DNA from: a virus
Virus record (IMG/VR): IMGVR_UViG_3300047160_010363
Location: 35,983 to 99,982 of that record
Length of the DNA stretch: 64,000 bases
Direction: 5' to 3' (one strand)
Shown: piece after piece, positions 1-64,000 of the stretch
Layout of the letters: every line of letters begins with the position of its first letter
Position numbering within the stretch: position 1 is the first letter of the stretch
The notes under the pieces: model-generated
What the model saw: the letters and a program-made list of their open reading frames with translations, nothing else
Told to the model about the DNA's origin: nothing
Database searches by the model: none
Translations under genes and position numbers: made by a program

Positions 1-225
1 GTGGTGACCTCTGCACTCGATCAGGCCAGTTTTAACCAGGCTCTTCTTCAGGGCAAGTTTGCTGGTCAGATTGTTGTTAATGCCGTCCCGTTTGCCTCTT
101 ACGTGTCGACCAATCCGAGCGATTATCCAGCGGGGATATACGCTGGTCTTTCAGTGAACTACATCGTCCAGAATGGCTTTGTTTCGATCGTGTTTAACCT
201 GAACGTTACAGATTTCCTCACATAA
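1..225 (+). CDS. Tail sheath protein, C-terminal end (gene starts before the window)
   Basis: C-terminus NAVPF..Y...[29 protein letters not shown] resembles DUF3383-type sheaths; lies upstream of the tube gene. Confidence 0.75.
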
Positions 226-238
226 GGACAAAGTTCGA

Positions 239-544
239 ATGCCACAGCAACCTTTAAATATCCCGACGATCAACAACCTTATCGTGACGGATGGAACCAA
301 CACGTTCAGCTTCGTCAAGAAGATCTCTGTCGTCGGTGCGACTGTGTCGCAGTCGACTCCAGGTAATGTGACAATCACGCTTGCGGCGACTGGTGCGACT
401 GGTCACGTCGGCGCGACTGGTGCTACTGGCGCGACTGGACCGACTGGCGGTGCCACGGGCTCAACTGGACCAACAGGACCGACAGGTGCTGGTGCCACTG
501 GTGCGACTGGACCGACGGGACCCACTGGACCCACTGGACCATAA
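239..544 (+). CDS. Short collagen-like (Gly-X-Thr) protein
   Basis: C-terminal GATGATG/GPTGPTG triplets; AAGGA RBS upstream. Confidence 0.7.
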
Positions 545-556
545 GGGAGAACCTCT

Positions 557-997
557 ATGGCCGGCAATCCACTGATTGCTCAAGGCACGCTGAACCGCCT
601 TATTGCGTCAGTTGCGTGGTCGTCGTTTCCGGTCCTCAACGTTACTGCGTCGTACTTGGCGCCAGAGGGCATTCGGCTTACGTTGACTGGTGAGTCGACC
701 TTATTCATCCAGACAATGGCTGGAGTCGTCACGTCCCCAGAGCCATACATGATGATAGACATGGCGATGCACCTGCTAAAATCTCAGCCTCTTAGCAACA
801 GCTACAAGTCGCAGATGGAGCTGAGCGCGTTGCTGGGTGATGGTGTCGTGAGGACGGACACGACGACTCTAGGGCAGTATCAGATTACTAACTGCGCCAT
901 CCAAGGTGTGACTGAATTGGACTTCTCTGGCCGCAGTGCGGCCTACGTCGTGAGGATACGTGGATATTATCTCACTAATAGTTCGCTTTGGGGCTAA
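557..997 (+). CDS. Tail tube protein
   Basis: 146 aa after the sheath; NPLIAQGTLNRL...LNVTASYL..EGI...VTSPEPY...RGYY..NSSLW pattern; GGAGA RBS. Confidence 0.7.
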   Translation: MAGNPLIAQGTLNRLIASVAWSSFPVLNVTASYLAPEGIRLTLTGESTLFIQTMAGVVTSPEPYMMIDMAMHLLKSQPLSNSYKSQMELSALLGDGVVRTDTTTLGQYQITNCAIQGVTELDFSGRSAAYVVRIRGYYLTNSSLWG

Positions 998-1261
998 ATG
1001 AAGATTGACCGCCGCTTAAACCTTGTTCTAGAAATATGCCTGATAGTGTGGGGCTTGCTGATACTGGTCGCACCATCACAGGCACAGCCACAATCACCAC
1101 CGCAGACTTGGTGCAATAGCGCACCACATATACTGGATATAATCGCACTAACAAATGATGGCGATGTGGGAGAAGGGCAGCCAAATGAACATGCTGCCCT
1201 AATCAAACGGATAGAAGATCAAGACCAGAAGTGTTTTGGCACCATAAGGTCGAGCCAATGA
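998..1261 (+). CDS. Small secreted/membrane protein; N-terminus duplicates the tail chaperone start
   Basis: Starts MKIDRRLNLVL, then a hydrophobic stretch and SQA-Q cleavage-like site; two Cys in the predicted mature part. Confidence 0.55.
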   Translation: MKIDRRLNLVLEICLIVWGLLILVAPSQAQPQSPPQTWCNSAPHILDIIALTNDGDVGEGQPNEHAALIKRIEDQDQKCFGTIRSSQ

Positions 1262-1695
1262 AAAACATTCTTATTCTTGCTGCCCTATTAATTTGCTTCG
1301 TGCAAACGTCGCAATCTATGGCAGCATGCCCTTATGGAGACAGTTCGTCGGCGACGTGGTACTACATCTACAATGCCCCAGGAGGCTCGTGGACAAGTAG
1401 TACGCTTTACTCATGCTCGTCCTGCGCAAGTTTGATCGGCTATGGCAAGGCCATTGGAGGTCGCGCTGCATGTTCGCCGTATACTGGCGATAGCACCACT
1501 GATGGAGTGTGGGACTGCAAAGATGTGGGGCCTCACCCTCAGGCAATGTACGGGGAGGAGTGGAATAACTCAAACGGAGGCCGGGCAGCGATATTCCTCG
1601 AAGAGTGCCGAACTCTCTATCCTCCTTCCTCATGTGTATGTGTCGACAGAACTGGATCGTTCCAATCTCTAGCCGAGCCATATCAGGGGGAATAA
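1258..1695 (+). CDS. Secreted Cys-rich hypothetical protein
   Basis: ATGA overlap at 1258; MKNILILAALLICFVQTSQSMA signal peptide; several Cys. Confidence 0.6.
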   Translation: MKNILILAALLICFVQTSQSMAACPYGDSSSATWYYIYNAPGGSWTSSTLYSCSSCASLIGYGKAIGGRAACSPYTGDSTTDGVWDCKDVGPHPQAMYGEEWNNSNGGRAAIFLEECRTLYPPSSCVCVDRTGSFQSLAEPYQGE

Positions 1696-2270
1696 TGAAG
1701 ATTGACCGTCACTTAAACCTTGTTTTGCCAGTCGATACGGACACTGGAACTGTTTACGTACACAGTACCCCCATTAGCCGTGAGGTATTCGAGCGCTACT
1801 ACTTGCCGATCAGCAAGACGTTTGCGGCCATATACCAGGAGGGGCTCGCCGCTTTGGCAGGTCCTCGTGTTGCGGCCTTGATATTGCGTGATGTGGCCGA
1901 AGCGACACGCGGTAAGAATGGCCAAGCCAACGCGTGGGATGGGCCGGAAGGTGTCGAAAACGGTTTGATGAACGAGGTACGACGCCTGACCAACGTTGTG
2001 ATGCCCGGCGCCAGTGGTTGGGAAACCGTGCCATTCGATGATGTGCGCCGCAAGGGTATGATGAGCCCAGATGACTTGGCGGAGGTCGAAGGTGCGCTGA
2101 CTTTTTTTATTGTCTGCTCTGCGATGCACAGAAAGGAGATCCTCCCGGACTTTTTGAATGGGATGGCTTCGCTCTGGGGAGCCTCGATCGTATCCTCCAA
2201 CTGTACGGACTACGCACGTTCTTTGCCGATCTCGAAAGAGGGCGAGAGTTCTGGAGAAAAGGTGGCTTAG
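1695..2270 (+). CDS. Tail assembly chaperone
   Basis: ATG at 1695 (TAATG overlap, GGGGG RBS); lies between tube and tape measure; T TTT TTT slippery site at 2102-2108. Confidence 0.7.
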   Translation: MKIDRHLNLVLPVDTDTGTVYVHSTPISREVFERYYLPISKTFAAIYQEGLAALAGPRVAALILRDVAEATRGKNGQANAWDGPEGVENGLMNEVRRLTNVVMPGASGWETVPFDDVRRKGMMSPDDLAEVEGALTFFIVCSAMHRKEILPDFLNGMASLWGASIVSSNCTDYARSLPISKEGESSGEKVA

Positions 2271-2434
2271 TGGGTGAGATACTCACCTGGATTGCAGAGG
2301 AAGGATTTTTGGACCTCGGTGAGTACCTCAACCGCAATGGAGTCACGTTTGAATTTCGCTCTGCGGCCGAGTTCCGCTCAAGGCATTTGACTGACGCTGT
2401 GGCAGCGGCCCTAAAGGCTTCAGCCTGGAGATAG
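2102..2434 (+). other. -1 programmed frameshift extension of the tail chaperone (G-T-like fusion)
   Basis: In-frame heptamer T TTT TTT (ACT TTT TTT ATT); the -1 frame is open from 2075 to TAG at 2432-2434, ending 3 nt before the tape measure start. Confidence 0.7.
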
Positions 2435-2437
2435 ACA

Positions 2438-4453
2438 GTGCCAGTCAGGATTGGTCTAGAAGTTGATGTAGATGACGCTAAATTCAAGACGTTCACCGAG
2501 AGCTTTGCTAAATACAAGGAGGCTCTGGACAAGACACCAAATAGCTGGCGAAACGTTACGGAATCGATCAGGAGCGTAAACGACGGATTTAAGGGCTTTG
2601 ATGTATTGCTCTTTGCTCAATCTGGGTACCTGGCGAAGATGCTGAAAGACATGAACGCGTTCGGCCGTGCGACTGGGGATACCAACCGTCACATGACCGC
2701 ATTGGCGCGCACGACTCACTCCGTGGCACAGCACTTAACGGATGCAACGCGCCACATATTGAGGTGGGGGACGATATCGACTGCGTTAGCTGGACTGGCT
2801 GGTTTTGGTGGTTTGTTTGGATTGCGTGCTCTGGGCGAGCGAGCGTCCACAGACTACCGCACAGCAACTGGCGCTGGGGTCAATGTTGGAGAGCTGCGGG
2901 CGTTACGCACCGTGTTTCCCTACATTACAGATCCAGAGGCGTTACTTCAGGCAGCAACCTCTGCGCGTTATGGTGCAGTGGGAGAAGCTGGCGCCGCGGC
3001 TTCCATACTTGGCATCCGCGGTCGCGAAACACCATTTGAAACTGTTTTGGGTATACGTGAGGCTGCCCGCAACTTTGCGCGCTCTGTTCGTGACGATAGA
3101 TATTTAGAGAATGATCCGCGAGCCGAGCAGTTTCGACATCTAGGCATTGACACTGGGACGTTGCTGCGACTAAGACACCAGACCGATGAAGAGTTTCGTC
3201 AGGACACCGAGGAGGCTCGTCGTTTTGCCAAGAAAGCTGAACAAGATGACCAAACGTCAAAGGCGTGGCAGAGGCTGCTGCTCAGTCTTGGTGAAGCTGG
3301 AACCCTGATTGAAAATGCGTTTATCAAAGGATTGACACCGCTGGTTCCTCAAATTGGCAGGTTGTCTGAAGCGTTTACTAAGTTAGTCACAGCGTTGTTT
3401 GAAAAAGGAGGTTTATTTAGCGAATTTGTGGACGCTGCTGCCAGAGGTTTAAAGTGGCTGGCAGACAACATCAACACACCTGAGTTCAAGGAGGGAGTAA
3501 AATCTTTCATAACTGGAATCGGCCGAGCTGCTGAGGCTTTTGGACCATTTGTTTCTGGTCTAGAGACCGTAGCAGCAGCACTAGGGCACTTTATCGAGTT
3601 CACAAGTAAGCATCCGGCCCTGTTTGGTGCTGTGGCTGGCGCTGTTGTTGGTTCGCGGTTCGGTCCGTGGGGTGCCGCCGCTGGAGCAGCTGCTGGTGCA
3701 GCTGCTGGCCTGGTTATGAGCCAGAGTGAACATGACACAGCGCTCGCGACAGCAGTTCGTGACTGGGAAACGCATCCACACGGTGACAAATCTTATGCCG
3801 ATGTGGTAAAAGAGTTTGAGACTAATTGGACTAAAACGCACCCACCAGGTCAGTCGGTTCAAGAGCCTGGCACTGCCTTGGGAAGTAGTCGAGGCAAACC
3901 AACTGCCGAAGATGCGGATGTTGCGCGCTCTCTTTACGGGTATGCGACTGGCCAGCTTGGGCTTGACCCGTCTCATGCTATGGCGATGATTGCTAACGCC
4001 TGGCATGAGAGTGGGTTCAAGGCAATGTCTGTCGGCAGGGCAGGTGAAAAGGGGATATTTCAGTGGAAAGATGATCGTTGGGATAAACTGGCGACTGAGT
4101 TGGGTGCCAATAAGTTTAATTTGTACAAAGAATTTGCTTATGCGGTTAAAGAGCAGCGAGAACGTGATCCGGGTTGGTTTAACCGCAACATTGGAGACAC
4201 TCCGCGTTCTGTTTCCGAATTTGAACATGGCTTTGAGCGCCCAGCACAAGAGACTGGTCGCTTGGGGGACCTTCGCGCCGTGATGGAGATGCTTGGGATG
4301 AATAAACCCCAGCAGCAGCCCACCGCGCAGCAGTCGTCATATGGTCAACAGCAGTCGTCGCTGGCGCCCCAGCAGCAAGTCAGGATAGTGGTGGAGAACA
4401 GGACTGGAGGTTCAGCTATTATCACAAGCAACTCCTTGGGGGCGACGGCGTAA
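2438..4453 (+). CDS. Tape measure protein with C-terminal phage tail lysozyme domain
   Basis: Ala/Gly-rich helical protein with TM-like segments; C-terminal ANAWHESGF..GEKGIFQW..RW..FEHGFERP (Phage_lysozyme2-like). Confidence 0.85.
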   Translation: MPVRIGLEVDVDDAKFKTFTESFAKYKEALDKTPNSWRNVTESIRSVNDGFKGFDVLLFAQSGYLAKMLKDMNAFGRATGDTNRHMTALARTTHSVAQHLTDATRHILRWGTISTALAGLAGFGGLFGLRALGERASTDYRTATGAGVNVGELRALRTVFPYITDPEALLQAATSARYGAVGEAGAAASILGIRGRETPFETVLGIREAARNFARSVRDDRYLENDPRAEQFRHLGIDTGTLLRLRHQTDEEFRQDTEEARRFAKKAEQDDQTSKAWQRLLLSLGEAGTLIENAFIKGLTPLVPQIGRLSEAFTKLVTALFEKGGLFSEFVDAAARGLKWLADNINTPEFKEGVKSFITGIGRAAEAFGPFVSGLETVAAALGHFIEFTSKHPALFGAVAGAVVGSRFGPWGAAAGAAAGAAAGLVMSQSEHDTALATAVRDWETHPHGDKSYADVVKEFETNWTKTHPPGQSVQEPGTALGSSRGKPTAEDADVARSLYGYATGQLGLDPSHAMAMIANAWHESGFKAMSVGRAGEKGIFQWKDDRWDKLATELGANKFNLYKEFAYAVKEQRERDPGWFNRNIGDTPRSVSEFEHGFERPAQETGRLGDLRAVMEMLGMNKPQQQPTAQQSSYGQQQSSLAPQQQVRIVVENRTGGSAIITSNSLGATA

Positions 4454-5287
4454 ATGCCCGGGCCACCTGGTTTGGTTGCGTTTGATCTAACGTTCAGGAT
4501 TTCCCCGATAATACTGACTGGTGGGATCGCTGGCGCTATTTTGGGTGGTGCGGTCCCCATCATCAACTATCTGCAGCCGACCATGTTCACGTCCTTGGTA
4601 GACAGTGGCACTGGTGATCTGACTTTAGACCAGTTTTTTGCGCATTTTCAACCTTTACCTGGCGCGACGCTTGGAGAAAACGACATTGGTCGTTACCCAT
4701 TCGCCAACCAGACTATAGCCGCCAACGCCATCATATTTCAGCCGCTGCGCGTGTCATTGTTAATGATATGCCCAGTCAACCCGCCTAACACTTACGCTCA
4801 GAAATATGCGGTTATGACCGCGTTGCAAGCGACGTTGCAGCAGCATGACCTGATGGGCGGCTTATATACAGTGGCCACACCAGCGTTCACCTGGCAGAAT
4901 TGCATACGGTTGCGAATAGTCGACGTCAGTCGCGGTGAGACCAATCAGCCTCAGATAACGTGGCAGTGGGATTTTGAGCAGCCTCAGATCGCGGTATCGG
5001 CTGCGCAAGGTGCATACAACAACATGCTAGGCAAGATCGCCGCCCAAACACCGCTCGGGCCAAATCCTGCTGGTCAAATTCCAACATCAGGTTTTACTAC
5101 AACTGTTGGAGGTGATTCGTCTGCTACTGCACCTGCCACTGCTGTACCGTCAATCGCTCCACTTGGCGGTAACTTGGCTCCGAGCGGTTCTCAGGTACCT
5201 ATAAATCAAGATTGGTCTAGTGGACCGCCTTCTAATGCTTCATCCTCTGCCCCATTGCCCGACACACTGACTATCGCGCCTGACTAA
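4454..5287 (+). CDS. Baseplate/tail-tube initiator-like protein
   Basis: Directly follows the tape measure; [43 protein letters not shown] pattern. Confidence 0.6.
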
Positions 5288-6330
5288 TGGCCTTTCCAAC
5301 CACGACCGACATAGATCAGCTCCCTGCGGCAGGCCCGCTCACTGGCAGTGAGCAAGTGCCCATGTCGCAGGCCGGAACGACGGTACGCGCACCGTCGTCA
5401 GATTTTGCTCTAGGCCAAACTGGTGCTACTGGTCCTATAGGCATCACTGGCCCTGCAGGACCTACTGGTCCGACAGGCGCAACTGGGCATACAGGATCTA
5501 CGGGTGCAACCGGTCCTTCTGGTGGTCCGTCTGGCCCAACAGGTGCTACAGGTGCAGCGGGCGCAACCGGCGCAACCGGTCCTTCTGGGATCACTGGTAG
5601 CCAGGGGCCCGTAGGCCCCACAGGCGTCACTAGCGGCATCGTGGGCCCTACCGGCCCTACGGGTGCTACTGGCCCCACAGGCGTCACTAGCGGCATCGTA
5701 GGCCCCACCGGTGCTACAGGCGCTACGGGTGTAGCGGTGGCTGGGCCTACAGGCGCTACAGGTGCTACAGGGCCCAGTGGGCCTACAGGCGCTACAGGTG
5801 CTACAGGCGCTACAGGCACAGGCCCAACAGGCGCTACAGGTGCTACCGGTCCCACCGGTCCCACTGGTGCAACGGGATCAACAGGCGCGACTGGTCCAGC
5901 TGGGGCTACCAGTGGAATACTTGGCCCCACAGGTCCCACTGGTGTGGGCGCTACCGGTTCAACTGGTGCCACAGGACCGATAGGCGCTACTGGGGTTACA
6001 GGTGCTACCGGATCGGCGCTAAGTTTTGTCTCTGTCACAAACCAGGGTACCAACCAAATATTGATTTATCCACACACGTCTGGCGGCGGCATCAACACAG
6101 AGACTCCAGGCAGCCCCATAATAGCTTATGTCAATACCACATCGTTGTTTGCGACGACTGGTGTTCTTACGGCGTCTTCGACACCCGCTACGGGGCTCAC
6201 CGCTACGGGTACCAATCAGGGGTCTGCGTTAGCCTTGAGTGCTATCATGAATATAATAACCACTGCTGCGGCTGGTACCGGAGTGACTTTGCCTAGTTCG
6301 ACAACGGATTACTGGGTGTCATTCCCATGA
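5287..6330 (+). CDS. Collagen-like (Gly-X-Thr) fibre protein
   Basis: About 200 aa of GPT/GAT triplets; N-terminal [22 protein letters not shown] motif shared with 18414. Confidence 0.75.
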
Positions 6331-6809
6331 GACGTCGTGGTTTAGTTGTAGGCGCGTGTTTTTTGGCTGTCACTGTCGTTGGTTTCGCTTTGGCGCAGCC
6401 TTCTGGTCCATTACGGCCAGACCAGTTCATAACATTTGGTTGGATCTGGTCGGCCGGGCAGGCTGTTCAACCATTTACGATTCCTAGCTGTACGGGCAAC
6501 ATCACGCCAGATGGGTCTAGCGCGAACGATTACATATGCAATCTCGTTGGCAATATTACGCTGAAGAATCCAACCAGGGTGGTGGCTGGGTATACAATGA
6601 ATTTTACGTTTATACAGCCCAGTTCTGGCGGTCCCTATAGTTTAACCACTGCCCACAACAGTGGGGGTGGAACGGACTATCTCTACCAAGGAAGTATAGG
6701 CCCAACACTCAGTGGAAACCCAAACGCGATCGACTATTTGTCCTGCAGGACGTACGCAGCCAACACAATAGTCTGCGGTGGGTTGCTCGCAAATGTGGGT
6801 AATCCATGA
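6327..6809 (+). CDS. Signal-peptide-bearing fibre-tip-like protein
   Basis: [24 protein letters not shown] signal; [24 protein letters not shown] resembles a phage fibre C-terminal domain. Confidence 0.55.
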
Positions 6810-7573
6810 TCTCTGTGCGCTTTGCACTGATTCCTGCGATTGTCGTTGGGGTTGTATGTCTTACAGTAGATCCATCTGTGGCAGGGTTTTGCACTCTTGA
6901 TGGCAGCGCGCGCTCTAATAACCCGCTGACCACGTCTATGTCTCCAGACGAGATAGTGTTGCTGGCGACCAACTACGCTCTTGGCTCTATGCCCAGCATT
7001 ACTGGAGTCAGTGGATGCTCTTTGACTTGGACCAAACGAATGGCTTGGCCAGCCAATGGTGTTTTTGGTGGTACTTATTATGCAGACATCGAGGAGTGGG
7101 TTGCAAAAGCCACTTCGACTCTGAGCTCTTGCACACCCGTCGTCAGTTGGACACCCGATGGGACAAATAACTTGTATGTGGTTTTTGGGGTTAATGGGGC
7201 AGCTTCACCTTCGGCGCCATTTGATTCAAACTCGTCACTACCATCTGAATCGCAAGATTTGAGCGGCAATCCTGGTGTCGCTATAACCACTGGGGTGTCG
7301 ACGAATAATCCAACCGATTTTATCTTCTCGTGGTGCACTGACTGGTCGGATGCTGCTGAATGCTTCCACGATTCAGGACCTGCTGGATTTACTTTCATCA
7401 ACTTTAACCTGAATGCCGCCTCGATAAATACGTGGTACAAAGGAGTGTCCAACACTCAAGTCAACACATCTGTTCCGTCAACTTCGGGCAATGTGGCTTA
7501 CTGGGCTTCTGTCGCTGATGCCATTGCCTGCGGCGGAACTGTCTCTAATGGCCTGATGCAGGGATGGCCCTGA
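6806..7573 (+). CDS. Signal-peptide-bearing beta-rich (lectin-like) protein
   Basis: Hydrophobic N-terminus; Ser/Thr-rich domain similar to the C-termini of 7564 and 20825. Confidence 0.5.
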   Translation: MISVRFALIPAIVVGVVCLTVDPSVAGFCTLDGSARSNNPLTTSMSPDEIVLLATNYALGSMPSITGVSGCSLTWTKRMAWPANGVFGGTYYADIEEWVAKATSTLSSCTPVVSWTPDGTNNLYVVFGVNGAASPSAPFDSNSSLPSESQDLSGNPGVAITTGVSTNNPTDFIFSWCTDWSDAAECFHDSGPAGFTFINFNLNAASINTWYKGVSNTQVNTSVPSTSGNVAYWASVADAIACGGTVSNGLMQGWP

Positions 7574-8985
7574 CCCTTTTCCCTTTTACACCTAATGTAA
7601 ACACTCCGTTTCAATTCCAACCAGTCCTAGACGGCGTTACGTACAACGCTGTTGTTTATTGGAATTTTGACGCGCAGCGTTACTACATAAATCTGGTGAG
7701 CCCCAACGGGGTCTCGGTATTCTTTAAGCCGCTTACGGGGTCAACAAATCCGCAGACTTTGCAGCTGCAGACTCAAGAAGGGTCTATTTACGCGATACTG
7801 AGCTTGCCTGGATCTACCCCACTCTTTTTGGTGACTCAATCTGGTGAATTCATCACAACCGACAACTCTGGTTCATTTTTAACGGCGTCTACATCCCCGG
7901 CTCCAGTAGGGTTGATTGCTAATGGAACACAGATAAGCAGTACATTACTACCTCCAGGTACGTCTGTGGATTTGGTGGCTGCCACTGGTGTTGTTGTACT
8001 TTCAGCTCCAGCACTCACCACAGGCATCGATGAGAGCGCAGTCATCAATAGCGATATAAATTTAGCAGCAGGTTACTTCACAACGTCGGCCCTGGTGTAC
8101 AGAACTGCTGCAGTAAGGTTTGAAGTTTACGACATAGTGACTCCTGCTACTCTACCAGGACAATCCTCATTTACCTCAGAGGGGCAACCGATAAGCTTGG
8201 TGTCTCCATTCCCGTTGCCTCCGCCTGTACCGCCACCGCCACCGCCGACGCTGTATAGTACAGCCGTTAGCCCCAGTGGAAACACCAGTCCTCCGCTGGG
8301 TCCATTTTCCATTACGGCCAACGTAAACACGACCAGCGGCGTTGGGATCAACACATCTGGTCCATCGACGGTGGTGGCGTTTGTGACTATGCTGCAGAAT
8401 GCTCTGGTGGCCCAGCCGCCAGGTCAGTTCCCACCGGCTGTTGCGGCGTTAGCCAGCACGTCTGGTTTATTCTTTACACGACGCTCAAGATTCGTGCAAA
8501 ACCCGACTTACGCAGGCACGGCACCTCCTGCTAGTGGCGCGGCTGAGATATGGTTTGCACAGGCAGCAGGCCCGCTTACAGGTGAATTGATTACGGCGTC
8601 GTTCACGGGTGGCATCACTGCTGGTTTATTGACAGTTGCTGCTTTTTCACCCAGTGTGTGGGATGCTAACGTGTCGCTCCCAGCGGAGGCGCAGGCCACA
8701 ACTACATTGTCATTGGGTAATGTCCCCAATGTCTCGACAACCAGCTCCAGCGATTTAGTGCTCACGTTTTTCTCCACCTTCCAGACTGGAATACCCGAGT
8801 TTGGAGGTGCTGGAGCACACATAGCCGCGCAGCAGGCCATTCAGGCTTTTGACGAGATTGATACGTCTAATGCTGTTACCTACTATGTGGCTACTGCGCC
8901 GTTGATCAATGCCGTTATTGGGACCTCTGGTGGTCAGCACAATTATTGGATCGCGGTGGTCGACGCATTAGTGAATCCAGGCTAA
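7564..8985 (+). CDS. Baseplate plug-like protein with extended C-terminal domains
   Basis: N-terminal FTP..PFQFQPVLDG.TYN..VYWN..AQRYYINL; Pro-rich linker; extra beta domain. Confidence 0.6.
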   Translation: MALTLFPFTPNVNTPFQFQPVLDGVTYNAVVYWNFDAQRYYINLVSPNGVSVFFKPLTGSTNPQTLQLQTQEGSIYAILSLPGSTPLFLVTQSGEFITTDNSGSFLTASTSPAPVGLIANGTQISSTLLPPGTSVDLVAATGVVVLSAPALTTGIDESAVINSDINLAAGYFTTSALVYRTAAVRFEVYDIVTPATLPGQSSFTSEGQPISLVSPFPLPPPVPPPPPPTLYSTAVSPSGNTSPPLGPFSITANVNTTSGVGINTSGPSTVVAFVTMLQNALVAQPPGQFPPAVAALASTSGLFFTRRSRFVQNPTYAGTAPPASGAAEIWFAQAAGPLTGELITASFTGGITAGLLTVAAFSPSVWDANVSLPAEAQATTTLSLGNVPNVSTTSSSDLVLTFFSTFQTGIPEFGGAGAHIAAQQAIQAFDEIDTSNAVTYYVATAPLINAVIGTSGGQHNYWIAVVDALVNPG

Positions 8986-10097
8986 TGCGTTATTACGACA
9001 TCACCATAGGGTCCAACCAACCAGCTGGTGGCGGCAATTTCTCTTCAAACTCGTTGCTGCACTATACGTCCCACCCCTCTGGACCCTACGCCCCTCCAAC
9101 TCCAGGTGCCCTGAACGTCGAGCTAGACATCTACCAATTCAAGGGCCACATCATAGGCGCCAATTCGTTCATCCGTATATGGGGGATAAGCCCGCTGGAC
9201 ATAGGACCTGCTTCGCTCTTTGGAGGGCATCCCATGGTGGTGCAGGCGGGTATGGGCGTTGGACTGCCATTGGCCAATCCATCCCAGGCTGGGCTCCTTG
9301 TGACCGGCACAGCGTGGCAGGTGTTTGGTAACTGGCAAGATGTTAATCTAACATTGGACATCGTGGCCGTGTTACCGACTGGTGTGTCGCCACCGACAGT
9401 TCCTGGTTTATCACCACCAATTCAGAATGTCGTGCTTCATTGGCCTCCAAACACTCAGCTATCTGACGCCATTAAAAACGCTCTGGCGACTGCCTATCCA
9501 GGATATACTGTTGATATTAACATCAGTGGTAATTTAAAGAAATCCTCTGATGGGTCCCACTTTGCATCTAGCTGGGTCGATCTCAGCACACAAGTACACA
9601 GTGATTCGATTGGGATAATCAATAATCCAGACTACTATGGAGTGTACATTACGCTGGAGGGCACCAAGTTTATTGTGCGCGATTCTGGCACTGGTGCAGC
9701 CTCTGGTAATGCAACTGCGGCCACAAAGCAGATATTGTTTCAAGATATGATTGGTCAGCCAACCTGGATCAAGTTCAATACAATTCAGTTTCAGACTGTG
9801 ATGCGATCTGACATTGATGTTGGGGACGTTGTGGCTCTACCACGAGCACAGTTTACGTCGACACCGGGTGGGTTTGTACAGGGCGCTTCGTCATCCTCTG
9901 CGTTCTCTGACTACCGCAATGCATCGGCATTTGGGGGTAGCTTTAACGTAAATAACATTCACCACGTTGGCAACTTTCGCGCACCGGACGGTCGTCAGTG
10001 GTGTACTGTGTTTGAGGCTGTTCTCATCAAAGCCAACCCACCTCCAGGCGTGACCTACGCTCCGACAGACATCTCCCAGCCAGCGGGGACAGCGTGA
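8985..10097 (+). CDS. Baseplate hub protein
   Basis: ATG at 8985 (TAATG); MRYYDITI..ALNVELDI..AGM..GLPLANP.QAG..FGNW..DMIGQPTWI..HVGNFR.PDG..W.T. Confidence 0.7.
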   Translation: MRYYDITIGSNQPAGGGNFSSNSLLHYTSHPSGPYAPPTPGALNVELDIYQFKGHIIGANSFIRIWGISPLDIGPASLFGGHPMVVQAGMGVGLPLANPSQAGLLVTGTAWQVFGNWQDVNLTLDIVAVLPTGVSPPTVPGLSPPIQNVVLHWPPNTQLSDAIKNALATAYPGYTVDINISGNLKKSSDGSHFASSWVDLSTQVHSDSIGIINNPDYYGVYITLEGTKFIVRDSGTGAASGNATAATKQILFQDMIGQPTWIKFNTIQFQTVMRSDIDVGDVVALPRAQFTSTPGGFVQGASSSSAFSDYRNASAFGGSFNVNNIHHVGNFRAPDGRQWCTVFEAVLIKANPPPGVTYAPTDISQPAGTA

Positions 10098-10285
10098 TTA
10101 TCTTGACTTTTTCATTTTGCTTGATGGCAACAGGGCTGTGCTATCCTACGGAGGTGCCACAGGATGATTGTTGCACATCTATAAGTGACTGCGATGCACG
10201 AGGGGAAAGACTGTTGAATTTGACGCGTGAACGTATGCGAGATTATGGTTATTTTGACGCTGGTTTCACGTGCCGCTATGAATGA
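10094..10285 (+). CDS. Small Cys-rich secreted-type peptide
   Basis: GTGA overlap; hydrophobic N-terminus; six Cys in 63 aa. Confidence 0.45.
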   Translation: MIILTFSFCLMATGLCYPTEVPQDDCCTSISDCDARGERLLNLTRERMRDYGYFDAGFTCRYE

Positions 10286-10394
10286 GATTAGCGCGGACGC
10301 TCTGTTTGCTGCTCTTGCGTTGGCGTTATCTGCCGTATTGCTACTTAGGTCGCTTCGTGTTCCGGTGCCAGAGCGGCAGTACACTGGATGGGCG

Positions 10395-11060
10395 ATGAGT
10401 GACAACGCCATTAAGACCCCCATAGGGTGGTCCCTGAACCAGTTTGTCGACAGCAAAACCTCAACCGCGCTCTCCTTGCTGACGAAGCAGCTGCCGTGCC
10501 ACGTGGTCAAGATTGTGTCGAGCGAGATCGTCACGGTAGCGTTCGACGTTAAAACAGATTACACCTTGCCACAAATGACGGTTCCGGTGGCCACGTCTGA
10601 ATATGTGAGGCTGCCCATACAGGTGGGTGACAAGGGCTTCTGTAAGGGTGCTGATGCATATTTGGGCGGCGTGAGCGGCCTCGGGGGCGGTACCGCTGAT
10701 CTCACGCGACGCGGTAACCTGTCAGCGTTGTGCTTTCAGCCGTTAGGAAACACCAACTGGACGACGGTCGATAACGACGCGCTGACTCTCTATGGTCCCA
10801 ATGGTGTGGTCATTGAGGATACCAAGAAGGGCACCACGATCACACTATCGCCCACGGACCTCAAGATAGTATTGAACAAGTCTGGCGACGTGACGATCAC
10901 GCTTCAGTCTGGTCATAAAGTTCAGATCGATGGCAACCTATCGGTGAGTGGAAACATCAATGCCACCGGAACCTTGACGGCTGGTACTTTCCACCATCAG
11001 CACTCCGGTGTGCAGACTGGCATGGGTGTGTCTGGTCCACCGACGCAGGGGACGTACTAG
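10395..11060 (+). CDS. Baseplate spike (gpV/gp138-like)
   Basis: LPCHVV..IVTVAFDV..EYVRLPIQVGDKG..YLGGVSGLGGG; C-terminal HHQHSGV metal-binding tip; alternative start at 10278. Confidence 0.8.
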   Translation: MSDNAIKTPIGWSLNQFVDSKTSTALSLLTKQLPCHVVKIVSSEIVTVAFDVKTDYTLPQMTVPVATSEYVRLPIQVGDKGFCKGADAYLGGVSGLGGGTADLTRRGNLSALCFQPLGNTNWTTVDNDALTLYGPNGVVIEDTKKGTTITLSPTDLKIVLNKSGDVTITLQSGHKVQIDGNLSVSGNINATGTLTAGTFHHQHSGVQTGMGVSGPPTQGTY

Positions 11061-11584
11061 ATCATTGCGGCGACAGTGTCAGGTGCTGTGGTTTTTGTTT
11101 TTGTTTTTTGTATATTATACTCAATGGCGATTTGCGATATCTCTTCTTCAGATATGTTGTCTCCCACGATGTTAGATGCGCCAACCTCTTCGCCAACCCG
11201 TGCGTAAAATCCACCCAGTTGTTTGCATTCCGCACCGGTGCACTCGCGCAATGGTTTGCCGTTAGCGGTGATGAGATCGAGCAGCCGTCGAGCAATGATA
11301 CTTTTGGCGGTAGATTTTAGCCTTTCAAATTCTTGCTCAGCCTCATCTAACTTGACCTGACGAATTTTAGCGCGATCGATTAGTTCGGCAGTTGTAGCTG
11401 GAAAAGCAGCGCTATATGCTGTAGAATAGAGCATTCCAAATATAAACTGGATCCCATCGTTTAGGTACATTTTGTTTTCAAGCATTTTCTCTTTGAAGAT
11501 AGGATATGTGTCCATTTTATCTTTGTTTGGATGGTCTTTGATTATAGATGTTAGAAGGTCAACGATCTGTGCTTTGGCGCTCAT
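11057..11584 (-). CDS. Hypothetical protein (counter-oriented insert)
   Basis: 175 aa ORF with AACCAGAGGA RBS; ATGA-coupled to the upstream - strand gene. Confidence 0.6.
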   Translation of the reverse strand: MSAKAQIVDLLTSIIKDHPNKDKMDTYPIFKEKMLENKMYLNDGIQFIFGMLYSTAYSAAFPATTAELIDRAKIRQVKLDEAEQEFERLKSTAKSIIARRLLDLITANGKPLRECTGAECKQLGGFYARVGEEVGASNIVGDNISEEEISQIAIEYNIQKTKTKTTAPDTVAAMI

Positions 11585-12339
11585 TGTAGTTCCTCTGGTT
11601 TGATGAGTCCGAGTTCCTTGATGGCGTCTATGATGGCCTTTTCGGTCATATTTAGGTGTGATGTCTTATTCTCACGAATGCGGTACTTAGTCTTTAGATC
11701 ATGTGCTTTACGAACCTTTTTATTGTGAGAGATTGAGGCCGGTGGTTTATGTGGCACTATAGGTTTATGCAGACTTAACTGACGATTAACAAGCACCCTT
11801 TCACCGTCTTTATAACGGTACCAGTCTCCATCTTGGTTAAGACGCACATCAAAGTACCCTCTATATCCCCATTTTTCTTGTATTTTATTTATAAATTTCT
11901 TGACAAAGTCGTGGTGCTTTTCTTTGCTGGTGGATGTATATTTGATTTTCTTTAGATAGCGATTTAGGAGTACATCTCCTCGATTGCGGTTTATATGTCT
12001 GGACTCTGTCATATATGTCATGACCCCCACACTGCCACGCATAAATACAGGCCGACGAGGATCGCTGCTGGGAAAAATCGTTAGGCCAATAAACGTTGAG
12101 TCGCGTGGTGGGTGGAGAGGGTCGAATATCTCTTGGTGCCACCAACTTACCTTCTTATAGACTGACGCACGGACAATTGGTACATTTGGACGGAAGTTTC
12201 TTTTTATCCATAAGTCTAACCCTTTATCTGATATTAGAGCTTCAATCTCGTCGTCGCTCAGGAGTGTAGATCCGTGATGAGTGGATATATTGAACTGACC
12301 ACAGAGCAATTCTCTGGCCTTTTGCTCCCAATCTTTCAT
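11581..12339 (-). CDS. Hypothetical basic protein (counter-oriented insert, AT-rich)
   Basis: ATG at 12339 after GGGGAGG RBS; Lys/Arg-rich. Confidence 0.6.
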   Translation of the reverse strand: MKDWEQKARELLCGQFNISTHHGSTLLSDDEIEALISDKGLDLWIKRNFRPNVPIVRASVYKKVSWWHQEIFDPLHPPRDSTFIGLTIFPSSDPRRPVFMRGSVGVMTYMTESRHINRNRGDVLLNRYLKKIKYTSTSKEKHHDFVKKFINKIQEKWGYRGYFDVRLNQDGDWYRYKDGERVLVNRQLSLHKPIVPHKPPASISHNKKVRKAHDLKTKYRIRENKTSHLNMTEKAIIDAIKELGLIKPEELQ

Positions 12340-12344
12340 AAAAC

Positions 12345-12460
12345 CTCCCCTCGTCCGGCCGATCAAGCCCGGACGCGATGACAGGGGTCGTAAAACGACA
12401 CCGGACGAAGGAAACTCTGCATTCGATGCCGCGTCTAGTGGGTTGATCGCCCCACAAGAA
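12345..12460 (-). ncRNA. Putative structured leader RNA (c4/CI antisense-like architecture)
   Basis: Hairpins GTGGG-N8-CCCAC, GTCG-N5-CGAC and TCCGG-N10-CCGGA; loops CGATCAA and TTGATCG are complementary. Confidence 0.4.
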
Positions 12461-12502
12461 TTAGAAGTTTGCACTTAACACACAGGTAAAGTAAAGCAAA
12501 AA

Positions 12503-12886
12503 ATGCGTACCTATGGTCGCGTCTCTGACGTAAATGGTAACCGCACATGGGTCGTGGTGATGACCGATGGCAACGGGTTTAACGATCTGGTGTGGATCAC
12601 GACTCTTGCTCAGTGCCTGTATCTATCACCTGGGGAGAGCCCATTTTATGCGAATTATGGCATTCCAGCCGTAGCGTCGGTGCTGACTCAAGTGTTTCCG
12701 GATTTCTACGTCAACCGCACGCAGGGACAATTCGCCAGCAAATTCGCCAGCCTCATCATCCAGCGCCAGCCGATCGTTCAGTCATCAACTCTACAGGCTC
12801 CCGTGCCCACGTACAACATCGGTGTTGTCACGCACGCGGGAGCGCAGCTTCCGCCGATCACCATACCGACGAGCATCCCAGTTTAA
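12503..12886 (+). CDS. Baseplate wedge/sheath initiator (gpW/gp25-like)
   Basis: MRTYGR..W..V.TD..G.ND.VWITTL.Q.L.L..GESPFYANYGIPA; lies between spike and J-like gene. Confidence 0.7.
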   Translation: MRTYGRVSDVNGNRTWVVVMTDGNGFNDLVWITTLAQCLYLSPGESPFYANYGIPAVASVLTQVFPDFYVNRTQGQFASKFASLIIQRQPIVQSSTLQAPVPTYNIGVVTHAGAQLPPITIPTSIPV

Positions 12887-13068
12887 AACCGTCGTTGTGA
12901 ATTCTCTAATAGAGCCGCCAAAATATCAGTAACACTGGCGTGTTTCGGGAGGTGTATGGATCGTTTTTCGGCGATATTTCTAAGGTACTGGTTCAACCAC
13001 CGGACTAGCGGAAATGGCGCTGCTATAATAAAGGCAGCCAACCACAGTTTGATGTTTTCTATAGTCAT
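12883..13068 (-). CDS. Small membrane protein
   Basis: 61 aa with one TM segment. Confidence 0.45.
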   Translation of the reverse strand: MTIENIKLWLAAFIIAAPFPLVRWLNQYLRNIAEKRSIHLPKHASVTDILAALLENSQRRF

Positions 13069-13094
13069 GAGTCAGATTTTTCCATTTCAATGAG

Positions 13095-13241
13095 TTACTC
13101 TTTGGTTTTCCCCTTGTATCTCGTTCGCTTCTGCCAGGCGCGCACTTTGCAGCTTGATGAGCAGTACTTCTGTTTCCAGCGTTTGCGTCGCACCACTTGT
13201 CTGCACTCTTGGCATGTGAGGTTGCCCATCTTTATGGCCAT
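13095..13241 (-). CDS. Small Zn-finger protein (48 aa)
   Basis: Manual translation MAIKMGNLTCQECRQ..QKYCSSSCKVRAW; CxxC..YCSxxC. Confidence 0.5.
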   Translation of the reverse strand: MAIKMGNLTCQECRQVVRRKRWKQKYCSSSCKVRAWQKRTRYKGKTKE

Positions 13242-13248
13242 AGAAATT

Positions 13249-13277
13249 ATTTTACCCTTTTACTGTTCTAGTGTAAA
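13249..13277 (-). promoter_or_regulatory. Sigma70-like promoter
   Basis: TTTACA-17 bp-TAAAAT with GG before the -10 box. Confidence 0.6.
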
Positions 13278-13344
13278 GTCTATTTATAAGTTATTCCCGC
13301 TCATCCTACGCGCTCCCACGCGCTCCCACGAAGCGGTTTAAAGC

Positions 13345-14778
13345 GTGAGCGGCCTCCCACCTGCAGTAACGTTCACAGACGCTGGCCCGCAGCCACAATC
13401 TCCAGCTTCCATACGCCTGCAAATCGTTAATGCTGTCGCGGCTGTCGATCCGGGATTCACGGACAACCTGCCTGGGTCGCTGATCGAGGACATAGTCTCG
13501 ACCGATGTTGCGGCGGTCGCCCAGTGCGACCAGGCGCGCGTTGACTTGATTAACTCGGTATCGCCGCTCGCTGCTAACCCATATGTTCTTGGTCAGCTGG
13601 GGCAAGTCTATGGCGTCCCGTTGGGAGTTGGCAGCAATACGTCGGTTAACGTGATCTTTTCGTCCAGTCCAGCCGCTCCAGGGTTCGTGATCCAACCTGG
13701 TTTTGTGGTTTCAGACGGCACCCATCAGTATACTGTCCAAGATGGCGGCGTTCTGGGCTCCAACGGCAGCTCCCCAGAGTTGTTTGCGCTCGCCGGTGTA
13801 AGCGGAACTTGGGCGGTGCCTCCCAACACCGTGACCCAGCTAGTGACCTCGGTTCCAACTGGTGTGAATCTTTCTGTCACCAATCCGCTTGGAGGGATAC
13901 CGGGGCAGGCGGGTCAGACGGTTGAATCTTACCAGTCGCAAGTCCTTCAAGCTGGACTTTCGTCGAGCCAGGGGGTTGAGCGCTACGTGCGCACGATGGT
14001 GCTTGGAGTTCAGGGGGTTCAGCAGCGTCTGGTTTCGATCCGCCAGCTCCCCGTTGGTTGGGAGGTGATAGTTGGCGGCGGCGATGTGTACGCTGTCGGC
14101 TACGCTATATTTACGGGCATCGGAGCGGGTTTGCCACTGCTTGTCGGTTCCACGCTTTTCATCACCAACATCACACAATCCCCCAATGGGCAGGTGACCA
14201 CTCAGCTCAATCATGAATATGTGTCTGGTCAGATCGTAACCATCAACGACGTTCAGGGCATGACTGAGGTCAACGGCCTGAACTTTACAGTCACGGTTAT
14301 AGACCAGAGGAACTTTCTGCTCAATATATCCACAGCCGGGTTTGCTGCGTACACGATTGGTGGGCAGGTGACGCCTAACCTCCGCAATGTGGCCGTGCAG
14401 ATACTCGATTATCCGGACACGTACACTGTGCCGTATGTCTTACCACCTGAGCAGGTCGTCACAGTCACTGCAACTTGGAATACGACTCTACCAGGGTTTG
14501 TTCAGGGATCAACTGTGAATATCTTGGCGGCGCCAGCTGTCCAAGCTTACATTAATACAGTGTCGGTTGGCGCCCCCATACTCGTTTACCTTATGGAGGA
14601 GGCATTCTCAAACGCAGTGGCCTCAGTGCTTCCGCCACAGTTCTTGACGCGTTTGATATTCCAAGTCTACATCAACGGCATATATACACCAGCACTGCCC
14701 GGCACTCAGGAGGTCATTGGCGACGCGGAGAGTTACTTCTTTGCCGCTGACGGGTCGGTCAACGTAGTGCAGGGTTGA
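13345..14778 (+). CDS. Baseplate J-like protein with FCCH-like insertion
   Basis: NLPGSLIEDI.ST..INS.SP..AN..LGQ.YG..NTSV.V.F; insert ITNITQ..NH.Y.SG..V.I.DV.GMTEVNG. Confidence 0.85.
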   Translation: MSGLPPAVTFTDAGPQPQSPASIRLQIVNAVAAVDPGFTDNLPGSLIEDIVSTDVAAVAQCDQARVDLINSVSPLAANPYVLGQLGQVYGVPLGVGSNTSVNVIFSSSPAAPGFVIQPGFVVSDGTHQYTVQDGGVLGSNGSSPELFALAGVSGTWAVPPNTVTQLVTSVPTGVNLSVTNPLGGIPGQAGQTVESYQSQVLQAGLSSSQGVERYVRTMVLGVQGVQQRLVSIRQLPVGWEVIVGGGDVYAVGYAIFTGIGAGLPLLVGSTLFITNITQSPNGQVTTQLNHEYVSGQIVTINDVQGMTEVNGLNFTVTVIDQRNFLLNISTAGFAAYTIGGQVTPNLRNVAVQILDYPDTYTVPYVLPPEQVVTVTATWNTTLPGFVQGSTVNILAAPAVQAYINTVSVGAPILVYLMEEAFSNAVASVLPPQFLTRLIFQVYINGIYTPALPGTQEVIGDAESYFFAADGSVNVVQG

Positions 14779-14784
14779 GGATCT

Positions 14785-15096
14785 TCAGGATTTGTGAATT
14801 CTTTCAGATATGATAGTAGGATATAGGTCATAGGCTTCATTTGGATAGGCATAAATCATGAAATCAATTGGTTGCCAATAAAAACCGTATTCCGATTTGG
14901 GATCTATCTGAATTCTAGCAGTCAATTTGATCCAACAATCGGTTGGATCAAATGCAATTTTCCGAGGTAATGATCCCCATAACATGATATTTTCAGTAGT
15001 TTTAATGAGCATTTTGGGGCAGATCCATGTATCTTTATCCATGTTAAAGGTGCGCACTTTACGCACTATACCGCTAATCTTGCTACGATTTAACAT
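14785..15096 (-). CDS. Hypothetical protein (counter-oriented, AT-rich)
   Basis: 103 aa ORF with GAGGA RBS. Confidence 0.5.
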   Translation of the reverse strand: MLNRSKISGIVRKVRTFNMDKDTWICPKMLIKTTENIMLWGSLPRKIAFDPTDCWIKLTARIQIDPKSEYGFYWQPIDFMIYAYPNEAYDLYPTIISERIHKS

Positions 15097-15243
15097 TTAG
15101 ATTGTTTCCTCTTTTATGGGATCGTGCTCTTTGTGCCAAATTAAGCGGCTATTTATGATGCTGGCGAGCGCGGCGACTGAGTTGTCCAGTTGGCGCACTA
15201 TTTCAACCAGTTCGCGCATTATGGCGATCTCTTCAGTAGTCAT
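15097..15243 (-). CDS. Small hypothetical protein (48 aa)
   Basis: Manual translation MTTEEIAIMRELVEIV..; its stop abuts the start of 14785-15096. Confidence 0.35.
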   Translation of the reverse strand: MTTEEIAIMRELVEIVRQLDNSVAALASIINSRLIWHKEHDPIKEETI

Positions 15244-15246
15244 TTA

Positions 15247-16008
15247 ATGACAACCTTTATCACAGGGTTTACACCTTCAGGTCAGCCCGTTTTTTCGATG
15301 GACTCGCCTGGCCTACCGTTAGTCATACCGAGCTATCTCTACACCTGGTACCAAGATGACGACGACCTTCAAGCGTTCGTCGCAACGTACAACAGCATGA
15401 CCCAGACGTATGTAAATTGGTTTAATCAGATCGGTCTGCCTATCTACCCGGGAGTGCTTATCGTCGGTTCGTTGCTCGATTGGGTGGCTGAAGGCATCTA
15501 CGGGTACACGCGACTGGCCGGTATGTCGGACGATATACTGAAGAGGACGCTCACCTGGCTGTTCTACAAAGGGGACGGTAAGTACTTCAACGTAGTGTGG
15601 TTGAAGCGGCGAGTCATGCGGTTCTTGGAAGGTATAAACGGCACAGACCAGGGTACCGCCACCACGTACCAGGTGTCTGTTTCTTTTGGTGCTGGTTATA
15701 AGGTAACCATCAACGCTTTCAAACAGGATGTCGTCGACGCGACTTATGACGGGCAGGGGTATTCCAATCAGGTATTTCCAAACGGCACGTCCCAATCTGT
15801 ACCGTTTGGCTTTCCGAACCTCTACAGCAATTGCTGCTATAATGGTAATCCTCCAGCACTGATACTCAACCCCACCGAGGTTCCAGTCAATAATGCTTGG
15901 ACGATAGCTCTATTGGCACCATTTACTAACAACATGGATCTCCAGTCCGGCATTGCGAATGGGTCCCTGGAGACGCCATTCCAGCTTCAGTTCAACGTAA
16001 CGATATGA
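15247..16008 (+). CDS. Baseplate wedge protein (gpI-like)
   Basis: IPSYLY..YQDDDDLQAFV..YN..LLDWVAEGIYG..DD..KR.LTW..YKGDG..F...WLKRR; exact start uncertain. Confidence 0.7.
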   Translation: MTTFITGFTPSGQPVFSMDSPGLPLVIPSYLYTWYQDDDDLQAFVATYNSMTQTYVNWFNQIGLPIYPGVLIVGSLLDWVAEGIYGYTRLAGMSDDILKRTLTWLFYKGDGKYFNVVWLKRRVMRFLEGINGTDQGTATTYQVSVSFGAGYKVTINAFKQDVVDATYDGQGYSNQVFPNGTSQSVPFGFPNLYSNCCYNGNPPALILNPTEVPVNNAWTIALLAPFTNNMDLQSGIANGSLETPFQLQFNVTI

Positions 16009-16096
16009 ACTGCTTGAATAGAATGCGATCAATCTCGTAATCCTCATCCTCGTATGACCATAGCATTGTGTCTTTTGCAGTCATGGAGATTTCCTC

Positions 16097-16342
16097 ATGC
16101 CACTAAACCGTTCCGATCCACCAGTAAGCGAAGCCGAGCGTCGCGCCATGCGAGCAGCTGCAAGTGGCAACTCGACACTTGGTATCCCGAAGTCGGTCGG
16201 GAAAGAGTTCTCTGAGGCCGACCCTGGCGGCAAGCTGCCAGAGCACAAGGACGATGATTGCTCATCGTACCTCGACGCTGCTAGTAGGGGCGACTCGGCT
16301 GGGATGGTGAAGCACCGTGACGCTATGCTGAAGAAGAGGTAG
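16097..16342 (+). CDS. Small conserved phage protein
   Basis: [25 protein letters not shown] motif; GGAGA RBS. Confidence 0.55.
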
Positions 16343-16706
16343 CAAGTCTCTCCAAAACTTGGCGCACTGTTGCTAGCCGCTGCTCCGGGGTGCAGTTTGC
16401 GTTCTCGTCAATCAGCGTGGTGGCCTTGCCGGTGCGCCAGTCAGGTACGGTTGTAATGACGACGTCGATGCTCTTGCCAACACGGCGCTCGACATAACCA
16501 CCATAGGCATTGCGTGCCCAGCCTCCGCTCTCGACCTTATTCCAGGTCATAAACGCCTTGGTCTTGCCGGTGTGTTTGCCGCGCACATAACGTGGCAGTG
16601 CGTCTACCAGTTCCTGGCCAAATCGGCGAACGGCCATGTCGTAGCCGAAGGCGGTGTGCAGGAAAGCGGTGTGTGTGGTTATATGTGCTCTTGGGGGGCG
16701 ACTCAT
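16323..16706 (-). CDS. Hypothetical protein (counter-oriented)
   Basis: Preceded by AACCAGAGGAG leader. Confidence 0.6.
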
Positions 16707-16727
16707 GGGTCATCTCCTCTGGTTAAC

Positions 16728-16958
16728 TCATACCGGGAAGCGCCGGCAGAAGCGCCGGGCGGCCACGAACTGCGGGTTGTCGATCAGGCCGTTGTGGAGA
16801 TTGCCGAAGGCACCGAGCAGGATATTAGCGGCTTGAAAGTAGCCGTTGGCCTCCCGAATGAGGCTCTCCGCCTTTTGGACGTTTGGCTCAGAAGCAACTT
16901 GGTCGGCGAGAAGGTGACCGTCTGCCAGGAGCTGAAGGATAGTTTGGGTTGGGGACAT
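16728..16958 (-). CDS. Hypothetical protein (counter-oriented)
   Basis: Preceded by AACCAGAGGAG leader and a promoter. Confidence 0.55.
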   Translation of the reverse strand: MSPTQTILQLLADGHLLADQVASEPNVQKAESLIREANGYFQAANILLGAFGNLHNGLIDNPQFVAARRFCRRFPV

Positions 16959-16988
16959 TTTGAGTCATCTCCTCTGGTTAACAAAAGC

Positions 16989-17017
16989 ATTTTACCTCCT
17001 TCTATCAAAGAAGTAAA
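16989..17017 (-). promoter_or_regulatory. Sigma70-like promoter
   Basis: TTTACT-17 bp-TAAAAT with GG before the -10 box. Confidence 0.65.
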
Positions 17018-17118
17018 CAAAAAAGTGATGGGTCAATGAGGATTTTTGGAGAAAAATATGCGAGGTAAATCAAGTGTTTAACGCATATCCAACCAGCGCG
17101 AGCTACGCGAGCTGACGC

Positions 17119-21909
<4,791 letters not shown>

Positions 21910-21913
<4 letters not shown>

Positions 21914-23340
21914 TGCGGATTGGCATAAGAGTGTTGCGTAAGTGTGTCGCGCTATGTGGTGTTTTATTTATTTGCGGCACTGCCATCACTACATTGGCAC
22001 TCCAAGGCGGTGGGGGCATGCTCGTTGGTGGAGCATCGTTATTACCGCATATTATCAATATACTGATGTTAGGTACGTCATTCACAATCGGTACCGCGAG
22101 CACAATCGGTACCGCGACCGTGAATGTAAGTACAGGCACTCCAATTCCCACCTTCTCGCTTGCGACTACAGCGGGCTGCACTAACTACGCCGGGCACATA
22201 ACGATCAATAGCAGTTCCGGTGTAGTCTCCTATGACGGGAATAGTGGCGTCGGTTCTGGGACGCTTTGCGTGGTGGATACCGATGCGCAAGCTAAGGTGA
22301 CGAATAGCCCATTCACACAAATGATCGGTCTAACTGGACAGTCAGTATCAACAGGTGGTGTGTGTGACAACCCCACGGTCCCCCGCCCTGCCAACGCGGT
22401 CGGGTTCACGACCCTTGCTTATTGCGTCGATTGGTCAACGCCGCAAGGTAGCACAAATAATGTCACGCAAAAAGGGGTGGCACAGTCCATAGACTGGTCA
22501 AACCGCGCGCTATGGCTTAATTGTGCAGGTGCATCAGGCAGCGCAATTCAATGGATTGCAGACACCAGTCAGACAGCAAATCTCTGTTCCGGCATCCTCG
22601 TCATGACCGATCCGTCTGTCAACAAGCCTGCTTTGCGGCTACAAATCACTCCCGCCGACGGAGCGGTAATTCCACTCATTGATACCATGCAGCAAGGATG
22701 CCCTTCGGGGAAATGCGCCGAGGTATTCCCGACTACCAATGCTTATTACGAAGTCTCTCTAGCCCGGCCATCAACCAATTTCGCTGGCACCGGAGTCGGC
22801 ACCGACATCGATGTGTTCGCTGGATGGCGGAACTTTAATGAAACCGGGAATCCGGCGCTAGAGATAGACTTCATCGAGTCCTTCGGCACCCATGGTAATC
22901 AAGGATGCGTAAATTATATTGTCGCTATTCACAACTGGGCTGACTCCCAAAATGGAAATGGAATAGCTGGAGTTAGTGGTTGGCCGAGCCCACCGTGTGT
23001 GACGGACACTAATTATCACACGTACAGCACTTTGATCGCGTCAAACCGCAGCAATTTGCTGTCCGCGTGCTGGTATTTTGACACAACATCAGTGAAAAGC
23101 AGTTGCACCGTTGGCGTGTCCACGGTCAGTGCAGGGTCTTTTACTCAAGAGGGCAACGCGATCATAGCTGGGCCGGGGACGGGGCATTATGGGGCTGATG
23201 GCCCTGTGACAGCGACCGCCACCATCTGGGTCGCCTGGCTGCGAGTGTGGTCATGTGCTGGATGGAATTCCACTCCAAACACTCTAATCACGACAACGAA
23301 TTCGTGTTCCGTCAGTTCTCCCCCATCGAGCCCGCCATGA
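21910..23340 (+). CDS. Secreted-type protein with GH16/ConA-like domain
   Basis: Hydrophobic N-terminus; LEIDFIESFG (E-x-D-x-x-E), YHTYS, W.RVW. Confidence 0.5.
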
Positions 23341-23393
23341 GAAATTATCCATTTGTCGATTAAGCTCTATGCGAGTATCATGGTGTTCTGGAT

Positions 23394-23714
23394 ATGGTTT
23401 TTCATAACGCAGTAATGGGCATGACGAGAAATGAACCATTGTCTGGTTTACGGTTCTGCAAGCTGATCCTGGTGTGGATCAGCAGTATAGTGCTCTTGGA
23501 CGGTGTGATGTGGGGAGCGTATTTCCTTGGGTGGGAGAATATAACTCCGCCCGAATATGCAGATCTATTACTCCAAGACCTTTCCCACACTAGCACTCCC
23601 CTCCCCACTCAGCAGAAGTCTGTTGTAACGTGTACTTATCCAACCCTTCCGCCTCTGGCACGCGCGGCGGGATTTACGATCCTTCCTGAGTGTACCAATC
23701 AAATTCACCCCTAG
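23394..23714 (+). CDS. Membrane-anchored hypothetical protein
   Basis: One TM segment followed by a Cys pair. Confidence 0.45.
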   Translation: MVFHNAVMGMTRNEPLSGLRFCKLILVWISSIVLLDGVMWGAYFLGWENITPPEYADLLLQDLSHTSTPLPTQQKSVVTCTYPTLPPLARAAGFTILPECTNQIHP

Positions 23715-23715
23715 C

Positions 23716-24624
23716 ATGACGCGGCGCTATGTTGCATGGCTGTGGTTGCTTAGCGGCGCGCCGATTGGATTGGCGCTCATCTTTCTCCCCCCCGCGGTGC
23801 GGTTGTGGATCTTCGCCCTTTTCGTCCTGCTGGATACGGGCCATTCGCTCTCGCCGATCATCCTCGCGTGGACACATCGGGAGTTCCGTAGGCAGGTAAT
23901 CTACCCTCAGCCGGCCAAATTCCTACTGCTACCGGGGCTGATCGCGGGCGTGGCCGTTTTGATCGGCATCGCCACACAAGCGGGGTGGACATCCTTCCAA
24001 CCAGGGCTGGGGGCCTACATTCGGATCACTGGGTGGCGCAATCCGCTTCCGCTCTTGGTATGGGTCTATTCGGCGTGGAACCTATACCACTTTGGGATGC
24101 AAAATTATGGCGTGGCATCGCTTTTGTTGCAGGTTAATCGAGCCCGATCCAGTAGCTCACATGGAAGTTATAGCGGTTCTGTTGTTGGCTTTTTGCGTTT
24201 ACGCAATCGTTGCGCTTTGAAGTGGTTTTGCCTTATCGGGTTCCTCGTTATCTACTTCGTGGTGAGCGGCATTAACGTGCTTGGGTTTTGGTGGATACCG
24301 GGACTTGATCAGGATATCTGGTGGCTCGGGCCGCTGGTCCTGTCCGGCATGCTGTCGGCCAACCACTGGATCGTGGACATTGGTCTCTCTGCGCGGGTGC
24401 GAGGCTGGTGGTTCCCCATCGTCGTGCTCGCGGCTGGGATGATCGGGTTTGTGTGGCTCGTACCGACCCCCAATGAACGGCTGATTCGGACAATACCGGC
24501 CATCGTCTGCGTGCCAATGGCCCTCGGATTTATGCATTTCCTCTATAGCCGGTGGGTCTGGCAATTCAGCGACCCGCGAGTGCGAGCGACAATCGGCCGT
24601 GATCTTGTGGCTCGGCCAGCGTGA
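23716..24624 (+). CDS. Polytopic membrane protein with His motifs
   Basis: About 7 hydrophobic segments; DTGH, YHFGMQNYG, NHW, HFLYSRWVW. Confidence 0.6.
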   Translation: MTRRYVAWLWLLSGAPIGLALIFLPPAVRLWIFALFVLLDTGHSLSPIILAWTHREFRRQVIYPQPAKFLLLPGLIAGVAVLIGIATQAGWTSFQPGLGAYIRITGWRNPLPLLVWVYSAWNLYHFGMQNYGVASLLLQVNRARSSSSHGSYSGSVVGFLRLRNRCALKWFCLIGFLVIYFVVSGINVLGFWWIPGLDQDIWWLGPLVLSGMLSANHWIVDIGLSARVRGWWFPIVVLAAGMIGFVWLVPTPNERLIRTIPAIVCVPMALGFMHFLYSRWVWQFSDPRVRATIGRDLVARPA

Positions 24625-24728
24625 CCACCGGGCCGAGTCCCTCGTAGGAGCGTTAATGTCTGTTCTCATAGCTCGCCACGAAGTGCGCGAGCCGCTGGTT
24701 GCAGTGGACCTAATGGAATGGACTTTCA

Positions 24729-25037
24729 ATGCCAAGAGAAGATTTTCGCGCGTTGCCCGAGCGACCGATTGATGCACTGCGACGACATGAAACAGCCATT
24801 CGATTGCTCGAAGAGAACGCAGAAGATCAGAATAGCGTTAATGAACAGTTGCGCAATGAGGTTTGCTTGCTCCGTGAGTCTATTTTGACTGACAGAGTTA
24901 GATGGGCAACTCTTGGAAAAGTCGGACGGTTCGTATGGAAGTCCGCTCTTTATGGCGGTGCAGCAGCAGCAGGTTGGGCGTGGAACCATTCTGACAAGAT
25001 TTGGTCATTCTTCCATCAGACAGACTCAAGGTCCTAA
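24729..25037 (+). CDS. Coiled-coil/TM protein in the lysis region
   Basis: Coiled-coil N-terminus, hydrophobic C-terminus. Confidence 0.45.
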   Translation: MPREDFRALPERPIDALRRHETAIRLLEENAEDQNSVNEQLRNEVCLLRESILTDRVRWATLGKVGRFVWKSALYGGAAAAGWAWNHSDKIWSFFHQTDSRS

Positions 25038-25397
25038 ATGCTGAGGCCGTTACGCGAAATTGAATTAGAGGTGTTCCTTGCTGCACAGGAACTTGTGTTT
25101 AGCGTTGGGTTTTTGACGCTCGGTCCAGTAGCGTTGCGAGTTGTCAGTCTTTCGCACGCGCGCCTGGTCGGTGGTTGGCTTATTGCCACTACTGGTATGA
25201 CTATCATAGGATTATTATTTTATGCTTACGACAATTCTTGTGCACATCCACTACGTTTTATTGGTGCGCTGGGTTCAGGGTTATTGTGGTTGTTTCTGTT
25301 TTGGTCGATGCCAACATTAGTGCTTTCTGTTTTGTCTGTTTTGTTTATTTTAACTAAAGTGCACATTGCAATTACCGCGTGGTCTCATCAATGGTGA
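25038..25397 (+). CDS. Multi-TM protein, holin candidate
   Basis: 119 aa with 3-4 TM segments, upstream of the endolysin. Confidence 0.4.
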   Translation: MLRPLREIELEVFLAAQELVFSVGFLTLGPVALRVVSLSHARLVGGWLIATTGMTIIGLLFYAYDNSCAHPLRFIGALGSGLLWLFLFWSMPTLVLSVLSVLFILTKVHIAITAWSHQW

Positions 25398-25738
25398 GCT
25401 ATGTCCGCGACAAATGTCTACAGTTATTCAATGGTGGGCATTTAGTCATAATGGTGGTAACCGCAATGGGGCTGCTTGGCAGCACTGTTGGAGTGTGGAC
25501 ATCACTAAACTCAACCATTGTAGAAAATAGAAAGGATGCTGAAGAGTTACGGCGAAAACTGGACGCTTTTATACAATCTGAAGAAGTGTGGAAAGATCGA
25601 GAGGATCGTTACGACAGAGAGGTGCGCGATACTATGCGCAGTGATCAACAGAACATTAACGACGCGCTTCGACAGATGAATAATCGTATCAATGAGGTAG
25701 CTTTGGCCGTTCGCGGCGGGTCAAACGGTCCGAAATAG
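25391..25738 (+). CDS. TM plus coiled-coil protein
   Basis: Single TM segment followed by a charged coiled coil. Confidence 0.45.
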   Translation: MVSYVRDKCLQLFNGGHLVIMVVTAMGLLGSTVGVWTSLNSTIVENRKDAEELRRKLDAFIQSEEVWKDREDRYDREVRDTMRSDQQNINDALRQMNNRINEVALAVRGGSNGPK

Positions 25739-25749
25739 CGAGGCAACGA

Positions 25750-26403
25750 ATGACCACTACGTTCTTGAATTTCGGCCCGGAACTGGATGCGATATTTGCG
25801 GACGCGCAGAAAATTCTCGTTAACCAGGCCACTGAGGCGACGTTCGAAACTAAGGTCCTTGCAGCACTTGCGGCGCTAGCTACGGCGCTCGACCAACAAT
25901 CTGCACAGATCGCAAGTGGCTTTACCATTGATGTGAATTTGCTCAATCAAATCCTTGCTTGGGCAAACTATGACGCGACACCGGCTCGTGTCCGGTTCGT
26001 CGTCATAACCCACCGTGATATCATAACAGGAGAACCAGTAAAGATGCCCACCGCGTTGATGAATGACGTGATCTCGAACATTCCGCTGGAGTTTGACAAT
26101 CTCGTAGGAGTAAAGGTTGCTGCCCCGGTGGGAGGCACCATTACCCTTACAGTTGTGGATGATGCGAGCGGGAATCCTTCAACCGCTGCAACCGTGGCTA
26201 TGGGCGCGGATGGTATGTCGGTAGATGTAACACCGACGCCGTCGGACGGGACGAACCTTGACCCGGGATTCACGATCAATTTCGAGGACATGGCCAACGC
26301 TGATTTGAAGGCCAGTCTCGACTGCAACTTCGTGAGTGATTCGGAAGCAGCCAACGTGCACTTTGTCACGACTGGTATCACGACGCGACCTGTCGGGCCG
26401 TAA
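25750..26403 (+). CDS. Hypothetical protein
   Basis: 217 aa ORF with GAGG RBS. Confidence 0.5.
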   Translation: MTTTFLNFGPELDAIFADAQKILVNQATEATFETKVLAALAALATALDQQSAQIASGFTIDVNLLNQILAWANYDATPARVRFVVITHRDIITGEPVKMPTALMNDVISNIPLEFDNLVGVKVAAPVGGTITLTVVDDASGNPSTAATVAMGADGMSVDVTPTPSDGTNLDPGFTINFEDMANADLKASLDCNFVSDSEAANVHFVTTGITTRPVGP

Positions 26404-26422
26404 GATCACTAGGAGCGGGAGT

Positions 26423-26449
26423 GGGGGACTTCGGTCCCCCAAACCTTTT
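26423..26449 (+). terminator. Hairpin with UUCG tetraloop, possible terminator
   Basis: GGGGGAC-TTCG-GTCCCCC, then AAACCTTTT. Confidence 0.4.
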
Positions 26450-26463
26450 AGCGGAGCTAACAT

Positions 26464-27063
26464 ATGATCGAGGGAATAATAGACCTCAGCCACTGGCAGA
26501 GTTCCGTTAATTTGCAAGCTTATGTGAAGTCTGGTGGTTTGGCAGTGTTTCTAAAGGCGACGCAAGGATCAACGTGGGTTGATCCGACGTTTACAGCTCG
26601 TGTTCTGGCTGCAACGCAGGCCGGACTTTTGGTCGGGGCGTACCATTTCTGTGATGCAACATCTCCTGCTGCACAAGTTACACATTTTATGGCGGTTGCA
26701 GGGAAGGTCACAAAAGTTTTAGCGATTGACGTTGAGAATAACGGCATGGGTGAAACTGTTTCTATAGCGCAGGCTGCTGAAATCGCAGTGCTGCTACAAT
26801 CTGCCACTGGTCGCTTGCCTCTGGTTTACATAAGTCGTTATGGTCCCACCGGTAACGGGGCAGGATTACCAAACAGTGTGCTAATGCGATGCCCATTGTG
26901 GCTTCCAAAGTATGGAACCGATCCCATCTGCCCACCTGGGTGGATGGACTGGACTTTTTGGCAGTATACCGACGAAGGTTCTGCTGACGGAGTGGAGTCA
27001 CCCTGCGATATGAATCGCTTCAATGGCACAGTGCTCGGTCTTAACTTGTGGTGGAATGCATGA
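26464..27063 (+). CDS. Endolysin, GH25 muramidase
   Basis: IDLSHWQ, KATQG, GAYHF, AIDVE, LWL.KY, WTFWQYT, CDMNRFNG. Confidence 0.92.
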   Translation: MIEGIIDLSHWQSSVNLQAYVKSGGLAVFLKATQGSTWVDPTFTARVLAATQAGLLVGAYHFCDATSPAAQVTHFMAVAGKVTKVLAIDVENNGMGETVSIAQAAEIAVLLQSATGRLPLVYISRYGPTGNGAGLPNSVLMRCPLWLPKYGTDPICPPGWMDWTFWQYTDEGSADGVESPCDMNRFNGTVLGLNLWWNA

Positions 27064-27245
27064 ATAAGTGGGTTTCAGTTGGAATTTCAGCGCTCAGTGA
27101 TTTCGTAATCACTGCCGGTGGCGCGTTCATGGCAATTGGAGGCAATACGTGGCCGACGTCATATCAACTTGCCATCTGTGGGGTGGCTGGGTTGTTACAG
27201 GCTGCGCGTGGAGTGCAGAAAATTCTATCGGTTCCGCCCCAATGA
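27060..27245 (+). CDS. Small two-TM protein, holin candidate
   Basis: ATGA overlap with the endolysin; two TM segments. Confidence 0.5.
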   Translation: MNKWVSVGISALSDFVITAGGAFMAIGGNTWPTSYQLAICGVAGLLQAARGVQKILSVPPQ

Positions 27246-27428
27246 AGGGTCTGGTCGTCCGTAGATAGCTTCATTTGCAGCTCTCATAGCTTCAGCAAAG
27301 GGTAAACCCTGGCCGCGCGCGTCAGCGGCCAGAATGGCTCGCAGGATCTTTTCAAGCTGATCACAGCGCTGTTCCAGATCGTGTTGCGCGTCCGGATCAA
27401 TGCCACATTTAGTACAGTATGGTCGCAT
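27225..27428 (-). CDS. Hypothetical protein (CxxC)
   Basis: GAGGAG RBS; last gene of the - strand arm. Confidence 0.5.
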   Translation of the reverse strand: MRPYCTKCGIDPDAQHDLEQRCDQLEKILRAILAADARGQGLPFAEAMRAANEAIYGRPDPSLGRNR

Positions 27429-27443
27429 ATTATGACTCCTCTA

Positions 27444-27674
27444 CTAGCGCGGCCGCACAATATGCCTCCGCTCGTATTTCACGCGTACTCCCCGGAAATA
27501 CTCCGGTAGGCGATTTTGCGGGATACGGAGGCCGGGAGCGAGTCTAACGATTAGGTGAGGACGGGTTTCTCCTCGAACTAGCACGTTCACAGCTCCTGGG
27601 GGCGCTCCGATATATTCCAACAAGGCCCGAGCGATTGTGCGTGCATCGTCCGAAACCATGCCCGCATTCATCAT
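27444..27674 (-). CDS. Hypothetical protein
   Basis: Abuts the upstream ORF. Confidence 0.45.
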   Translation of the reverse strand: MMNAGMVSDDARTIARALLEYIGAPPGAVNVLVRGETRPHLIVRLAPGLRIPQNRLPEYFRGVRVKYERRHIVRPR

Positions 27675-28064
27675 TCAGTCTTTCTCATACCATCCCACGT
27701 GACGTCCCTCGTCACGCATCTTCGCGTGTTTGGCGCATAGGTTGTTGGTTTTAACCGTTCGCTTACAGCGGTCACGCTTCAATTCGCGTTCAAAACCTCC
27801 ACGACCTCGACCGGTGTATCGCAACTCTGAATCGCGACGCCACACTATGGCGTTGCACTGCAGTTTAACAATCATCGTATTCCTCCTGACTTGCTGGACC
27901 GCAGTAGCACGTAGACCAGAGCTTCCGTGGGCATTATAATCCCTCTCAAGTGCGGTCAGCTCCTCCTCACTCATCTCGTTATCTTTTAGCACTGCTGCTC
28001 GATCGGCGCGGGCAGCTAAGATGATCGCCTCTTTACTGCGGGCGGTGTAATATGTCTTGGTCAT
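27675..28064 (-). CDS. Hypothetical protein with Cys/His Zn-binding motif
   Basis: QC..RCKR..LCAKH. Confidence 0.5.
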   Translation of the reverse strand: MTKTYYTARSKEAIILAARADRAAVLKDNEMSEEELTALERDYNAHGSSGLRATAVQQVRRNTMIVKLQCNAIVWRRDSELRYTGRGRGGFERELKRDRCKRTVKTNNLCAKHAKMRDEGRHVGWYEKD

Positions 28065-28251
28065 TTTGGTGCCCTTCCATCAAAATTTGGCGCAAGTGTT
28101 CTGCTACGATACCTATGGGTGCCTTCACAGTTTCACACATCACATTACGCTGATTGGATGGTCTATCCCATCGGCACAACAACACGAATGTACCGTGCTT
28201 CGTTTTTTCCAATTGCCCGTAGAATGGAAAACCAGGAATTTCAACTATCAT
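28033..28251 (-). CDS. Hypothetical protein, paralog of 61210-61407
   Basis: MIVEIP..PFYG.LEKT.HGTFVLLCR.DRP shared with the paralog. Confidence 0.65.
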   Translation of the reverse strand: MIVEIPGFPFYGQLEKTKHGTFVLLCRWDRPSNQRNVMCETVKAPIGIVAEHLRQILMEGHQNDQDILHRPQ

Positions 28252-28409
28252 TTTCACACCAGAAAACTGAGTGGGACGAGGATCAGGCCACAGAGTGCGA
28301 GGCCCATTATAATGGGCCACACCAGGCGCTCAATGTCGAACACGGGATACGGTTCGGATTCGCGATGTGCCTGCAAGGCTTCCGCCAGGTCGTTCATGTT
28401 ACTCAGCAT

Positions 28410-29666
28410 TTAATGACGACATCCATCTGTGGTAGAATAACCCGGCTCACACGGATCATTTGAGATAGGCCGTAGTGAGCCAGCTGGCTCGGTGGCCAGG
28501 AAAGTGAACGCTGGGCCGTGCAGCCAAAAGTTTGGGTCGCCAGTGTAGCAAAGAGTGGGGTATTTCCCGGTTGGATTGGCGCAGTCGTGAGCGGTAACAG
28601 AATGACTCAGTCCAATAGCCTGCCCAGACTTCGTTGCGAAGTGGCCATCTACGGCTGTTGGGCTTAGTTGCATAGTTGGATCGATGTTGACATAAAATTC
28701 TGCCATCGCTCCCGGAAACCAGTTTTGGTGCCCTGAATCGTAGTACCCATCATCACCACCGTTGTACCAGTCTGTGGTGATGTCCCAATTGGGGATGAAT
28801 CCGCCATCTGGGAGTTGAATAGTCAACGGAGCAAACTCTACGTTTGTCCCGCCAGCTTGGACCATAGCGAAAGCTCCGGTGCCGGTGGCAGTGTTTATCG
28901 ACACTGCATTCATGTGCCATATGTTGTTCCGTGGGATCGGCGCAGTTTGCGTAGTTGCATAAAGCGTGTACGTCGCTCCGGTGCCGCTAGGGAGCAGTGG
29001 TCCACTGATTGCCACCAGGATGTCTGCAGATTTGAGTGTGTGGTTTTCCTGCTCTATCACATAGCCTCTGATGTTTGGTATCAGCTCGTTGAGACCGACC
29101 AGTTGGCTTCCGTTCTTTATCCAAAGAACGGTGCTTATGTTATTTGGGTTCGGCGCAGCTGGGGCTTCCCACCACGACACCCAGAAGCCATAGGATGCAT
29201 ACGGGTTCCAGGGAAGCGGAGTGTGGACCACCGTGTTTCCGTGAAAATTTACCCCAGCAGCAGGGGTGGTGGCCTGCGCTGTTGCGGCTGATGCGGGTGC
29301 CGGATCGTTCATCTTTGAAACGATTATGCAATGCCCCCATTCATAGACCATTTCGAGCAATTGGAAGCAAAAACCTGCCTGACCTTCGGAGCTTTTCATT
29401 TGCTTCCCGACATTCGTTAGGTCATCAATGCAGTGTTCCGTCCAATTCGGATGATCTTTTTGGGTTTTCGCCCAGTCAGCAGTAACTCGTGTGTCTTTCT
29501 TCGACACACCATGCCATGTGTTTCCATCACTGCTGTAAAAGGTGGCGCACCCACGTGAAGCAGCGTCGGGCAGCCCGAAATAGATTGCAGTGGCTGATTC
29601 CGCTGCGTGCGACGTGAGCATTAATGCAGCGGCAGACGCCACAAGTGATATACATTTTTTGCACAT
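28410..29666 (-). CDS. Secreted protein with putative ConA/LamG-like domain
   Basis: Signal peptide (SHA-A); Cys pairs; WH..AVS.NT..FPG.MAEFY. Confidence 0.55.
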   Translation of the reverse strand: MCKKCISLVASAAALMLTSHAAESATAIYFGLPDAASRGCATFYSSDGNTWHGVSKKDTRVTADWAKTQKDHPNWTEHCIDDLTNVGKQMKSSEGQAGFCFQLLEMVYEWGHCIIVSKMNDPAPASAATAQATTPAAGVNFHGNTVVHTPLPWNPYASYGFWVSWWEAPAAPNPNNISTVLWIKNGSQLVGLNELIPNIRGYVIEQENHTLKSADILVAISGPLLPSGTGATYTLYATTQTAPIPRNNIWHMNAVSINTATGTGAFAMVQAGGTNVEFAPLTIQLPDGGFIPNWDITTDWYNGGDDGYYDSGHQNWFPGAMAEFYVNIDPTMQLSPTAVDGHFATKSGQAIGLSHSVTAHDCANPTGKYPTLCYTGDPNFWLHGPAFTFLATEPAGSLRPISNDPCEPGYSTTDGCRH

Positions 29667-29982
29667 CTACAGTAACTCCTCTAGTGCGATTATATGTTTG
29701 ATCCAGTCGTCTAGATACGCACCCAGTATGGTGCCATTTGATTTTGCCTGGATCATCTGCATGGCTCAATGGTATCGGCCATTGCCCTGGATTTCCTGCT
29801 AAATTGCTGCATGGTTCACCGCAGTAATAACAAGGATATCCATCCCCTGCTCCTAAACTCGCGGCAGTGCGCACTTCATCAAGTTTCCGCAATAGAAAGG
29901 TGACCCAAGCGTTCTTTGCTCCATCTGGCATATCCTTGTGCCGATTGCGTATCTGCGCTTCCAAGTCCTCATCAAGAATCAT
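29527..29982 (-). CDS. Hypothetical protein (CYYCGEPC)
   Basis: ATGA-coupled; 3' part overlaps the next gene. Confidence 0.45.
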   Translation of the reverse strand: MILDEDLEAQIRNRHKDMPDGAKNAWVTFLLRKLDEVRTAASLGAGDGYPCYYCGEPCSNLAGNPGQWPIPLSHADDPGKIKWHHTGCVSRRLDQTYNRTRGVTVDVQKMYITCGVCRCINAHVARSGISHCNLFRAARRCFTWVRHLLQQ

Positions 29983-30215
29983 TTCTTAGACCTGTGCTTA
30001 ATTCCCCTTTCAAAGTCAGTCTTACGAATTAACCAATGGTCGGGGTGGTCCTCAACGCGTGAGGTGGGGAAAACAGTGTAGCCACGATCTTTCAGCTCTG
30101 CCTTCAATGCCATAAAATCAGCGAGATCAATGTTGGCCAGCTGGTTATCTATCCTTGCCCTCGCAGCGGAGGTTGGGTGATCGTGCGCGAACGGTGATTT
30201 CATCGTTTTCGCCAT
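29979..30215 (-). CDS. Hypothetical protein
   Basis: AAGGA RBS. Confidence 0.5.
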   Translation of the reverse strand: MAKTMKSPFAHDHPTSAARARIDNQLANIDLADFMALKAELKDRGYTVFPTSRVEDHPDHWLIRKTDFERGIKHRSKK

Positions 30216-30257
30216 GTTTTATCCTTAGGCTGCGTCCGCGCATTCAATGTTCTAATT

Positions 30258-30512
30258 CTACGCTAATACTGGCCAGTTAGGGTCTGGCCTAAACCCTATT
30301 ACTTCTTCGCATATATCTCCAAAGAGTTCTTGACATAAAGCCATAAATTCTTTTTTACGTTTATCACTGCGTTCCACAAATCTTATGCCGATTGAGGCTA
30401 ACCATATCGCCCCTTCCATTGAGTCCTCCAGTGGAGCCCAGTATGCGTTCCACAGACCACCATCTTCGCGCAGAGCAAGCCGCCCCGTTTTCACTAAAAC
30501 CTGTAGTTTCAT
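30258..30512 (-). CDS. Hypothetical protein
   Basis: Starts MKLQVLVKTGRLALREDG; its 5' end is duplicated at 30894-30933. Confidence 0.6.
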   Translation of the reverse strand: MKLQVLVKTGRLALREDGGLWNAYWAPLEDSMEGAIWLASIGIRFVERSDKRKKEFMALCQELFGDICEEVIGFRPDPNWPVLA

Positions 30513-30933
30513 ATTTTTACGTTTCTGCGCGTTCATGGACACCGCCATCAGCCAGAAAAAGAAATTAACGCCAGTACGGCCCCGCCTATTGCTGCTAGAA
30601 TCCCAAGCAACACTTGTTGTATACATTCGATTTGTATTTCGGTTTGTATTTCGGTTTGTATTTTCCCATTTGTCTCTGAAACATCTAAAGTTGTTTTTAT
30701 AGTGGAAAGATCAAACCTCTGATAAAGCGGGGTTCTGGGATAAATTTTACATTCATTTTGACCGAGACGTACACCACTTAGCGCCTGATGCTGAGCTAAG
30801 ATAGCGTTGAAAGTGGCTCTCTTGGGATCATTCAAAACTGCCTCCTAGGTCTGCGTGGCCTTCTGGCCTCTCCGCGCAAAGCAAAACCGCCCTGTTTTCA
30901 CTAAAACCTGTAGTTTCATATTTTTACGTTTCT
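30487..30933. repeat. Perfect 40-bp direct repeat (30487-30526 and 30894-30933)
   Basis: GTTTTCACTAAAACCTGTAGTTTCATATTTTTACGTTTCT occurs twice. Confidence 0.95.
30548..30835 (-). CDS. Small membrane protein with IQTE repeats
   Basis: GGAGG RBS; 12-bp tandem repeats; C-terminal TM segment. Confidence 0.5.
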   Translation of the reverse strand: MNDPKRATFNAILAQHQALSGVRLGQNECKIYPRTPLYQRFDLSTIKTTLDVSETNGKIQTEIQTEIQIECIQQVLLGILAAIGGAVLALISFSG

Positions 30934-30947
30934 ATCATTGATTTATC

Positions 30948-31643
30948 CTACACCCACTCTACTATGCCAGTGCCGCTCCAGTGCCCAAAGCTTGTCAGGT
31001 CCATTTTTGGGTGCTTGATAGACCGCCAGACGTGCACCATCGGCATCAGGCGAATGTCGTCAAACACAACGATCGGTGGGCTAAGGAACTTAGTCGCATC
31101 GAGCGTCTCAATAAATTTGGTTTCGGTGTAACCGTCTTTAGGCCCATCGACGAAGATTAAGTCCGCTGGCACTATTTGATCTGACATCACCATTCCATAC
31201 ATTCCCCTAAATATATCTGGGTGTGCCATATCACCAAAATATCGATTTATTTGAGTATCGCCGTTATCGATCCAAGATAATTTGTCAGGCTTGATATCAA
31301 AAGTGTAGATGTGACTGGCGCACCACCCTTCCAACATTGCCACAGCGCTCATGCCGGTTCCCGTGCCAAACTCCCACACAACTATTGGACGGAGCACGCT
31401 GCATAGTGCGTTCAGTAAGTGGTAGTGCTCCCCAGGGTAATTGTACCACTTGGGTCCTGGTCCGATCCGGTTGGATAGAATGGGATGCGCAATATTTGGC
31501 ATCTGCGTCATTGTTACAACGCGCGAGACAACAGCGGCTGCGAGATCAAGCAACCAATTCGACGGCTGATATGTTTCATCGTACAGACTCATCAGTAAAC
31601 TTGGTTCTTCGTGTCGAGGTGTTACTTTTTCAGGCTGTGGCAT
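30948..31643 (-). CDS. Class I SAM-dependent methyltransferase (Methyltransf_24-like, probable sugar O-MTase)
   Basis: VWEFGTGTGMSA, DLIFVDGPKDG, VVFDDIRL, FGHWSGTG. Confidence 0.8.
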   Translation of the reverse strand: MPQPEKVTPRHEEPSLLMSLYDETYQPSNWLLDLAAAVVSRVVTMTQMPNIAHPILSNRIGPGPKWYNYPGEHYHLLNALCSVLRPIVVWEFGTGTGMSAVAMLEGWCASHIYTFDIKPDKLSWIDNGDTQINRYFGDMAHPDIFRGMYGMVMSDQIVPADLIFVDGPKDGYTETKFIETLDATKFLSPPIVVFDDIRLMPMVHVWRSIKHPKMDLTSFGHWSGTGIVEWV

Positions 31644-31649
31644 ATTTTA

Positions 31650-31850
31650 TTATCCTTTTTCATCTAAATATTCGATAGAAATACCTTTAGCTATAATATC
31701 GACGTTATCAGGAAAACCTATTGCGTCAAGCCAGCAATCTTTAATATTGTTCGCTTCATCATCAAGAGTTCCCAGCTCATCAAACTCTTTTTGATTAATA
31801 GTGAACTCTACCACTATTCTCCATTGCATTTGGACTACTTTCCCATGCAC
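31650..31850 (-). CDS. Hypothetical protein
   Basis: Acidic 66 aa ORF in the gene run. Confidence 0.45.
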   Translation of the reverse strand: MHGKVVQMQWRIVVEFTINQKEFDELGTLDDEANNIKDCWLDAIGFPDNVDIIAKGISIEYLDEKG

Positions 31851-32137
31851 TTAATCGCGCGCTGTTTACGTTTCTCCGCTTCGGCGTCCAATCTAGCCAT
31901 CTCGGTCGTGTCACCGCGCTCATAGGCTGCGCGATAAGCGGCCTCATCCGCATCACTGCCGAAGCCGGATTCGGCCGCCACCCAAGAGCGACGCTGCGCA
32001 CGCAATTCCTCTTTAGTGAGGCAGCGGATTTTTGAATCAGTTATTCTAGCCATCGTATAAGTAGCCCCTCTATAGACACGAAGATCGACGCACCAGCCAA
32101 GCCAGAAATCAAAATTGAGATGATGGTATCTTGCCAT
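31835..32137 (-). CDS. Hypothetical protein
   Basis: ORF in the gene run; start uncertain. Confidence 0.4.
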   Translation of the reverse strand: MARYHHLNFDFWLGWCVDLRVYRGATYTMARITDSKIRCLTKEELRAQRRSWVAAESGFGSDADEAAYRAAYERGDTTEMARLDAEAEKRKQRAIKCMGK

Positions 32138-32204
32138 CCAACACGATCAAGGATGTAACCACGCGCGGCTTCCACAGCTTCGCAGTATTGGTTTACATCA
32201 TTAG

Positions 32205-32471
32205 TCATTTAGGTATCTCCATCCATTCTGTGGGCTCCCATCCAAAATCCGATAGCGCACTGTTATCAATCATGCGCCATGGATCAAGTGGCCGGTAATG
32301 GGAGTCGTGATAGGCAGACACTACGAAATGACGCGTATCTTGCATACCTGATGGGCCTCGCACTAGTATATATACTCGTTTACCAATTCCAGATTTGGGT
32401 GCGGTAGATATTGGCTTCCAAGCCGACGCGGCGCGTGCTTCACGAAGGTCGTAGAAAAAAGCATCATTCAT
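32205..32471 (-). CDS. DUF551-like protein
   Basis: WKPISTAPK...PTEWMEIP. Confidence 0.65.
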   Translation of the reverse strand: MNDAFFYDLREARAASAWKPISTAPKSGIGKRVYILVRGPSGMQDTRHFVVSAYHDSHYRPLDPWRMIDNSALSDFGWEPTEWMEIPK

Positions 32472-32491
32472 GAGAAGAACCCACTGTTAGA

Positions 32492-32653
32492 TTATGCGTG
32501 GTGTGTCTTGAAGTAATAATCGTAGTGCGAATTACACAGGCAAACTGATATTTCGTCTCCGTCGTTTGTAGAGAATTCATAGTAAAGTATTAACTCTCCA
32601 CAGCACGGACCAGCATTGTCATTCTGTCCATCAGTGTACAGGCACTTATTCAT
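32492..32653 (-). CDS. Small Cys/His-rich protein
   Basis: ATGA-coupled start at 32653; CC..CLCNSH. Confidence 0.4.
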   Translation of the reverse strand: MNKCLYTDGQNDNAGPCCGELILYYEFSTNDGDEISVCLCNSHYDYYFKTHHA

Positions 32654-32853
32654 TCGGGAATCTCTGTCCATTCTGTAGGCTCCCATCCAAAGTCCGATAG
32701 CACACTGCCATCGATCATTCTCCAACGACCATCGTAGTAAGCGGATACCACAAAATAACGCACGCCCGTCATATGGGACGGACCCCGCACTAATACGTAT
32801 CTCCACTGCCAGATTTTGGATTTTGGTGCGGTTGATATAGGCTTCCAAATCAT
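32650..32853 (-). CDS. DUF551-like protein, paralog of 32205
   Basis: WKPISTAPK...PTEWTEIP; ATGA overlap with the glycosyltransferase stop. Confidence 0.65.
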   Translation of the reverse strand: MIWKPISTAPKSKIWQWRYVLVRGPSHMTGVRYFVVSAYYDGRWRMIDGSVLSDFGWEPTEWTEIPE

Positions 32854-35714
32854 CGCGTCCACCGCATCATAAACTCCTTCTGCGAGCTCACCCACGCGGG
32901 CAGGTCATCGGGCAGCTCAAGCTGCCACCCGTATCCCCCGCGACCAAACAAGTCTTCCCCTCGCTGTATCATCCCTTCCACGTCTACTGAGGCGAGCACA
33001 TCAGGAGTATTGTACTCCTGATGACTGAAAGATTGTATCTTACGCCTCACCCCCTCGTCATCAGTTAGGTTGCTAAAGTGCCATCCGGCATTTTCCATGA
33101 TGCGCGTCTTTTTATCAAGATTCTCAGCAGACAGACGGCCAAGATTCTGCAGATGATAGCGCAGACGGTCGGATGTCGAGTACTTAAACTGCCGTTTGGT
33201 CACCGCACAGTTCCACACGCGGTCAGCCTCAGATCCCTTAGTCGCGCGGTAATTCAGCATAAAGTAGTAGAACTTCAGCCGCAATCCAAACTCTTCGTGG
33301 CGCAAATCTTCCGCCATCTCGCGCACGACGCTGGCTCTGGGGATCTCATCTACGTCTGAGATCATCACCAAGTCGTCTGGTGCAGCGTCCGTTAAACCTT
33401 GCATGATGGCGTTACGCTGATGGCGCTCGCGTGCCCATGGATCGCCCTGATGCGGCATGTCGGTGACTTGAATGTAGATTATTCTGTCGAGCCCTACAGA
33501 GTCTCCAGTGATAGTTAATGGTTTATCTGATTTTTTGAGGCCACTAAATGTTGTGTCTGCCTCGATTATCACAAAGTGATCAACCTCGTCTTTTAACTCA
33601 TTGAGACGAATCGCAAGCACTTCCTCCTCGCCATTATAGAGAAAACAATCCCAGACCTTGCGCCGCAGTGCTGTTTGCAAGATCGTTGGCTCATCATAGT
33701 ATGTTTTGAAATCGGTAAACGTGTCACTTTTGATTGATTCTCTGAGGTTGTGATTTTTCACTAAAATTCGGCATCTATTTACTATAAAATCGTAATTTGT
33801 TCTCCAGAGCCTGACGGAGCTAAAGTCAATGGCTTCATCTGGGTTGACTTCGCACACTACTACCTTCTTGTTGGCCAGCAGGTAACTCACCCGCGCAGAC
33901 TCGAATGCGCCAGGTAGATAGTAATGCATGCACAACACGACCTTGGCCCGTGCAATAAACGCGTCACGCTCAGCGCCATAAACGCCAAACAAATGCTGAA
34001 CATTTAGACCTTCACCGCGTAGTTTATCCAATATCTTTTGGCGACGTTCGTTCAGTGCTCCATAAAACAGCACATCAATATCTTCTTCATCACTCGGTTC
34101 TATCCGCGTGAGTTCAGGCACGTAGCCAACCGGCACATAATGAACATGTCGGCCAACCTGTACGGAGAGTTGTCGAGCGTTGCTCTCGCTGTAATCCCAA
34201 ATTTTCCCATCGAATGATTTTAATAGTTCAAAGTATTCTTCGTCGGAATACGATGCGTGCTCTGTGTTGTATATGATGGCATTTGGAGGCCACTTGGTCG
34301 TCAGGTGGGCTCCCAGCAAAATTAACTGGCCACCCATGGTGCTCCAGTCTTGATCGTGCCGCAGTTCTACTGTGTAGTTGAGTGCCCGCAGGCCATACAG
34401 CACGGTCTCAGCCAGCTCAGCGTAGGCTCCGGAATGGACATAGCCAGGGATTTCTATGGCTACAACAGTGAAGTCAACTTCGCGTAAAATATCAACGCCA
34501 TCACTATCGTTGACAGCCACGTCATCTTCGCCCAACGTGTTCGCGATATCATGGCCATCAGTAGAGTTGCTAACAAGTGAAGATACGATACCAGAAATAT
34601 TATCATCATCCAACCTATCCTTAGCAAATCTAACGTTATCTGCAATGCGCTGACGATGTTCCTTAGGGGCCGGTAGCAACGCACGCTCGGCAGCTTCCAG
34701 CGATTCGCGATAATGCTCGGACCAATATGCCGCTACAGCAAAGTTGTCGAGCATCGACCATTTATACACATCTGGCTCCGCAAACAGCTTTGCCGTTGTG
34801 GGCTCGGTTAGTGTGATCCCGTGCTTTCCCACCATGTATCCCTGGTGGTGTCGTCCGGTGCGGTGGCACCAGTTGACAAACGAGTTAAGTGCTTCGGCGC
34901 GGGTGGGGTCCGCCTCAAATGCGCGCATGTACGTTCCGGTTACGTCTTTATCCCAGCCCTCTAAGCTCTCCATCAGCTGCGCAGCGCGCCATAGGCTGAT
35001 GTACACTTCGCCTTCCCAACCCCCCATGGCGGCACGCTCAAGATAGCACGAGAGAGCGCGGCGCGGCATACCTCCATCTTTGAGACTCTGCGCTAGATAA
35101 AACATATAGCGCTGTCGCATCATCTGGTTAGTTTCTTTTCCCAGGGTCCTCGTGAGTAAGTTAGCGTCGTCTAGGTATTTTGATGGGTTACGAGATCGCA
35201 CACCTTCGGTGCCCGCCCGCAAGCGGAAACCACGTGCTGTGGCTCGCGTGTGAATGGGTGGCCCCTCGACGAACTCGTGTATGACACCACGGTAGCAGAA
35301 CTCCTTGTGGTTACTGAGCAGGTGTGGCCGCCAGTGGCGCATCGATCCGTGCTCGACTTCAACGTCGTACATGTCAGCTTCGAGCGATTCCTTAAATGCG
35401 ATTGGATCAAAGTCTTGGTCAAAGACAAGCTGATCGTCTGCGTCCAGCACAAGAGCATAGTCGATGTCAGGTTGTTCACGCAATGCGGCGAGCGCCATTG
35501 ATCTGTTGGTGCCGAAGTCCAGCCAAGAGTGTTGGCGTACTGAACCTTGCCACCGACAACGTGGTACCCACTGGTGTACTATATCCTGCGTGCCGTCGGT
35601 AGATCCCGTGTCACACACCAGCACGTAGTCGATGATGGGAAGGCACGATTCGAGGCAGCGAGTGATCATCTCTGCCTCATCGCGCACTATCATGCATAAA
35701 CCGATGGTCTTCAC
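32850..35714 (-). CDS. Three-domain glycosyltransferase: GT2+TPR / GT-B-like / GT17-like
   Basis: GT2: IGLCMIVRDE..CDTGSTDGT..LVLDADD..GVIHE plus TPR helices; middle: IIYNTE..IWDYS..VGY..DIDVLFYG..RR..FESARVSYLL; C-terminal: DCFLYN.E..IRL.EL..ISDVDEIP..GWHFS..SFSHQE; GTG start after GGAGG. Confidence 0.88.
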   Translation of the reverse strand: MKTIGLCMIVRDEAEMITRCLESCLPIIDYVLVCDTGSTDGTQDIVHQWVPRCRWQGSVRQHSWLDFGTNRSMALAALREQPDIDYALVLDADDQLVFDQDFDPIAFKESLEADMYDVEVEHGSMRHWRPHLLSNHKEFCYRGVIHEFVEGPPIHTRATARGFRLRAGTEGVRSRNPSKYLDDANLLTRTLGKETNQMMRQRYMFYLAQSLKDGGMPRRALSCYLERAAMGGWEGEVYISLWRAAQLMESLEGWDKDVTGTYMRAFEADPTRAEALNSFVNWCHRTGRHHQGYMVGKHGITLTEPTTAKLFAEPDVYKWSMLDNFAVAAYWSEHYRESLEAAERALLPAPKEHRQRIADNVRFAKDRLDDDNISGIVSSLVSNSTDGHDIANTLGEDDVAVNDSDGVDILREVDFTVVAIEIPGYVHSGAYAELAETVLYGLRALNYTVELRHDQDWSTMGGQLILLGAHLTTKWPPNAIIYNTEHASYSDEEYFELLKSFDGKIWDYSESNARQLSVQVGRHVHYVPVGYVPELTRIEPSDEEDIDVLFYGALNERRQKILDKLRGEGLNVQHLFGVYGAERDAFIARAKVVLCMHYYLPGAFESARVSYLLANKKVVVCEVNPDEAIDFSSVRLWRTNYDFIVNRCRILVKNHNLRESIKSDTFTDFKTYYDEPTILQTALRRKVWDCFLYNGEEEVLAIRLNELKDEVDHFVIIEADTTFSGLKKSDKPLTITGDSVGLDRIIYIQVTDMPHQGDPWARERHQRNAIMQGLTDAAPDDLVMISDVDEIPRASVVREMAEDLRHEEFGLRLKFYYFMLNYRATKGSEADRVWNCAVTKRQFKYSTSDRLRYHLQNLGRLSAENLDKKTRIMENAGWHFSNLTDDEGVRRKIQSFSHQEYNTPDVLASVDVEGMIQRGEDLFGRGGYGWQLELPDDLPAWVSSQKEFMMRWTR

Positions 35715-35839
35715 GACGCAAACCTCCCAATGAACCACAGAACGAGTAGTAAGATAGCAGTCACGTAGACAAACGATCTGAAAGCAGGTGCCAGTGCAAC
35801 ACCAAATGCGACGGCAAAAACGAGAAAGAGAAAATCCAT
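35711..35839 (-). CDS. Small membrane protein (42 aa)
   Basis: Manual translation MDFLFLVFAVAFG..; GTGA overlap with the glycosyltransferase start. Confidence 0.45.
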   Translation of the reverse strand: MDFLFLVFAVAFGVALAPAFRSFVYVTAILLLVLWFIGRFAS

Positions 35840-36019
35840 TTATCTACCTAGTGGTGGACAATCACACTCGTGCATTTGACGACCACATTCTGGACATGGC
35901 AAAAACCACTCTTCTACATCGTCATATAATCCACAACATTCTGGACATTCTTGTGTCCATGGTACTCCGTGATTGCAACCATCTTCTGGTATTTTAGGGC
36001 TGGGTCTGTAACGTGACAT
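35840..36019 (-). CDS. Small Zn-finger protein (59 aa)
   Basis: Manual translation with CNHG..CPEC..CPEC..CDC. Confidence 0.5.
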   Translation of the reverse strand: MSRYRPSPKIPEDGCNHGVPWTQECPECCGLYDDVEEWFLPCPECGRQMHECDCPPLGR

Positions 36020-36227
36020 GATGGTTTTATTCCAGTTTAAAACTCACGCATAATTTCGTCTAAAGGGCTGGTCGCCCAACTCCAGATCGAGCACGCACTG
36101 CGCGCAGCCACGCGCCGGAGTATTTGATATTAGAATCGTTTAAAACGGGAGACCCAACCCTACTCAATTGTCGTTGACGACGCGTCGCCATTTCAGAACG
36201 ATGAACAACCTTGTTTTTCATCTTACA

Positions 36228-37040
36228 TTAAACCCCCATCTGTGCCAACTCAAACTGATGCACCGCATTGTATACATTCCCCTCGTCAAATTCTGGCGAC
36301 TGTCGACCAATAAGTAGTGCTTTATCGAGTACTGAAACCGCAGCTTCCCACACAGCAGCACGATCAGCAGTATCAACAGCACAAGCAACAGCATCAACAG
36401 CAGCAACAGCATCAGCAACAGCATCAGCAGCAGCATCAACAGCATCAGCAGCATCAGCAGCATAAGCAGCAGCAGCATCAGCAGCAGCATTAACAGCATC
36501 AGCAGCATAAGCAGCAGCATCAACAGCACGATCAGCAGCACGAGCAGCACGAGCAGCACGCGCAGCAGCATCAGCAGCAGCACAAGCAGCAGCACAAGCA
36601 GCACGAGCAGCATCAGCAGCAGCAGCATAAGAAGCAGTACAAGCAGCACGAGCTGCTGCAGCAATTTGTGAGTAGTCTGCGTTATCATGTAATCCACGCA
36701 AACTATCGAACTCAGGTAATCTAGATGCTAGCGAAACAACGCATCGTGCTGTTTCGAGCACTATAGTATGCAAACGTGCCGCTTCTGCTGCAGGATCACG
36801 ATTCCCCACGACGCGCAGGATATAAGGCTTTAAGAGGTGACGAATAGAATCCGGCATCGTATCATTCAAGCTGATTGCATAACTGCGTATTACAGGGCAT
36901 GAGCACGGTGGATTGTCGCCGATACGACCGTAGACCAACCACATGCCAGCGTCGAACAGACATGCACCATTTCGTGGATGATCAGTAGCTCCTTTACGGA
37001 GAGGATACTTCCAAATATCAGCTATATTCATCACATCCAT
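36228..37040 (-). CDS. Ala-rich phage protein
   Basis: GACLFDA..DNPPCSCPVI..LND N-terminal motif, then an Ala/Asp low-complexity tract; GGAG RBS. Confidence 0.7.
   Translation of the reverse strand: MDVMNIADIWKYPLRKGATDHPRNGACLFDAGMWLVYGRIGDNPPCSCPVIRSYAISLNDTMPDSIRHLLKPYILRVVGNRDPAAEAARLHTIVLETARCVVSLASRLPEFDSLRGLHDNADYSQIAAAARAACTASYAAAADAARAACAAACAAADAAARAARAARAADRAVDAAAYAADAVNAAADAAAAYAADAADAVDAAADAVADAVAAVDAVACAVDTADRAAVWEAAVSVLDKALLIGRQSPEFDEGNVYNAVHQFELAQMGV
36352..36663. repeat. GCA-rich microsatellite-like tract encoding poly-Ala
   Basis: (cagcag/cagcat/cacgag)n. Confidence 0.85.
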
Positions 37041-37095
37041 AATAGTATTGCTCCAAAAGGAATTGCTGCAGCGAGCGCGATACTGAACCAACGCT

Positions 37096-37385
37096 TCATT
37101 TCGCTTTTTCCTCCTTTAGCATTTGGCGAACTTTAGTTAAATGCTCTTCGCTCTGCGGCACTCCACCAGCATTCACGTCGAGGAAAATCTCCAACAAATC
37201 GGTCCGCGAAAGGTTTTCGCCGTCGAGTTCTGAAAACTGAATAGTACGACGCTCGAAAAAACTACGATCGCGACGATTGAGTTGGTGCCAATATACAGGA
37301 TCATCATTCTCCGGACGATACGGAAAGCGACTTTGAGTGAAGTCCTTCAACGTCTGAATTCGTTGCTTACCATCTAAGATTTCAG
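37096..37385 (-). pseudogene. DUF262/ParB-like gene remnant (C-terminal half only)
   Basis: EILDGKQRIQTLKDF..EIFLDVNAGGVP present; no N-terminal P.YQR motif or credible start. Confidence 0.55.
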
Positions 37386-37750
37386 GTTGACCTCCTGCTC
37401 GTGCTCCCAGTCCTGTCGCGCCGCACGCGATGGCATTAAGTCTGGCCTGAGTATCCCCACTGTGGGCCATTCTAACCCTTTGCTCTTGTGGACCGTTGCC
37501 AACGTCAATACACCATTGCCCTTGTCCTCGAACAACGTAGGAATGCGGCGCTCCAGCGCCGGCACGGTACGATCTGTCTCTGGAAGCGCTCTCACGCACA
37601 CCAGCACGCACTCCACGCGGTCGGCGACGGCCTCGGCCGCAGTCTCTTCCCCCTTTGCCGTGAACCGGGCAACTTCACGGTCACGATACGATTCAATCTT
37701 CGTAACCAGGCGATCGACGCCTTTGGCTTTCTGTGCACGGATGAGGCGAC
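37374..37750 (-). pseudogene. UvrD-like helicase C-terminal fragment
   Basis: LATVHKSKGLEWPTV..QEVNL, then a stop before the expected YVA.TRA; no motor domain. Confidence 0.6.
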
Positions 37751-38073
37751 AAGAATGAGCATACCTCATGTTTCAGGGAAAGTAAACGGAAAAATCGCCC
37801 TCGATCAAAATTTTTTTGAGGCGCTTCGGCTGCCCCCAGCACCACGAGGGAAGCCAAGATGATGAGCGCGATCTTAACGACGGTCATTGGGTGCCTCTCC
37901 TGGCATGCGAGGATACGGTGGTCCGCGGACAATTACCGCCGCATATCGTCCAATGGCATGGCCGCGCCGCAGACGCTCACGCCACGTCGGTGTTGATTTA
38001 TCGGCCAGCTGTAGACGTACTTGGCGCACATATGCGATAAGAGCACGACCCTCTCGGCAAGTTTTACGCGTCG

Positions 38074-38523
38074 TTAACCACTTGGAAAAGTGTAGCCATG
38101 CGTTTCCCAATACCGTATCAAAGGCGCAGCTCCACATCGTTCCATCTCCATCATTTTAGGCCTGCTCACACCGAGCACACCTTCGACAGCGCGCAGGCCA
38201 CCACCTGAGCGCCGCCTGGCAATTGTGCAAAGCTCTCCTGCGGTAGGTGGGCCCATCGCCACCAACCTAGCGCGTACCGCCGCTCGTTCTTCTGACGACA
38301 GCAATGCATCCCCTATTTCCAACTGTGCGTACACAGTTTCGGTTAAGCCCAAAATCTCAGCAGCCTCAGCACGGGTCATGCGACGCCCATCACGTAGCAC
38401 AGTCGATTGACGGGTGGGCTTTCTACGACTCAACTGTGAAAGCTGCCTGTGACGCCAAATCCACAGCTTTTCTGCTTGTGTCAACTTTTCCAGGTCGCGG
38501 TCAGTAAACTGTTCTATAGTCAT
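38074..38523 (-). CDS. Tandem XRE-like HTH protein
   Basis: MTRAEAAEILGL...YAQLE.G and RRRSG..L..V...LGVS....MERG. Confidence 0.6.
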   Translation of the reverse strand: MTIEQFTDRDLEKLTQAEKLWIWRHRQLSQLSRRKPTRQSTVLRDGRRMTRAEAAEILGLTETVYAQLEIGDALLSSEERAAVRARLVAMGPPTAGELCTIARRRSGGGLRAVEGVLGVSRPKMMEMERCGAAPLIRYWETHGYTFPSG

Positions 38524-38945
38524 AGGCAATACGGCCGCCGTCCGGTTATGCATGAAAGAATCTCTTTGGTGGGGAACCTCCCACTTATTGCGATCAGTGG
38601 ATCGTTGGACACATGGTCGAACCACAGTCGCGCCCCAGGCGCGTCGTAGAGCACCCACCGTGCTGGTTTACTCATTACCAAGCCAAAAAGATGCCACTGT
38701 CCTCCCGCTGCAACTTCATCTTCACCCCACATTAGCTGGTCTAATGTGAAGTGAGTCGGTGGATTCCCATTTGCTGGTATCAACTTGGATTCTATCCAGC
38801 CACTCATGTCGTGCAGTCGACTGCGCCAATAGTGGTCAGGAAGACCTTTCTCGGTTATGGCGTGACCCTCGCTGAGCGCAATCAGGCGTAGGTATGGACT
38901 GAGATGTCTCCTTAGCCGCGCCCGTACTTGACTTGCTTCAGTCAT
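38520..38945 (-). CDS. PD-(D/E)xK nuclease (VRR-NUC/resolvase-like)
   Basis: GLPDH..GWIESK..FT..Q..W....AGG. Confidence 0.7.
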   Translation of the reverse strand: MTEASQVRARLRRHLSPYLRLIALSEGHAITEKGLPDHYWRSRLHDMSGWIESKLIPANGNPPTHFTLDQLMWGEDEVAAGGQWHLFGLVMSKPARWVLYDAPGARLWFDHVSNDPLIAISGRFPTKEILSCITGRRPYCL

Positions 38946-39130
38946 TTTACATACTCTGAAATCTCATTATAGCACCGTTCGAGTTCAATTACCTCTTCTT
39001 CTACACTATAAACTGTTTCTGAAGACAGCATGTGTTTCGTAGCTATCGCCGATGCAATAGCAGTTACAGTAAACGCGCCCGGTCGTCCTGAAGCCAAAAA
39101 CGCACGATATATTTGCTCAATCTTGGTCAT
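38942..39130 (-). CDS. Hypothetical protein
   Basis: ATGA-coupled. Confidence 0.45.
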   Translation of the reverse strand: MTKIEQIYRAFLASGRPGAFTVTAIASAIATKHMLSSETVYSVEEEVIELERCYNEISEYVK

Positions 39131-39198
39131 GATTTGCTTCTTCTCAATCCCGTTCCACTGCGTCCCAATACGGAGCTAGCGTTTTCAATATGTGTTTG

Positions 39199-39633
39199 TC
39201 ACTTTACCCTTCCTCCCTCGTGACGATCAGCCCAACGGTTTGCAGCATTACGAATGACCTCTTTCTGGCGTTCGGTCATTCGTCCATACTCTTTCCATTT
39301 ATCGTAAATATCGTTGATTCTGTCTAGAAACGTGCCAGACGCACCACGTACTGCGTCATCAAATAACTGTTCCCACTCTTCGTCTTCTTCTATCTGGATT
39401 CGTCTTGGTGGTTTGTTGCTGTCATCCAGCGCCATCACAGGATCTACCACACGAATCACTTTGTCCAGAGCCTGAGCCCAGGTGTGCCCGTGGTTCGCAA
39501 TCAGCAATGTCGCTCTCCTGAAGCACTGCAATGCTTCGGCTTGAGCGTTAGGGTCCATGGCCGAAGACGCCCCACGCATCATAATATCTTTCAGCTGCTT
39601 AAACTCGGCGCTTGTCATCGGCATTTGGGGCAC
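39199..39633 (-). CDS. Hypothetical protein
   Basis: 144 aa ORF; C-terminal FL..I......YG.MTERQ motif. Confidence 0.55.
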   Translation of the reverse strand: MPQMPMTSAEFKQLKDIMMRGASSAMDPNAQAEALQCFRRATLLIANHGHTWAQALDKVIRVVDPVMALDDSNKPPRRIQIEEDEEWEQLFDDAVRGASGTFLDRINDIYDKWKEYGRMTERQKEVIRNAANRWADRHEGGRVK

Positions 39634-39769
39634 TCTTCTTCAGTCTAAATACCAAGAGGATAGAACTAACAAACAGGATCTGTGTCGATTGCGTTCTGTC
39701 ATGACGCCATCCACAGTAGTATTGCCCCAACGGGCACTGCTGCGGCTAGTGCTATGTTAAACCAACGTT

Positions 39770-39964
39770 TCACGGTCTTTCCCAATCACAAGGGATATTC
39801 AATAGCGGATCACCGCCACATAATCGAATAAGTGATTCTATCATTCTGCGAGCATATTTATGATTATCAGTTTCACTATTGTTATCGATCCAGCGTAAAA
39901 TCCCGTAAGCACTAGGTTCGACACCCATTCTACGAAAATAATCAATATCATCAGACTGTTTCAT
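39770..39964 (-). CDS. Hypothetical protein
   Basis: ATGA-coupled. Confidence 0.45.
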   Translation of the reverse strand: MKQSDDIDYFRRMGVEPSAYGILRWIDNNSETDNHKYARRMIESLIRLCGGDPLLNIPCDWERP

Positions 39965-40182
39965 TTATTCTCATCCTCTATAACCTTGTCCATTGTTCTG
40001 TGACCAGGGAACGGGAATGTTTTGTACACCGGGACGGGGAAATCCACCACCACTTCACCATATTCTCTTAAGAGAGGCACGTATTCAACTGCCTTGCGAA
40101 CTGCGTTACGTGATTTATTATTTCTGGCCATCAAGCACGCTTCGTAAAGCAATACCAGCGCAGCACTTTCACGAATGGTCAT
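39961..40182 (-). CDS. Hypothetical protein
   Basis: TAATG overlap with the RNR stop. Confidence 0.45.
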   Translation of the reverse strand: MTIRESAALVLLYEACLMARNNKSRNAVRKAVEYVPLLREYGEVVVDFPVPVYKTFPFPGHRTMDKVIEDENK

Positions 40183-43097
40183 TATCCACATCCTGTGCGG
40201 GCACCACACTCGACGCATGTAAGACAACTACCATCACGTCGTAATGTACCATATCCGTTGCATTCCCAACATATATCAGAAACCATAAGCATGTTAGGTG
40301 CTGAGTGGGTGGACATTATTGGAGCAATTTGCGCCGCCACCAAAGCTATATTTTGAACGCTCTCGCTTTTGGGTACTGTAGCCAGATCATCGCGATTTAG
40401 GTATTCAATCGCCAAGTGACGCATAATAAGATCTGGCAGTGACGAGCAGAATCGCACCCTAGTGTCGCCATTCACCATCCCAGCTGGCTCAAACTGCGTG
40501 TGGGCGAATGCATGCACGAACACATCCAACGGCACGCCATACTGGAGTGCTATACTGATGGCCTTGCTGAAGCACTCCATCATGCTTCTGACTGTGGATC
40601 CCTCCTTGGATATACTCACAAAAATTTCACCCAGTGAGCCATCCTCATGGTCACCAGTGCTCAGATAAACAGACTGACCAGCGCACTCCAGCTGCCATCG
40701 CGACGCTCTAGGTCGAAGAGATGGCAGCTCACGCCTGACGCCACGCTTTAAATCTACTGCGTCATCCGCTGCGGTTGATAATGTAGCGTCTGCGCTTGAT
40801 AGCAGCCCCAAATTGGACATCGCACTTGTCGATAGCGGCTGACTGAGTTTACTTCCATCGCGGTATACAGAAATGGATTTGAGGCCGAGTTTGTGGGCCT
40901 CACGATAAATATGATCTACATCCTCTACTGTAGCGTCATGCGGCAAATTTACAGTCTTACTGACGCCGCCACTGAGGAACGGTTGCACTGCCGCCACCAT
41001 TTTTACATGCGCCATCGGAGATAAGCATGGACCGCCTAGCATGGATGGCATTGCGCAGTCTTCGTCGGTTATATCGTTAGAAAAAAAGCTCATCATGCCG
41101 CCGCCAGCTAGGTTCTTGAATGATTGACGTGAATAGAATGGCTCTATGCCGGTGGTTTCACAGTCCATCACCAGCGCAATGGTTCCGGTTGGAGCCAACA
41201 GTGTCACCTGGGCGTTGCGGAAAGATGCAGTACTTTTCAAGACCTCATTCCAAACCTTGTCGACTGAGTGCCAAAGGCTTCCGTCACGTGGATTGGTCTC
41301 TGTCAAGGGACGAGCCGAAAACGGAAGCACGTTGAGGTCAACATATTTATCAGCACGCATTTCCCTACGTGAGGCAAACGCATGATTAAACAAAACATGA
41401 TGCATTTTAACCCGATTTGACTCAAATCTTGGAAATGATCCAAGTTCATCAGCCATTTCAGCCGATGCACGGTACGCAACACCAGTCATCAACGCTGTAA
41501 CACCAGCAGCCAACGCACGACCATCATCGCTGTCGTAACGTAGATCCATTTTGGCCAATAGACCACCAAGATTGGCGTAGCCTAAGCCAAGAGTGCGATA
41601 GTCACGAGTGCCCACAGCAAACTCACGTGCGGGAAAACCAGCATTGCCAGCACTGAGGTCTAAAACTACAGTCCACATACGCGCCGCATACTCAAAAGTT
41701 TTGCAGTTGAAAGTATCACTGTATATAAATTTACAAAGATTTAATGACGCTAAATCACAAGCAGAACCGTCAAGAAAATGGAATTCCGCGCATGGATTCG
41801 TGGTTCTTATTTCCCCGTCATTCGGGCATGTGTGCCACGCATTGATAGTTGAGTGGAACAGCAAACCTGGATCAGCGCTCGCCCATGCAGCGCGGCAGAG
41901 CCTGTGCCACAGGTCGCTTGCAACCACCTCTTTGGCAACTTCACCATCTGTTCTATTAGTAAACAACCATGGTTCACCGGTCTTAAGGTGATCGATGAAC
42001 TCGTCTTTCGTTCTCACTGAATTGTTGCTATTTTGCCCATCAACAGATGATATCGCCTCTCCCTCCCAGTCTATACCCAAAACTTCAGGTTCAAAGCCAT
42101 TCGCCATGCGATCAATGATCGCTTCTGGAACAGCAATGAACGGATCACGTCGAGCATCTCCGATATCCGTATAGTAATTTCTTAGCAACTGGCTGCCAAC
42201 ATACATCGCAGCAGCCTTATACTCTTCACGAACTTTCCAATCTATAAACTCTTCCATTTCAGGATGATCGATATCCATCGCCACCATCTTGGCGGCTCTT
42301 CGTGTGACGCCTCCTGATTGTATGGCTCCCGCAGCACTATCTCCAATTCGTAAAAAAGACATTGCGCCAGATGCGCGGCCGCCTCCAGAAAGAGATTCGT
42401 CCTTTCCGCGCCACTGACTCACATTGATGCCAGACCCAGATCCCTGCTTAAATATACGCGCCTCACGGACCCAGGTGTCCATGATTCCACCTGGGTTTAC
42501 CAGATCGTCATCTGTGGACGTCAGGAAGCACGCATGGACCTGCGGGTACTGGTACGAGTTGCCAGGCTGAAATGGCTCACCGTTTTCACCGATGGCCCAG
42601 TTGCCGCAGTCCGGCCCCTCTATGCCATAGGCCCACCAGAGACCAGTGTTGAACCACTGCGGGGAGTTCGGAGCTGCAAACTGGTTAGCCAGCATCCAGT
42701 ATAGTTCGTCGTAGAACACTAAGGCGCTTAGCTCACTATCAAAGTATTTATTTTTCCACCCCCAGTAAGTCCAGCATCCCGCCATGCGGTGAAATACTTG
42801 TTTTGCAGATGTTTCACCACTGAACGTCGTGTTGCCGGGAAATGACGCGACTGACCGATAAAGCCAAATTGGTAGTATGTCTTCATTTTCTGGCATATAC
42901 ATTACATTAGACGGTACACCGGCCTTGCGCAGGTACTTTTGGGCTAGTATGTTAGTCGCGTTCTGCGACCATGAACGCGGTACTTCCACTGCTGGCATGT
43001 AGAAGTTAGCGCCGGGAATCGACGCTTCTCGCGTCTCCCACTCAATTTGATCTACAATCGAAACGTTAGCTTGAGTAAAGCATCGTTCAAATTTCAT
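40182..43097 (-). CDS. nrdJ: Class II (AdoCbl-dependent) ribonucleotide reductase
   Basis: PNSPQWFNTG, PQVHACF, FKQGSGSG, RRAAKM, NPCAEF, GLGYANLG, APTGTI, SKTVNLP, YRDGSK; TSCPD-like domain and C-terminal Cys cluster. Confidence 0.95.
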   Translation of the reverse strand: MKFERCFTQANVSIVDQIEWETREASIPGANFYMPAVEVPRSWSQNATNILAQKYLRKAGVPSNVMYMPENEDILPIWLYRSVASFPGNTTFSGETSAKQVFHRMAGCWTYWGWKNKYFDSELSALVFYDELYWMLANQFAAPNSPQWFNTGLWWAYGIEGPDCGNWAIGENGEPFQPGNSYQYPQVHACFLTSTDDDLVNPGGIMDTWVREARIFKQGSGSGINVSQWRGKDESLSGGGRASGAMSFLRIGDSAAGAIQSGGVTRRAAKMVAMDIDHPEMEEFIDWKVREEYKAAAMYVGSQLLRNYYTDIGDARRDPFIAVPEAIIDRMANGFEPEVLGIDWEGEAISSVDGQNSNNSVRTKDEFIDHLKTGEPWLFTNRTDGEVAKEVVASDLWHRLCRAAWASADPGLLFHSTINAWHTCPNDGEIRTTNPCAEFHFLDGSACDLASLNLCKFIYSDTFNCKTFEYAARMWTVVLDLSAGNAGFPAREFAVGTRDYRTLGLGYANLGGLLAKMDLRYDSDDGRALAAGVTALMTGVAYRASAEMADELGSFPRFESNRVKMHHVLFNHAFASRREMRADKYVDLNVLPFSARPLTETNPRDGSLWHSVDKVWNEVLKSTASFRNAQVTLLAPTGTIALVMDCETTGIEPFYSRQSFKNLAGGGMMSFFSNDITDEDCAMPSMLGGPCLSPMAHVKMVAAVQPFLSGGVSKTVNLPHDATVEDVDHIYREAHKLGLKSISVYRDGSKLSQPLSTSAMSNLGLLSSADATLSTAADDAVDLKRGVRRELPSLRPRASRWQLECAGQSVYLSTGDHEDGSLGEIFVSISKEGSTVRSMMECFSKAISIALQYGVPLDVFVHAFAHTQFEPAGMVNGDTRVRFCSSLPDLIMRHLAIEYLNRDDLATVPKSESVQNIALVAAQIAPIMSTHSAPNMLMVSDICWECNGYGTLRRDGSCLTCVECGARTGCG

Positions 43098-43237
43098 GAT
43101 TTTTACCTCACGGTTGTAGTGTTATTCTATAGGTAGACACGCCAGAAAAGAACAGTGGCGTTCTCTGCCCGTCGCATCGCGCGTGACAACACTGCACGGC
43201 GACGCCACCAATAGCCCAATGGATGCTTCATGATTTA

Positions 43238-43597
43238 TTAGCCAGTGTGCTCTGAAAGAGAACCTAATGCAGCAATTAATATCCCCAAAGCCACCTCTTC
43301 GTTGATCCGGCGGCCGCTCCACTCCTGTTCGCGTGCCCACTCCTTAGTGGTGCGCCCAAAACCTACGACGTACCACAGGCATGACCCGGCAGGAGAACCC
43401 AGGCCGCCAACTGCTTGAATGGCGCGCCACACCGCATCGCGTGCGGCTTCAATGTGTGCTTCCCTATTTTCAAAATTGATAGAAGATGGCAATGGATCAA
43501 TCTGTGATGCGGTAAAAACTCTCTGGAAATTTTCACCAGCGCTACGCATTTTCAATGTAATCAAGCCGTCACGTTCCATAGACGCTAATACAGACAT
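43238..43597 (-). CDS. DUF6456-like protein
   Basis: AGE.F..AI.AVGG.GSPAGSCLW.VVG...EWA...W.GR....A.GIL.AAL. Confidence 0.6.
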   Translation of the reverse strand: MSVLASMERDGLITLKMRSAGENFQRVFTASQIDPLPSSINFENREAHIEAARDAVWRAIQAVGGLGSPAGSCLWYVVGFGRTTKEWAREQEWSGRRINEEVALGILIAALGSLSEHTG

Positions 43598-43611
43598 TAC
43601 TTAAAACTCCC

Positions 43612-43806
43612 CTAAGAGGCATTTTCTCTTTTGTATAAACCAGTAGCCAGCAGAGCACGTAGCTCATCACGTGCGTCTTTGTCTTCTGCCACCAACCAGC
43701 GACCCTGGCGTTTGAACCCAGCGCCAGGAGTCGCTAGCAGTACCATCAAAGGCGCGGTCACATCACACACCTCCAGTCTATCAGCAGAGCAGATGAACAC
43801 TTTCAA
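43612..43806 (-). CDS. Hypothetical protein
   Basis: ORF in the gene run. Confidence 0.4.
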   Translation of the reverse strand: MKVFICSADRLEVCDVTAPLMVLLATPGAGFKRQGRWLVAEDKDARDELRALLATGLYKRENAS

Positions 43807-43858
43807 AGCGAGTTATTTTACCCTGTTTGGCCAGTGAAGTAAACTAAAATATTGCCTT

Positions 43859-44077
43859 CTAGATCGTCCATCCGTTGAGTTCGTTCCACCAGCGTTGAGC
43901 ATCTGGCGAAAGTGGACCAGTTAGAGATGATTCCAAAACATAAAGTGGATATAGCCGCGCTACGACGATGTTCGGGCATTGCCCTGGAAACCGATCGCAA
44001 TGATGTAGTGATACTTGCGGTTTACCACAGTCGCGGCATTTGCTCACAGCTCTACCTTCAGTGATATCGTAACTCAT
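43859..44077 (-). CDS. Small Cys-rich protein
   Basis: ATGA overlap with the polymerase stop; CRDCG..HC..CP. Confidence 0.5.
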   Translation of the reverse strand: MSYDITEGRAVSKCRDCGKPQVSLHHCDRFPGQCPNIVVARLYPLYVLESSLTGPLSPDAQRWWNELNGWTI

Positions 44078-46032
44078 GTCTGCACTCCCAAATCTCGCGC
44101 CAACCGTATTGCCTCTTCGCAATAGCGTACGTAATCCAAATCAGGTGGAAGATCTTCTGTCATCTCTGGCAACGGCCTAGCTCCGTCGGTTTTGGGCACC
44201 TTTTTACCATTGAGATGGCCAGCGGAACCATAGCGAATGGCCTCCCCATTCGCAGACCAGTAAAATCGTGCAGCTCTACCCAAAGCGTGACCACGCCAAA
44301 CGGCACCTCCGGTTACTTTTATCAAAGTAACAAACGCGCGCGGGTCTGAGCAATTGTAGACTGTTTCGTCAATAGGTACTTCCTCTGTGAGCCACCGCAT
44401 AACTGCATCAGAGCAAACACACATTTGTGGGTTCTTTGTAAGAGCAACCCTTTGGTCTCCATCTGCCCAAGGGTTGGCTATCCATCCCTTGCGCTTTACC
44501 TTGCCATCCTCCTTTAATGCGATATAGGTATTTACCGAAGATGACCAGAGTGCTGTATAGCGCGTGCGCTCTAGCACCATTCCTACGTCTTCTTCCCAAC
44601 GCGCTAAGATCATCTCGAATTGAGTTTCCAGAGCACGAGGACAGAGGAAAACGACACCATCCGTATTGGCACTAACAACTGGAATTCCAGCCTCTTCGGC
44701 CATCTCTATTAACATCAGTATTGAAAGCTGACCTGTAAGTGTCGTTGCTACAAGCATGTGCGGTGCATATAAAAACGAGTAAGAAGACCCCAGTTTACCG
44801 TAGACACCATTAACCGCGACGCGTCCCCCGTCCATTCTTACCTTGTCGCCGGCAGCCTTTGCGGCGAGACGCTCTTTCACGATATCGCCGTATACTTGTA
44901 AAAACTCTGGTCCAGTAGCTGCAGGATAGAGACCTAACCGTAGTATTAAATTAGGATATTGACTAGCTACGTCTACATCCACCAATTGGTGGTCTGTGTT
45001 TGAACGCAGCGCACGATGCTCCTCGGTGGAGTGTAGTCCGCCAATACCCATAGTATAAATTGAATTGCCAAGCGTTTCTGTGTGTGTTTTTAGCCAAAGT
45101 GGTGGTGTAATGTTGCCGAATGCGTCTACACTGAACTGAGCTTCATTTAATCTCGTCATCAGTGTGCGCAGCTGCTGGCTTTCAAAGCGTATCCATTCTG
45201 GCACAGTGTAACCAAACGTACTAGCTGTTGTAGTAGACTGCGCTATACGATGCCCTAACGCGCGCTCTACACCAGCGCGTACTACTGCTTCACCGACTTG
45301 CGCGTCGCTCTTTGAGCGGAGATCCAGGCCCCAGCGTTGACCCAGCGCAACGCGCATTTCCAGCGGACCACGCAGTGCATGGTAGAGTCCCTTCAGCGCG
45401 ACGAGGTCATTGAGGCAGTATAGCGTAACTATATTCATCTGGCTCGCTGTGAGCCAATCATCCGGTGGGAATGGCAGATCTACAATAAATTGACCATGCA
45501 GCCGACCATGGATCATTTTCAATGATTGCCGACCTGCGGGACAAGTCATCATCAGGTCTACATGATTTATCCCAGGCAAACCTTTCTCAGCTCTCGCACC
45601 CTCGTTTACAATAGACATGCTAAGAGTATAAAGTTCCTTGAGACTCGCTCCTGCTAATGCCGCTGCGATAACGGGCAAATCATAAGAGTTTCCATTGAAA
45701 CTAATGGTCACGCAGCGAGTCAGGAGATTTTTGATAGCTGTTCTGTTCAACTCGGAGCGATTGGATAGTTCAAACGCCATGCGCTTACCGTCGGTGAACC
45801 GGTGCACGCAGAGCAAGAAAAAGTTACGATAAATCTCTACATCTATCCCTACTGCGGTGCGTGCGTCCCAGTCCCAGCTATCGGCGTCTAAGGTAAGAGG
45901 AGCGTCACCCGCAGAGGCTAAAATCTCTACGTGAGACGCTAAAAACTGGTCACAATATTCTGGTGCCTGCTCCACAGGTGGCGTGGGTCGCCATCGTGGG
46001 CTGAACAGACCGAGCTGTAATGCGGTAGTCAT
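44074..46032 (-). CDS. DNA polymerase, family B-like phage type
   Basis: Exonuclease DVEIY and FNG.SYDLP; polymerase motifs DVASQYPNL, R(K)..VNGVYGK, SANTDG. Confidence 0.85.
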   Translation of the reverse strand: MTTALQLGLFSPRWRPTPPVEQAPEYCDQFLASHVEILASAGDAPLTLDADSWDWDARTAVGIDVEIYRNFFLLCVHRFTDGKRMAFELSNRSELNRTAIKNLLTRCVTISFNGNSYDLPVIAAALAGASLKELYTLSMSIVNEGARAEKGLPGINHVDLMMTCPAGRQSLKMIHGRLHGQFIVDLPFPPDDWLTASQMNIVTLYCLNDLVALKGLYHALRGPLEMRVALGQRWGLDLRSKSDAQVGEAVVRAGVERALGHRIAQSTTTASTFGYTVPEWIRFESQQLRTLMTRLNEAQFSVDAFGNITPPLWLKTHTETLGNSIYTMGIGGLHSTEEHRALRSNTDHQLVDVDVASQYPNLILRLGLYPAATGPEFLQVYGDIVKERLAAKAAGDKVRMDGGRVAVNGVYGKLGSSYSFLYAPHMLVATTLTGQLSILMLIEMAEEAGIPVVSANTDGVVFLCPRALETQFEMILARWEEDVGMVLERTRYTALWSSSVNTYIALKEDGKVKRKGWIANPWADGDQRVALTKNPQMCVCSDAVMRWLTEEVPIDETVYNCSDPRAFVTLIKVTGGAVWRGHALGRAARFYWSANGEAIRYGSAGHLNGKKVPKTDGARPLPEMTEDLPPDLDYVRYCEEAIRLARDLGVQT

Positions 46033-46364
46033 TCTGGATCATAGCCAAAAGGATGCTCCTGTGAATGTGGTACATATGGTCGGTTCGTCATCTCTAACTC
46101 CACAAGCATTAGATAACACCGTAGATCTCGTATATCGTCTAATATACCTTCAGGTCTTTTGTCCTCAATTATAGCTGCGAAGATATCATAGTGCTCTTTT
46201 TGAACCGTGGTCTCGAGCCGATCCCATTTACGTGCAAGCATCATGAATGCTCCCACACCACCTCTTCGCTTCCATGATTGGCCATACTCTACGTTTTTCA
46301 CGCAAAGAGTTTCGACATCTGCGTTTGCAATGAACTGCAAATCTTGCTTGAATGTAGAGTTCAT
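46029..46364 (-). CDS. Nucleotide-modification-associated domain 1 (Nmad1; all-alpha NTP pyrophosphatase-like)
   Basis: K...YG.SWKRRGGVGAFMMLARKWDRLE..YDIF..ILDDIRDLR.YL.LVE. Confidence 0.85.
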   Translation of the reverse strand: MNSTFKQDLQFIANADVETLCVKNVEYGQSWKRRGGVGAFMMLARKWDRLETTVQKEHYDIFAAIIEDKRPEGILDDIRDLRCYLMLVELEMTNRPYVPHSQEHPFGYDPE

Positions 46365-46780
46365 TTCGAAAATACCTTCCTTGCTTGCGCTACGAGAAGG
46401 TCTGATATCCTGCTTCGCTGGCTCCTACCTATTAAACTTTTTCTATGTAGCAAGATCATGGTATCGTCCCAATCGTCTCCTGGTGCATGAGCCACTATAA
46501 GTTTGCTATTCATATTAGCCCAGAGTATTTCACGCGCAGTGGAGTTCCCGATATATCCGTCTCCCAGCACGACTATCGCTTCTGAGGCGATAATCTTTTT
46601 AAAATAAACTAGATCAGCTATGGTCTTTTCAAGCTGACCTTCTGCCCAGTCTTCATTCGAACTCCTGTGTGAAGGCAACACTGCCAGGCTAAACACAGCC
46701 ACACCACGACTCCCTAGCTCGCGGGCAGCAGTGATGAATTCAGACTCGAACCTGACAGAGCCACATAGAGTAATAATCAT
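46361..46780 (-). CDS. Nucleoside 2-deoxyribosyltransferase/DUF4406-like protein
   Basis: ITLCGS.RF..F..KKI..S.AI.V..GYIG.ST..EI..A; ATGA-coupled on both sides. Confidence 0.7.
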   Translation of the reverse strand: MIITLCGSVRFESEFITAARELGSRGVAVFSLAVLPSHRSSNEDWAEGQLEKTIADLVYFKKIIASEAIVVLGDGYIGNSTAREILWANMNSKLIVAHAPGDDWDDTMILLHRKSLIGRSQRSRISDLLVAQARKVFSK

Positions 46781-47790
46781 TTCGCCCTCCTCCTTTCTAA
46801 CCATTGCAATGCAGCCATTTGCCAATCTGCAGCGAGACACTGGTCAACACAAGCAAATGCAGTGTCCCAGTCCTTGCGCTTCCACGCTTCGTGGGCCCAC
46901 CACAAAGGTTTAGCTACACGATGAAACCAGCGATTTCTAAACCCATTTGCGCTTGGGTCCTCCAGGAAAAGTGCTAAATCCATGTCCCATGTAGTCGGGT
47001 CGTCTACTAGCGGGAAAGGCGCTACTATGGCAGGATTGGTATAGGGGTCTGTTGGAGTCTCTTCACGCAACGCTGCGCGTAGCTTATCGTACAGAGCCAC
47101 ATAGGCGTGGAAGTCGTTACTGACTTGGTAATACGTACCAACAACCAGACCAAGGTTAGCAGCGACATACTCCTGCAACATGGAAAATACTACTGCGTTC
47201 TCTCCATATGCGCCCCAAATAAGATCATTACTACGGCACGTCACAGTTATGTTCAGCCGGTTGGGCTCATCGCGACAGCCTAAGCTGACACGAAAGTAGA
47301 CCTGAGTATTGCACGGCACGGAAGGTGTGCTTTCGCCCACATATAGATCGCGATCTGGGTCCCACATCGTGAGCACCGCACGCCGACCATTGGGATTGGC
47401 TTGTAGATACTTTATCACACGTACAAGCTGATCTTTTTCCTCTCCCTTGAACACACTGGGCCAGTGACGCCAACGCCATCCATAGGCGTCGCTAAGCACA
47501 CCATTGGTACTGAACCGCGCACCGTAGCCACGAATAAAACGATCCAAGAATGCTGCGTCGTTGCGTCCTCCTAGGCAGTGGAGACCAGCGAACAAGTGAA
47601 AGAAGGGGTTAGCGTCCCGCGCTGGCCAGAACAGCACTCGCTCTGCTGGTCTCTCGTAAACAGTCGTCACTGGATATGGCGAGACGATCACATCGCCAGC
47701 TCGTGAAGGCATGGGCTGACCGCAGTCAGTCAGGTGCCTCATACCTTGAACTATAGCATCGTTTACGTTACGAGCGCGAATTACGTGCAT
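46777..47790 (-). CDS. Thymidylate synthase homolog (dUMP hydroxymethylase-like, divergent)
   Basis: RDANPFFH, AYG.RWR, DQL, RRAVLTMWDP, VPCN, RSND.IWGAYG.N, FHAY; ATG at 47790 with GAGGA RBS. Confidence 0.85.
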   Translation of the reverse strand: MHVIRARNVNDAIVQGMRHLTDCGQPMPSRAGDVIVSPYPVTTVYERPAERVLFWPARDANPFFHLFAGLHCLGGRNDAAFLDRFIRGYGARFSTNGVLSDAYGWRWRHWPSVFKGEEKDQLVRVIKYLQANPNGRRAVLTMWDPDRDLYVGESTPSVPCNTQVYFRVSLGCRDEPNRLNITVTCRSNDLIWGAYGENAVVFSMLQEYVAANLGLVVGTYYQVSNDFHAYVALYDKLRAALREETPTDPYTNPAIVAPFPLVDDPTTWDMDLALFLEDPSANGFRNRWFHRVAKPLWWAHEAWKRKDWDTAFACVDQCLAADWQMAALQWLERRRAK

Positions 47791-47852
47791 ATGGTCGTTT
47801 CCTCTTGATTGAGTGGACCAGCGCTTATAAATCCGGCACTTATATGCCAGTC

Positions 47853-48737
47853 TCAATAATACTCTTGGTTCGACTTGTACTCTTGTCTCGGACGTCCCTG
47901 GCCTAACTGTGTGCGAATGTATTTGCTCACCTCACAGCAGACGTTCGTAACATCACTGAGATCTAGTTCAATTCCTTCCTTGATCAGTGCAGACCGTAAC
48001 TCCAGCAGCTCTGGTAGCGCTTGACTCTGTCTCAGATTGAACTGCGCTGGACGGTCATTAAGGTAATTCAACCCCTGAATAGTGCCAGGGCCAGCAGCAG
48101 CCCATGTGTTAATGTCTGGTGCATCGCACAGATATCGTGTCCAGCGCATATCTACACAAATTTGATATGCCATGAACTGACCTATGCCGTTGATTTTGCA
48201 GAGTCTTTCGTGGGTGCCCTGTATAGTTGGGTCTGCTTTAGATTTTAACTGAGGTGAAAGATAATAATTGATTGACTCTCGCTTTTCCCACAGCGAAGCT
48301 AACACGCTGCCTGCCACGCATTGCGCTTTGTCGACGCCTCTCGGCACAGAGCGATTATTGAGCATATAAGCGGATGTGAATACTTTCTCTGCGCGAGCAT
48401 GGCGGTCCCGCAGTGTATTGACGATAGCTGACGCGTAGTAATCGCGTGCTGGCCAAAGCCCACGATCCATGATCTCTTGCAGTGTCGGCGGCCAGTTAAT
48501 GTGACGTGCTAAAGCAAGCATGAACCAGAGGTTAGGGCTATCTGCGTAGGGCTCGCGGGTATGTCGTGCTATCCATCGTGTTACGCGGTCGTCCTCGCGA
48601 TGCAGGTTACAGAACCGATATCGGTTCAATATCTCATCATCTGTCCACGGACGCGGCTCACCGGCCTTCTTACGACGGAGAATGGCTTCGCGTTCGCGAC
48701 ACCAGTAGACGAATGTGGAGAAAACGTCTGAATTCAT
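47853..48737 (-). CDS. 5-hydroxymethyl-dU DNA kinase (aGPT-Pplase1)
   Basis: ERE.I...K..G...PWT.D.IL..YRFCN..REDDRVT.WI, R..NWP.TL, KVFT.AY, G.G.FMAYQ...D, GPG...GL, CE..KY. Confidence 0.92.
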   Translation of the reverse strand: MNSDVFSTFVYWCREREAILRRKKAGEPRPWTDDEILNRYRFCNLHREDDRVTRWIARHTREPYADSPNLWFMLALARHINWPPTLQEIMDRGLWPARDYYASAIVNTLRDRHARAEKVFTSAYMLNNRSVPRGVDKAQCVAGSVLASLWEKRESINYYLSPQLKSKADPTIQGTHERLCKINGIGQFMAYQICVDMRWTRYLCDAPDINTWAAAGPGTIQGLNYLNDRPAQFNLRQSQALPELLELRSALIKEGIELDLSDVTNVCCEVSKYIRTQLGQGRPRQEYKSNQEYY

Positions 48738-49333
48738 GGCGGTATCCTCAGTAGCTCAAACGTGCGCGCGAGTGCCGCAGCGCGATCAAGATGCACTATT
48801 CGCAGACCTTCGCGAGCGTGTTTTTTGGAGGACCCAATTAAACCAGCGTGCTTTTTTGTCGTATTGTGTGGATTTACAAGACCAAGATCTTTCCCTAACC
48901 GCGCTCCGCGCTCAGCTCGTCGTGCGTTAACCGCAGCGAGACAGTCCTCGAGCGAGGTATTCAGATGGATCACTGTTAGATCTGGACCCAATCTACGCAA
49001 ACGATCCCCACCCCACGCAGAGACCATCAAGCCTTCGAGCAGCACATTACCTTGTCCGGATTGCTGCTTGACAAGTCTCTCTATATCATCAGGTGCCCCA
49101 GGCCAACTGAGAGTGTCGCATCCACCACAAGTCACATCATAACGACCGATAACACTGAGAGGAAGAATGTCGGGACAGGAGCACCAGTAGTAACCCGCCA
49201 GCTTATTAGCTGGTTTTTTCATGGAAGTATCTATAAGACCTAAAGTATCATCGTGTTGACCCAATCGCTCCATGACTCGGTTGACGATATAGGTCTTGCC
49301 AGAGCCCGACGTCCCTCGTAGCATGATTATCAT
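48734..49333 (-). CDS. P-loop nucleotide kinase (probable 5hmdUMP kinase)
   Basis: IMLRGTSGSGKT, G.Y...CGGCDT, VLLEG, LNT..EDCL..V..RR; ATGA-coupled. Confidence 0.8.
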   Translation of the reverse strand: MIIMLRGTSGSGKTYIVNRVMERLGQHDDTLGLIDTSMKKPANKLAGYYWCSCPDILPLSVIGRYDVTCGGCDTLSWPGAPDDIERLVKQQSGQGNVLLEGLMVSAWGGDRLRRLGPDLTVIHLNTSLEDCLAAVNARRAERGARLGKDLGLVNPHNTTKKHAGLIGSSKKHAREGLRIVHLDRAAALARTFELLRIPP

Positions 49334-49776
49334 GTGGCAACCCACTCCTGCATCCAAGGCTTCAGCGAGGCTGTCGGCACTGCGGTTAGCACGTGCTCTC
49401 TGGCTTGTGTCGCGGTCCAGTGGTTGTGAAATGCAGTGACCATAATGCAGAACATCACACTTCGCGTCTTGCCAGCTTCGCACAGTACTAGTAGACGTTT
49501 GCCTGGGAACTGGAGGTAGTCAGCTGCGGCGCGGGCAGCGAGCTCTACGTGTGGTTTCTGCATGTCCTCGCTGCGATGACATGAGAGTTGGAGGATAAAA
49601 TCAAGACCAGAGTCTGCCAGCTCGGGATCAGGCTTAGGCCATAAATTCGTGATCGCTGTCACTCCAGCCTCACGCAGCGCAGCCAGCTTGGGCTCTCTCT
49701 GCCATGTGAGAATTTGCGCTCGCTGTAGCAGTCGCCCCGGCAGCACTTCGCGGAACGCGCCGCGAGTGGTGTTCAT
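49330..49776 (-). CDS. CX5R (PTP/DSP-fold) phosphatase
   Basis: L..AGVTAI.NL and LLVLCEAGKTRS active-site loop. Confidence 0.8.
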   Translation of the reverse strand: MNTTRGAFREVLPGRLLQRAQILTWQREPKLAALREAGVTAITNLWPKPDPELADSGLDFILQLSCHRSEDMQKPHVELAARAAADYLQFPGKRLLVLCEAGKTRSVMFCIMVTAFHNHWTATQAREHVLTAVPTASLKPWMQEWVAT

Positions 49777-50789
49777 TACACTCTCTCCATTGGATGAGCC
49801 ACATTAGTTGTTCCGGACCAGTCGTATCTGAGATCTGACCAGTTATATCCGTGGTCACGCAGAGTGCGCGTCAGTGGCCACCGAGTACCATGCCACCCAC
49901 TGATCTCGCCGAGTGCCTCTGGTGGAAATAATGCTTTACGAGCACGCCAAAGAAGAGTAACATCTATCTGTTCTCCCCAGTACTCGAAAACCTTATCGTA
50001 CAGCAGTGGCTCCTGATCGATGGTCCATCCTGGATACTGATGATAATTTTCGTATGCTGACTTCATCTCACAGAGCATGGCTGCTAGGATATATTCATTA
50101 ACCTCCGGTATCTCGGTTCGCACTCGTTTCAATAGTTGCTCGCAGAGCTGGTTCGTCAGCTCGTTGCCCTCGACGTTATCAACGAGTAATTTTTCCATAT
50201 GTTCCGGATAGAGCAGGCACAGCATACGCTTTGGCGACCACCCGCCCACGGAACGTATGTCGTAGAGCATAGCTGGTACATTAAAGTATCGGCGCAGACC
50301 CTCCACGAAGCGTATGTTGATATATCTACCAAAGAACTTAATCCCACCAGCACTATCCCAGACATAATCGTAGTTGGTACGGCTAAGCTCTTTCGGCAAT
50401 AGACTCAACTCTGGATAATCATATTCTATCCATTGAGCCAGCGAAGCCAAACAGCGAGCCATCTTGACCGGCGACCGCACGCAGCGGCGTTCCGTACGGG
50501 TAATTATGCCGGGCCAATGCTCACGCAACCACAGCTCAAGATTCTCACAGCGTGCCACCTCAAACGGCTTCAAGGTCCAAATGACCTGTGCCGTGGGCAG
50601 GCAGTAGGTCGCTGCATAGCATCCCAGAGCCCAGAGCCCCTGTGCCGTGGGCATATCCCGCACCAGATAACCCATGATCGCGAGATGTGGCGAGGGCTCA
50701 CCCACAGCTAGCTTGAACCTGGTGAATTCCACGAATTTCTCGTAATGCCACTCCGGCGAGTGGTCGCTTATAACGGGTCGTTGGCTCAT
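49776..50789 (-). CDS. Amino acid:DNA transferase-like protein (aGPT-Pplase2, HhH glycosylase fold)
   Basis: W..G.Y...Y, W...HW....R.ERR, FFGRY..IRF.E, GG.SP...L, LCE.K, YPG..ID, W.AR...FP...LGE..GW.G. Confidence 0.7.
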   Translation of the reverse strand: MSQRPVISDHSPEWHYEKFVEFTRFKLAVGEPSPHLAIMGYLVRDMPTAQGLWALGCYAATYCLPTAQVIWTLKPFEVARCENLELWLREHWPGIITRTERRCVRSPVKMARCLASLAQWIEYDYPELSLLPKELSRTNYDYVWDSAGGIKFFGRYINIRFVEGLRRYFNVPAMLYDIRSVGGWSPKRMLCLLYPEHMEKLLVDNVEGNELTNQLCEQLLKRVRTEIPEVNEYILAAMLCEMKSAYENYHQYPGWTIDQEPLLYDKVFEYWGEQIDVTLLWRARKALFPPEALGEISGWHGTRWPLTRTLRDHGYNWSDLRYDWSGTTNVAHPMERV

Positions 50790-50826
50790 AGCTTTAGAAC
50801 ACTCTCCACCATTTTTTCTAGGAGTT

Positions 50827-51984
50827 TTAGACCTTTCCCGCCGCTAACTGGCCGCCACCCCGTTCGTGCTCTCCCTGCACGTCCGCCGGAGCTCCGATGA
50901 GCCACACCTCCATACCGTCAAGTGCCCACACCTCGTCAGGCGCTTGTACAGGTGGGTGCTTAAACAACCATGCTGAAGGCTCCGCTATAGCTCCGGACTC
51001 TCCACGATCTAGTGCCACTCGAGCGCAGCGCACTGCATCCACCACGACACCGGCCGAGTTGGGAGAGTCCACTACTTCCAGTTTGAGCTCAATGTTGATT
51101 GGTGCTCCGCCGAACCCCGAACCCTCAAGGCGGATATGTGCCCACTTGCGATCCTGCAGCCAAGGCACATAGTCACTAGGGCCAATATGAACAGAGTTGG
51201 CAGGCAGATCCCGGCTAAAAGTAGCTCGCACAGCAGCAGTCTTTGATTTCTTTTTGGTATCTAAACGCTTACGCTCCAGCATGTTATAGAAATCTGCGTT
51301 ACCACCCACATTGAGCTGACTAGTACGATCAAGCCGCACCCCGCGGTCCCGGAATAATGCGCTCAGTGCACGATGCACTGAGGTGGCACCGAGTTGGCTC
51401 TTCACATCATCACCCAACAAGGGCAGGCGATTAGAGGCAAATTCATCAGCCCAGTGACGATCACTAGCAATAAACGTTGGCATACAATTGACAAAAGCGC
51501 ACCCTGCCATCATTGCAGCGCTCGCGTAATATCGCGCAGCTTTTTCACTACCCACTGGTAGGTAATTAATAACGATTTCAGTGTCAGATTCTCTCAGCGC
51601 GTTGGACACATTTACGGGAGACAGATGAGATTCATCCACCATGTTGGAGAGATATTCTCCGAGCCCATCAAACGTAGGACCTCGTTGGACAATGACGTCC
51701 TCTGCAGCAGTATTACGGTAATTGACAATGTCACGATAATTCGCGAACTGCAGAGTGTTGTTAGGCTCGCCAGTTATGGCTAACGAGAGTGGGCGACCAA
51801 CCTTTTCCGCAGTAACGTCGAACGCAGCAGCAACTTCAATGTCAGCTACGGAATAGCCTCCTATAACCGGCATCATTAAACCATCAGTATTGTTGTTAGT
51901 CTGGGAATAATGAGCTAACCCCTGCACGAACGCAGAGGCGCAATTGCCCACTCCGATTATGGCGACTCGAATCTTGTTTTTCAT
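50827..51984 (-). CDS. ino1: myo-inositol-1-phosphate synthase (inositol-3-phosphate synthase)
   Basis: VAIIGVGNCAS..VQG, AAFDV..KVG, RGPT.DG, NYLPVGS, AFVN..P.FIA, GDD.KSQ.GAT, QLN.GGN.DF.NM, SKT, HIGPSD, DRK, DSPNSAG. Confidence 0.95.
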   Translation of the reverse strand: MKNKIRVAIIGVGNCASAFVQGLAHYSQTNNNTDGLMMPVIGGYSVADIEVAAAFDVTAEKVGRPLSLAITGEPNNTLQFANYRDIVNYRNTAAEDVIVQRGPTFDGLGEYLSNMVDESHLSPVNVSNALRESDTEIVINYLPVGSEKAARYYASAAMMAGCAFVNCMPTFIASDRHWADEFASNRLPLLGDDVKSQLGATSVHRALSALFRDRGVRLDRTSQLNVGGNADFYNMLERKRLDTKKKSKTAAVRATFSRDLPANSVHIGPSDYVPWLQDRKWAHIRLEGSGFGGAPINIELKLEVVDSPNSAGVVVDAVRCARVALDRGESGAIAEPSAWLFKHPPVQAPDEVWALDGMEVWLIGAPADVQGEHERGGGQLAAGKV

Positions 51985-52568
51985 TTGGCTATCTTCCTTT
52001 CTGCTGCAGTAACGATGCGCTCTGGCGCGCCATTAAGCACCTCTCGCCAAGGTAGCTCTGGCTGTATTGTGTTGAATTGACGACCTTTTAGCGTTTCATA
52101 TACTTTAGGACGCATATGCCAGAGAAGGTCTGGATTAGTCACGAATAATCTAAACATCTCCGCAAACCACTCCCAATCGTTAGGGCAATATCCCGTTAAC
52201 GGAGATGATCCAGTGGTTTGACGAATGGTAGAGCTGAGATCTGACCAGTACGGTCCACGACGGCGAGGGTCTACCGAGTTGTGCCAATCAACATGATGAC
52301 CTAGCTCATGGGCGAGCACCCCGAACGGTGTGCGGTCAATCGCATAACCAGGCCACGACCAGGCTCGCCCAGCGTATCCTGGCACCGCACAAATCTCCGG
52401 ACATATATAAATGATGTTGTCCCGATAGTAGGCGCAAGCGCCTACTCTCCAGGCGTCCCTTGGACGCACCTGGACCTCAACCGGGGGCAGCGCGGGATTA
52501 GCCCGCAACCAATCCTCTATGCGCTCCTGGCCTCGCCGGAGGAGGTAGCGGCGAACGTTTTCGGTCAT
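51981..52568 (-). CDS. Zincin-like metallopeptidase
   Basis: LAHELGHHVD plus downstream EWFAEMF; ATGA-coupled to ino1. Confidence 0.7.
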   Translation of the reverse strand: MTENVRRYLLRRGQERIEDWLRANPALPPVEVQVRPRDAWRVGACAYYRDNIIYICPEICAVPGYAGRAWSWPGYAIDRTPFGVLAHELGHHVDWHNSVDPRRRGPYWSDLSSTIRQTTGSSPLTGYCPNDWEWFAEMFRLFVTNPDLLWHMRPKVYETLKGRQFNTIQPELPWREVLNGAPERIVTAAERKIAK

Positions 52569-52726
52569 TTCGTGCCGATGTCACTTGGCGAAACATCACC
52601 AATTTCTATCCACCCAAAATCGATCCACATTTTGACCTTTACAGTGTCTATTATCTTTGTGAATCGTTTCTCGTTCGAGACTTCGGCACGCAGGATCTCT
52701 TCACCGGGTAAAGGAGTGTGGTTCAT
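52565..52726 (-). CDS. Small hypothetical protein
   Basis: GGAGG RBS; ATGA-coupled. Confidence 0.5.
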   Translation of the reverse strand: MNHTPLPGEEILRAEVSNEKRFTKIIDTVKVKMWIDFGWIEIGDVSPSDIGTK

Positions 52727-52881
52727 GGGCTTACCTCCATGAATAACATTATAAACGGTAATCGGCTGGAAAGTAAACTGGAATCTATTCGACGAATATA
52801 GACGCTCGTCCCGGAACAATAGCGTATATCATTGGGCGACGACCGTGTTCATCCTTCCCCGCTGCGTCGCGAGCAACCCGC

Positions 52882-52916
52882 GCCTCGGTGAGTGTTAGGT
52901 ACTCACCGAGGCTTTT
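52882..52916 (+). terminator. 12-bp perfect hairpin with T-tail on the + strand
   Basis: GCCTCGGTGAGT-N7-ACTCACCGAGGC-TTTT. Confidence 0.5.
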
Positions 52917-52996
52917 ATACCGAGCTCTCCCTAAGAAGCGTGTAACATGATAGCCGACCGCATAAATTAGAGCTTGGCGGTCAGCTTCGTCACGGT

Positions 52997-53680
52997 TTAT
53001 CCTGCGGGGGAAAGCAGCTCGGTAGGGTTTACTCGAATGTGACCCTTACGATTGCCATAGACAATATGGCTCATCGTGATGCCCGCATCAAGAGCCTCTT
53101 TGACAGTCATACCGTCGCGATATTTATCGTGCATAGAATGAGACTTGGAACCCGGACGTTGCGGGTTTTTTTCAGCCAGCACTTTAATGACATCGCTGTC
53201 ACTGTGTAGCCGGTTTGGCCCTCTCTTGACTTTTACCGTTGTTTCTCCTGCGCCATTGCTTTCGGTGGTGGTCACAGTTTCTCCTGCGCCATTGTTTTCG
53301 GTGGTGGTCACAGTTTCTCCTGCGCCATTGCTTTCGGTGGTGGTCACAGTTTCTACTCCTTGGGTTGGGGTTAGTGGAGGGGGCAAACGAGACAACGCCT
53401 CAAGCAGCCTACGGACGCCGGTGGTGCGGGTGTCAAAGCGTTTTATTTGTCCACCAGTTAGCGCATTGTAAGCTAACACTAGTGTGGATAGAGACAGACT
53501 TATGTCGGCCTCGTTTTCTATCACCAGAGCGCACCCGCCCACACCTGGCTTGTTTGTAAACGGCACCGAGGGCACTATCGCGGATGTAGCTGCGAGTTGT
53601 GCCTCAGCGCGAGTTGTGTAAGCCTGAGCAATCCAGCGATCGCTAGGATCCTCTCCATAGGCTATGAGATAAGCTGTCAC
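52997..53680 (-). CDS. Putative DNA-binding protein with 12-aa repeats
   Basis: ETVTTTE(S/N)NGAG x3; C-terminal NPQRPGS...YRDGMTV.EAL domain. Confidence 0.65.
   Translation of the reverse strand: MTAYLIAYGEDPSDRWIAQAYTTRAEAQLAATSAIVPSVPFTNKPGVGGCALVIENEADISLSLSTLVLAYNALTGGQIKRFDTRTTGVRRLLEALSRLPPPLTPTQGVETVTTTESNGAGETVTTTENNGAGETVTTTESNGAGETTVKVKRGPNRLHSDSDVIKVLAEKNPQRPGSKSHSMHDKYRDGMTVKEALDAGITMSHIVYGNRKGHIRVNPTELLSPAG
53240..53354. repeat. 36-bp tandem repeat, about 3 copies
   Basis: GTTTCTCCTGCGCCATTG(C/T)TTTCGGTGGTGGTCACA. Confidence 0.9.
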
Positions 53681-53700
53681 GTTTTTTCCTCCTGAGGGAT

Positions 53701-53729
53701 ATTATACCCCCATTTAGCAGATAAGTAAA
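53701..53729 (-). promoter_or_regulatory. Sigma70-like promoter
   Basis: TTTACT-17 bp-TATAAT with GG before the -10 box. Confidence 0.75.
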
Positions 53730-53730
53730 T

Positions 53731-54663
53731 TCAAAATGGTGGATCGTCGAGATCTACCGCAGATCCACCACCAAGATCGTCGTCAGGACGGTACTCGCGT
53801 ACAGCACCCGTGCGATATTGCTTTAAGCTGGCTACTGCCATCTCGTACAGCTCAGGATCTTGCACCATCACCTGGTTATCCAGGAAATAGCTATCTATCT
53901 CGGGATTGGCCACCTTAGAGGCCAGCTCTATGGACCATGTGAAGAATTTCCCTTGATCGTTCTGCTCTGGCTGAGAACGCAAACGCCAGCGCCAAAAACA
54001 GAGCGGAGCAGGTGCTATCTTACCGTTAGGCTGAGCGAATCGTGCTCGTCCGTGGCGACCGTTATACATCTGCCACGTCTTTAAGCTGGAGCTCTGGAAG
54101 TTTACCATCGCTCGCTGTGCGTTAGCAGCAGTTAGTGGCGGTGGAGCAAACAGAATAAAGAGCTCGCCGGTTTCTGTCAAACTGACCGTCTCGCCGTCAG
54201 CATTTTCCCAAGGCAAAGGCTTGAAATCACCATGCTGAGCAACCAATCGCTGTATAACCGGGTCGGTAACCTCGTGGAAACCACGGAAATTGCCCGAGCG
54301 TACCCGCACGATCGGTCGCCCAGACTTATCCGGCCGCGGTATCCACTCCTGATAGCGACGCTTGGTGCCACAGACCACCATGTCGAGACCAGTGCGCTGA
54401 CCCTCCCAAACCTCACCGACACTAACGTCCATGATCATACCAGGTTTGGCGCCATAGATAAATTTGGCGTCATTCTCGTCAGTTTGGGGACAGGCATAGT
54501 GCACGATACGTAACAATGGTGTCGGCTGGTCTCTAGCGCCGAGATCTTCAGTGCCGAGACCTTCTAGGCCACCGAAATCGATGACTTGGAGTGCGGTGCC
54601 CGTCGTCGGCACGGGGAGCTTCGGCTCGTCTTCTGGTTTTTTGGCTTGGTTTGAATTTGCCAC
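53731..54663 (-). CDS. Putative ssDNA-binding/annealing protein
   Basis: G.E.L...D...P.L.I....PQ..GAKPG...Y.EW.PR; acidic tail ending DDPPF. Confidence 0.55.
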   Translation of the reverse strand: MANSNQAKKPEDEPKLPVPTTGTALQVIDFGGLEGLGTEDLGARDQPTPLLRIVHYACPQTDENDAKFIYGAKPGMIMDVSVGEVWEGQRTGLDMVVCGTKRRYQEWIPRPDKSGRPIVRVRSGNFRGFHEVTDPVIQRLVAQHGDFKPLPWENADGETVSLTETGELFILFAPPPLTAANAQRAMVNFQSSSLKTWQMYNGRHGRARFAQPNGKIAPAPLCFWRWRLRSQPEQNDQGKFFTWSIELASKVANPEIDSYFLDNQVMVQDPELYEMAVASLKQYRTGAVREYRPDDDLGGGSAVDLDDPPF

Positions 54664-54733
54664 TTACTTCTTCTCCGCCACTGTGAGCCCGCGTGGCGCC
54701 GGGAACTTTTCGTCGTTCTAGAAGGGATATAAA

Positions 54734-55135
54734 CTAATGTGTCTTTATATATTCTTCGTCATAGCCTTGACGACGAAGACCAGCCTCGTATGCTTTGCGC
54801 TGCTTATATCTACGTTGTTGCGCAGCCTTCTTTTCCATCGCGGCGTGACGAATAGCATATTGTGCCTCATGTGGCGTCAAGCCACACAAATCAAAAGATG
54901 GATCAGAGTATCCTTCAGATGATACCTCGACACCAGGATCAGAGTGTTCCCGGACAAGAATTTTGATACACTCCAACAAACGTCGATGCGATGCACGAAG
55001 TTTGGTGTAGGCTGCGCATGGCTCAGCACCATCTGGCATCATACAATCGGGTAACAGTTGTTCGACAAGGTAGAAGTAGTTGCCATACACCGGATAATCG
55101 TCAGGGAGTACAGGCTCGTTCAGTTGGCTCGTCAT
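54734..55135 (-). CDS. Hypothetical protein
   Basis: ATGA-coupled start at 55135. Confidence 0.5.
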   Translation of the reverse strand: MTSQLNEPVLPDDYPVYGNYFYLVEQLLPDCMMPDGAEPCAAYTKLRASHRRLLECIKILVREHSDPGVEVSSEGYSDPSFDLCGLTPHEAQYAIRHAAMEKKAAQQRRYKQRKAYEAGLRRQGYDEEYIKTH

Positions 55136-55734
55136 CTCTCCACAAATCCTTTCAATTCGACCTGTTTGGGCCGACTTTCTCCGACTTGAGCCCATTTGCG
55201 CTCTCGTACGCCAAGCAACTCCAGAGGCGGGTCTTTCATTTGCCTAATAAGCTCACCGACCCAACTGGTCAATGAATTCCAAGGTATCATGCGTTTAAGA
55301 TTGAGAGATTTTAATCGATTGGCAGAAGGATGTCGCCTTATCATCTCAAACACCTCACGCGCAGCCTCTATGTCCTTGGCGTCGAATTGAGCAGTAACAG
55401 TTGCACGTATCAACGACGCTCCATCATGCGACTCCACCCAATCCAGACCCTCCAGATTGGCTCGGCCTTCCCCGTAATCGTCAAGCTGACCGGCTACCAG
55501 AGTGTACTTCAATTCGACGGGTGTGCCGTTAAGTAGTTTGAACTCACTCTGGCCTGCTTGCCGCATGGCATCTGGCAGATCCACTTCCGTCTTGCGTCTG
55601 TACACTTCCAACATAACCTTCAGCTCTGTTGTTTTCCGCACGATTGCGCTCTGGTCGCGGAGTATATCCTCCGCGAGATCGCTGAGATTGCGACGCTCAT
55701 CGTCAGTGGGTTCGTCTAGGAATGTGTCTGTCAT
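55132..55734 (-). CDS. Conserved phage replication-module protein
   Basis: DLP.AM..AG..EFKL.NG..W....G.SLI...V...F pattern; precedes the SSB-like gene. Confidence 0.55.
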   Translation of the reverse strand: MTDTFLDEPTDDERRNLSDLAEDILRDQSAIVRKTTELKVMLEVYRRKTEVDLPDAMRQAGQSEFKLLNGTPVELKYTLVAGQLDDYGEGRANLEGLDWVESHDGASLIRATVTAQFDAKDIEAAREVFEMIRRHPSANRLKSLNLKRMIPWNSLTSWVGELIRQMKDPPLELLGVRERKWAQVGESRPKQVELKGFVER

Positions 55735-56156
55735 TCTCTCACCAAGCAGTGACCGCGCTGCGCGCACCGCGCGAACTCACGCGGGAACACGCGACAGAAT
55801 AGGTTGAGCGACCAGCGACAAGCGCCACGCTCGTTCCGGCCCAGAGCGTGGGCAAACTCGTGTAAATATGTGACCACCGAGTGTCCGGTCAGTACTAACA
55901 TACAGCGACCTGTCCCAGTGACACAACAATAGGATTGTAGCGATGTGCGGCTTTTCTGGAACACGAGAATTGGTTCCGGGATACTGTAAACACGAGCTAG
56001 CGACATATTCAGCCTCAGCATCTTACCTTCGCGGTCACCCGACCATGGGCGAGAGCGGCGGTACGCACGCAGAGCGGACAGACATCCTCGTCGATAGCGC
56101 ACGTTAGGGGATAGTACTTCCGCTACTGTGGCAGGATAATCTCTACGCGAGCGCAT
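55731..56156 (-). CDS. Small HEXXH metallopeptidase-like protein
   Basis: SVVTYLHEFAHALG..E..AC.WS. Confidence 0.6.
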   Translation of the reverse strand: MRSRRDYPATVAEVLSPNVRYRRGCLSALRAYRRSRPWSGDREGKMLRLNMSLARVYSIPEPILVFQKSRTSLQSYCCVTGTGRCMLVLTGHSVVTYLHEFAHALGRNERGACRWSLNLFCRVFPREFARCAQRGHCLVRE

Positions 56157-56703
56157 CAGTGTCTACCCCATAAGCGACCGGACCGTGACTGGGCCGCGCA
56201 CGACGACGGCGAACGTCTGGTCCGACGTGTTTATCGTTCCAGCTTGCTTCTACTGCACGATCAAGGTAATCCAGCGGCAGCCCAAAATCACGATAACCCT
56301 GGGCTATCACATCAAGGTACCACTCGCCTGGTGGTGCTATTTCGTGGGACTGCATGCAGTAGACCAGGCATTCCTCAGGTCGGCCATTTATCCGTATTTT
56401 GATATAGCATTTAGCGTAGAAACCACTCGCTACACCTTCATAGCGGTCCAATACAACTTCATCGGCTGGCGTTATCCGCCAAAGTGCGACGGGACACCGG
56501 GACGCTGGATCGGGATCGTAAACCACGTCAGCCACTCCGCGGAACACAAGCTGCGCATGAGGCAAGAAACGTGCACCCACTGGCCGCGCGCCGGGACACC
56601 GTCGCTGCATCTGCTCTTTGTTTAAATTTGATCCATAAGCGAGATATAATTGTCCACTAGAGCGCAGGTTAGGTAGCGCACGTGGCTTATGTTTAGCAGT
56701 CAT
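56143..56703 (-). CDS. Gamma-glutamylcyclotransferase family protein
   Basis: LYLAYGSNLN..QM..RCP.A..LVFRG.A..LW.IT..D...LD.YEG. Confidence 0.85.
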   Translation of the reverse strand: MTAKHKPRALPNLRSSGQLYLAYGSNLNKEQMQRRCPGARPVGARFLPHAQLVFRGVADVVYDPDPASRCPVALWRITPADEVVLDRYEGVASGFYAKCYIKIRINGRPEECLVYCMQSHEIAPPGEWYLDVIAQGYRDFGLPLDYLDRAVEASWNDKHVGPDVRRRRARPSHGPVAYGVDTDALA

Positions 56704-56941
56704 AATGTTTCTCCTCTGGTTGGGTTTCGCCTATCAACAGACCTGCCGCAATAAGGTCGGTCACGAAATTCTCAGCGCTGTCCGAGCGCACAGGTTTGCC
56801 ACTCAACAACGCTGCGCGGCTAGCAGCGAGCTGCATAAATTCAGCGACAGAGCGCCCTGGTAAGTGGCTAGCGGCACGCAGCTCACGCACCATCTTCCTG
56901 GGCTCCGTCGCGGTTATCTCTATACCGTCGCTGGTACGCAT
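56693..56941 (-). CDS. Hypothetical protein
   Basis: TAATG-coupled to the amidoligase. Confidence 0.55.
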   Translation of the reverse strand: MRTSDGIEITATEPRKMVRELRAASHLPGRSVAEFMQLAASRAALLSGKPVRSDSAENFVTDLIAAGLLIGETQPEEKHYDC

Positions 56942-58041
56942 TATTCAGCACTCGCTATATGTGCGAACCGAGCCGTCCGAGCAGCCAGGTAAGCCGTTAG
57001 GTCTTCCGGAAGGTCAAGCTCGGCTGCCAGCGCTGGGACGCCACCCGTGGAAGTGTTCACAGTCTCGTTGGTCTCGATTCGCACCAGGTTCATCAGTCCA
57101 CGGCTTATGTTATAATTTAAATCGCCGTTGACACGATCATAGGTAAATCCAGACGCCATAGCAGCTTCCAGAGCCTCACTGACAGTCATACCATCGCGAT
57201 AAAGCTCCCAGAGCCGATGAGCGGCTGAACCGCGACGCTTAGGGTTGACAACACGACATTTCTGAATTTGCTGCCATCCATGCAATCGGCGTCCGCGAGC
57301 GACTGGTATGGTCTGAGTTAGGACCGCACTAACTAGACCGACATCATGCCCGTTGTCTGTGGCCTTAGAGGCCAGCGCGAGGCAGAAACGGATCCAGTTA
57401 ATTATCTTATTACTTTCAACGGTGCCGGAATGCTGCCGAAACTCAACCGTGCCGTGCCGCCAGTACGACATCAGATTGACTTTGCAATACCGGTCATTAT
57501 TCGTGACTCTTTGAAGATCTTGAAGGGTCTCGGCCGAGGCTGCTCGTGCTGCCCAGCCTACCGCTTTACAATAGTTATTAACACGCCGCGAAGGTGCGAG
57601 ACACCCGTCAATCGCCGGCTCGTGCTTGGCATAGATCGCACCGACCCGTTTCATGAATTCGATCGCAACAGGCGATTGAGGCTCGGTGCTAAAAGAGCCG
57701 GGGCGACGCCCCTCGGGCACACCCACATGGACATGTAGTCCGCAACGGCGGTCAACTGTCGCACCGAACGCCTGAATAGCGATGGCTGCGCGGCGCACCG
57801 CGTCGAGCCCTTCGGGTCCCTTGAGAACCGGCGAAACCACCTCGGCGCCACGGCTATAATCGCCAAGGCTGCCATCTGTCACGACCTTCCATGCCTCCCG
57901 GGGAGCGTGGTTGTAAATCTCAGATGCACATGGAATCTCGGCTGCGCTTATCGCGGCCGCGAGGTCGGCGTGGGTCTTTCCGACCGGGAGGTAGCACTCA
58001 ATCTCGACTCCGAAGGTGAAGTCGTCAGGGGTAAGGGTCAT
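56941..58041 (-). CDS. Putative amidoligase (COOH-NH2 ligase type 2)
   Basis: FGVEIE, WKVV.DGSL, EVVSP.L, CGLHVH, RY.K.N, TVEFR.H.GT; C-terminal NPKRRGS..YRDGMTV domain. Confidence 0.85.
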   Translation of the reverse strand: MTLTPDDFTFGVEIECYLPVGKTHADLAAAISAAEIPCASEIYNHAPREAWKVVTDGSLGDYSRGAEVVSPVLKGPEGLDAVRRAAIAIQAFGATVDRRCGLHVHVGVPEGRRPGSFSTEPQSPVAIEFMKRVGAIYAKHEPAIDGCLAPSRRVNNYCKAVGWAARAASAETLQDLQRVTNNDRYCKVNLMSYWRHGTVEFRQHSGTVESNKIINWIRFCLALASKATDNGHDVGLVSAVLTQTIPVARGRRLHGWQQIQKCRVVNPKRRGSAAHRLWELYRDGMTVSEALEAAMASGFTYDRVNGDLNYNISRGLMNLVRIETNETVNTSTGGVPALAAELDLPEDLTAYLAARTARFAHIASAE

Positions 58042-58091
58042 GAGGGGGTTCTCCTCTGGTTGGCGTCGGCGAGGTTTACGTTCCATTTTAT

Positions 58092-58334
58092 TTACTCCTG
58101 TGATTTTTCGTTAATTAATCTATCCCACTCAGAATCGGATATAGGATAAATCGTTTCCCCATTAACTTCTTCAATTACAGTTTCATCATTGAAATGTGTA
58201 TTATACCCCTTCCCCGGAAATTCTACTTCAACTTTATCACCGTTTATTGTTTTTATAACACCGATACCTAACAAGGTCTTGTATGGCCCTGCGAAGTAAT
58301 CTACATGTTTTACGCGATCGCCGACTTTAAGCAT
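58092..58334 (-). CDS. Small SH3-like beta protein (AT-rich)
   Basis: LKVGDRVKH..GIGVI....V.VEF; AAGGAG RBS. Confidence 0.5.
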   Translation of the reverse strand: MLKVGDRVKHVDYFAGPYKTLLGIGVIKTINGDKVEVEFPGKGYNTHFNDETVIEEVNGETIYPISDSEWDRLINEKSQE

Positions 58335-58339
58335 TTTAT

Positions 58340-58585
58340 TTACTCCTTAGAGAAACGCGGGAAGGTAACACGATCATGACTAAAGGGAGTCATGATAAGG
58401 CCTTCTAATGAGGAAACAACTTTATAGGTACGACCAGGATTAGCACGAGCATTATTAGTACGGTCAGATGACCGGGAAGTTGAATTTATAGAAAAAGTTT
58501 CGGGAGCATGACGCCCCACATTATAACGACGCTCAAATTTTGTAGGAGCCGCCGCGCGGCGACGGTAAGCCAAAAGATCAGGCAT
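58340..58585 (-). CDS. Hypothetical protein
   Basis: AACCAGAGGAG leader and a promoter upstream. Confidence 0.5.
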   Translation of the reverse strand: MPDLLAYRRRAAAPTKFERRYNVGRHAPETFSINSTSRSSDRTNNARANPGRTYKVVSSLEGLIMTPFSHDRVTFPRFSKE

Positions 58586-58612
58586 GAGGACACTCCTCTG
58601 GTTAGAGAAGCC

Positions 58613-58641
58613 ATCATACCTGGTCTTTAGGGAAAAGTAAA
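58613..58641 (-). promoter_or_regulatory. Sigma70-like promoter
   Basis: TTTACT-17 bp-TATGAT with GG before the -10 box. Confidence 0.65.
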
Positions 58642-58659
58642 CAGATTTTATCTAAAATT

Positions 58660-60348
58660 TTATGGATCATGATCGGCGCAGCAAGAGGTCGGTCGTCTCC
58701 CAAACCACGACACCGGATCGCCGAGCACGCGGGCTGCCAACTCACGCTTAGCACGTAACGCAGCGACGACTTCCTCGTCGCGTGTCCCCACCGCCAGTAG
58801 ATCAACTACAGTGGTGCTGATAACGCGATCAATCTTCTCAGTCCTATCTTCCGTCTGACGACGCAGCCGTGATGACCAGTCATTGCTGTAATATACCGTT
58901 AGCGTTGCACGACTGAGGTCTTTCCCGCGCCCCAGCCCACCGCCCACAGTGCCAACCATACCGTCCCCACCACCAGACTTAAACAACTGGTAGTTAGCTT
59001 CTGCCTGCGCGTCAGGCACACCACCGTGGTGCTCAAATACGGTATAACCTAACCCACGCAGATGTCTAACCACATCGTCAACATCCTGCCTGAATCGACA
59101 CCAGATGACGAACGGTTGGGGCACCTGTCTCAATGCTTCGACCAGTGCGTTCAATGCAGGAGTGGAAGTTGAATCTATGCGCTCCAATGGGGTGGTTACC
59201 ACGTTAATGCACAGACCGTCGCAGACAGGGCAATCTTCCTCTACTGTGTTCAATGATATACCTAGACCATGACACGCTGCGCATGGTACGCCTTGTCGCT
59301 CTGGCGGCCAGTACCCTCTGGCCACCATCTGCAATCTAGTCATTCGCTGCAGAACCTCACGTTCCGTAACTTTTCTGCTCCCTAGGTCGACAGCGTATTC
59401 GTCTCGTAGCTGGTCATAAACCCGTTGCTGTTCCGATGACAGATCAAAATATTGACTGACATATGTCTTAGGCGGTGCATTACTGATATCTTCGCGCCGC
59501 ACACGCATAGCGAAACCGAATATCTTCTCCCGTAGCTCGTCCAAATTGCGATAGCTCTTGAACACTGGGTAGCGGTCATATGGGTCCGAGCTACCGTTCA
59601 TCTTCTTAAACTTATTGAATCGCTTGCCAGCTGGCAGTTGGCGTTTAATCACCATACCATTCGGTAATATTTCTTCTACCTCCTCTACCTCGAACTCGCA
59701 GTAGCGTGCTATAAATGGAACCTTATCGGCATAGCCCAGCAAGCCTTCTTTTAAAAATTTAGCAGGATAGAACATCTCCAGCGGACCTTCGTCAACCGGT
59801 GTGCCTGTAGTTATGGCCTTAATTATAGCGTTAGGTCGACGTGAGTAAGCTAGTACTCGCTGCGTACGTGCCGACCAGTTAGCCATAAAATCTTCATCAG
59901 CAACCAGCATGCAGCGTCGGCGCTTAATCAACCACTCAATGTACTTGTTGCCGTCTTTAGACAACACCGAATCACAGTTCATGGTTAGGATGACTGGGCC
60001 TGAGTGGCTGCGGATATCTAGTGCAGCTTTACCAGCACGTGTCTGAGAACTGCGGCCAGTTTCCCAGACTATGATTCGTGTGTTAGCGAGCATTTCCGGT
60101 GGCAACTCGGCGCAAGCCTCTTCACGCCAGACCCACTTAACTCCTGATGGAGTGCCAATCACAATCAACGCGTCGACATATAACGGGTCTGTTGGCCCGG
60201 CTTCATAATGAGCACGCCAAATGGCTAGCACAGTGCCAGTTTTCCGGCACCGTGGGTCAAATATCAGCCCAAAATGAGAAGCGTTCTTAAAACGTTCAAA
60301 CGCTGCTAGTTGATGCGCTAACGCACCAGGGCGATGGAATGGGCTCAT
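58660..60348 (-). CDS. SNF2-like (SF2) helicase
   Basis: HQ, KT, LVADE, TGTP, Y.NLDEL, PPKTY, RLQ, VIW.RF, G.G.DL..A...YYSN, RQ.EDR; CxxC-CxxC insertion. Confidence 0.8.
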   Translation of the reverse strand: MSPFHRPGALAHQLAAFERFKNASHFGLIFDPRCRKTGTVLAIWRAHYEAGPTDPLYVDALIVIGTPSGVKWVWREEACAELPPEMLANTRIIVWETGRSSQTRAGKAALDIRSHSGPVILTMNCDSVLSKDGNKYIEWLIKRRRCMLVADEDFMANWSARTQRVLAYSRRPNAIIKAITTGTPVDEGPLEMFYPAKFLKEGLLGYADKVPFIARYCEFEVEEVEEILPNGMVIKRQLPAGKRFNKFKKMNGSSDPYDRYPVFKSYRNLDELREKIFGFAMRVRREDISNAPPKTYVSQYFDLSSEQQRVYDQLRDEYAVDLGSRKVTEREVLQRMTRLQMVARGYWPPERQGVPCAACHGLGISLNTVEEDCPVCDGLCINVVTTPLERIDSTSTPALNALVEALRQVPQPFVIWCRFRQDVDDVVRHLRGLGYTVFEHHGGVPDAQAEANYQLFKSGGGDGMVGTVGGGLGRGKDLSRATLTVYYSNDWSSRLRRQTEDRTEKIDRVISTTVVDLLAVGTRDEEVVAALRAKRELAARVLGDPVSWFGRRPTSCCADHDP

Positions 60349-60539
60349 GATCTGTGTAGTCTGAGCGATTCGTCTAGTGTTATTAGAACGCGGCCATCTC
60401 TGTCTATTACAAAACCAGTGATCATCACCTTTCCGTGCGTTCCGTCCACGTCCACCGCCAGATCAGCATGACGACCTTCGAGCAGTGGTAATTTATCGAA
60501 CTCGTATAGAAGATCATGCATTGTGCTGATGCGTTTCAT
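60345..60539 (-). CDS. Hypothetical protein
   Basis: ATGA-coupled. Confidence 0.45.
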   Translation of the reverse strand: MKRISTMHDLLYEFDKLPLLEGRHADLAVDVDGTHGKVMITGFVIDRDGRVLITLDESLRLHRS

Positions 60540-60838
60540 TGACTTTTTTTCTCCTCTAGCAAGATTCGGCGACGATCATTGATTTGTTCCACCAACTGGC
60601 TATTCGCCCAGTTTAGGAAATCTTGCCATATTGGTCTGTCTATCTCCGACTGAAACCGTAGATCGGCGCGAATCTCGCGATGGATTTCGTGCCACTTGGT
60701 TTGGCTCAAGAGAGGCCGTATACGACGCAGCCAGCCATCGCTGCCAGCTGCTTCCAATGAAACATAAGTCTGCCGTGACAAGCAGTAGCGCACTGCTTTG
60801 TGCACTATGATATCCAGATCGTCTTCAGATATGTTCAT
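60536..60838 (-). CDS. Hypothetical protein
   Basis: AVRYCLSR.TY motif; GAGGGG RBS. Confidence 0.5.
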   Translation of the reverse strand: MNISEDDLDIIVHKAVRYCLSRQTYVSLEAAGSDGWLRRIRPLLSQTKWHEIHREIRADLRFQSEIDRPIWQDFLNWANSQLVEQINDRRRILLEEKKSQ

Positions 60839-61208
60839 TACATTCCCCCTCTGCAGCGTCAAGCAGCGCTGTACGCATTTCACGCATACGATTAAGCCTC
60901 TCTTCGGCGTGAATACAACTGCGCCCCAACGACTCCTCCAGCAATCCCCATTCGCGCCGCGTCAACTCAACCTCAACAGCCGCCTCTGGGTCATCTGTTT
61001 TGTGGCCTTCCGCACGCAACAGTATTGGCAGAATTAAGCTGCGATAACACTCCAACATCCGAGCATCATCACCGTCAGGATGGCTCGTTGGTCGTTTCGC
61101 ACGCCGTTCGTAGTACCGGCATCTGGCCTCAACACTGATGCGCAGTAGCACCCAGTCCCTACGTGGTAATACGACCAGAGAAGCGCTGAACCTTTGTTCT
61201 AACACCAT
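60825..61208 (-). CDS. Hypothetical protein
   Basis: AACCAGAGAGG leader. Confidence 0.5.
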   Translation of the reverse strand: MVLEQRFSASLVVLPRRDWVLLRISVEARCRYYERRAKRPTSHPDGDDARMLECYRSLILPILLRAEGHKTDDPEAAVEVELTRREWGLLEESLGRSCIHAEERLNRMREMRTALLDAAEGECNEHI

Positions 61209-61209
61209 T

Positions 61210-61407
61210 CTAACCTCTCTGGTTCAGACCTTCCATCAAAATTCGGCGCAAGTGCTCCGCCACGACGCCTATGGGCGCTGCGACAGTTTCGCACATTATA
61301 CTACGCTGACCGCGCGGTCGGTCCGACCGACACAACAGTACGAATGTGCCGTGCCTCGTCTTCTCCAGTCTCCCGTAGAAGGGGTAATCAGGGATTTCGA
61401 CTATCAT
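61210..61407 (-). CDS. Hypothetical protein, paralog of 28033-28251
   Basis: Near-identical protein sequence. Confidence 0.65.
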   Translation of the reverse strand: MIVEIPDYPFYGRLEKTRHGTFVLLCRSDRPRGQRSIMCETVAAPIGVVAEHLRRILMEGLNQRG

Positions 61408-61700
61408 TGGATTCTACCTCCTATCTGATGCCACCCTCGGCGCCAACCTAGCACATATCCAACCCAGGTAACGCAATAGTTAGTAGGCTTGCGCGTGGTG
61501 CCGTCAAGCCAGCGGCTCATAGTTGTCGCTGATACTTTATGTATGCCATTAGAGGCTTTGGCTGTCATCTCGGATATTTCTTTTGTGGATTTACCACTAG
61601 CAGTGATGATAGCGCAAATCTCTTCTATCACCGGATCGCGGTCACGCCAGCGATAGCCACGGTCACGGTTTAGGAAAGCGAGATTCAATGGACGAGTCAT
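61404..61700 (-). CDS. HTH (XRE-like) protein
   Basis: SGKS..EI.....VS.TT..RW..G.TRKP. Confidence 0.6.
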   Translation of the reverse strand: MTRPLNLAFLNRDRGYRWRDRDPVIEEICAIITASGKSTKEISEMTAKASNGIHKVSATTMSRWLDGTTRKPTNYCVTWVGYVLGWRRGWHQIGGRIQ

Positions 61701-63031
61701 CTATTACTCCCTTCGCGTGGACTGCTTAGCACCCGAGGACCGTAGACAGTACCTAGTTTAGGGTCTCCCCTACGATGAGCGCGTCGTGGCCACTCACGGT
61801 AGCCGCAGACGGTGCAGAAGTGAGGCACAGTAGGGACATCGAACTCGTGGGTGCAGAGAGGAGAACCGCGAGTACGGGAGCGAGCGATGTGAGGTCTCAC
61901 TGGATGATCTTTATGACGACGACCGCTAGGCGTGGCGGGTGGCTGATAATTACGGATGCGCTCGATTACGCGAGTCGGCGGCAGCTCCACCCGCAGAGTG
62001 CGGAACACGTGGCCCGGGAGGCGTAGTCGTGCCGATGTTGAGGGTGCGCGCACGCCAGTTGACTTCCACTCTTCAACACTAAGTGTTTCTGGCACAGAGC
62101 ACAGCACCTGCAACGCAAGCATAAACCGCAGGTCGCCATTAACCCCCATCCCAGCATTGAGGTAGGTAGTTTTTAAGTCCTTAAACCCAGGCAATAGCTC
62201 TGTCTCAGAGGCAGTTGGAACGCCAAACCAACCATAGCCAACAAGGCTCGACATATCCTTATAGGCTGGGTCACCTGAGTGAAACTTAGCCCAACGTTGG
62301 CCCAACGCCAACGAGTATCCATAACGACCCTCTTCATCATTCACTGCATTAGTTACTGACTTGCTGTCTATGAGATAATTATCCGCCGTTGATGCAGTCC
62401 AATGGTCGAGACAACTGGCTACGCCGTCGCTGTCAAAGTGTGGGTGCCATATATGACCAATCATGTGAACTATCAACGATGGTAAATCCCTATCGACAGT
62501 TAAGTGTTGACTAATTATGACGCAAGTGCGCAACGTGCCCACCGAACGCACCAGAAAGCCGGCACGGTGCGCTGCTTCGGGGTTATTTACGTCATCTATG
62601 TAGCCCAGATCGTGCAGGGCACGCATACGCTCACGCTCGTCCCACTCGTACCACGTCAGGTGCGCTGGAGGCGCTGAACGGCGAATTTGAGCAAGCAGTT
62701 CTGTCGGAGGTTGACAACTTATCTCCACGGCAGCACGCACTGCGCTGGAGTCAAGCTGATAACGGCTGGAGAGTTTGACTCCGTCCGATATAGTTTTCAG
62801 CTGCTCTCGCGAGCTCGGCCCCAGATGTGCCGCCAGTGACTTCATTTCGCGGCGTAGATTGACTGGCGCTGCTATCACGTGATCAGCTAGTGTGGATTTA
62901 CCCAGCGCTGACTGTAATGGCAGATCTCTTTGAGCTTCCTCTATAATACGATCTACCATCGCACCAGGAGACTCGTCTGGAGTACGAATATCACTACCGA
63001 CAAATGGTCTGGCACTATGCTTGATTTTCAT
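61697..63031 (-). CDS. Hypothetical protein with His/Arg-rich C-terminus
   Basis: H.VRPH.AR..C.H..C..C..W...H.RGDP..G; ATGA-coupled start at 63031. Confidence 0.6.
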   Translation of the reverse strand: MKIKHSARPFVGSDIRTPDESPGAMVDRIIEEAQRDLPLQSALGKSTLADHVIAAPVNLRREMKSLAAHLGPSSREQLKTISDGVKLSSRYQLDSSAVRAAVEISCQPPTELLAQIRRSAPPAHLTWYEWDERERMRALHDLGYIDDVNNPEAAHRAGFLVRSVGTLRTCVIISQHLTVDRDLPSLIVHMIGHIWHPHFDSDGVASCLDHWTASTADNYLIDSKSVTNAVNDEEGRYGYSLALGQRWAKFHSGDPAYKDMSSLVGYGWFGVPTASETELLPGFKDLKTTYLNAGMGVNGDLRFMLALQVLCSVPETLSVEEWKSTGVRAPSTSARLRLPGHVFRTLRVELPPTRVIERIRNYQPPATPSGRRHKDHPVRPHIARSRTRGSPLCTHEFDVPTVPHFCTVCGYREWPRRAHRRGDPKLGTVYGPRVLSSPREGSNR

Positions 63032-63246
63032 GGCTGTCTCCTCGCTAGCACTCGTGCGTGAGTGCCGCAATAGAGCCCACCCGGACCCTTACCCGGCTTA
63101 AAGTGACACTGGTGGAAAGTGCCGCGAGCTTCATGTTTCTCATAGGCGCAGCAGTTAGGGTCATAAGTCCTACCTTTAGGATTACCAGCCCAGACACCAT
63201 AACGCTTGCGTTCTGCTTCTTCCTTGGTGGTTGGTGGATTTAACAT
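63028..63246 (-). CDS. Small Cys/His protein
   Basis: YG.WAGNPKG..CC..HQC..G..GLYC..H. Confidence 0.55.
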   Translation of the reverse strand: MLNPPTTKEEAERKRYGVWAGNPKGRTYDPNCCAYEKHEARGTFHQCHFKPGKGPGGLYCGTHARVLARRQP

Positions 63247-63701
63247 GGCCTTCCGCCATTGTCATCAGCCCAATCAAGGGCGTCGTTCCAGGAATACGCC
63301 AGAAGCAGATATATCGGGTAACCCAATGGCTCCAGACCAGCAGCAGTGGCAGTTTGCTGGCAAATCTTTTCGCCACGGTCGGAAGGACCGCTCGTACAGC
63401 CAGGACCATACCAGGTTTCCCCGCGATCTTGTGTGGCATCTATCTCGCGCTTATCGTAGGCGTTCATCTCGAACGCACACCGCTTGATGAGGCGGGCAAT
63501 GGCGAAAATTTCTACTTGCATCAGGATCTCCTCTGGTTTAGAGTGTGACTCCAGCACTAGCTTGTATTTGCGAAACGATGAGGAACCACAGATAGGGCAC
63601 CACCGCCAGGATATTTTTGGGGATGGCTGACCATGATGTGAAGCACCACAGGATCCACAGATCCAATCACGTAGAAGTGCAATTAGGGAACTTTCATTCA
63701 T
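63240..63701 (-). CDS. Hypothetical protein with N-terminal Zn ribbon (second in-frame start at 63521)
   Basis: CGSCG..CPICGS; AACCAGAGGAG precedes both ATG 63701 and ATG 63521. Confidence 0.5.
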   Translation of the reverse strand: MNESSLIALLRDWICGSCGASHHGQPSPKISWRWCPICGSSSFRKYKLVLESHSKPEEILMQVEIFAIARLIKRCAFEMNAYDKREIDATQDRGETWYGPGCTSGPSDRGEKICQQTATAAGLEPLGYPIYLLLAYSWNDALDWADDNGGRPC

Positions 63702-63811
63702 GAGGACAACTCCTCTGGTTGAAGAGGGGTCGTGGACTGGCGTGTGTTAATCGCAGTCCACGACGAAAGTAAACTCCGATTTAGGCAGCCATTTGGTTCT
63801 CCTGTTATGGG

Positions 63812-64000
63812 TTAGGAAGCCTGCAATTCGAATTGATGTACCGATGATCGTACAGCATCTTCGTCAAACTTTGGCGACTGCTTACCGATGCGCAGCGATG
63901 CGTCCAACACCTTAACTGCTGTAGTCCATACACTAAGACGAGCAGCAGCACCAGCAGCATCAGCAGCAGCACCAGCAGCATCAGCAGCAGCACCAGCAGC
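63812..64000 (-). CDS. Ala-rich protein C-terminus, paralog of 36228-37040 (truncated by window edge)
   Basis: Manual translation ..AAARLSVWTTAVKVLDASLRIGKQSPKFDEDAVRSSVHQFELQAS*. Confidence 0.7.
   Translation of the reverse strand, partial: AAGAAADAAGAAADAAGAAARLSVWTTAVKVLDASLRIGKQSPKFDEDAVRSSVHQFELQAS

Follow-up and report, generated by a model that had tools for sequence, protein, structure and literature searches.

We found that an uncultured phage (IMG/VR) carries, on the minus strand of the 64,000-nucleotide stretch of DNA analysed here (the window), one translationally coupled block of genes (52568-44074) which, judging by its content, is a thymidine-hypermodification operon. The block encodes a myo-inositol-3-phosphate synthase (MIPS), a divergent amino-acid:DNA transferase (AADT), a CX5R phosphatase, a P-loop kinase, an HMUDK_hel/aGPT-Pplase1 protein, a TS homolog, two small proteins and an A-family polymerase (Table 1). 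From these genes and their neighborhoods in other phages, we lean towards a pathway in which an inositol-derived cyclitol would be joined to 5-hydroxymethyl-dU and its phosphate removed. The initial annotation had read the block as the source of an inositol-modified base, an interpretation that our analysis supports in part.

Table 1. Features of the operon and of the region upstream of it, in the direction of transcription.
Feature	Position	Strand	Evidence or remark
Hairpin, strong, 14-bp stem	52882..52912	.	Within the 177-nt gap that precedes the operon
Promoter-like site TTTACT-18-TATAAT	52748..52777	-	Consensus match only
195-aa protein with HELGHH (HExxH) motif	51981..52568	-	ATGA overlap with MIPS
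Myo-inositol-3-phosphate synthase (MIPS/Ino1)	50827..51984	-	PF01658 6e-34; 1GR0 4e-120
Divergent AADT (aGPT-Pplase2 family), 'LCEY' type	49776..50789	-	PF18724 39 bits
148-aa Cys-based phosphatase, dual-specificity fold	49330..49776	-	CEAGKTRS P-loop
P-loop kinase	48734..49333	-	phrog_800 1.6e-10; counterpart of YuA gp13, M6 gp54
HMUDK helical-domain / aGPT-Pplase1 protein	47853..48737	-	PF18723 4.5e-45
TS homolog	46777..47790	-	phrog_5131 1e-91; YuA gp17 45% identity
139-aa protein	46361..46780	-	ATGA junction
111-aa protein	46029..46364	-	Homolog of Pam3 gp54
A-family DNA polymerase, last gene of the coupled block	44074..46032	-	phrog_1252 1e-158

The gene run described in the initial annotation is real, and seven of its nine labels were verified (MIPS, AADT, phosphatase, P-loop, HMUDK_hel, TS-like and polymerase). 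Most of its junctions are indeed ATGA or TAATG overlaps: there are six ATGA junctions within the run and a further one upstream, a TAATG between the AADT and the phosphatase, and a 37-nt gap between MIPS and the AADT. The hairpin probably marks the border with the upstream module. Regarding the promoter-like site, its TTTACT -35 hexamer has three further minus-strand sites in the scanned stretch. The 195-aa HELGHH protein is not conserved among related loci. Farther upstream on this strand, at 4-6 kb, are an amidoligase gene and a GGACT gene, neither of them conserved with the cluster. Some gene starts were revised. The P-loop open frame spans 48734-49483, with the ATG at 49333 (at the ATGA junction) as its likely start, and the TS-like frame (46777-47856) matches YuA gp17 only from residue 23, so its start is probably 47790. 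For the AADT, conserved N-terminal residues back a long form of 337 aa, and the 299-aa gene call found in the database was discarded as too short.

In order to contextualize the operon, we compared it with the M6/YuA pathway for 5-NedU, which comprises the AADT gp51, the PLP enzyme gp52, the radical-SAM enzyme gp53, the P-loop 5-HMUDK gp54, gp55, a dUMP hydroxymethylase and PolA. Both share the gene order, an AADT, the P-loop kinase, HMUDK_hel/aGPT-Pplase1, the TS homolog and the A-family polymerase. In contrast, the operon lacks the PLP decarboxylase and the radical-SAM isomerase, and presents MIPS and the Cys-based phosphatase in their place, with MIPS in the slot that tailoring genes occupy in M6, YuA and Pam3. 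The absence of amino-acid tailoring genes, already claimed from the sequence, was borne out, as the operon contains no PLP, radical-SAM, flavin or acetyltransferase genes. The nearest cultured synteny is the Pam3 module (AADT, P-loop, aGPT-Pplase1, TS, a gp54-like protein and PolA), and the window also has Pam3 gp33- and gp34-like proteins. In Pam3, PLP and radical-SAM genes precede the AADT, and MIPS and the phosphatase are both missing, while the operon of the window shows the reverse.

The synteny with YuA and M6 also moved one label. The name '5-hmdU DNA kinase' had been given to the PF18723 protein, but the counterpart of M6 gp54, an experimentally shown 5-hmdU DNA kinase (PMC8989533), is the P-loop protein. 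The latter is 26% identical to YuA gp13 and is the probable catalytic 5-hmdU DNA kinase. The PF18723 protein corresponds to YuA gp14 and to M6 gp55, which is dispensable in vitro (PMC8989533), and is 37-42% identical to its homologs in YuA, Pam3 and a Rhizobium phage. YuA gp17, to which the TS homolog is 45% identical along its whole length, is annotated as a putative deoxyuridylate hydroxymethyltransferase, and the TS homolog is a probable dUMP hydroxymethylase. The labels of the two small proteins did not hold: 'NDT-like' (46361-46840) had no match in Pfam, PHROG, NCBIfam or PDB sequences, and 'Nmad1' (46029-46364) had no family match. The 111-aa protein is 48% identical to Pam3 gp54, annotated as 'nucleotide modification', and several loci conserve it close to the cluster. 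Finally, 5-HMUDK had been assumed to pyrophosphorylate its substrate in ViI/M6/YuA-type phages, and pyrophosphorylation is reportedly found in PhiW-14 and SP10. That assumption had to be corrected, since the product of the M6, ViI and PaMx11 kinases is the monophosphate 5-PmdU (PMC8989533, PMC11472151).

The AADT is only a remote relative of the M6/YuA enzymes. It passes the PF18724 cut-off of 26.2 bits, and a PDB sequence search with its profile gave no match. Its AF2 model (pLDDT 92.9) had PaMx11 gp46 PUGT, the 5-PmdU glycinyltransferase (8Z2M/8Z2N; PMC11472151), as top PDB fold, with a probability of 1.0, a TM of 0.53-0.61 and ~15% identity. The catalytic Cys240 is retained and aligns with the PUGT catalytic Cys, with a Glu directly after it and Ala-Ala ahead of it in place of the canonical Glu-Thr. 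On alignment to the YuA gp10 profile, the ET of ETxLC falls on this Ala-Ala; we equated the pair with the PUGT metal ligands Glu243/Thr244 only from the residue numbers in PMC11472151. Since the Glu of ETxLC is essential in M6 gp51 and ViI gp247 (PMC8989533) and is replaced here, catalytic details may differ. The 5-NeOmdU system of ViI sets the precedent for a hydroxyl nucleophile: its AADT, the serine:DNA transferase gp247, is able to use one, forming a C5-methyl ether (PMC8989533). In ViI the nucleophile is the serine side chain and PLP decarboxylation follows, whereas the operon has no PLP enzyme and the nucleophile that we propose is a cyclitol.

By homology to the studied pathways, the TS homolog would yield 5-hydroxymethyl-dUMP, the phage polymerase would place 5-hmdU in DNA, and the P-loop kinase with its helical-domain partner would convert it to 5-PmdU. 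Cys240 of the LCEY AADT would then attack at C6 and expel the phosphate, leaving an exocyclic methylene. Gene context suggests that this methylene is captured by a hydroxyl of an inositol species supplied by the phage MIPS from glucose-6-phosphate, and the product would be a base of the 5-(inositol-O-methyl)-dU type. Such a base would resemble base J and TAGT-type glycosylation of 5-hmU/5-hmC in placing a bulky polyhydroxylated group on the pyrimidine C5 hydroxymethyl. In those systems the donors are nucleotide sugars and the glycosidic bond is made on the hydroxyl itself, while the window would form an ether via phosphate activation; no TAGT was found in the IMG/VR record of the window.

The MIPS itself is apparently intact, as far as its residues tell. 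It aligns full length (residues 3-363) to M. tuberculosis Ino1 (1GR0) and retains the motifs GVGNCAS, GDDxKSQxGAT, LNVGGN and DSPNSAG. With 437 bits it stays below the TIGR03450 equivalog cut-off of 638, and its second-best solved relative is 6K96, a five-membered cyclitol-phosphate synthase (3e-53). One could argue, then, that it makes another cyclitol phosphate, or that the adduct is altered further, for instance by O-methylation in relatives with FkbM-type methyltransferase genes, which sit between or beside MIPS and the AADT in about ten loci. The final base would not be a plain myo-inositol ether. We consider this very unlikely for the window: the match to 1GR0 (4e-120) is far better than that to 6K96, and no methyltransferase was found in the operon.

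The initial annotation had offered co-occurrence of ino1 and aGPT-Pplase genes across phages as a check on its proposal, and we found it strongly positive both ways. In the reverse search, among the best 80 of 247 IMG/VR MIPS loci, an AADT adjoins MIPS in 62. An LCEY AADT lies within 1.6 kb in 41 of these 62, 39 of them also with the phosphatase, and the other 21 present a Cr30-like AADT with a Tet_JBP oxygenase and a P-loop kinase. With the loci dereplicated at 95% MIPS identity, an AADT adjoins MIPS in 47 of 61 clusters. In the forward search, MIPS was found within 0.8 kb in 17 of 60 loci with an LCEY AADT, plus the window. Gene order varies among the LCEY loci (MIPS-AADT-PTP or AADT-PTP-MIPS), with AADT identity down to 35%. 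In the AADT tree, the clade of the window (n=18) has ten MIPS-linked members and eight on contigs too short to judge, and all five members of a second clade are MIPS-linked. The 62 MIPS loci with an adjoining AADT divide between two unrelated AADT clades, and they reach 5-hmU by two different routes.

Related clusters with independent architectures occur in two cultured phages, Cr30 and RP13. Cr30 carries Tet_JBP, an AADT (PF18724, 1e-52), a TAGT-like protein, MIPS and a small DxDGV (HAD-like) protein; in RP13, an HMUDK_hel gene lies 3 kb from MIPS. As in the window, MIPS in Cr30 and Cr30-like T4-type contigs shares a DNA-modification cluster with an AADT and a kinase, to which it is directly linked. 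They differ from the window in that 5-hmU probably arises from post-replicative T oxidation, the AADT is of another clade and the phosphatase candidate is HAD-like instead of DSP-like. No report on the DNA modification of Cr30 was found in the literature searched.

These associations bear on whether MIPS belongs to the pathway at all. The AADT might use an ordinary host metabolite (an amino acid, a polyamine or another alcohol), with MIPS as an auxiliary metabolic gene for something else, such as host inositol, mycothiol or phosphatidylinositol supply, and its place in the operon reflecting co-expression with early nucleotide-metabolism genes. Consistent with this, the closest cellular model for the window MIPS is the actinobacterial mycothiol Ino1, 13 of the best 80 of 247 MIPS loci have neither an AADT nor a QueC-like neighbor, the same AADT-phosphatase pair exists in MIPS-less relatives, and no alignment column separating MIPS-linked from MIPS-less AADTs, hence no residue signature of specificity, was found. 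We nevertheless judge it unlikely, given the linkage in 62 of those 80 loci across two clades, two 5-hmU routes and variable gene orders, with translational coupling; an AADT whose sole tailoring or nucleophile-supply gene is MIPS would otherwise go unexplained.

Regarding the phosphatase, its CEAGKTRS sequence is a CX5R(S) motif, and the fold search placed it among generic DUSPs (TM 0.72-0.76) with no hint of substrate. In the favored inositol pathway, this DSP-fold enzyme would strip the inositol phosphate, preferably after coupling, on the DNA-bound adduct; alternatively, removal before coupling would give free inositol. In the synthesis of mycothiol, mycobacterial phosphatidylinositol and di-myo-inositol-phosphate, the inositol phosphate is coupled first and dephosphorylated later. 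Neither an IMPase nor a HAD-like phosphatase is encoded in the 100-kb record, which leaves the DSP as the sole phage candidate to partner MIPS. However, the phosphatase tracks the AADT type and not MIPS: 16 database proteins join it to the AADT in one chain (the AADT always N-terminal), and both are retained in MIPS-less relatives that have ParB, Tet_JBP and a TAGT glycosyltransferase, where the pair must work with another partner or on DNA-bound phosphate. Besides, Cr30-like MIPS clusters have no DSP phosphatase, and a small HAD-like protein stands beside MIPS instead. These data would fit a DNA-directed enzyme that converts unreacted 5-PmdU back to 5-hmdU (reset or editing), so that the adduct would occupy chosen sites only and the remaining 5-hmdU could be glucosylated in TAGT-bearing relatives. 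Such a role appears distinctly improbable to us, as it would counter the kinase encoded two genes away, and studied phages turn unmodified sites into T and leave no 5-hmdU (PMC8989533).

The initial annotation knew of no described inositol-modified base, and none was found in the literature searched. The pairing of MIPS and AADT recurs in dozens of phages and points to a putative DNA base bearing inositol. If true, by analogy with other hypermodified bases, this bulky major-groove polyol would hinder host nucleases.

The window derives from a single IMG/VR virus record of 99,982 bp, linear, uncultured, metagenomic and about 80% complete according to CheckV; searched by megablast against phage records, the region had no match. 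Family and structure searches delimit an unbroken run of minus-strand genes from 52568 to 44074. The MIPS (Ino1), amino-acid:DNA transferase (AADT), CX5R phosphatase, P-loop, thymidylate-synthase-like and DNA polymerase genes named in the initial annotation are borne out by these matches. Its labels for the two small proteins ahead of the polymerase, 'NDT-like' for the first and 'Nmad1' for the 111-aa one, found no support in Pfam, PHROGs, NCBIfam or the PDB. The junction letters agree with the overlaps it had described, with ATGA at six junctions inside the run and TAATG between AADT and phosphatase, and on this basis we consider the run to be translationally coupled. The gap between MIPS and AADT is no more than 37 nt. 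Translational coupling also links MIPS to a 195-aa protein with a zinc-protease-like motif, for which family searches gave no match and the related loci no counterpart.

Features of the window, with window coordinates
Feature	Coordinates	Strand	Evidence or remarks
Amidoligase_2 protein	56941-58086	-	
GGACT protein	56143-56703		
Pam3 gp33 homolog	55132-55767	-	DUF7307
Pam3 gp34 homolog	53731-54663	-	PF23977
227-aa protein	52997-53680	-	short basic domain
Hairpin	52882-52912		strong; just upstream of operon
Promoter-like site	52748-52777	-	just upstream of operon; -35 hexamer TTTACT
Other promoter-like sites with -35 hexamer TTTACT	53701-53729, 58613-58641, 43815-43843	-	
195-aa protein	51981-52568	-	HELGHH motif
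MIPS (myo-inositol-3-phosphate synthase)	50827-51984	-	PF01658, 6e-34, 116.8 bits; 1GR0, 4e-120, residues 3-363
AADT (aGPT-Pplase2)	49776-50789	-	PF18724, 39.1 bits (gathering cut-off 26.2)
148-aa phosphatase	49330-49776	-	CEAGKTRS P-loop; DSP fold of AF2 model
P-loop NTPase	48734-49483	-	phrog_800 (includes YuA-type kinases), 1.6e-10; homology-guided start 49333
PF18723 'HMUDK_hel' protein	47853-48737	-	4.5e-45
Thymidylate-synthase homolog	46777-47856	-	phrog_5131, 1e-91; homology-guided start 47790
Small protein	46361-46840	-	no family match; homology-guided start 46780
111-aa small protein	46029-46364	-	no family match; 48% identity to Pam3 gp54
A-family DNA polymerase	44074-46032	-	phrog_1252, 1e-158
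962-aa protein	32850-35738	-	GT2 and GT17 glycosyltransferase domains

The hairpin and the promoter-like site directly upstream of the operon suggest that this block is a transcription unit of its own. The scan returned 23 promoter-like sites, compared with 13.6 +/- 3.5 in shuffled sequence, and the four sites with a common -35 hexamer have spacers of 17-18 nt. The Amidoligase_2 and GGACT genes, 4-6 kb upstream, were considered as tailoring enzymes. They are real genes, which we have treated as a separate module because the hairpin and the promoter-like site lie between them and the operon, and because they are not retained in related loci, whose matches to them are short and confined to a common basic domain. 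The Amidoligase_2 protein has this short domain in its C-terminal part and the 227-aa protein shares it; it is also found close to the modification cluster in 12 of the related viral MIPS loci, sometimes on the opposite strand. Neither TAGT nor Tet_JBP was found in the 100-kb record (~80% complete). The gene for the 962-aa glycosyltransferase-domain protein lies downstream of the polymerase, at a distance of about 8 kb, and we saw no link between it and the modification operon.

In phage YuA, which is closely related to M6, the thymidine-hypermodification genes are ordered as AADT (gp10), PLP enzyme (gp11), radical-SAM enzyme (gp12), P-loop kinase (gp13), PF18723 protein (gp14), thymidylate-synthase homolog (gp17) and PolA (gp21), and Pam3 has the same layout. 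By comparison, the window keeps this order but has no PLP or radical-SAM gene, and the absence of such tailoring genes from the operon had already been pointed out in the initial annotation. Unlike YuA and Pam3, it carries MIPS ahead of the AADT and a phosphatase between AADT and kinase. Homologs of Pam3 gp34 and gp33 are encoded upstream of the cluster both here and in its nearest relative (L007), which points to a kinship with Pam3-like phages.

Regarding the supply of the modifiable base, the thymidylate-synthase homolog aligns over its full length with YuA gp17 (45% identity) and is predicted to be a dUMP hydroxymethylase providing 5-hydroxymethyl-dU (5-hmdU). The 5-hmdU DNA kinase proposed earlier does seem to be encoded in the run, but the PF18723 gene to which it had been assigned is a poorer candidate by synteny than the P-loop gene. 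In M6, whose pathway was reconstituted, gp51 (the AADT) and gp54 (the P-loop kinase) are enough to place glycine on 5-hmdU DNA, and gp55 is dispensable (PMC8989533). The P-loop protein of the window occupies the syntenic position of YuA gp13, to which it has 26% identity (E 0.002), and of M6 gp54. Since gene order is kept with respect to YuA and M6, and gp54 and gp51 sufficed in M6, the P-loop protein, rather than the PF18723 protein, is likely the catalytic kinase.

The MIPS aligns at full length with Ino1 from M. tuberculosis, retains the family motifs and contains both the catalytic domain and an N-terminal NAD-binding GxGNCAS motif. It falls below the NCBIfam equivalog threshold of TIGR03450 (436.9 bits vs a cut-off of 638), and hence we read it, from its sequence, as a diverged family member with myo-inositol-3-phosphate as its predicted product.

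The AF2 model of the AADT (pLDDT 92.9) has an HhH glycosylase-like fold, and its first match in the PDB is PUGT, the glycinyltransferase gp46 of PaMx11 (8Z2N; probability 1.0, TM 0.53-0.61). PUGT was reached by the fold search only, and the AADT profile had no match among PDB sequences. We collected 166 word-indexed homologs, and a search of 1.84 billion clusters gave 213 representatives at E <= 1e-30; a single-sequence pattern search in IMG/VR found nothing, while an alignment-based search did retrieve loci. Profile alignment places Cys240, kept in at least 95% of 72 aligned subfamily members, on the catalytic Cys of ETVLCKWK in YuA gp10 (canonical motif ETxLCxxK). The Glu of ETxLC is essential in M6 gp51 and ViI gp247 (PMC8989533), and the equivalent residues of PUGT, a Glu and a Thr matched by the residue numbers of the paper, hold a metal ion (PMC11472151). 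The subfamily varies here, with AA, QV, AT or QS in place of Glu-Thr; the window has Ala-Ala (AAMLCE) and a Glu directly after Cys240. With the Cys kept, Glu-Thr replaced and a Glu placed after the Cys, the active site appears to be rearranged, not lost, and by sequence the LCEY-type AADTs, as we call them, form a distinct subfamily. At 85%/15%, no alignment column distinguishes the AADTs linked to MIPS from the MIPS-less ones, and at 70%/30% only one weak column does. Among the long members P0149 (761 aa) and P0178 (524 aa), one is a tandem double AADT and another has a 187-aa N-terminal extension before the AADT.

In the phosphatase, Cys99, Gly102, Arg105 and Ser106 of the P-loop are invariant in 23 aligned homologs, as is Asp50 of a WxKxD motif, a general-acid candidate from the alignment. 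Its AF2 model (pLDDT 95.9) gave Foldseek matches to DUSP28, DUSP9, DUSP26, VHR and PTPMT1 with a probability of 1.0 and TM values of 0.70-0.76. The protein is below the Pfam DSPc gathering threshold (14.7 bits vs 33.5), with the homolog from the related locus L006 reaching 32.7 bits. As to its substrate, the fold search returned only generic DUSP and PTPMT1 matches. A PTP-like phytase identity was discounted, as the match in the fusion protein P0098 is weak and below threshold (E 0.003). Neither an IMPase nor a HAD-like protein was found in the 100-kb record (~80% complete). AADT and phosphatase are fused in 16 of 264 retrieved subfamily proteins, always with the AADT at the N-terminus and with the CX5R loop intact, and further fusions are present among the viral loci. 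Such fusions suggest a two-step tool that would couple and then dephosphorylate on DNA.

Gene contexts were obtained from 29 IMG/VR and 31 metagenome loci with an LCEY-type AADT, retrieved by alignment-based searches. The phosphatase lies directly downstream of the AADT in almost all contigs that are long enough, and MIPS is found within 0.8 kb of the AADT in 17 loci. There are two gene orders, MIPS-AADT-phosphatase and AADT-phosphatase-MIPS, with AADT identities to the window down to 35%. In a quick maximum-likelihood tree, the clade of the window's AADT (n=18) contains 10 MIPS-linked members and 8 on contigs too short to judge, and all five members of a separate clade are MIPS-linked. In a different clade, which has no MIPS, the partners of AADT and phosphatase are ParB, a Tet/JBP oxygenase and a TET-associated glycosyltransferase, an arrangement that matches the ParB-dependent T-dioxygenase clusters (PMC13229309). 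These MIPS-less relatives show that AADT and phosphatase, as a pair, are not tied to inositol.

The reverse search, with a MIPS alignment, yielded 247 viral loci, of which the best 80 were analysed. An LCEY-type AADT lies within 1.6 kb of MIPS in 41 of them (group A), accompanied by the phosphatase in 39; the other two stop at the contig edge. A further 21 (group B) are T4-like, with Tet_JBP, a Cr30-like AADT, MIPS, a 126-aa protein and a P-loop kinase, and in five (group C) a QueC-like protein adjoins MIPS; the remaining 13 have neither type of AADT nor a QueC-like neighbour. After dereplication of these best 80 of 247 at 95% MIPS identity, the AADT sits beside MIPS in 47 of 61 clusters. The co-occurrence of ino1 with aGPT-Pplase genes, which the initial annotation had put forward as a check, is thus found in 41 + 21 of the best 80 of 247 loci.

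Related clusters are also present in cultured phages. In Cr30, the classical Caulobacter transducing phage, one stretch (L001, KF301602.1 53130-60681) encodes Tet_JBP, a canonical AADT (1e-52), a protein weakly similar to TAGT, MIPS and a small HAD-like protein. The Tet_JBP domain (8.7e-23) is within its 'putative SNF2 DNA repair protein', about 2 kb from the other four genes. In the Ralstonia phage RP13 (L003, LC554890.1 87801-93854), the PF18723 HMUDK_hel protein ORF120 is 3 kb upstream of MIPS (ORF125), which is followed by the HAD-like ORF127; the phage encodes a divergent thymidylate-synthase homolog as well, and neither AADT profile found an AADT in it. The Stenotrophomonas phage Mendera (L002, MN098328.1 28852-32547) has MIPS and a small DxDGV protein among 7-deazaguanine genes, namely GTP cyclohydrolase I, a QueC-like Rossmann protein and QueE. 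The 126-aa protein with a DxDGV start, a motif that we take to be typical of HAD phosphatases, recurs beside MIPS in Cr30, Mendera and RP13.

Among the IMG/VR loci, MIPS directly adjoins a 343-aa QueC-like protein in L095, L118, L129, L135 and L137; together with the Mendera cluster, this may hint at an inositol-linked 7-deazaguanine derivative. An FkbM-type methyltransferase gene is inserted either between MIPS and AADT (L039, L044, L088, L089, L097, L106, L107 and L110) or between AADT and phosphatase; that of L013 (5438-6091) belongs to PF05050. These insertions suggest an O-methylated adduct in some phages.

By homology to the work on M6, ViI and PaMx11, the pathway would proceed through known steps up to the exocyclic methylene. 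The new step, proposed from gene context, would be the capture of this methylene by an inositol hydroxyl, for which the O-linked serine of ViI is a chemical precedent (PMC8989533). The context argues for a cyclitol, rather than an amino acid or a polyamine, as nucleophile. Free inositol may play this role, or the phosphatase may act by resetting 5-PmdU, the phosphorylated form of 5-hmdU in DNA. We favour an order in which inositol phosphate would be coupled first and dephosphorylated afterwards on DNA, because the phosphatase comes tethered to the enzyme acting on DNA and persists without MIPS, and by analogy with bacterial inositol-conjugation pathways. In the synthesis of mycothiol, mycobacterial phosphatidylinositol and di-myo-inositol phosphate, inositol phosphate is used first and dephosphorylation comes afterwards.

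Taken as a whole, our tentative proposal, which we hold to be a serious possibility somewhat short of probable, is that phages make an undescribed family of cyclitol DNA bases. Two unrelated AADT clades would put inositol, provided by phage MIPS and phosphatase, on 5-hydroxymethyluracil: one, the LCEY type, would combine a tethered dual-specificity phosphatase with the dUMP-hydroxymethylase route, and the other, the Cr30 type, would use the Tet/JBP route. The same kit may serve for a 7-deazaguanine derivative via the QueC-like enzyme in Menderavirus-like phages, and the product would be O-methylated where the FkbM-type methyltransferase is present. The kinase/AADT route is known; the adduct class and the AADT-phosphatase pairing would be new. 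To our knowledge, all known thymidine hypermodifications of this route are amino-acid- or polyamine-derived groups. Our full-text literature search found no paper tying inositol to a DNA base: papers with both inositol and DNA-modification terms have inositol only in the names of glycosyltransferase homologs, and the main thymidine-hypermodification papers do not mention it.

Related MIPS clusters occur in phages that are in culture, namely Cr30, RP13 and the Stenotrophomonas Menderaviruses, so the idea is testable by nucleoside mass spectrometry. If true, natural DNA bases would gain a new chemical class, the cyclitols, and AADTs a wider substrate range, and the major groove would carry a group of a new kind, bulky, neutral and non-glycosidic, which would be of interest for nuclease resistance and enzymatic DNA labelling.
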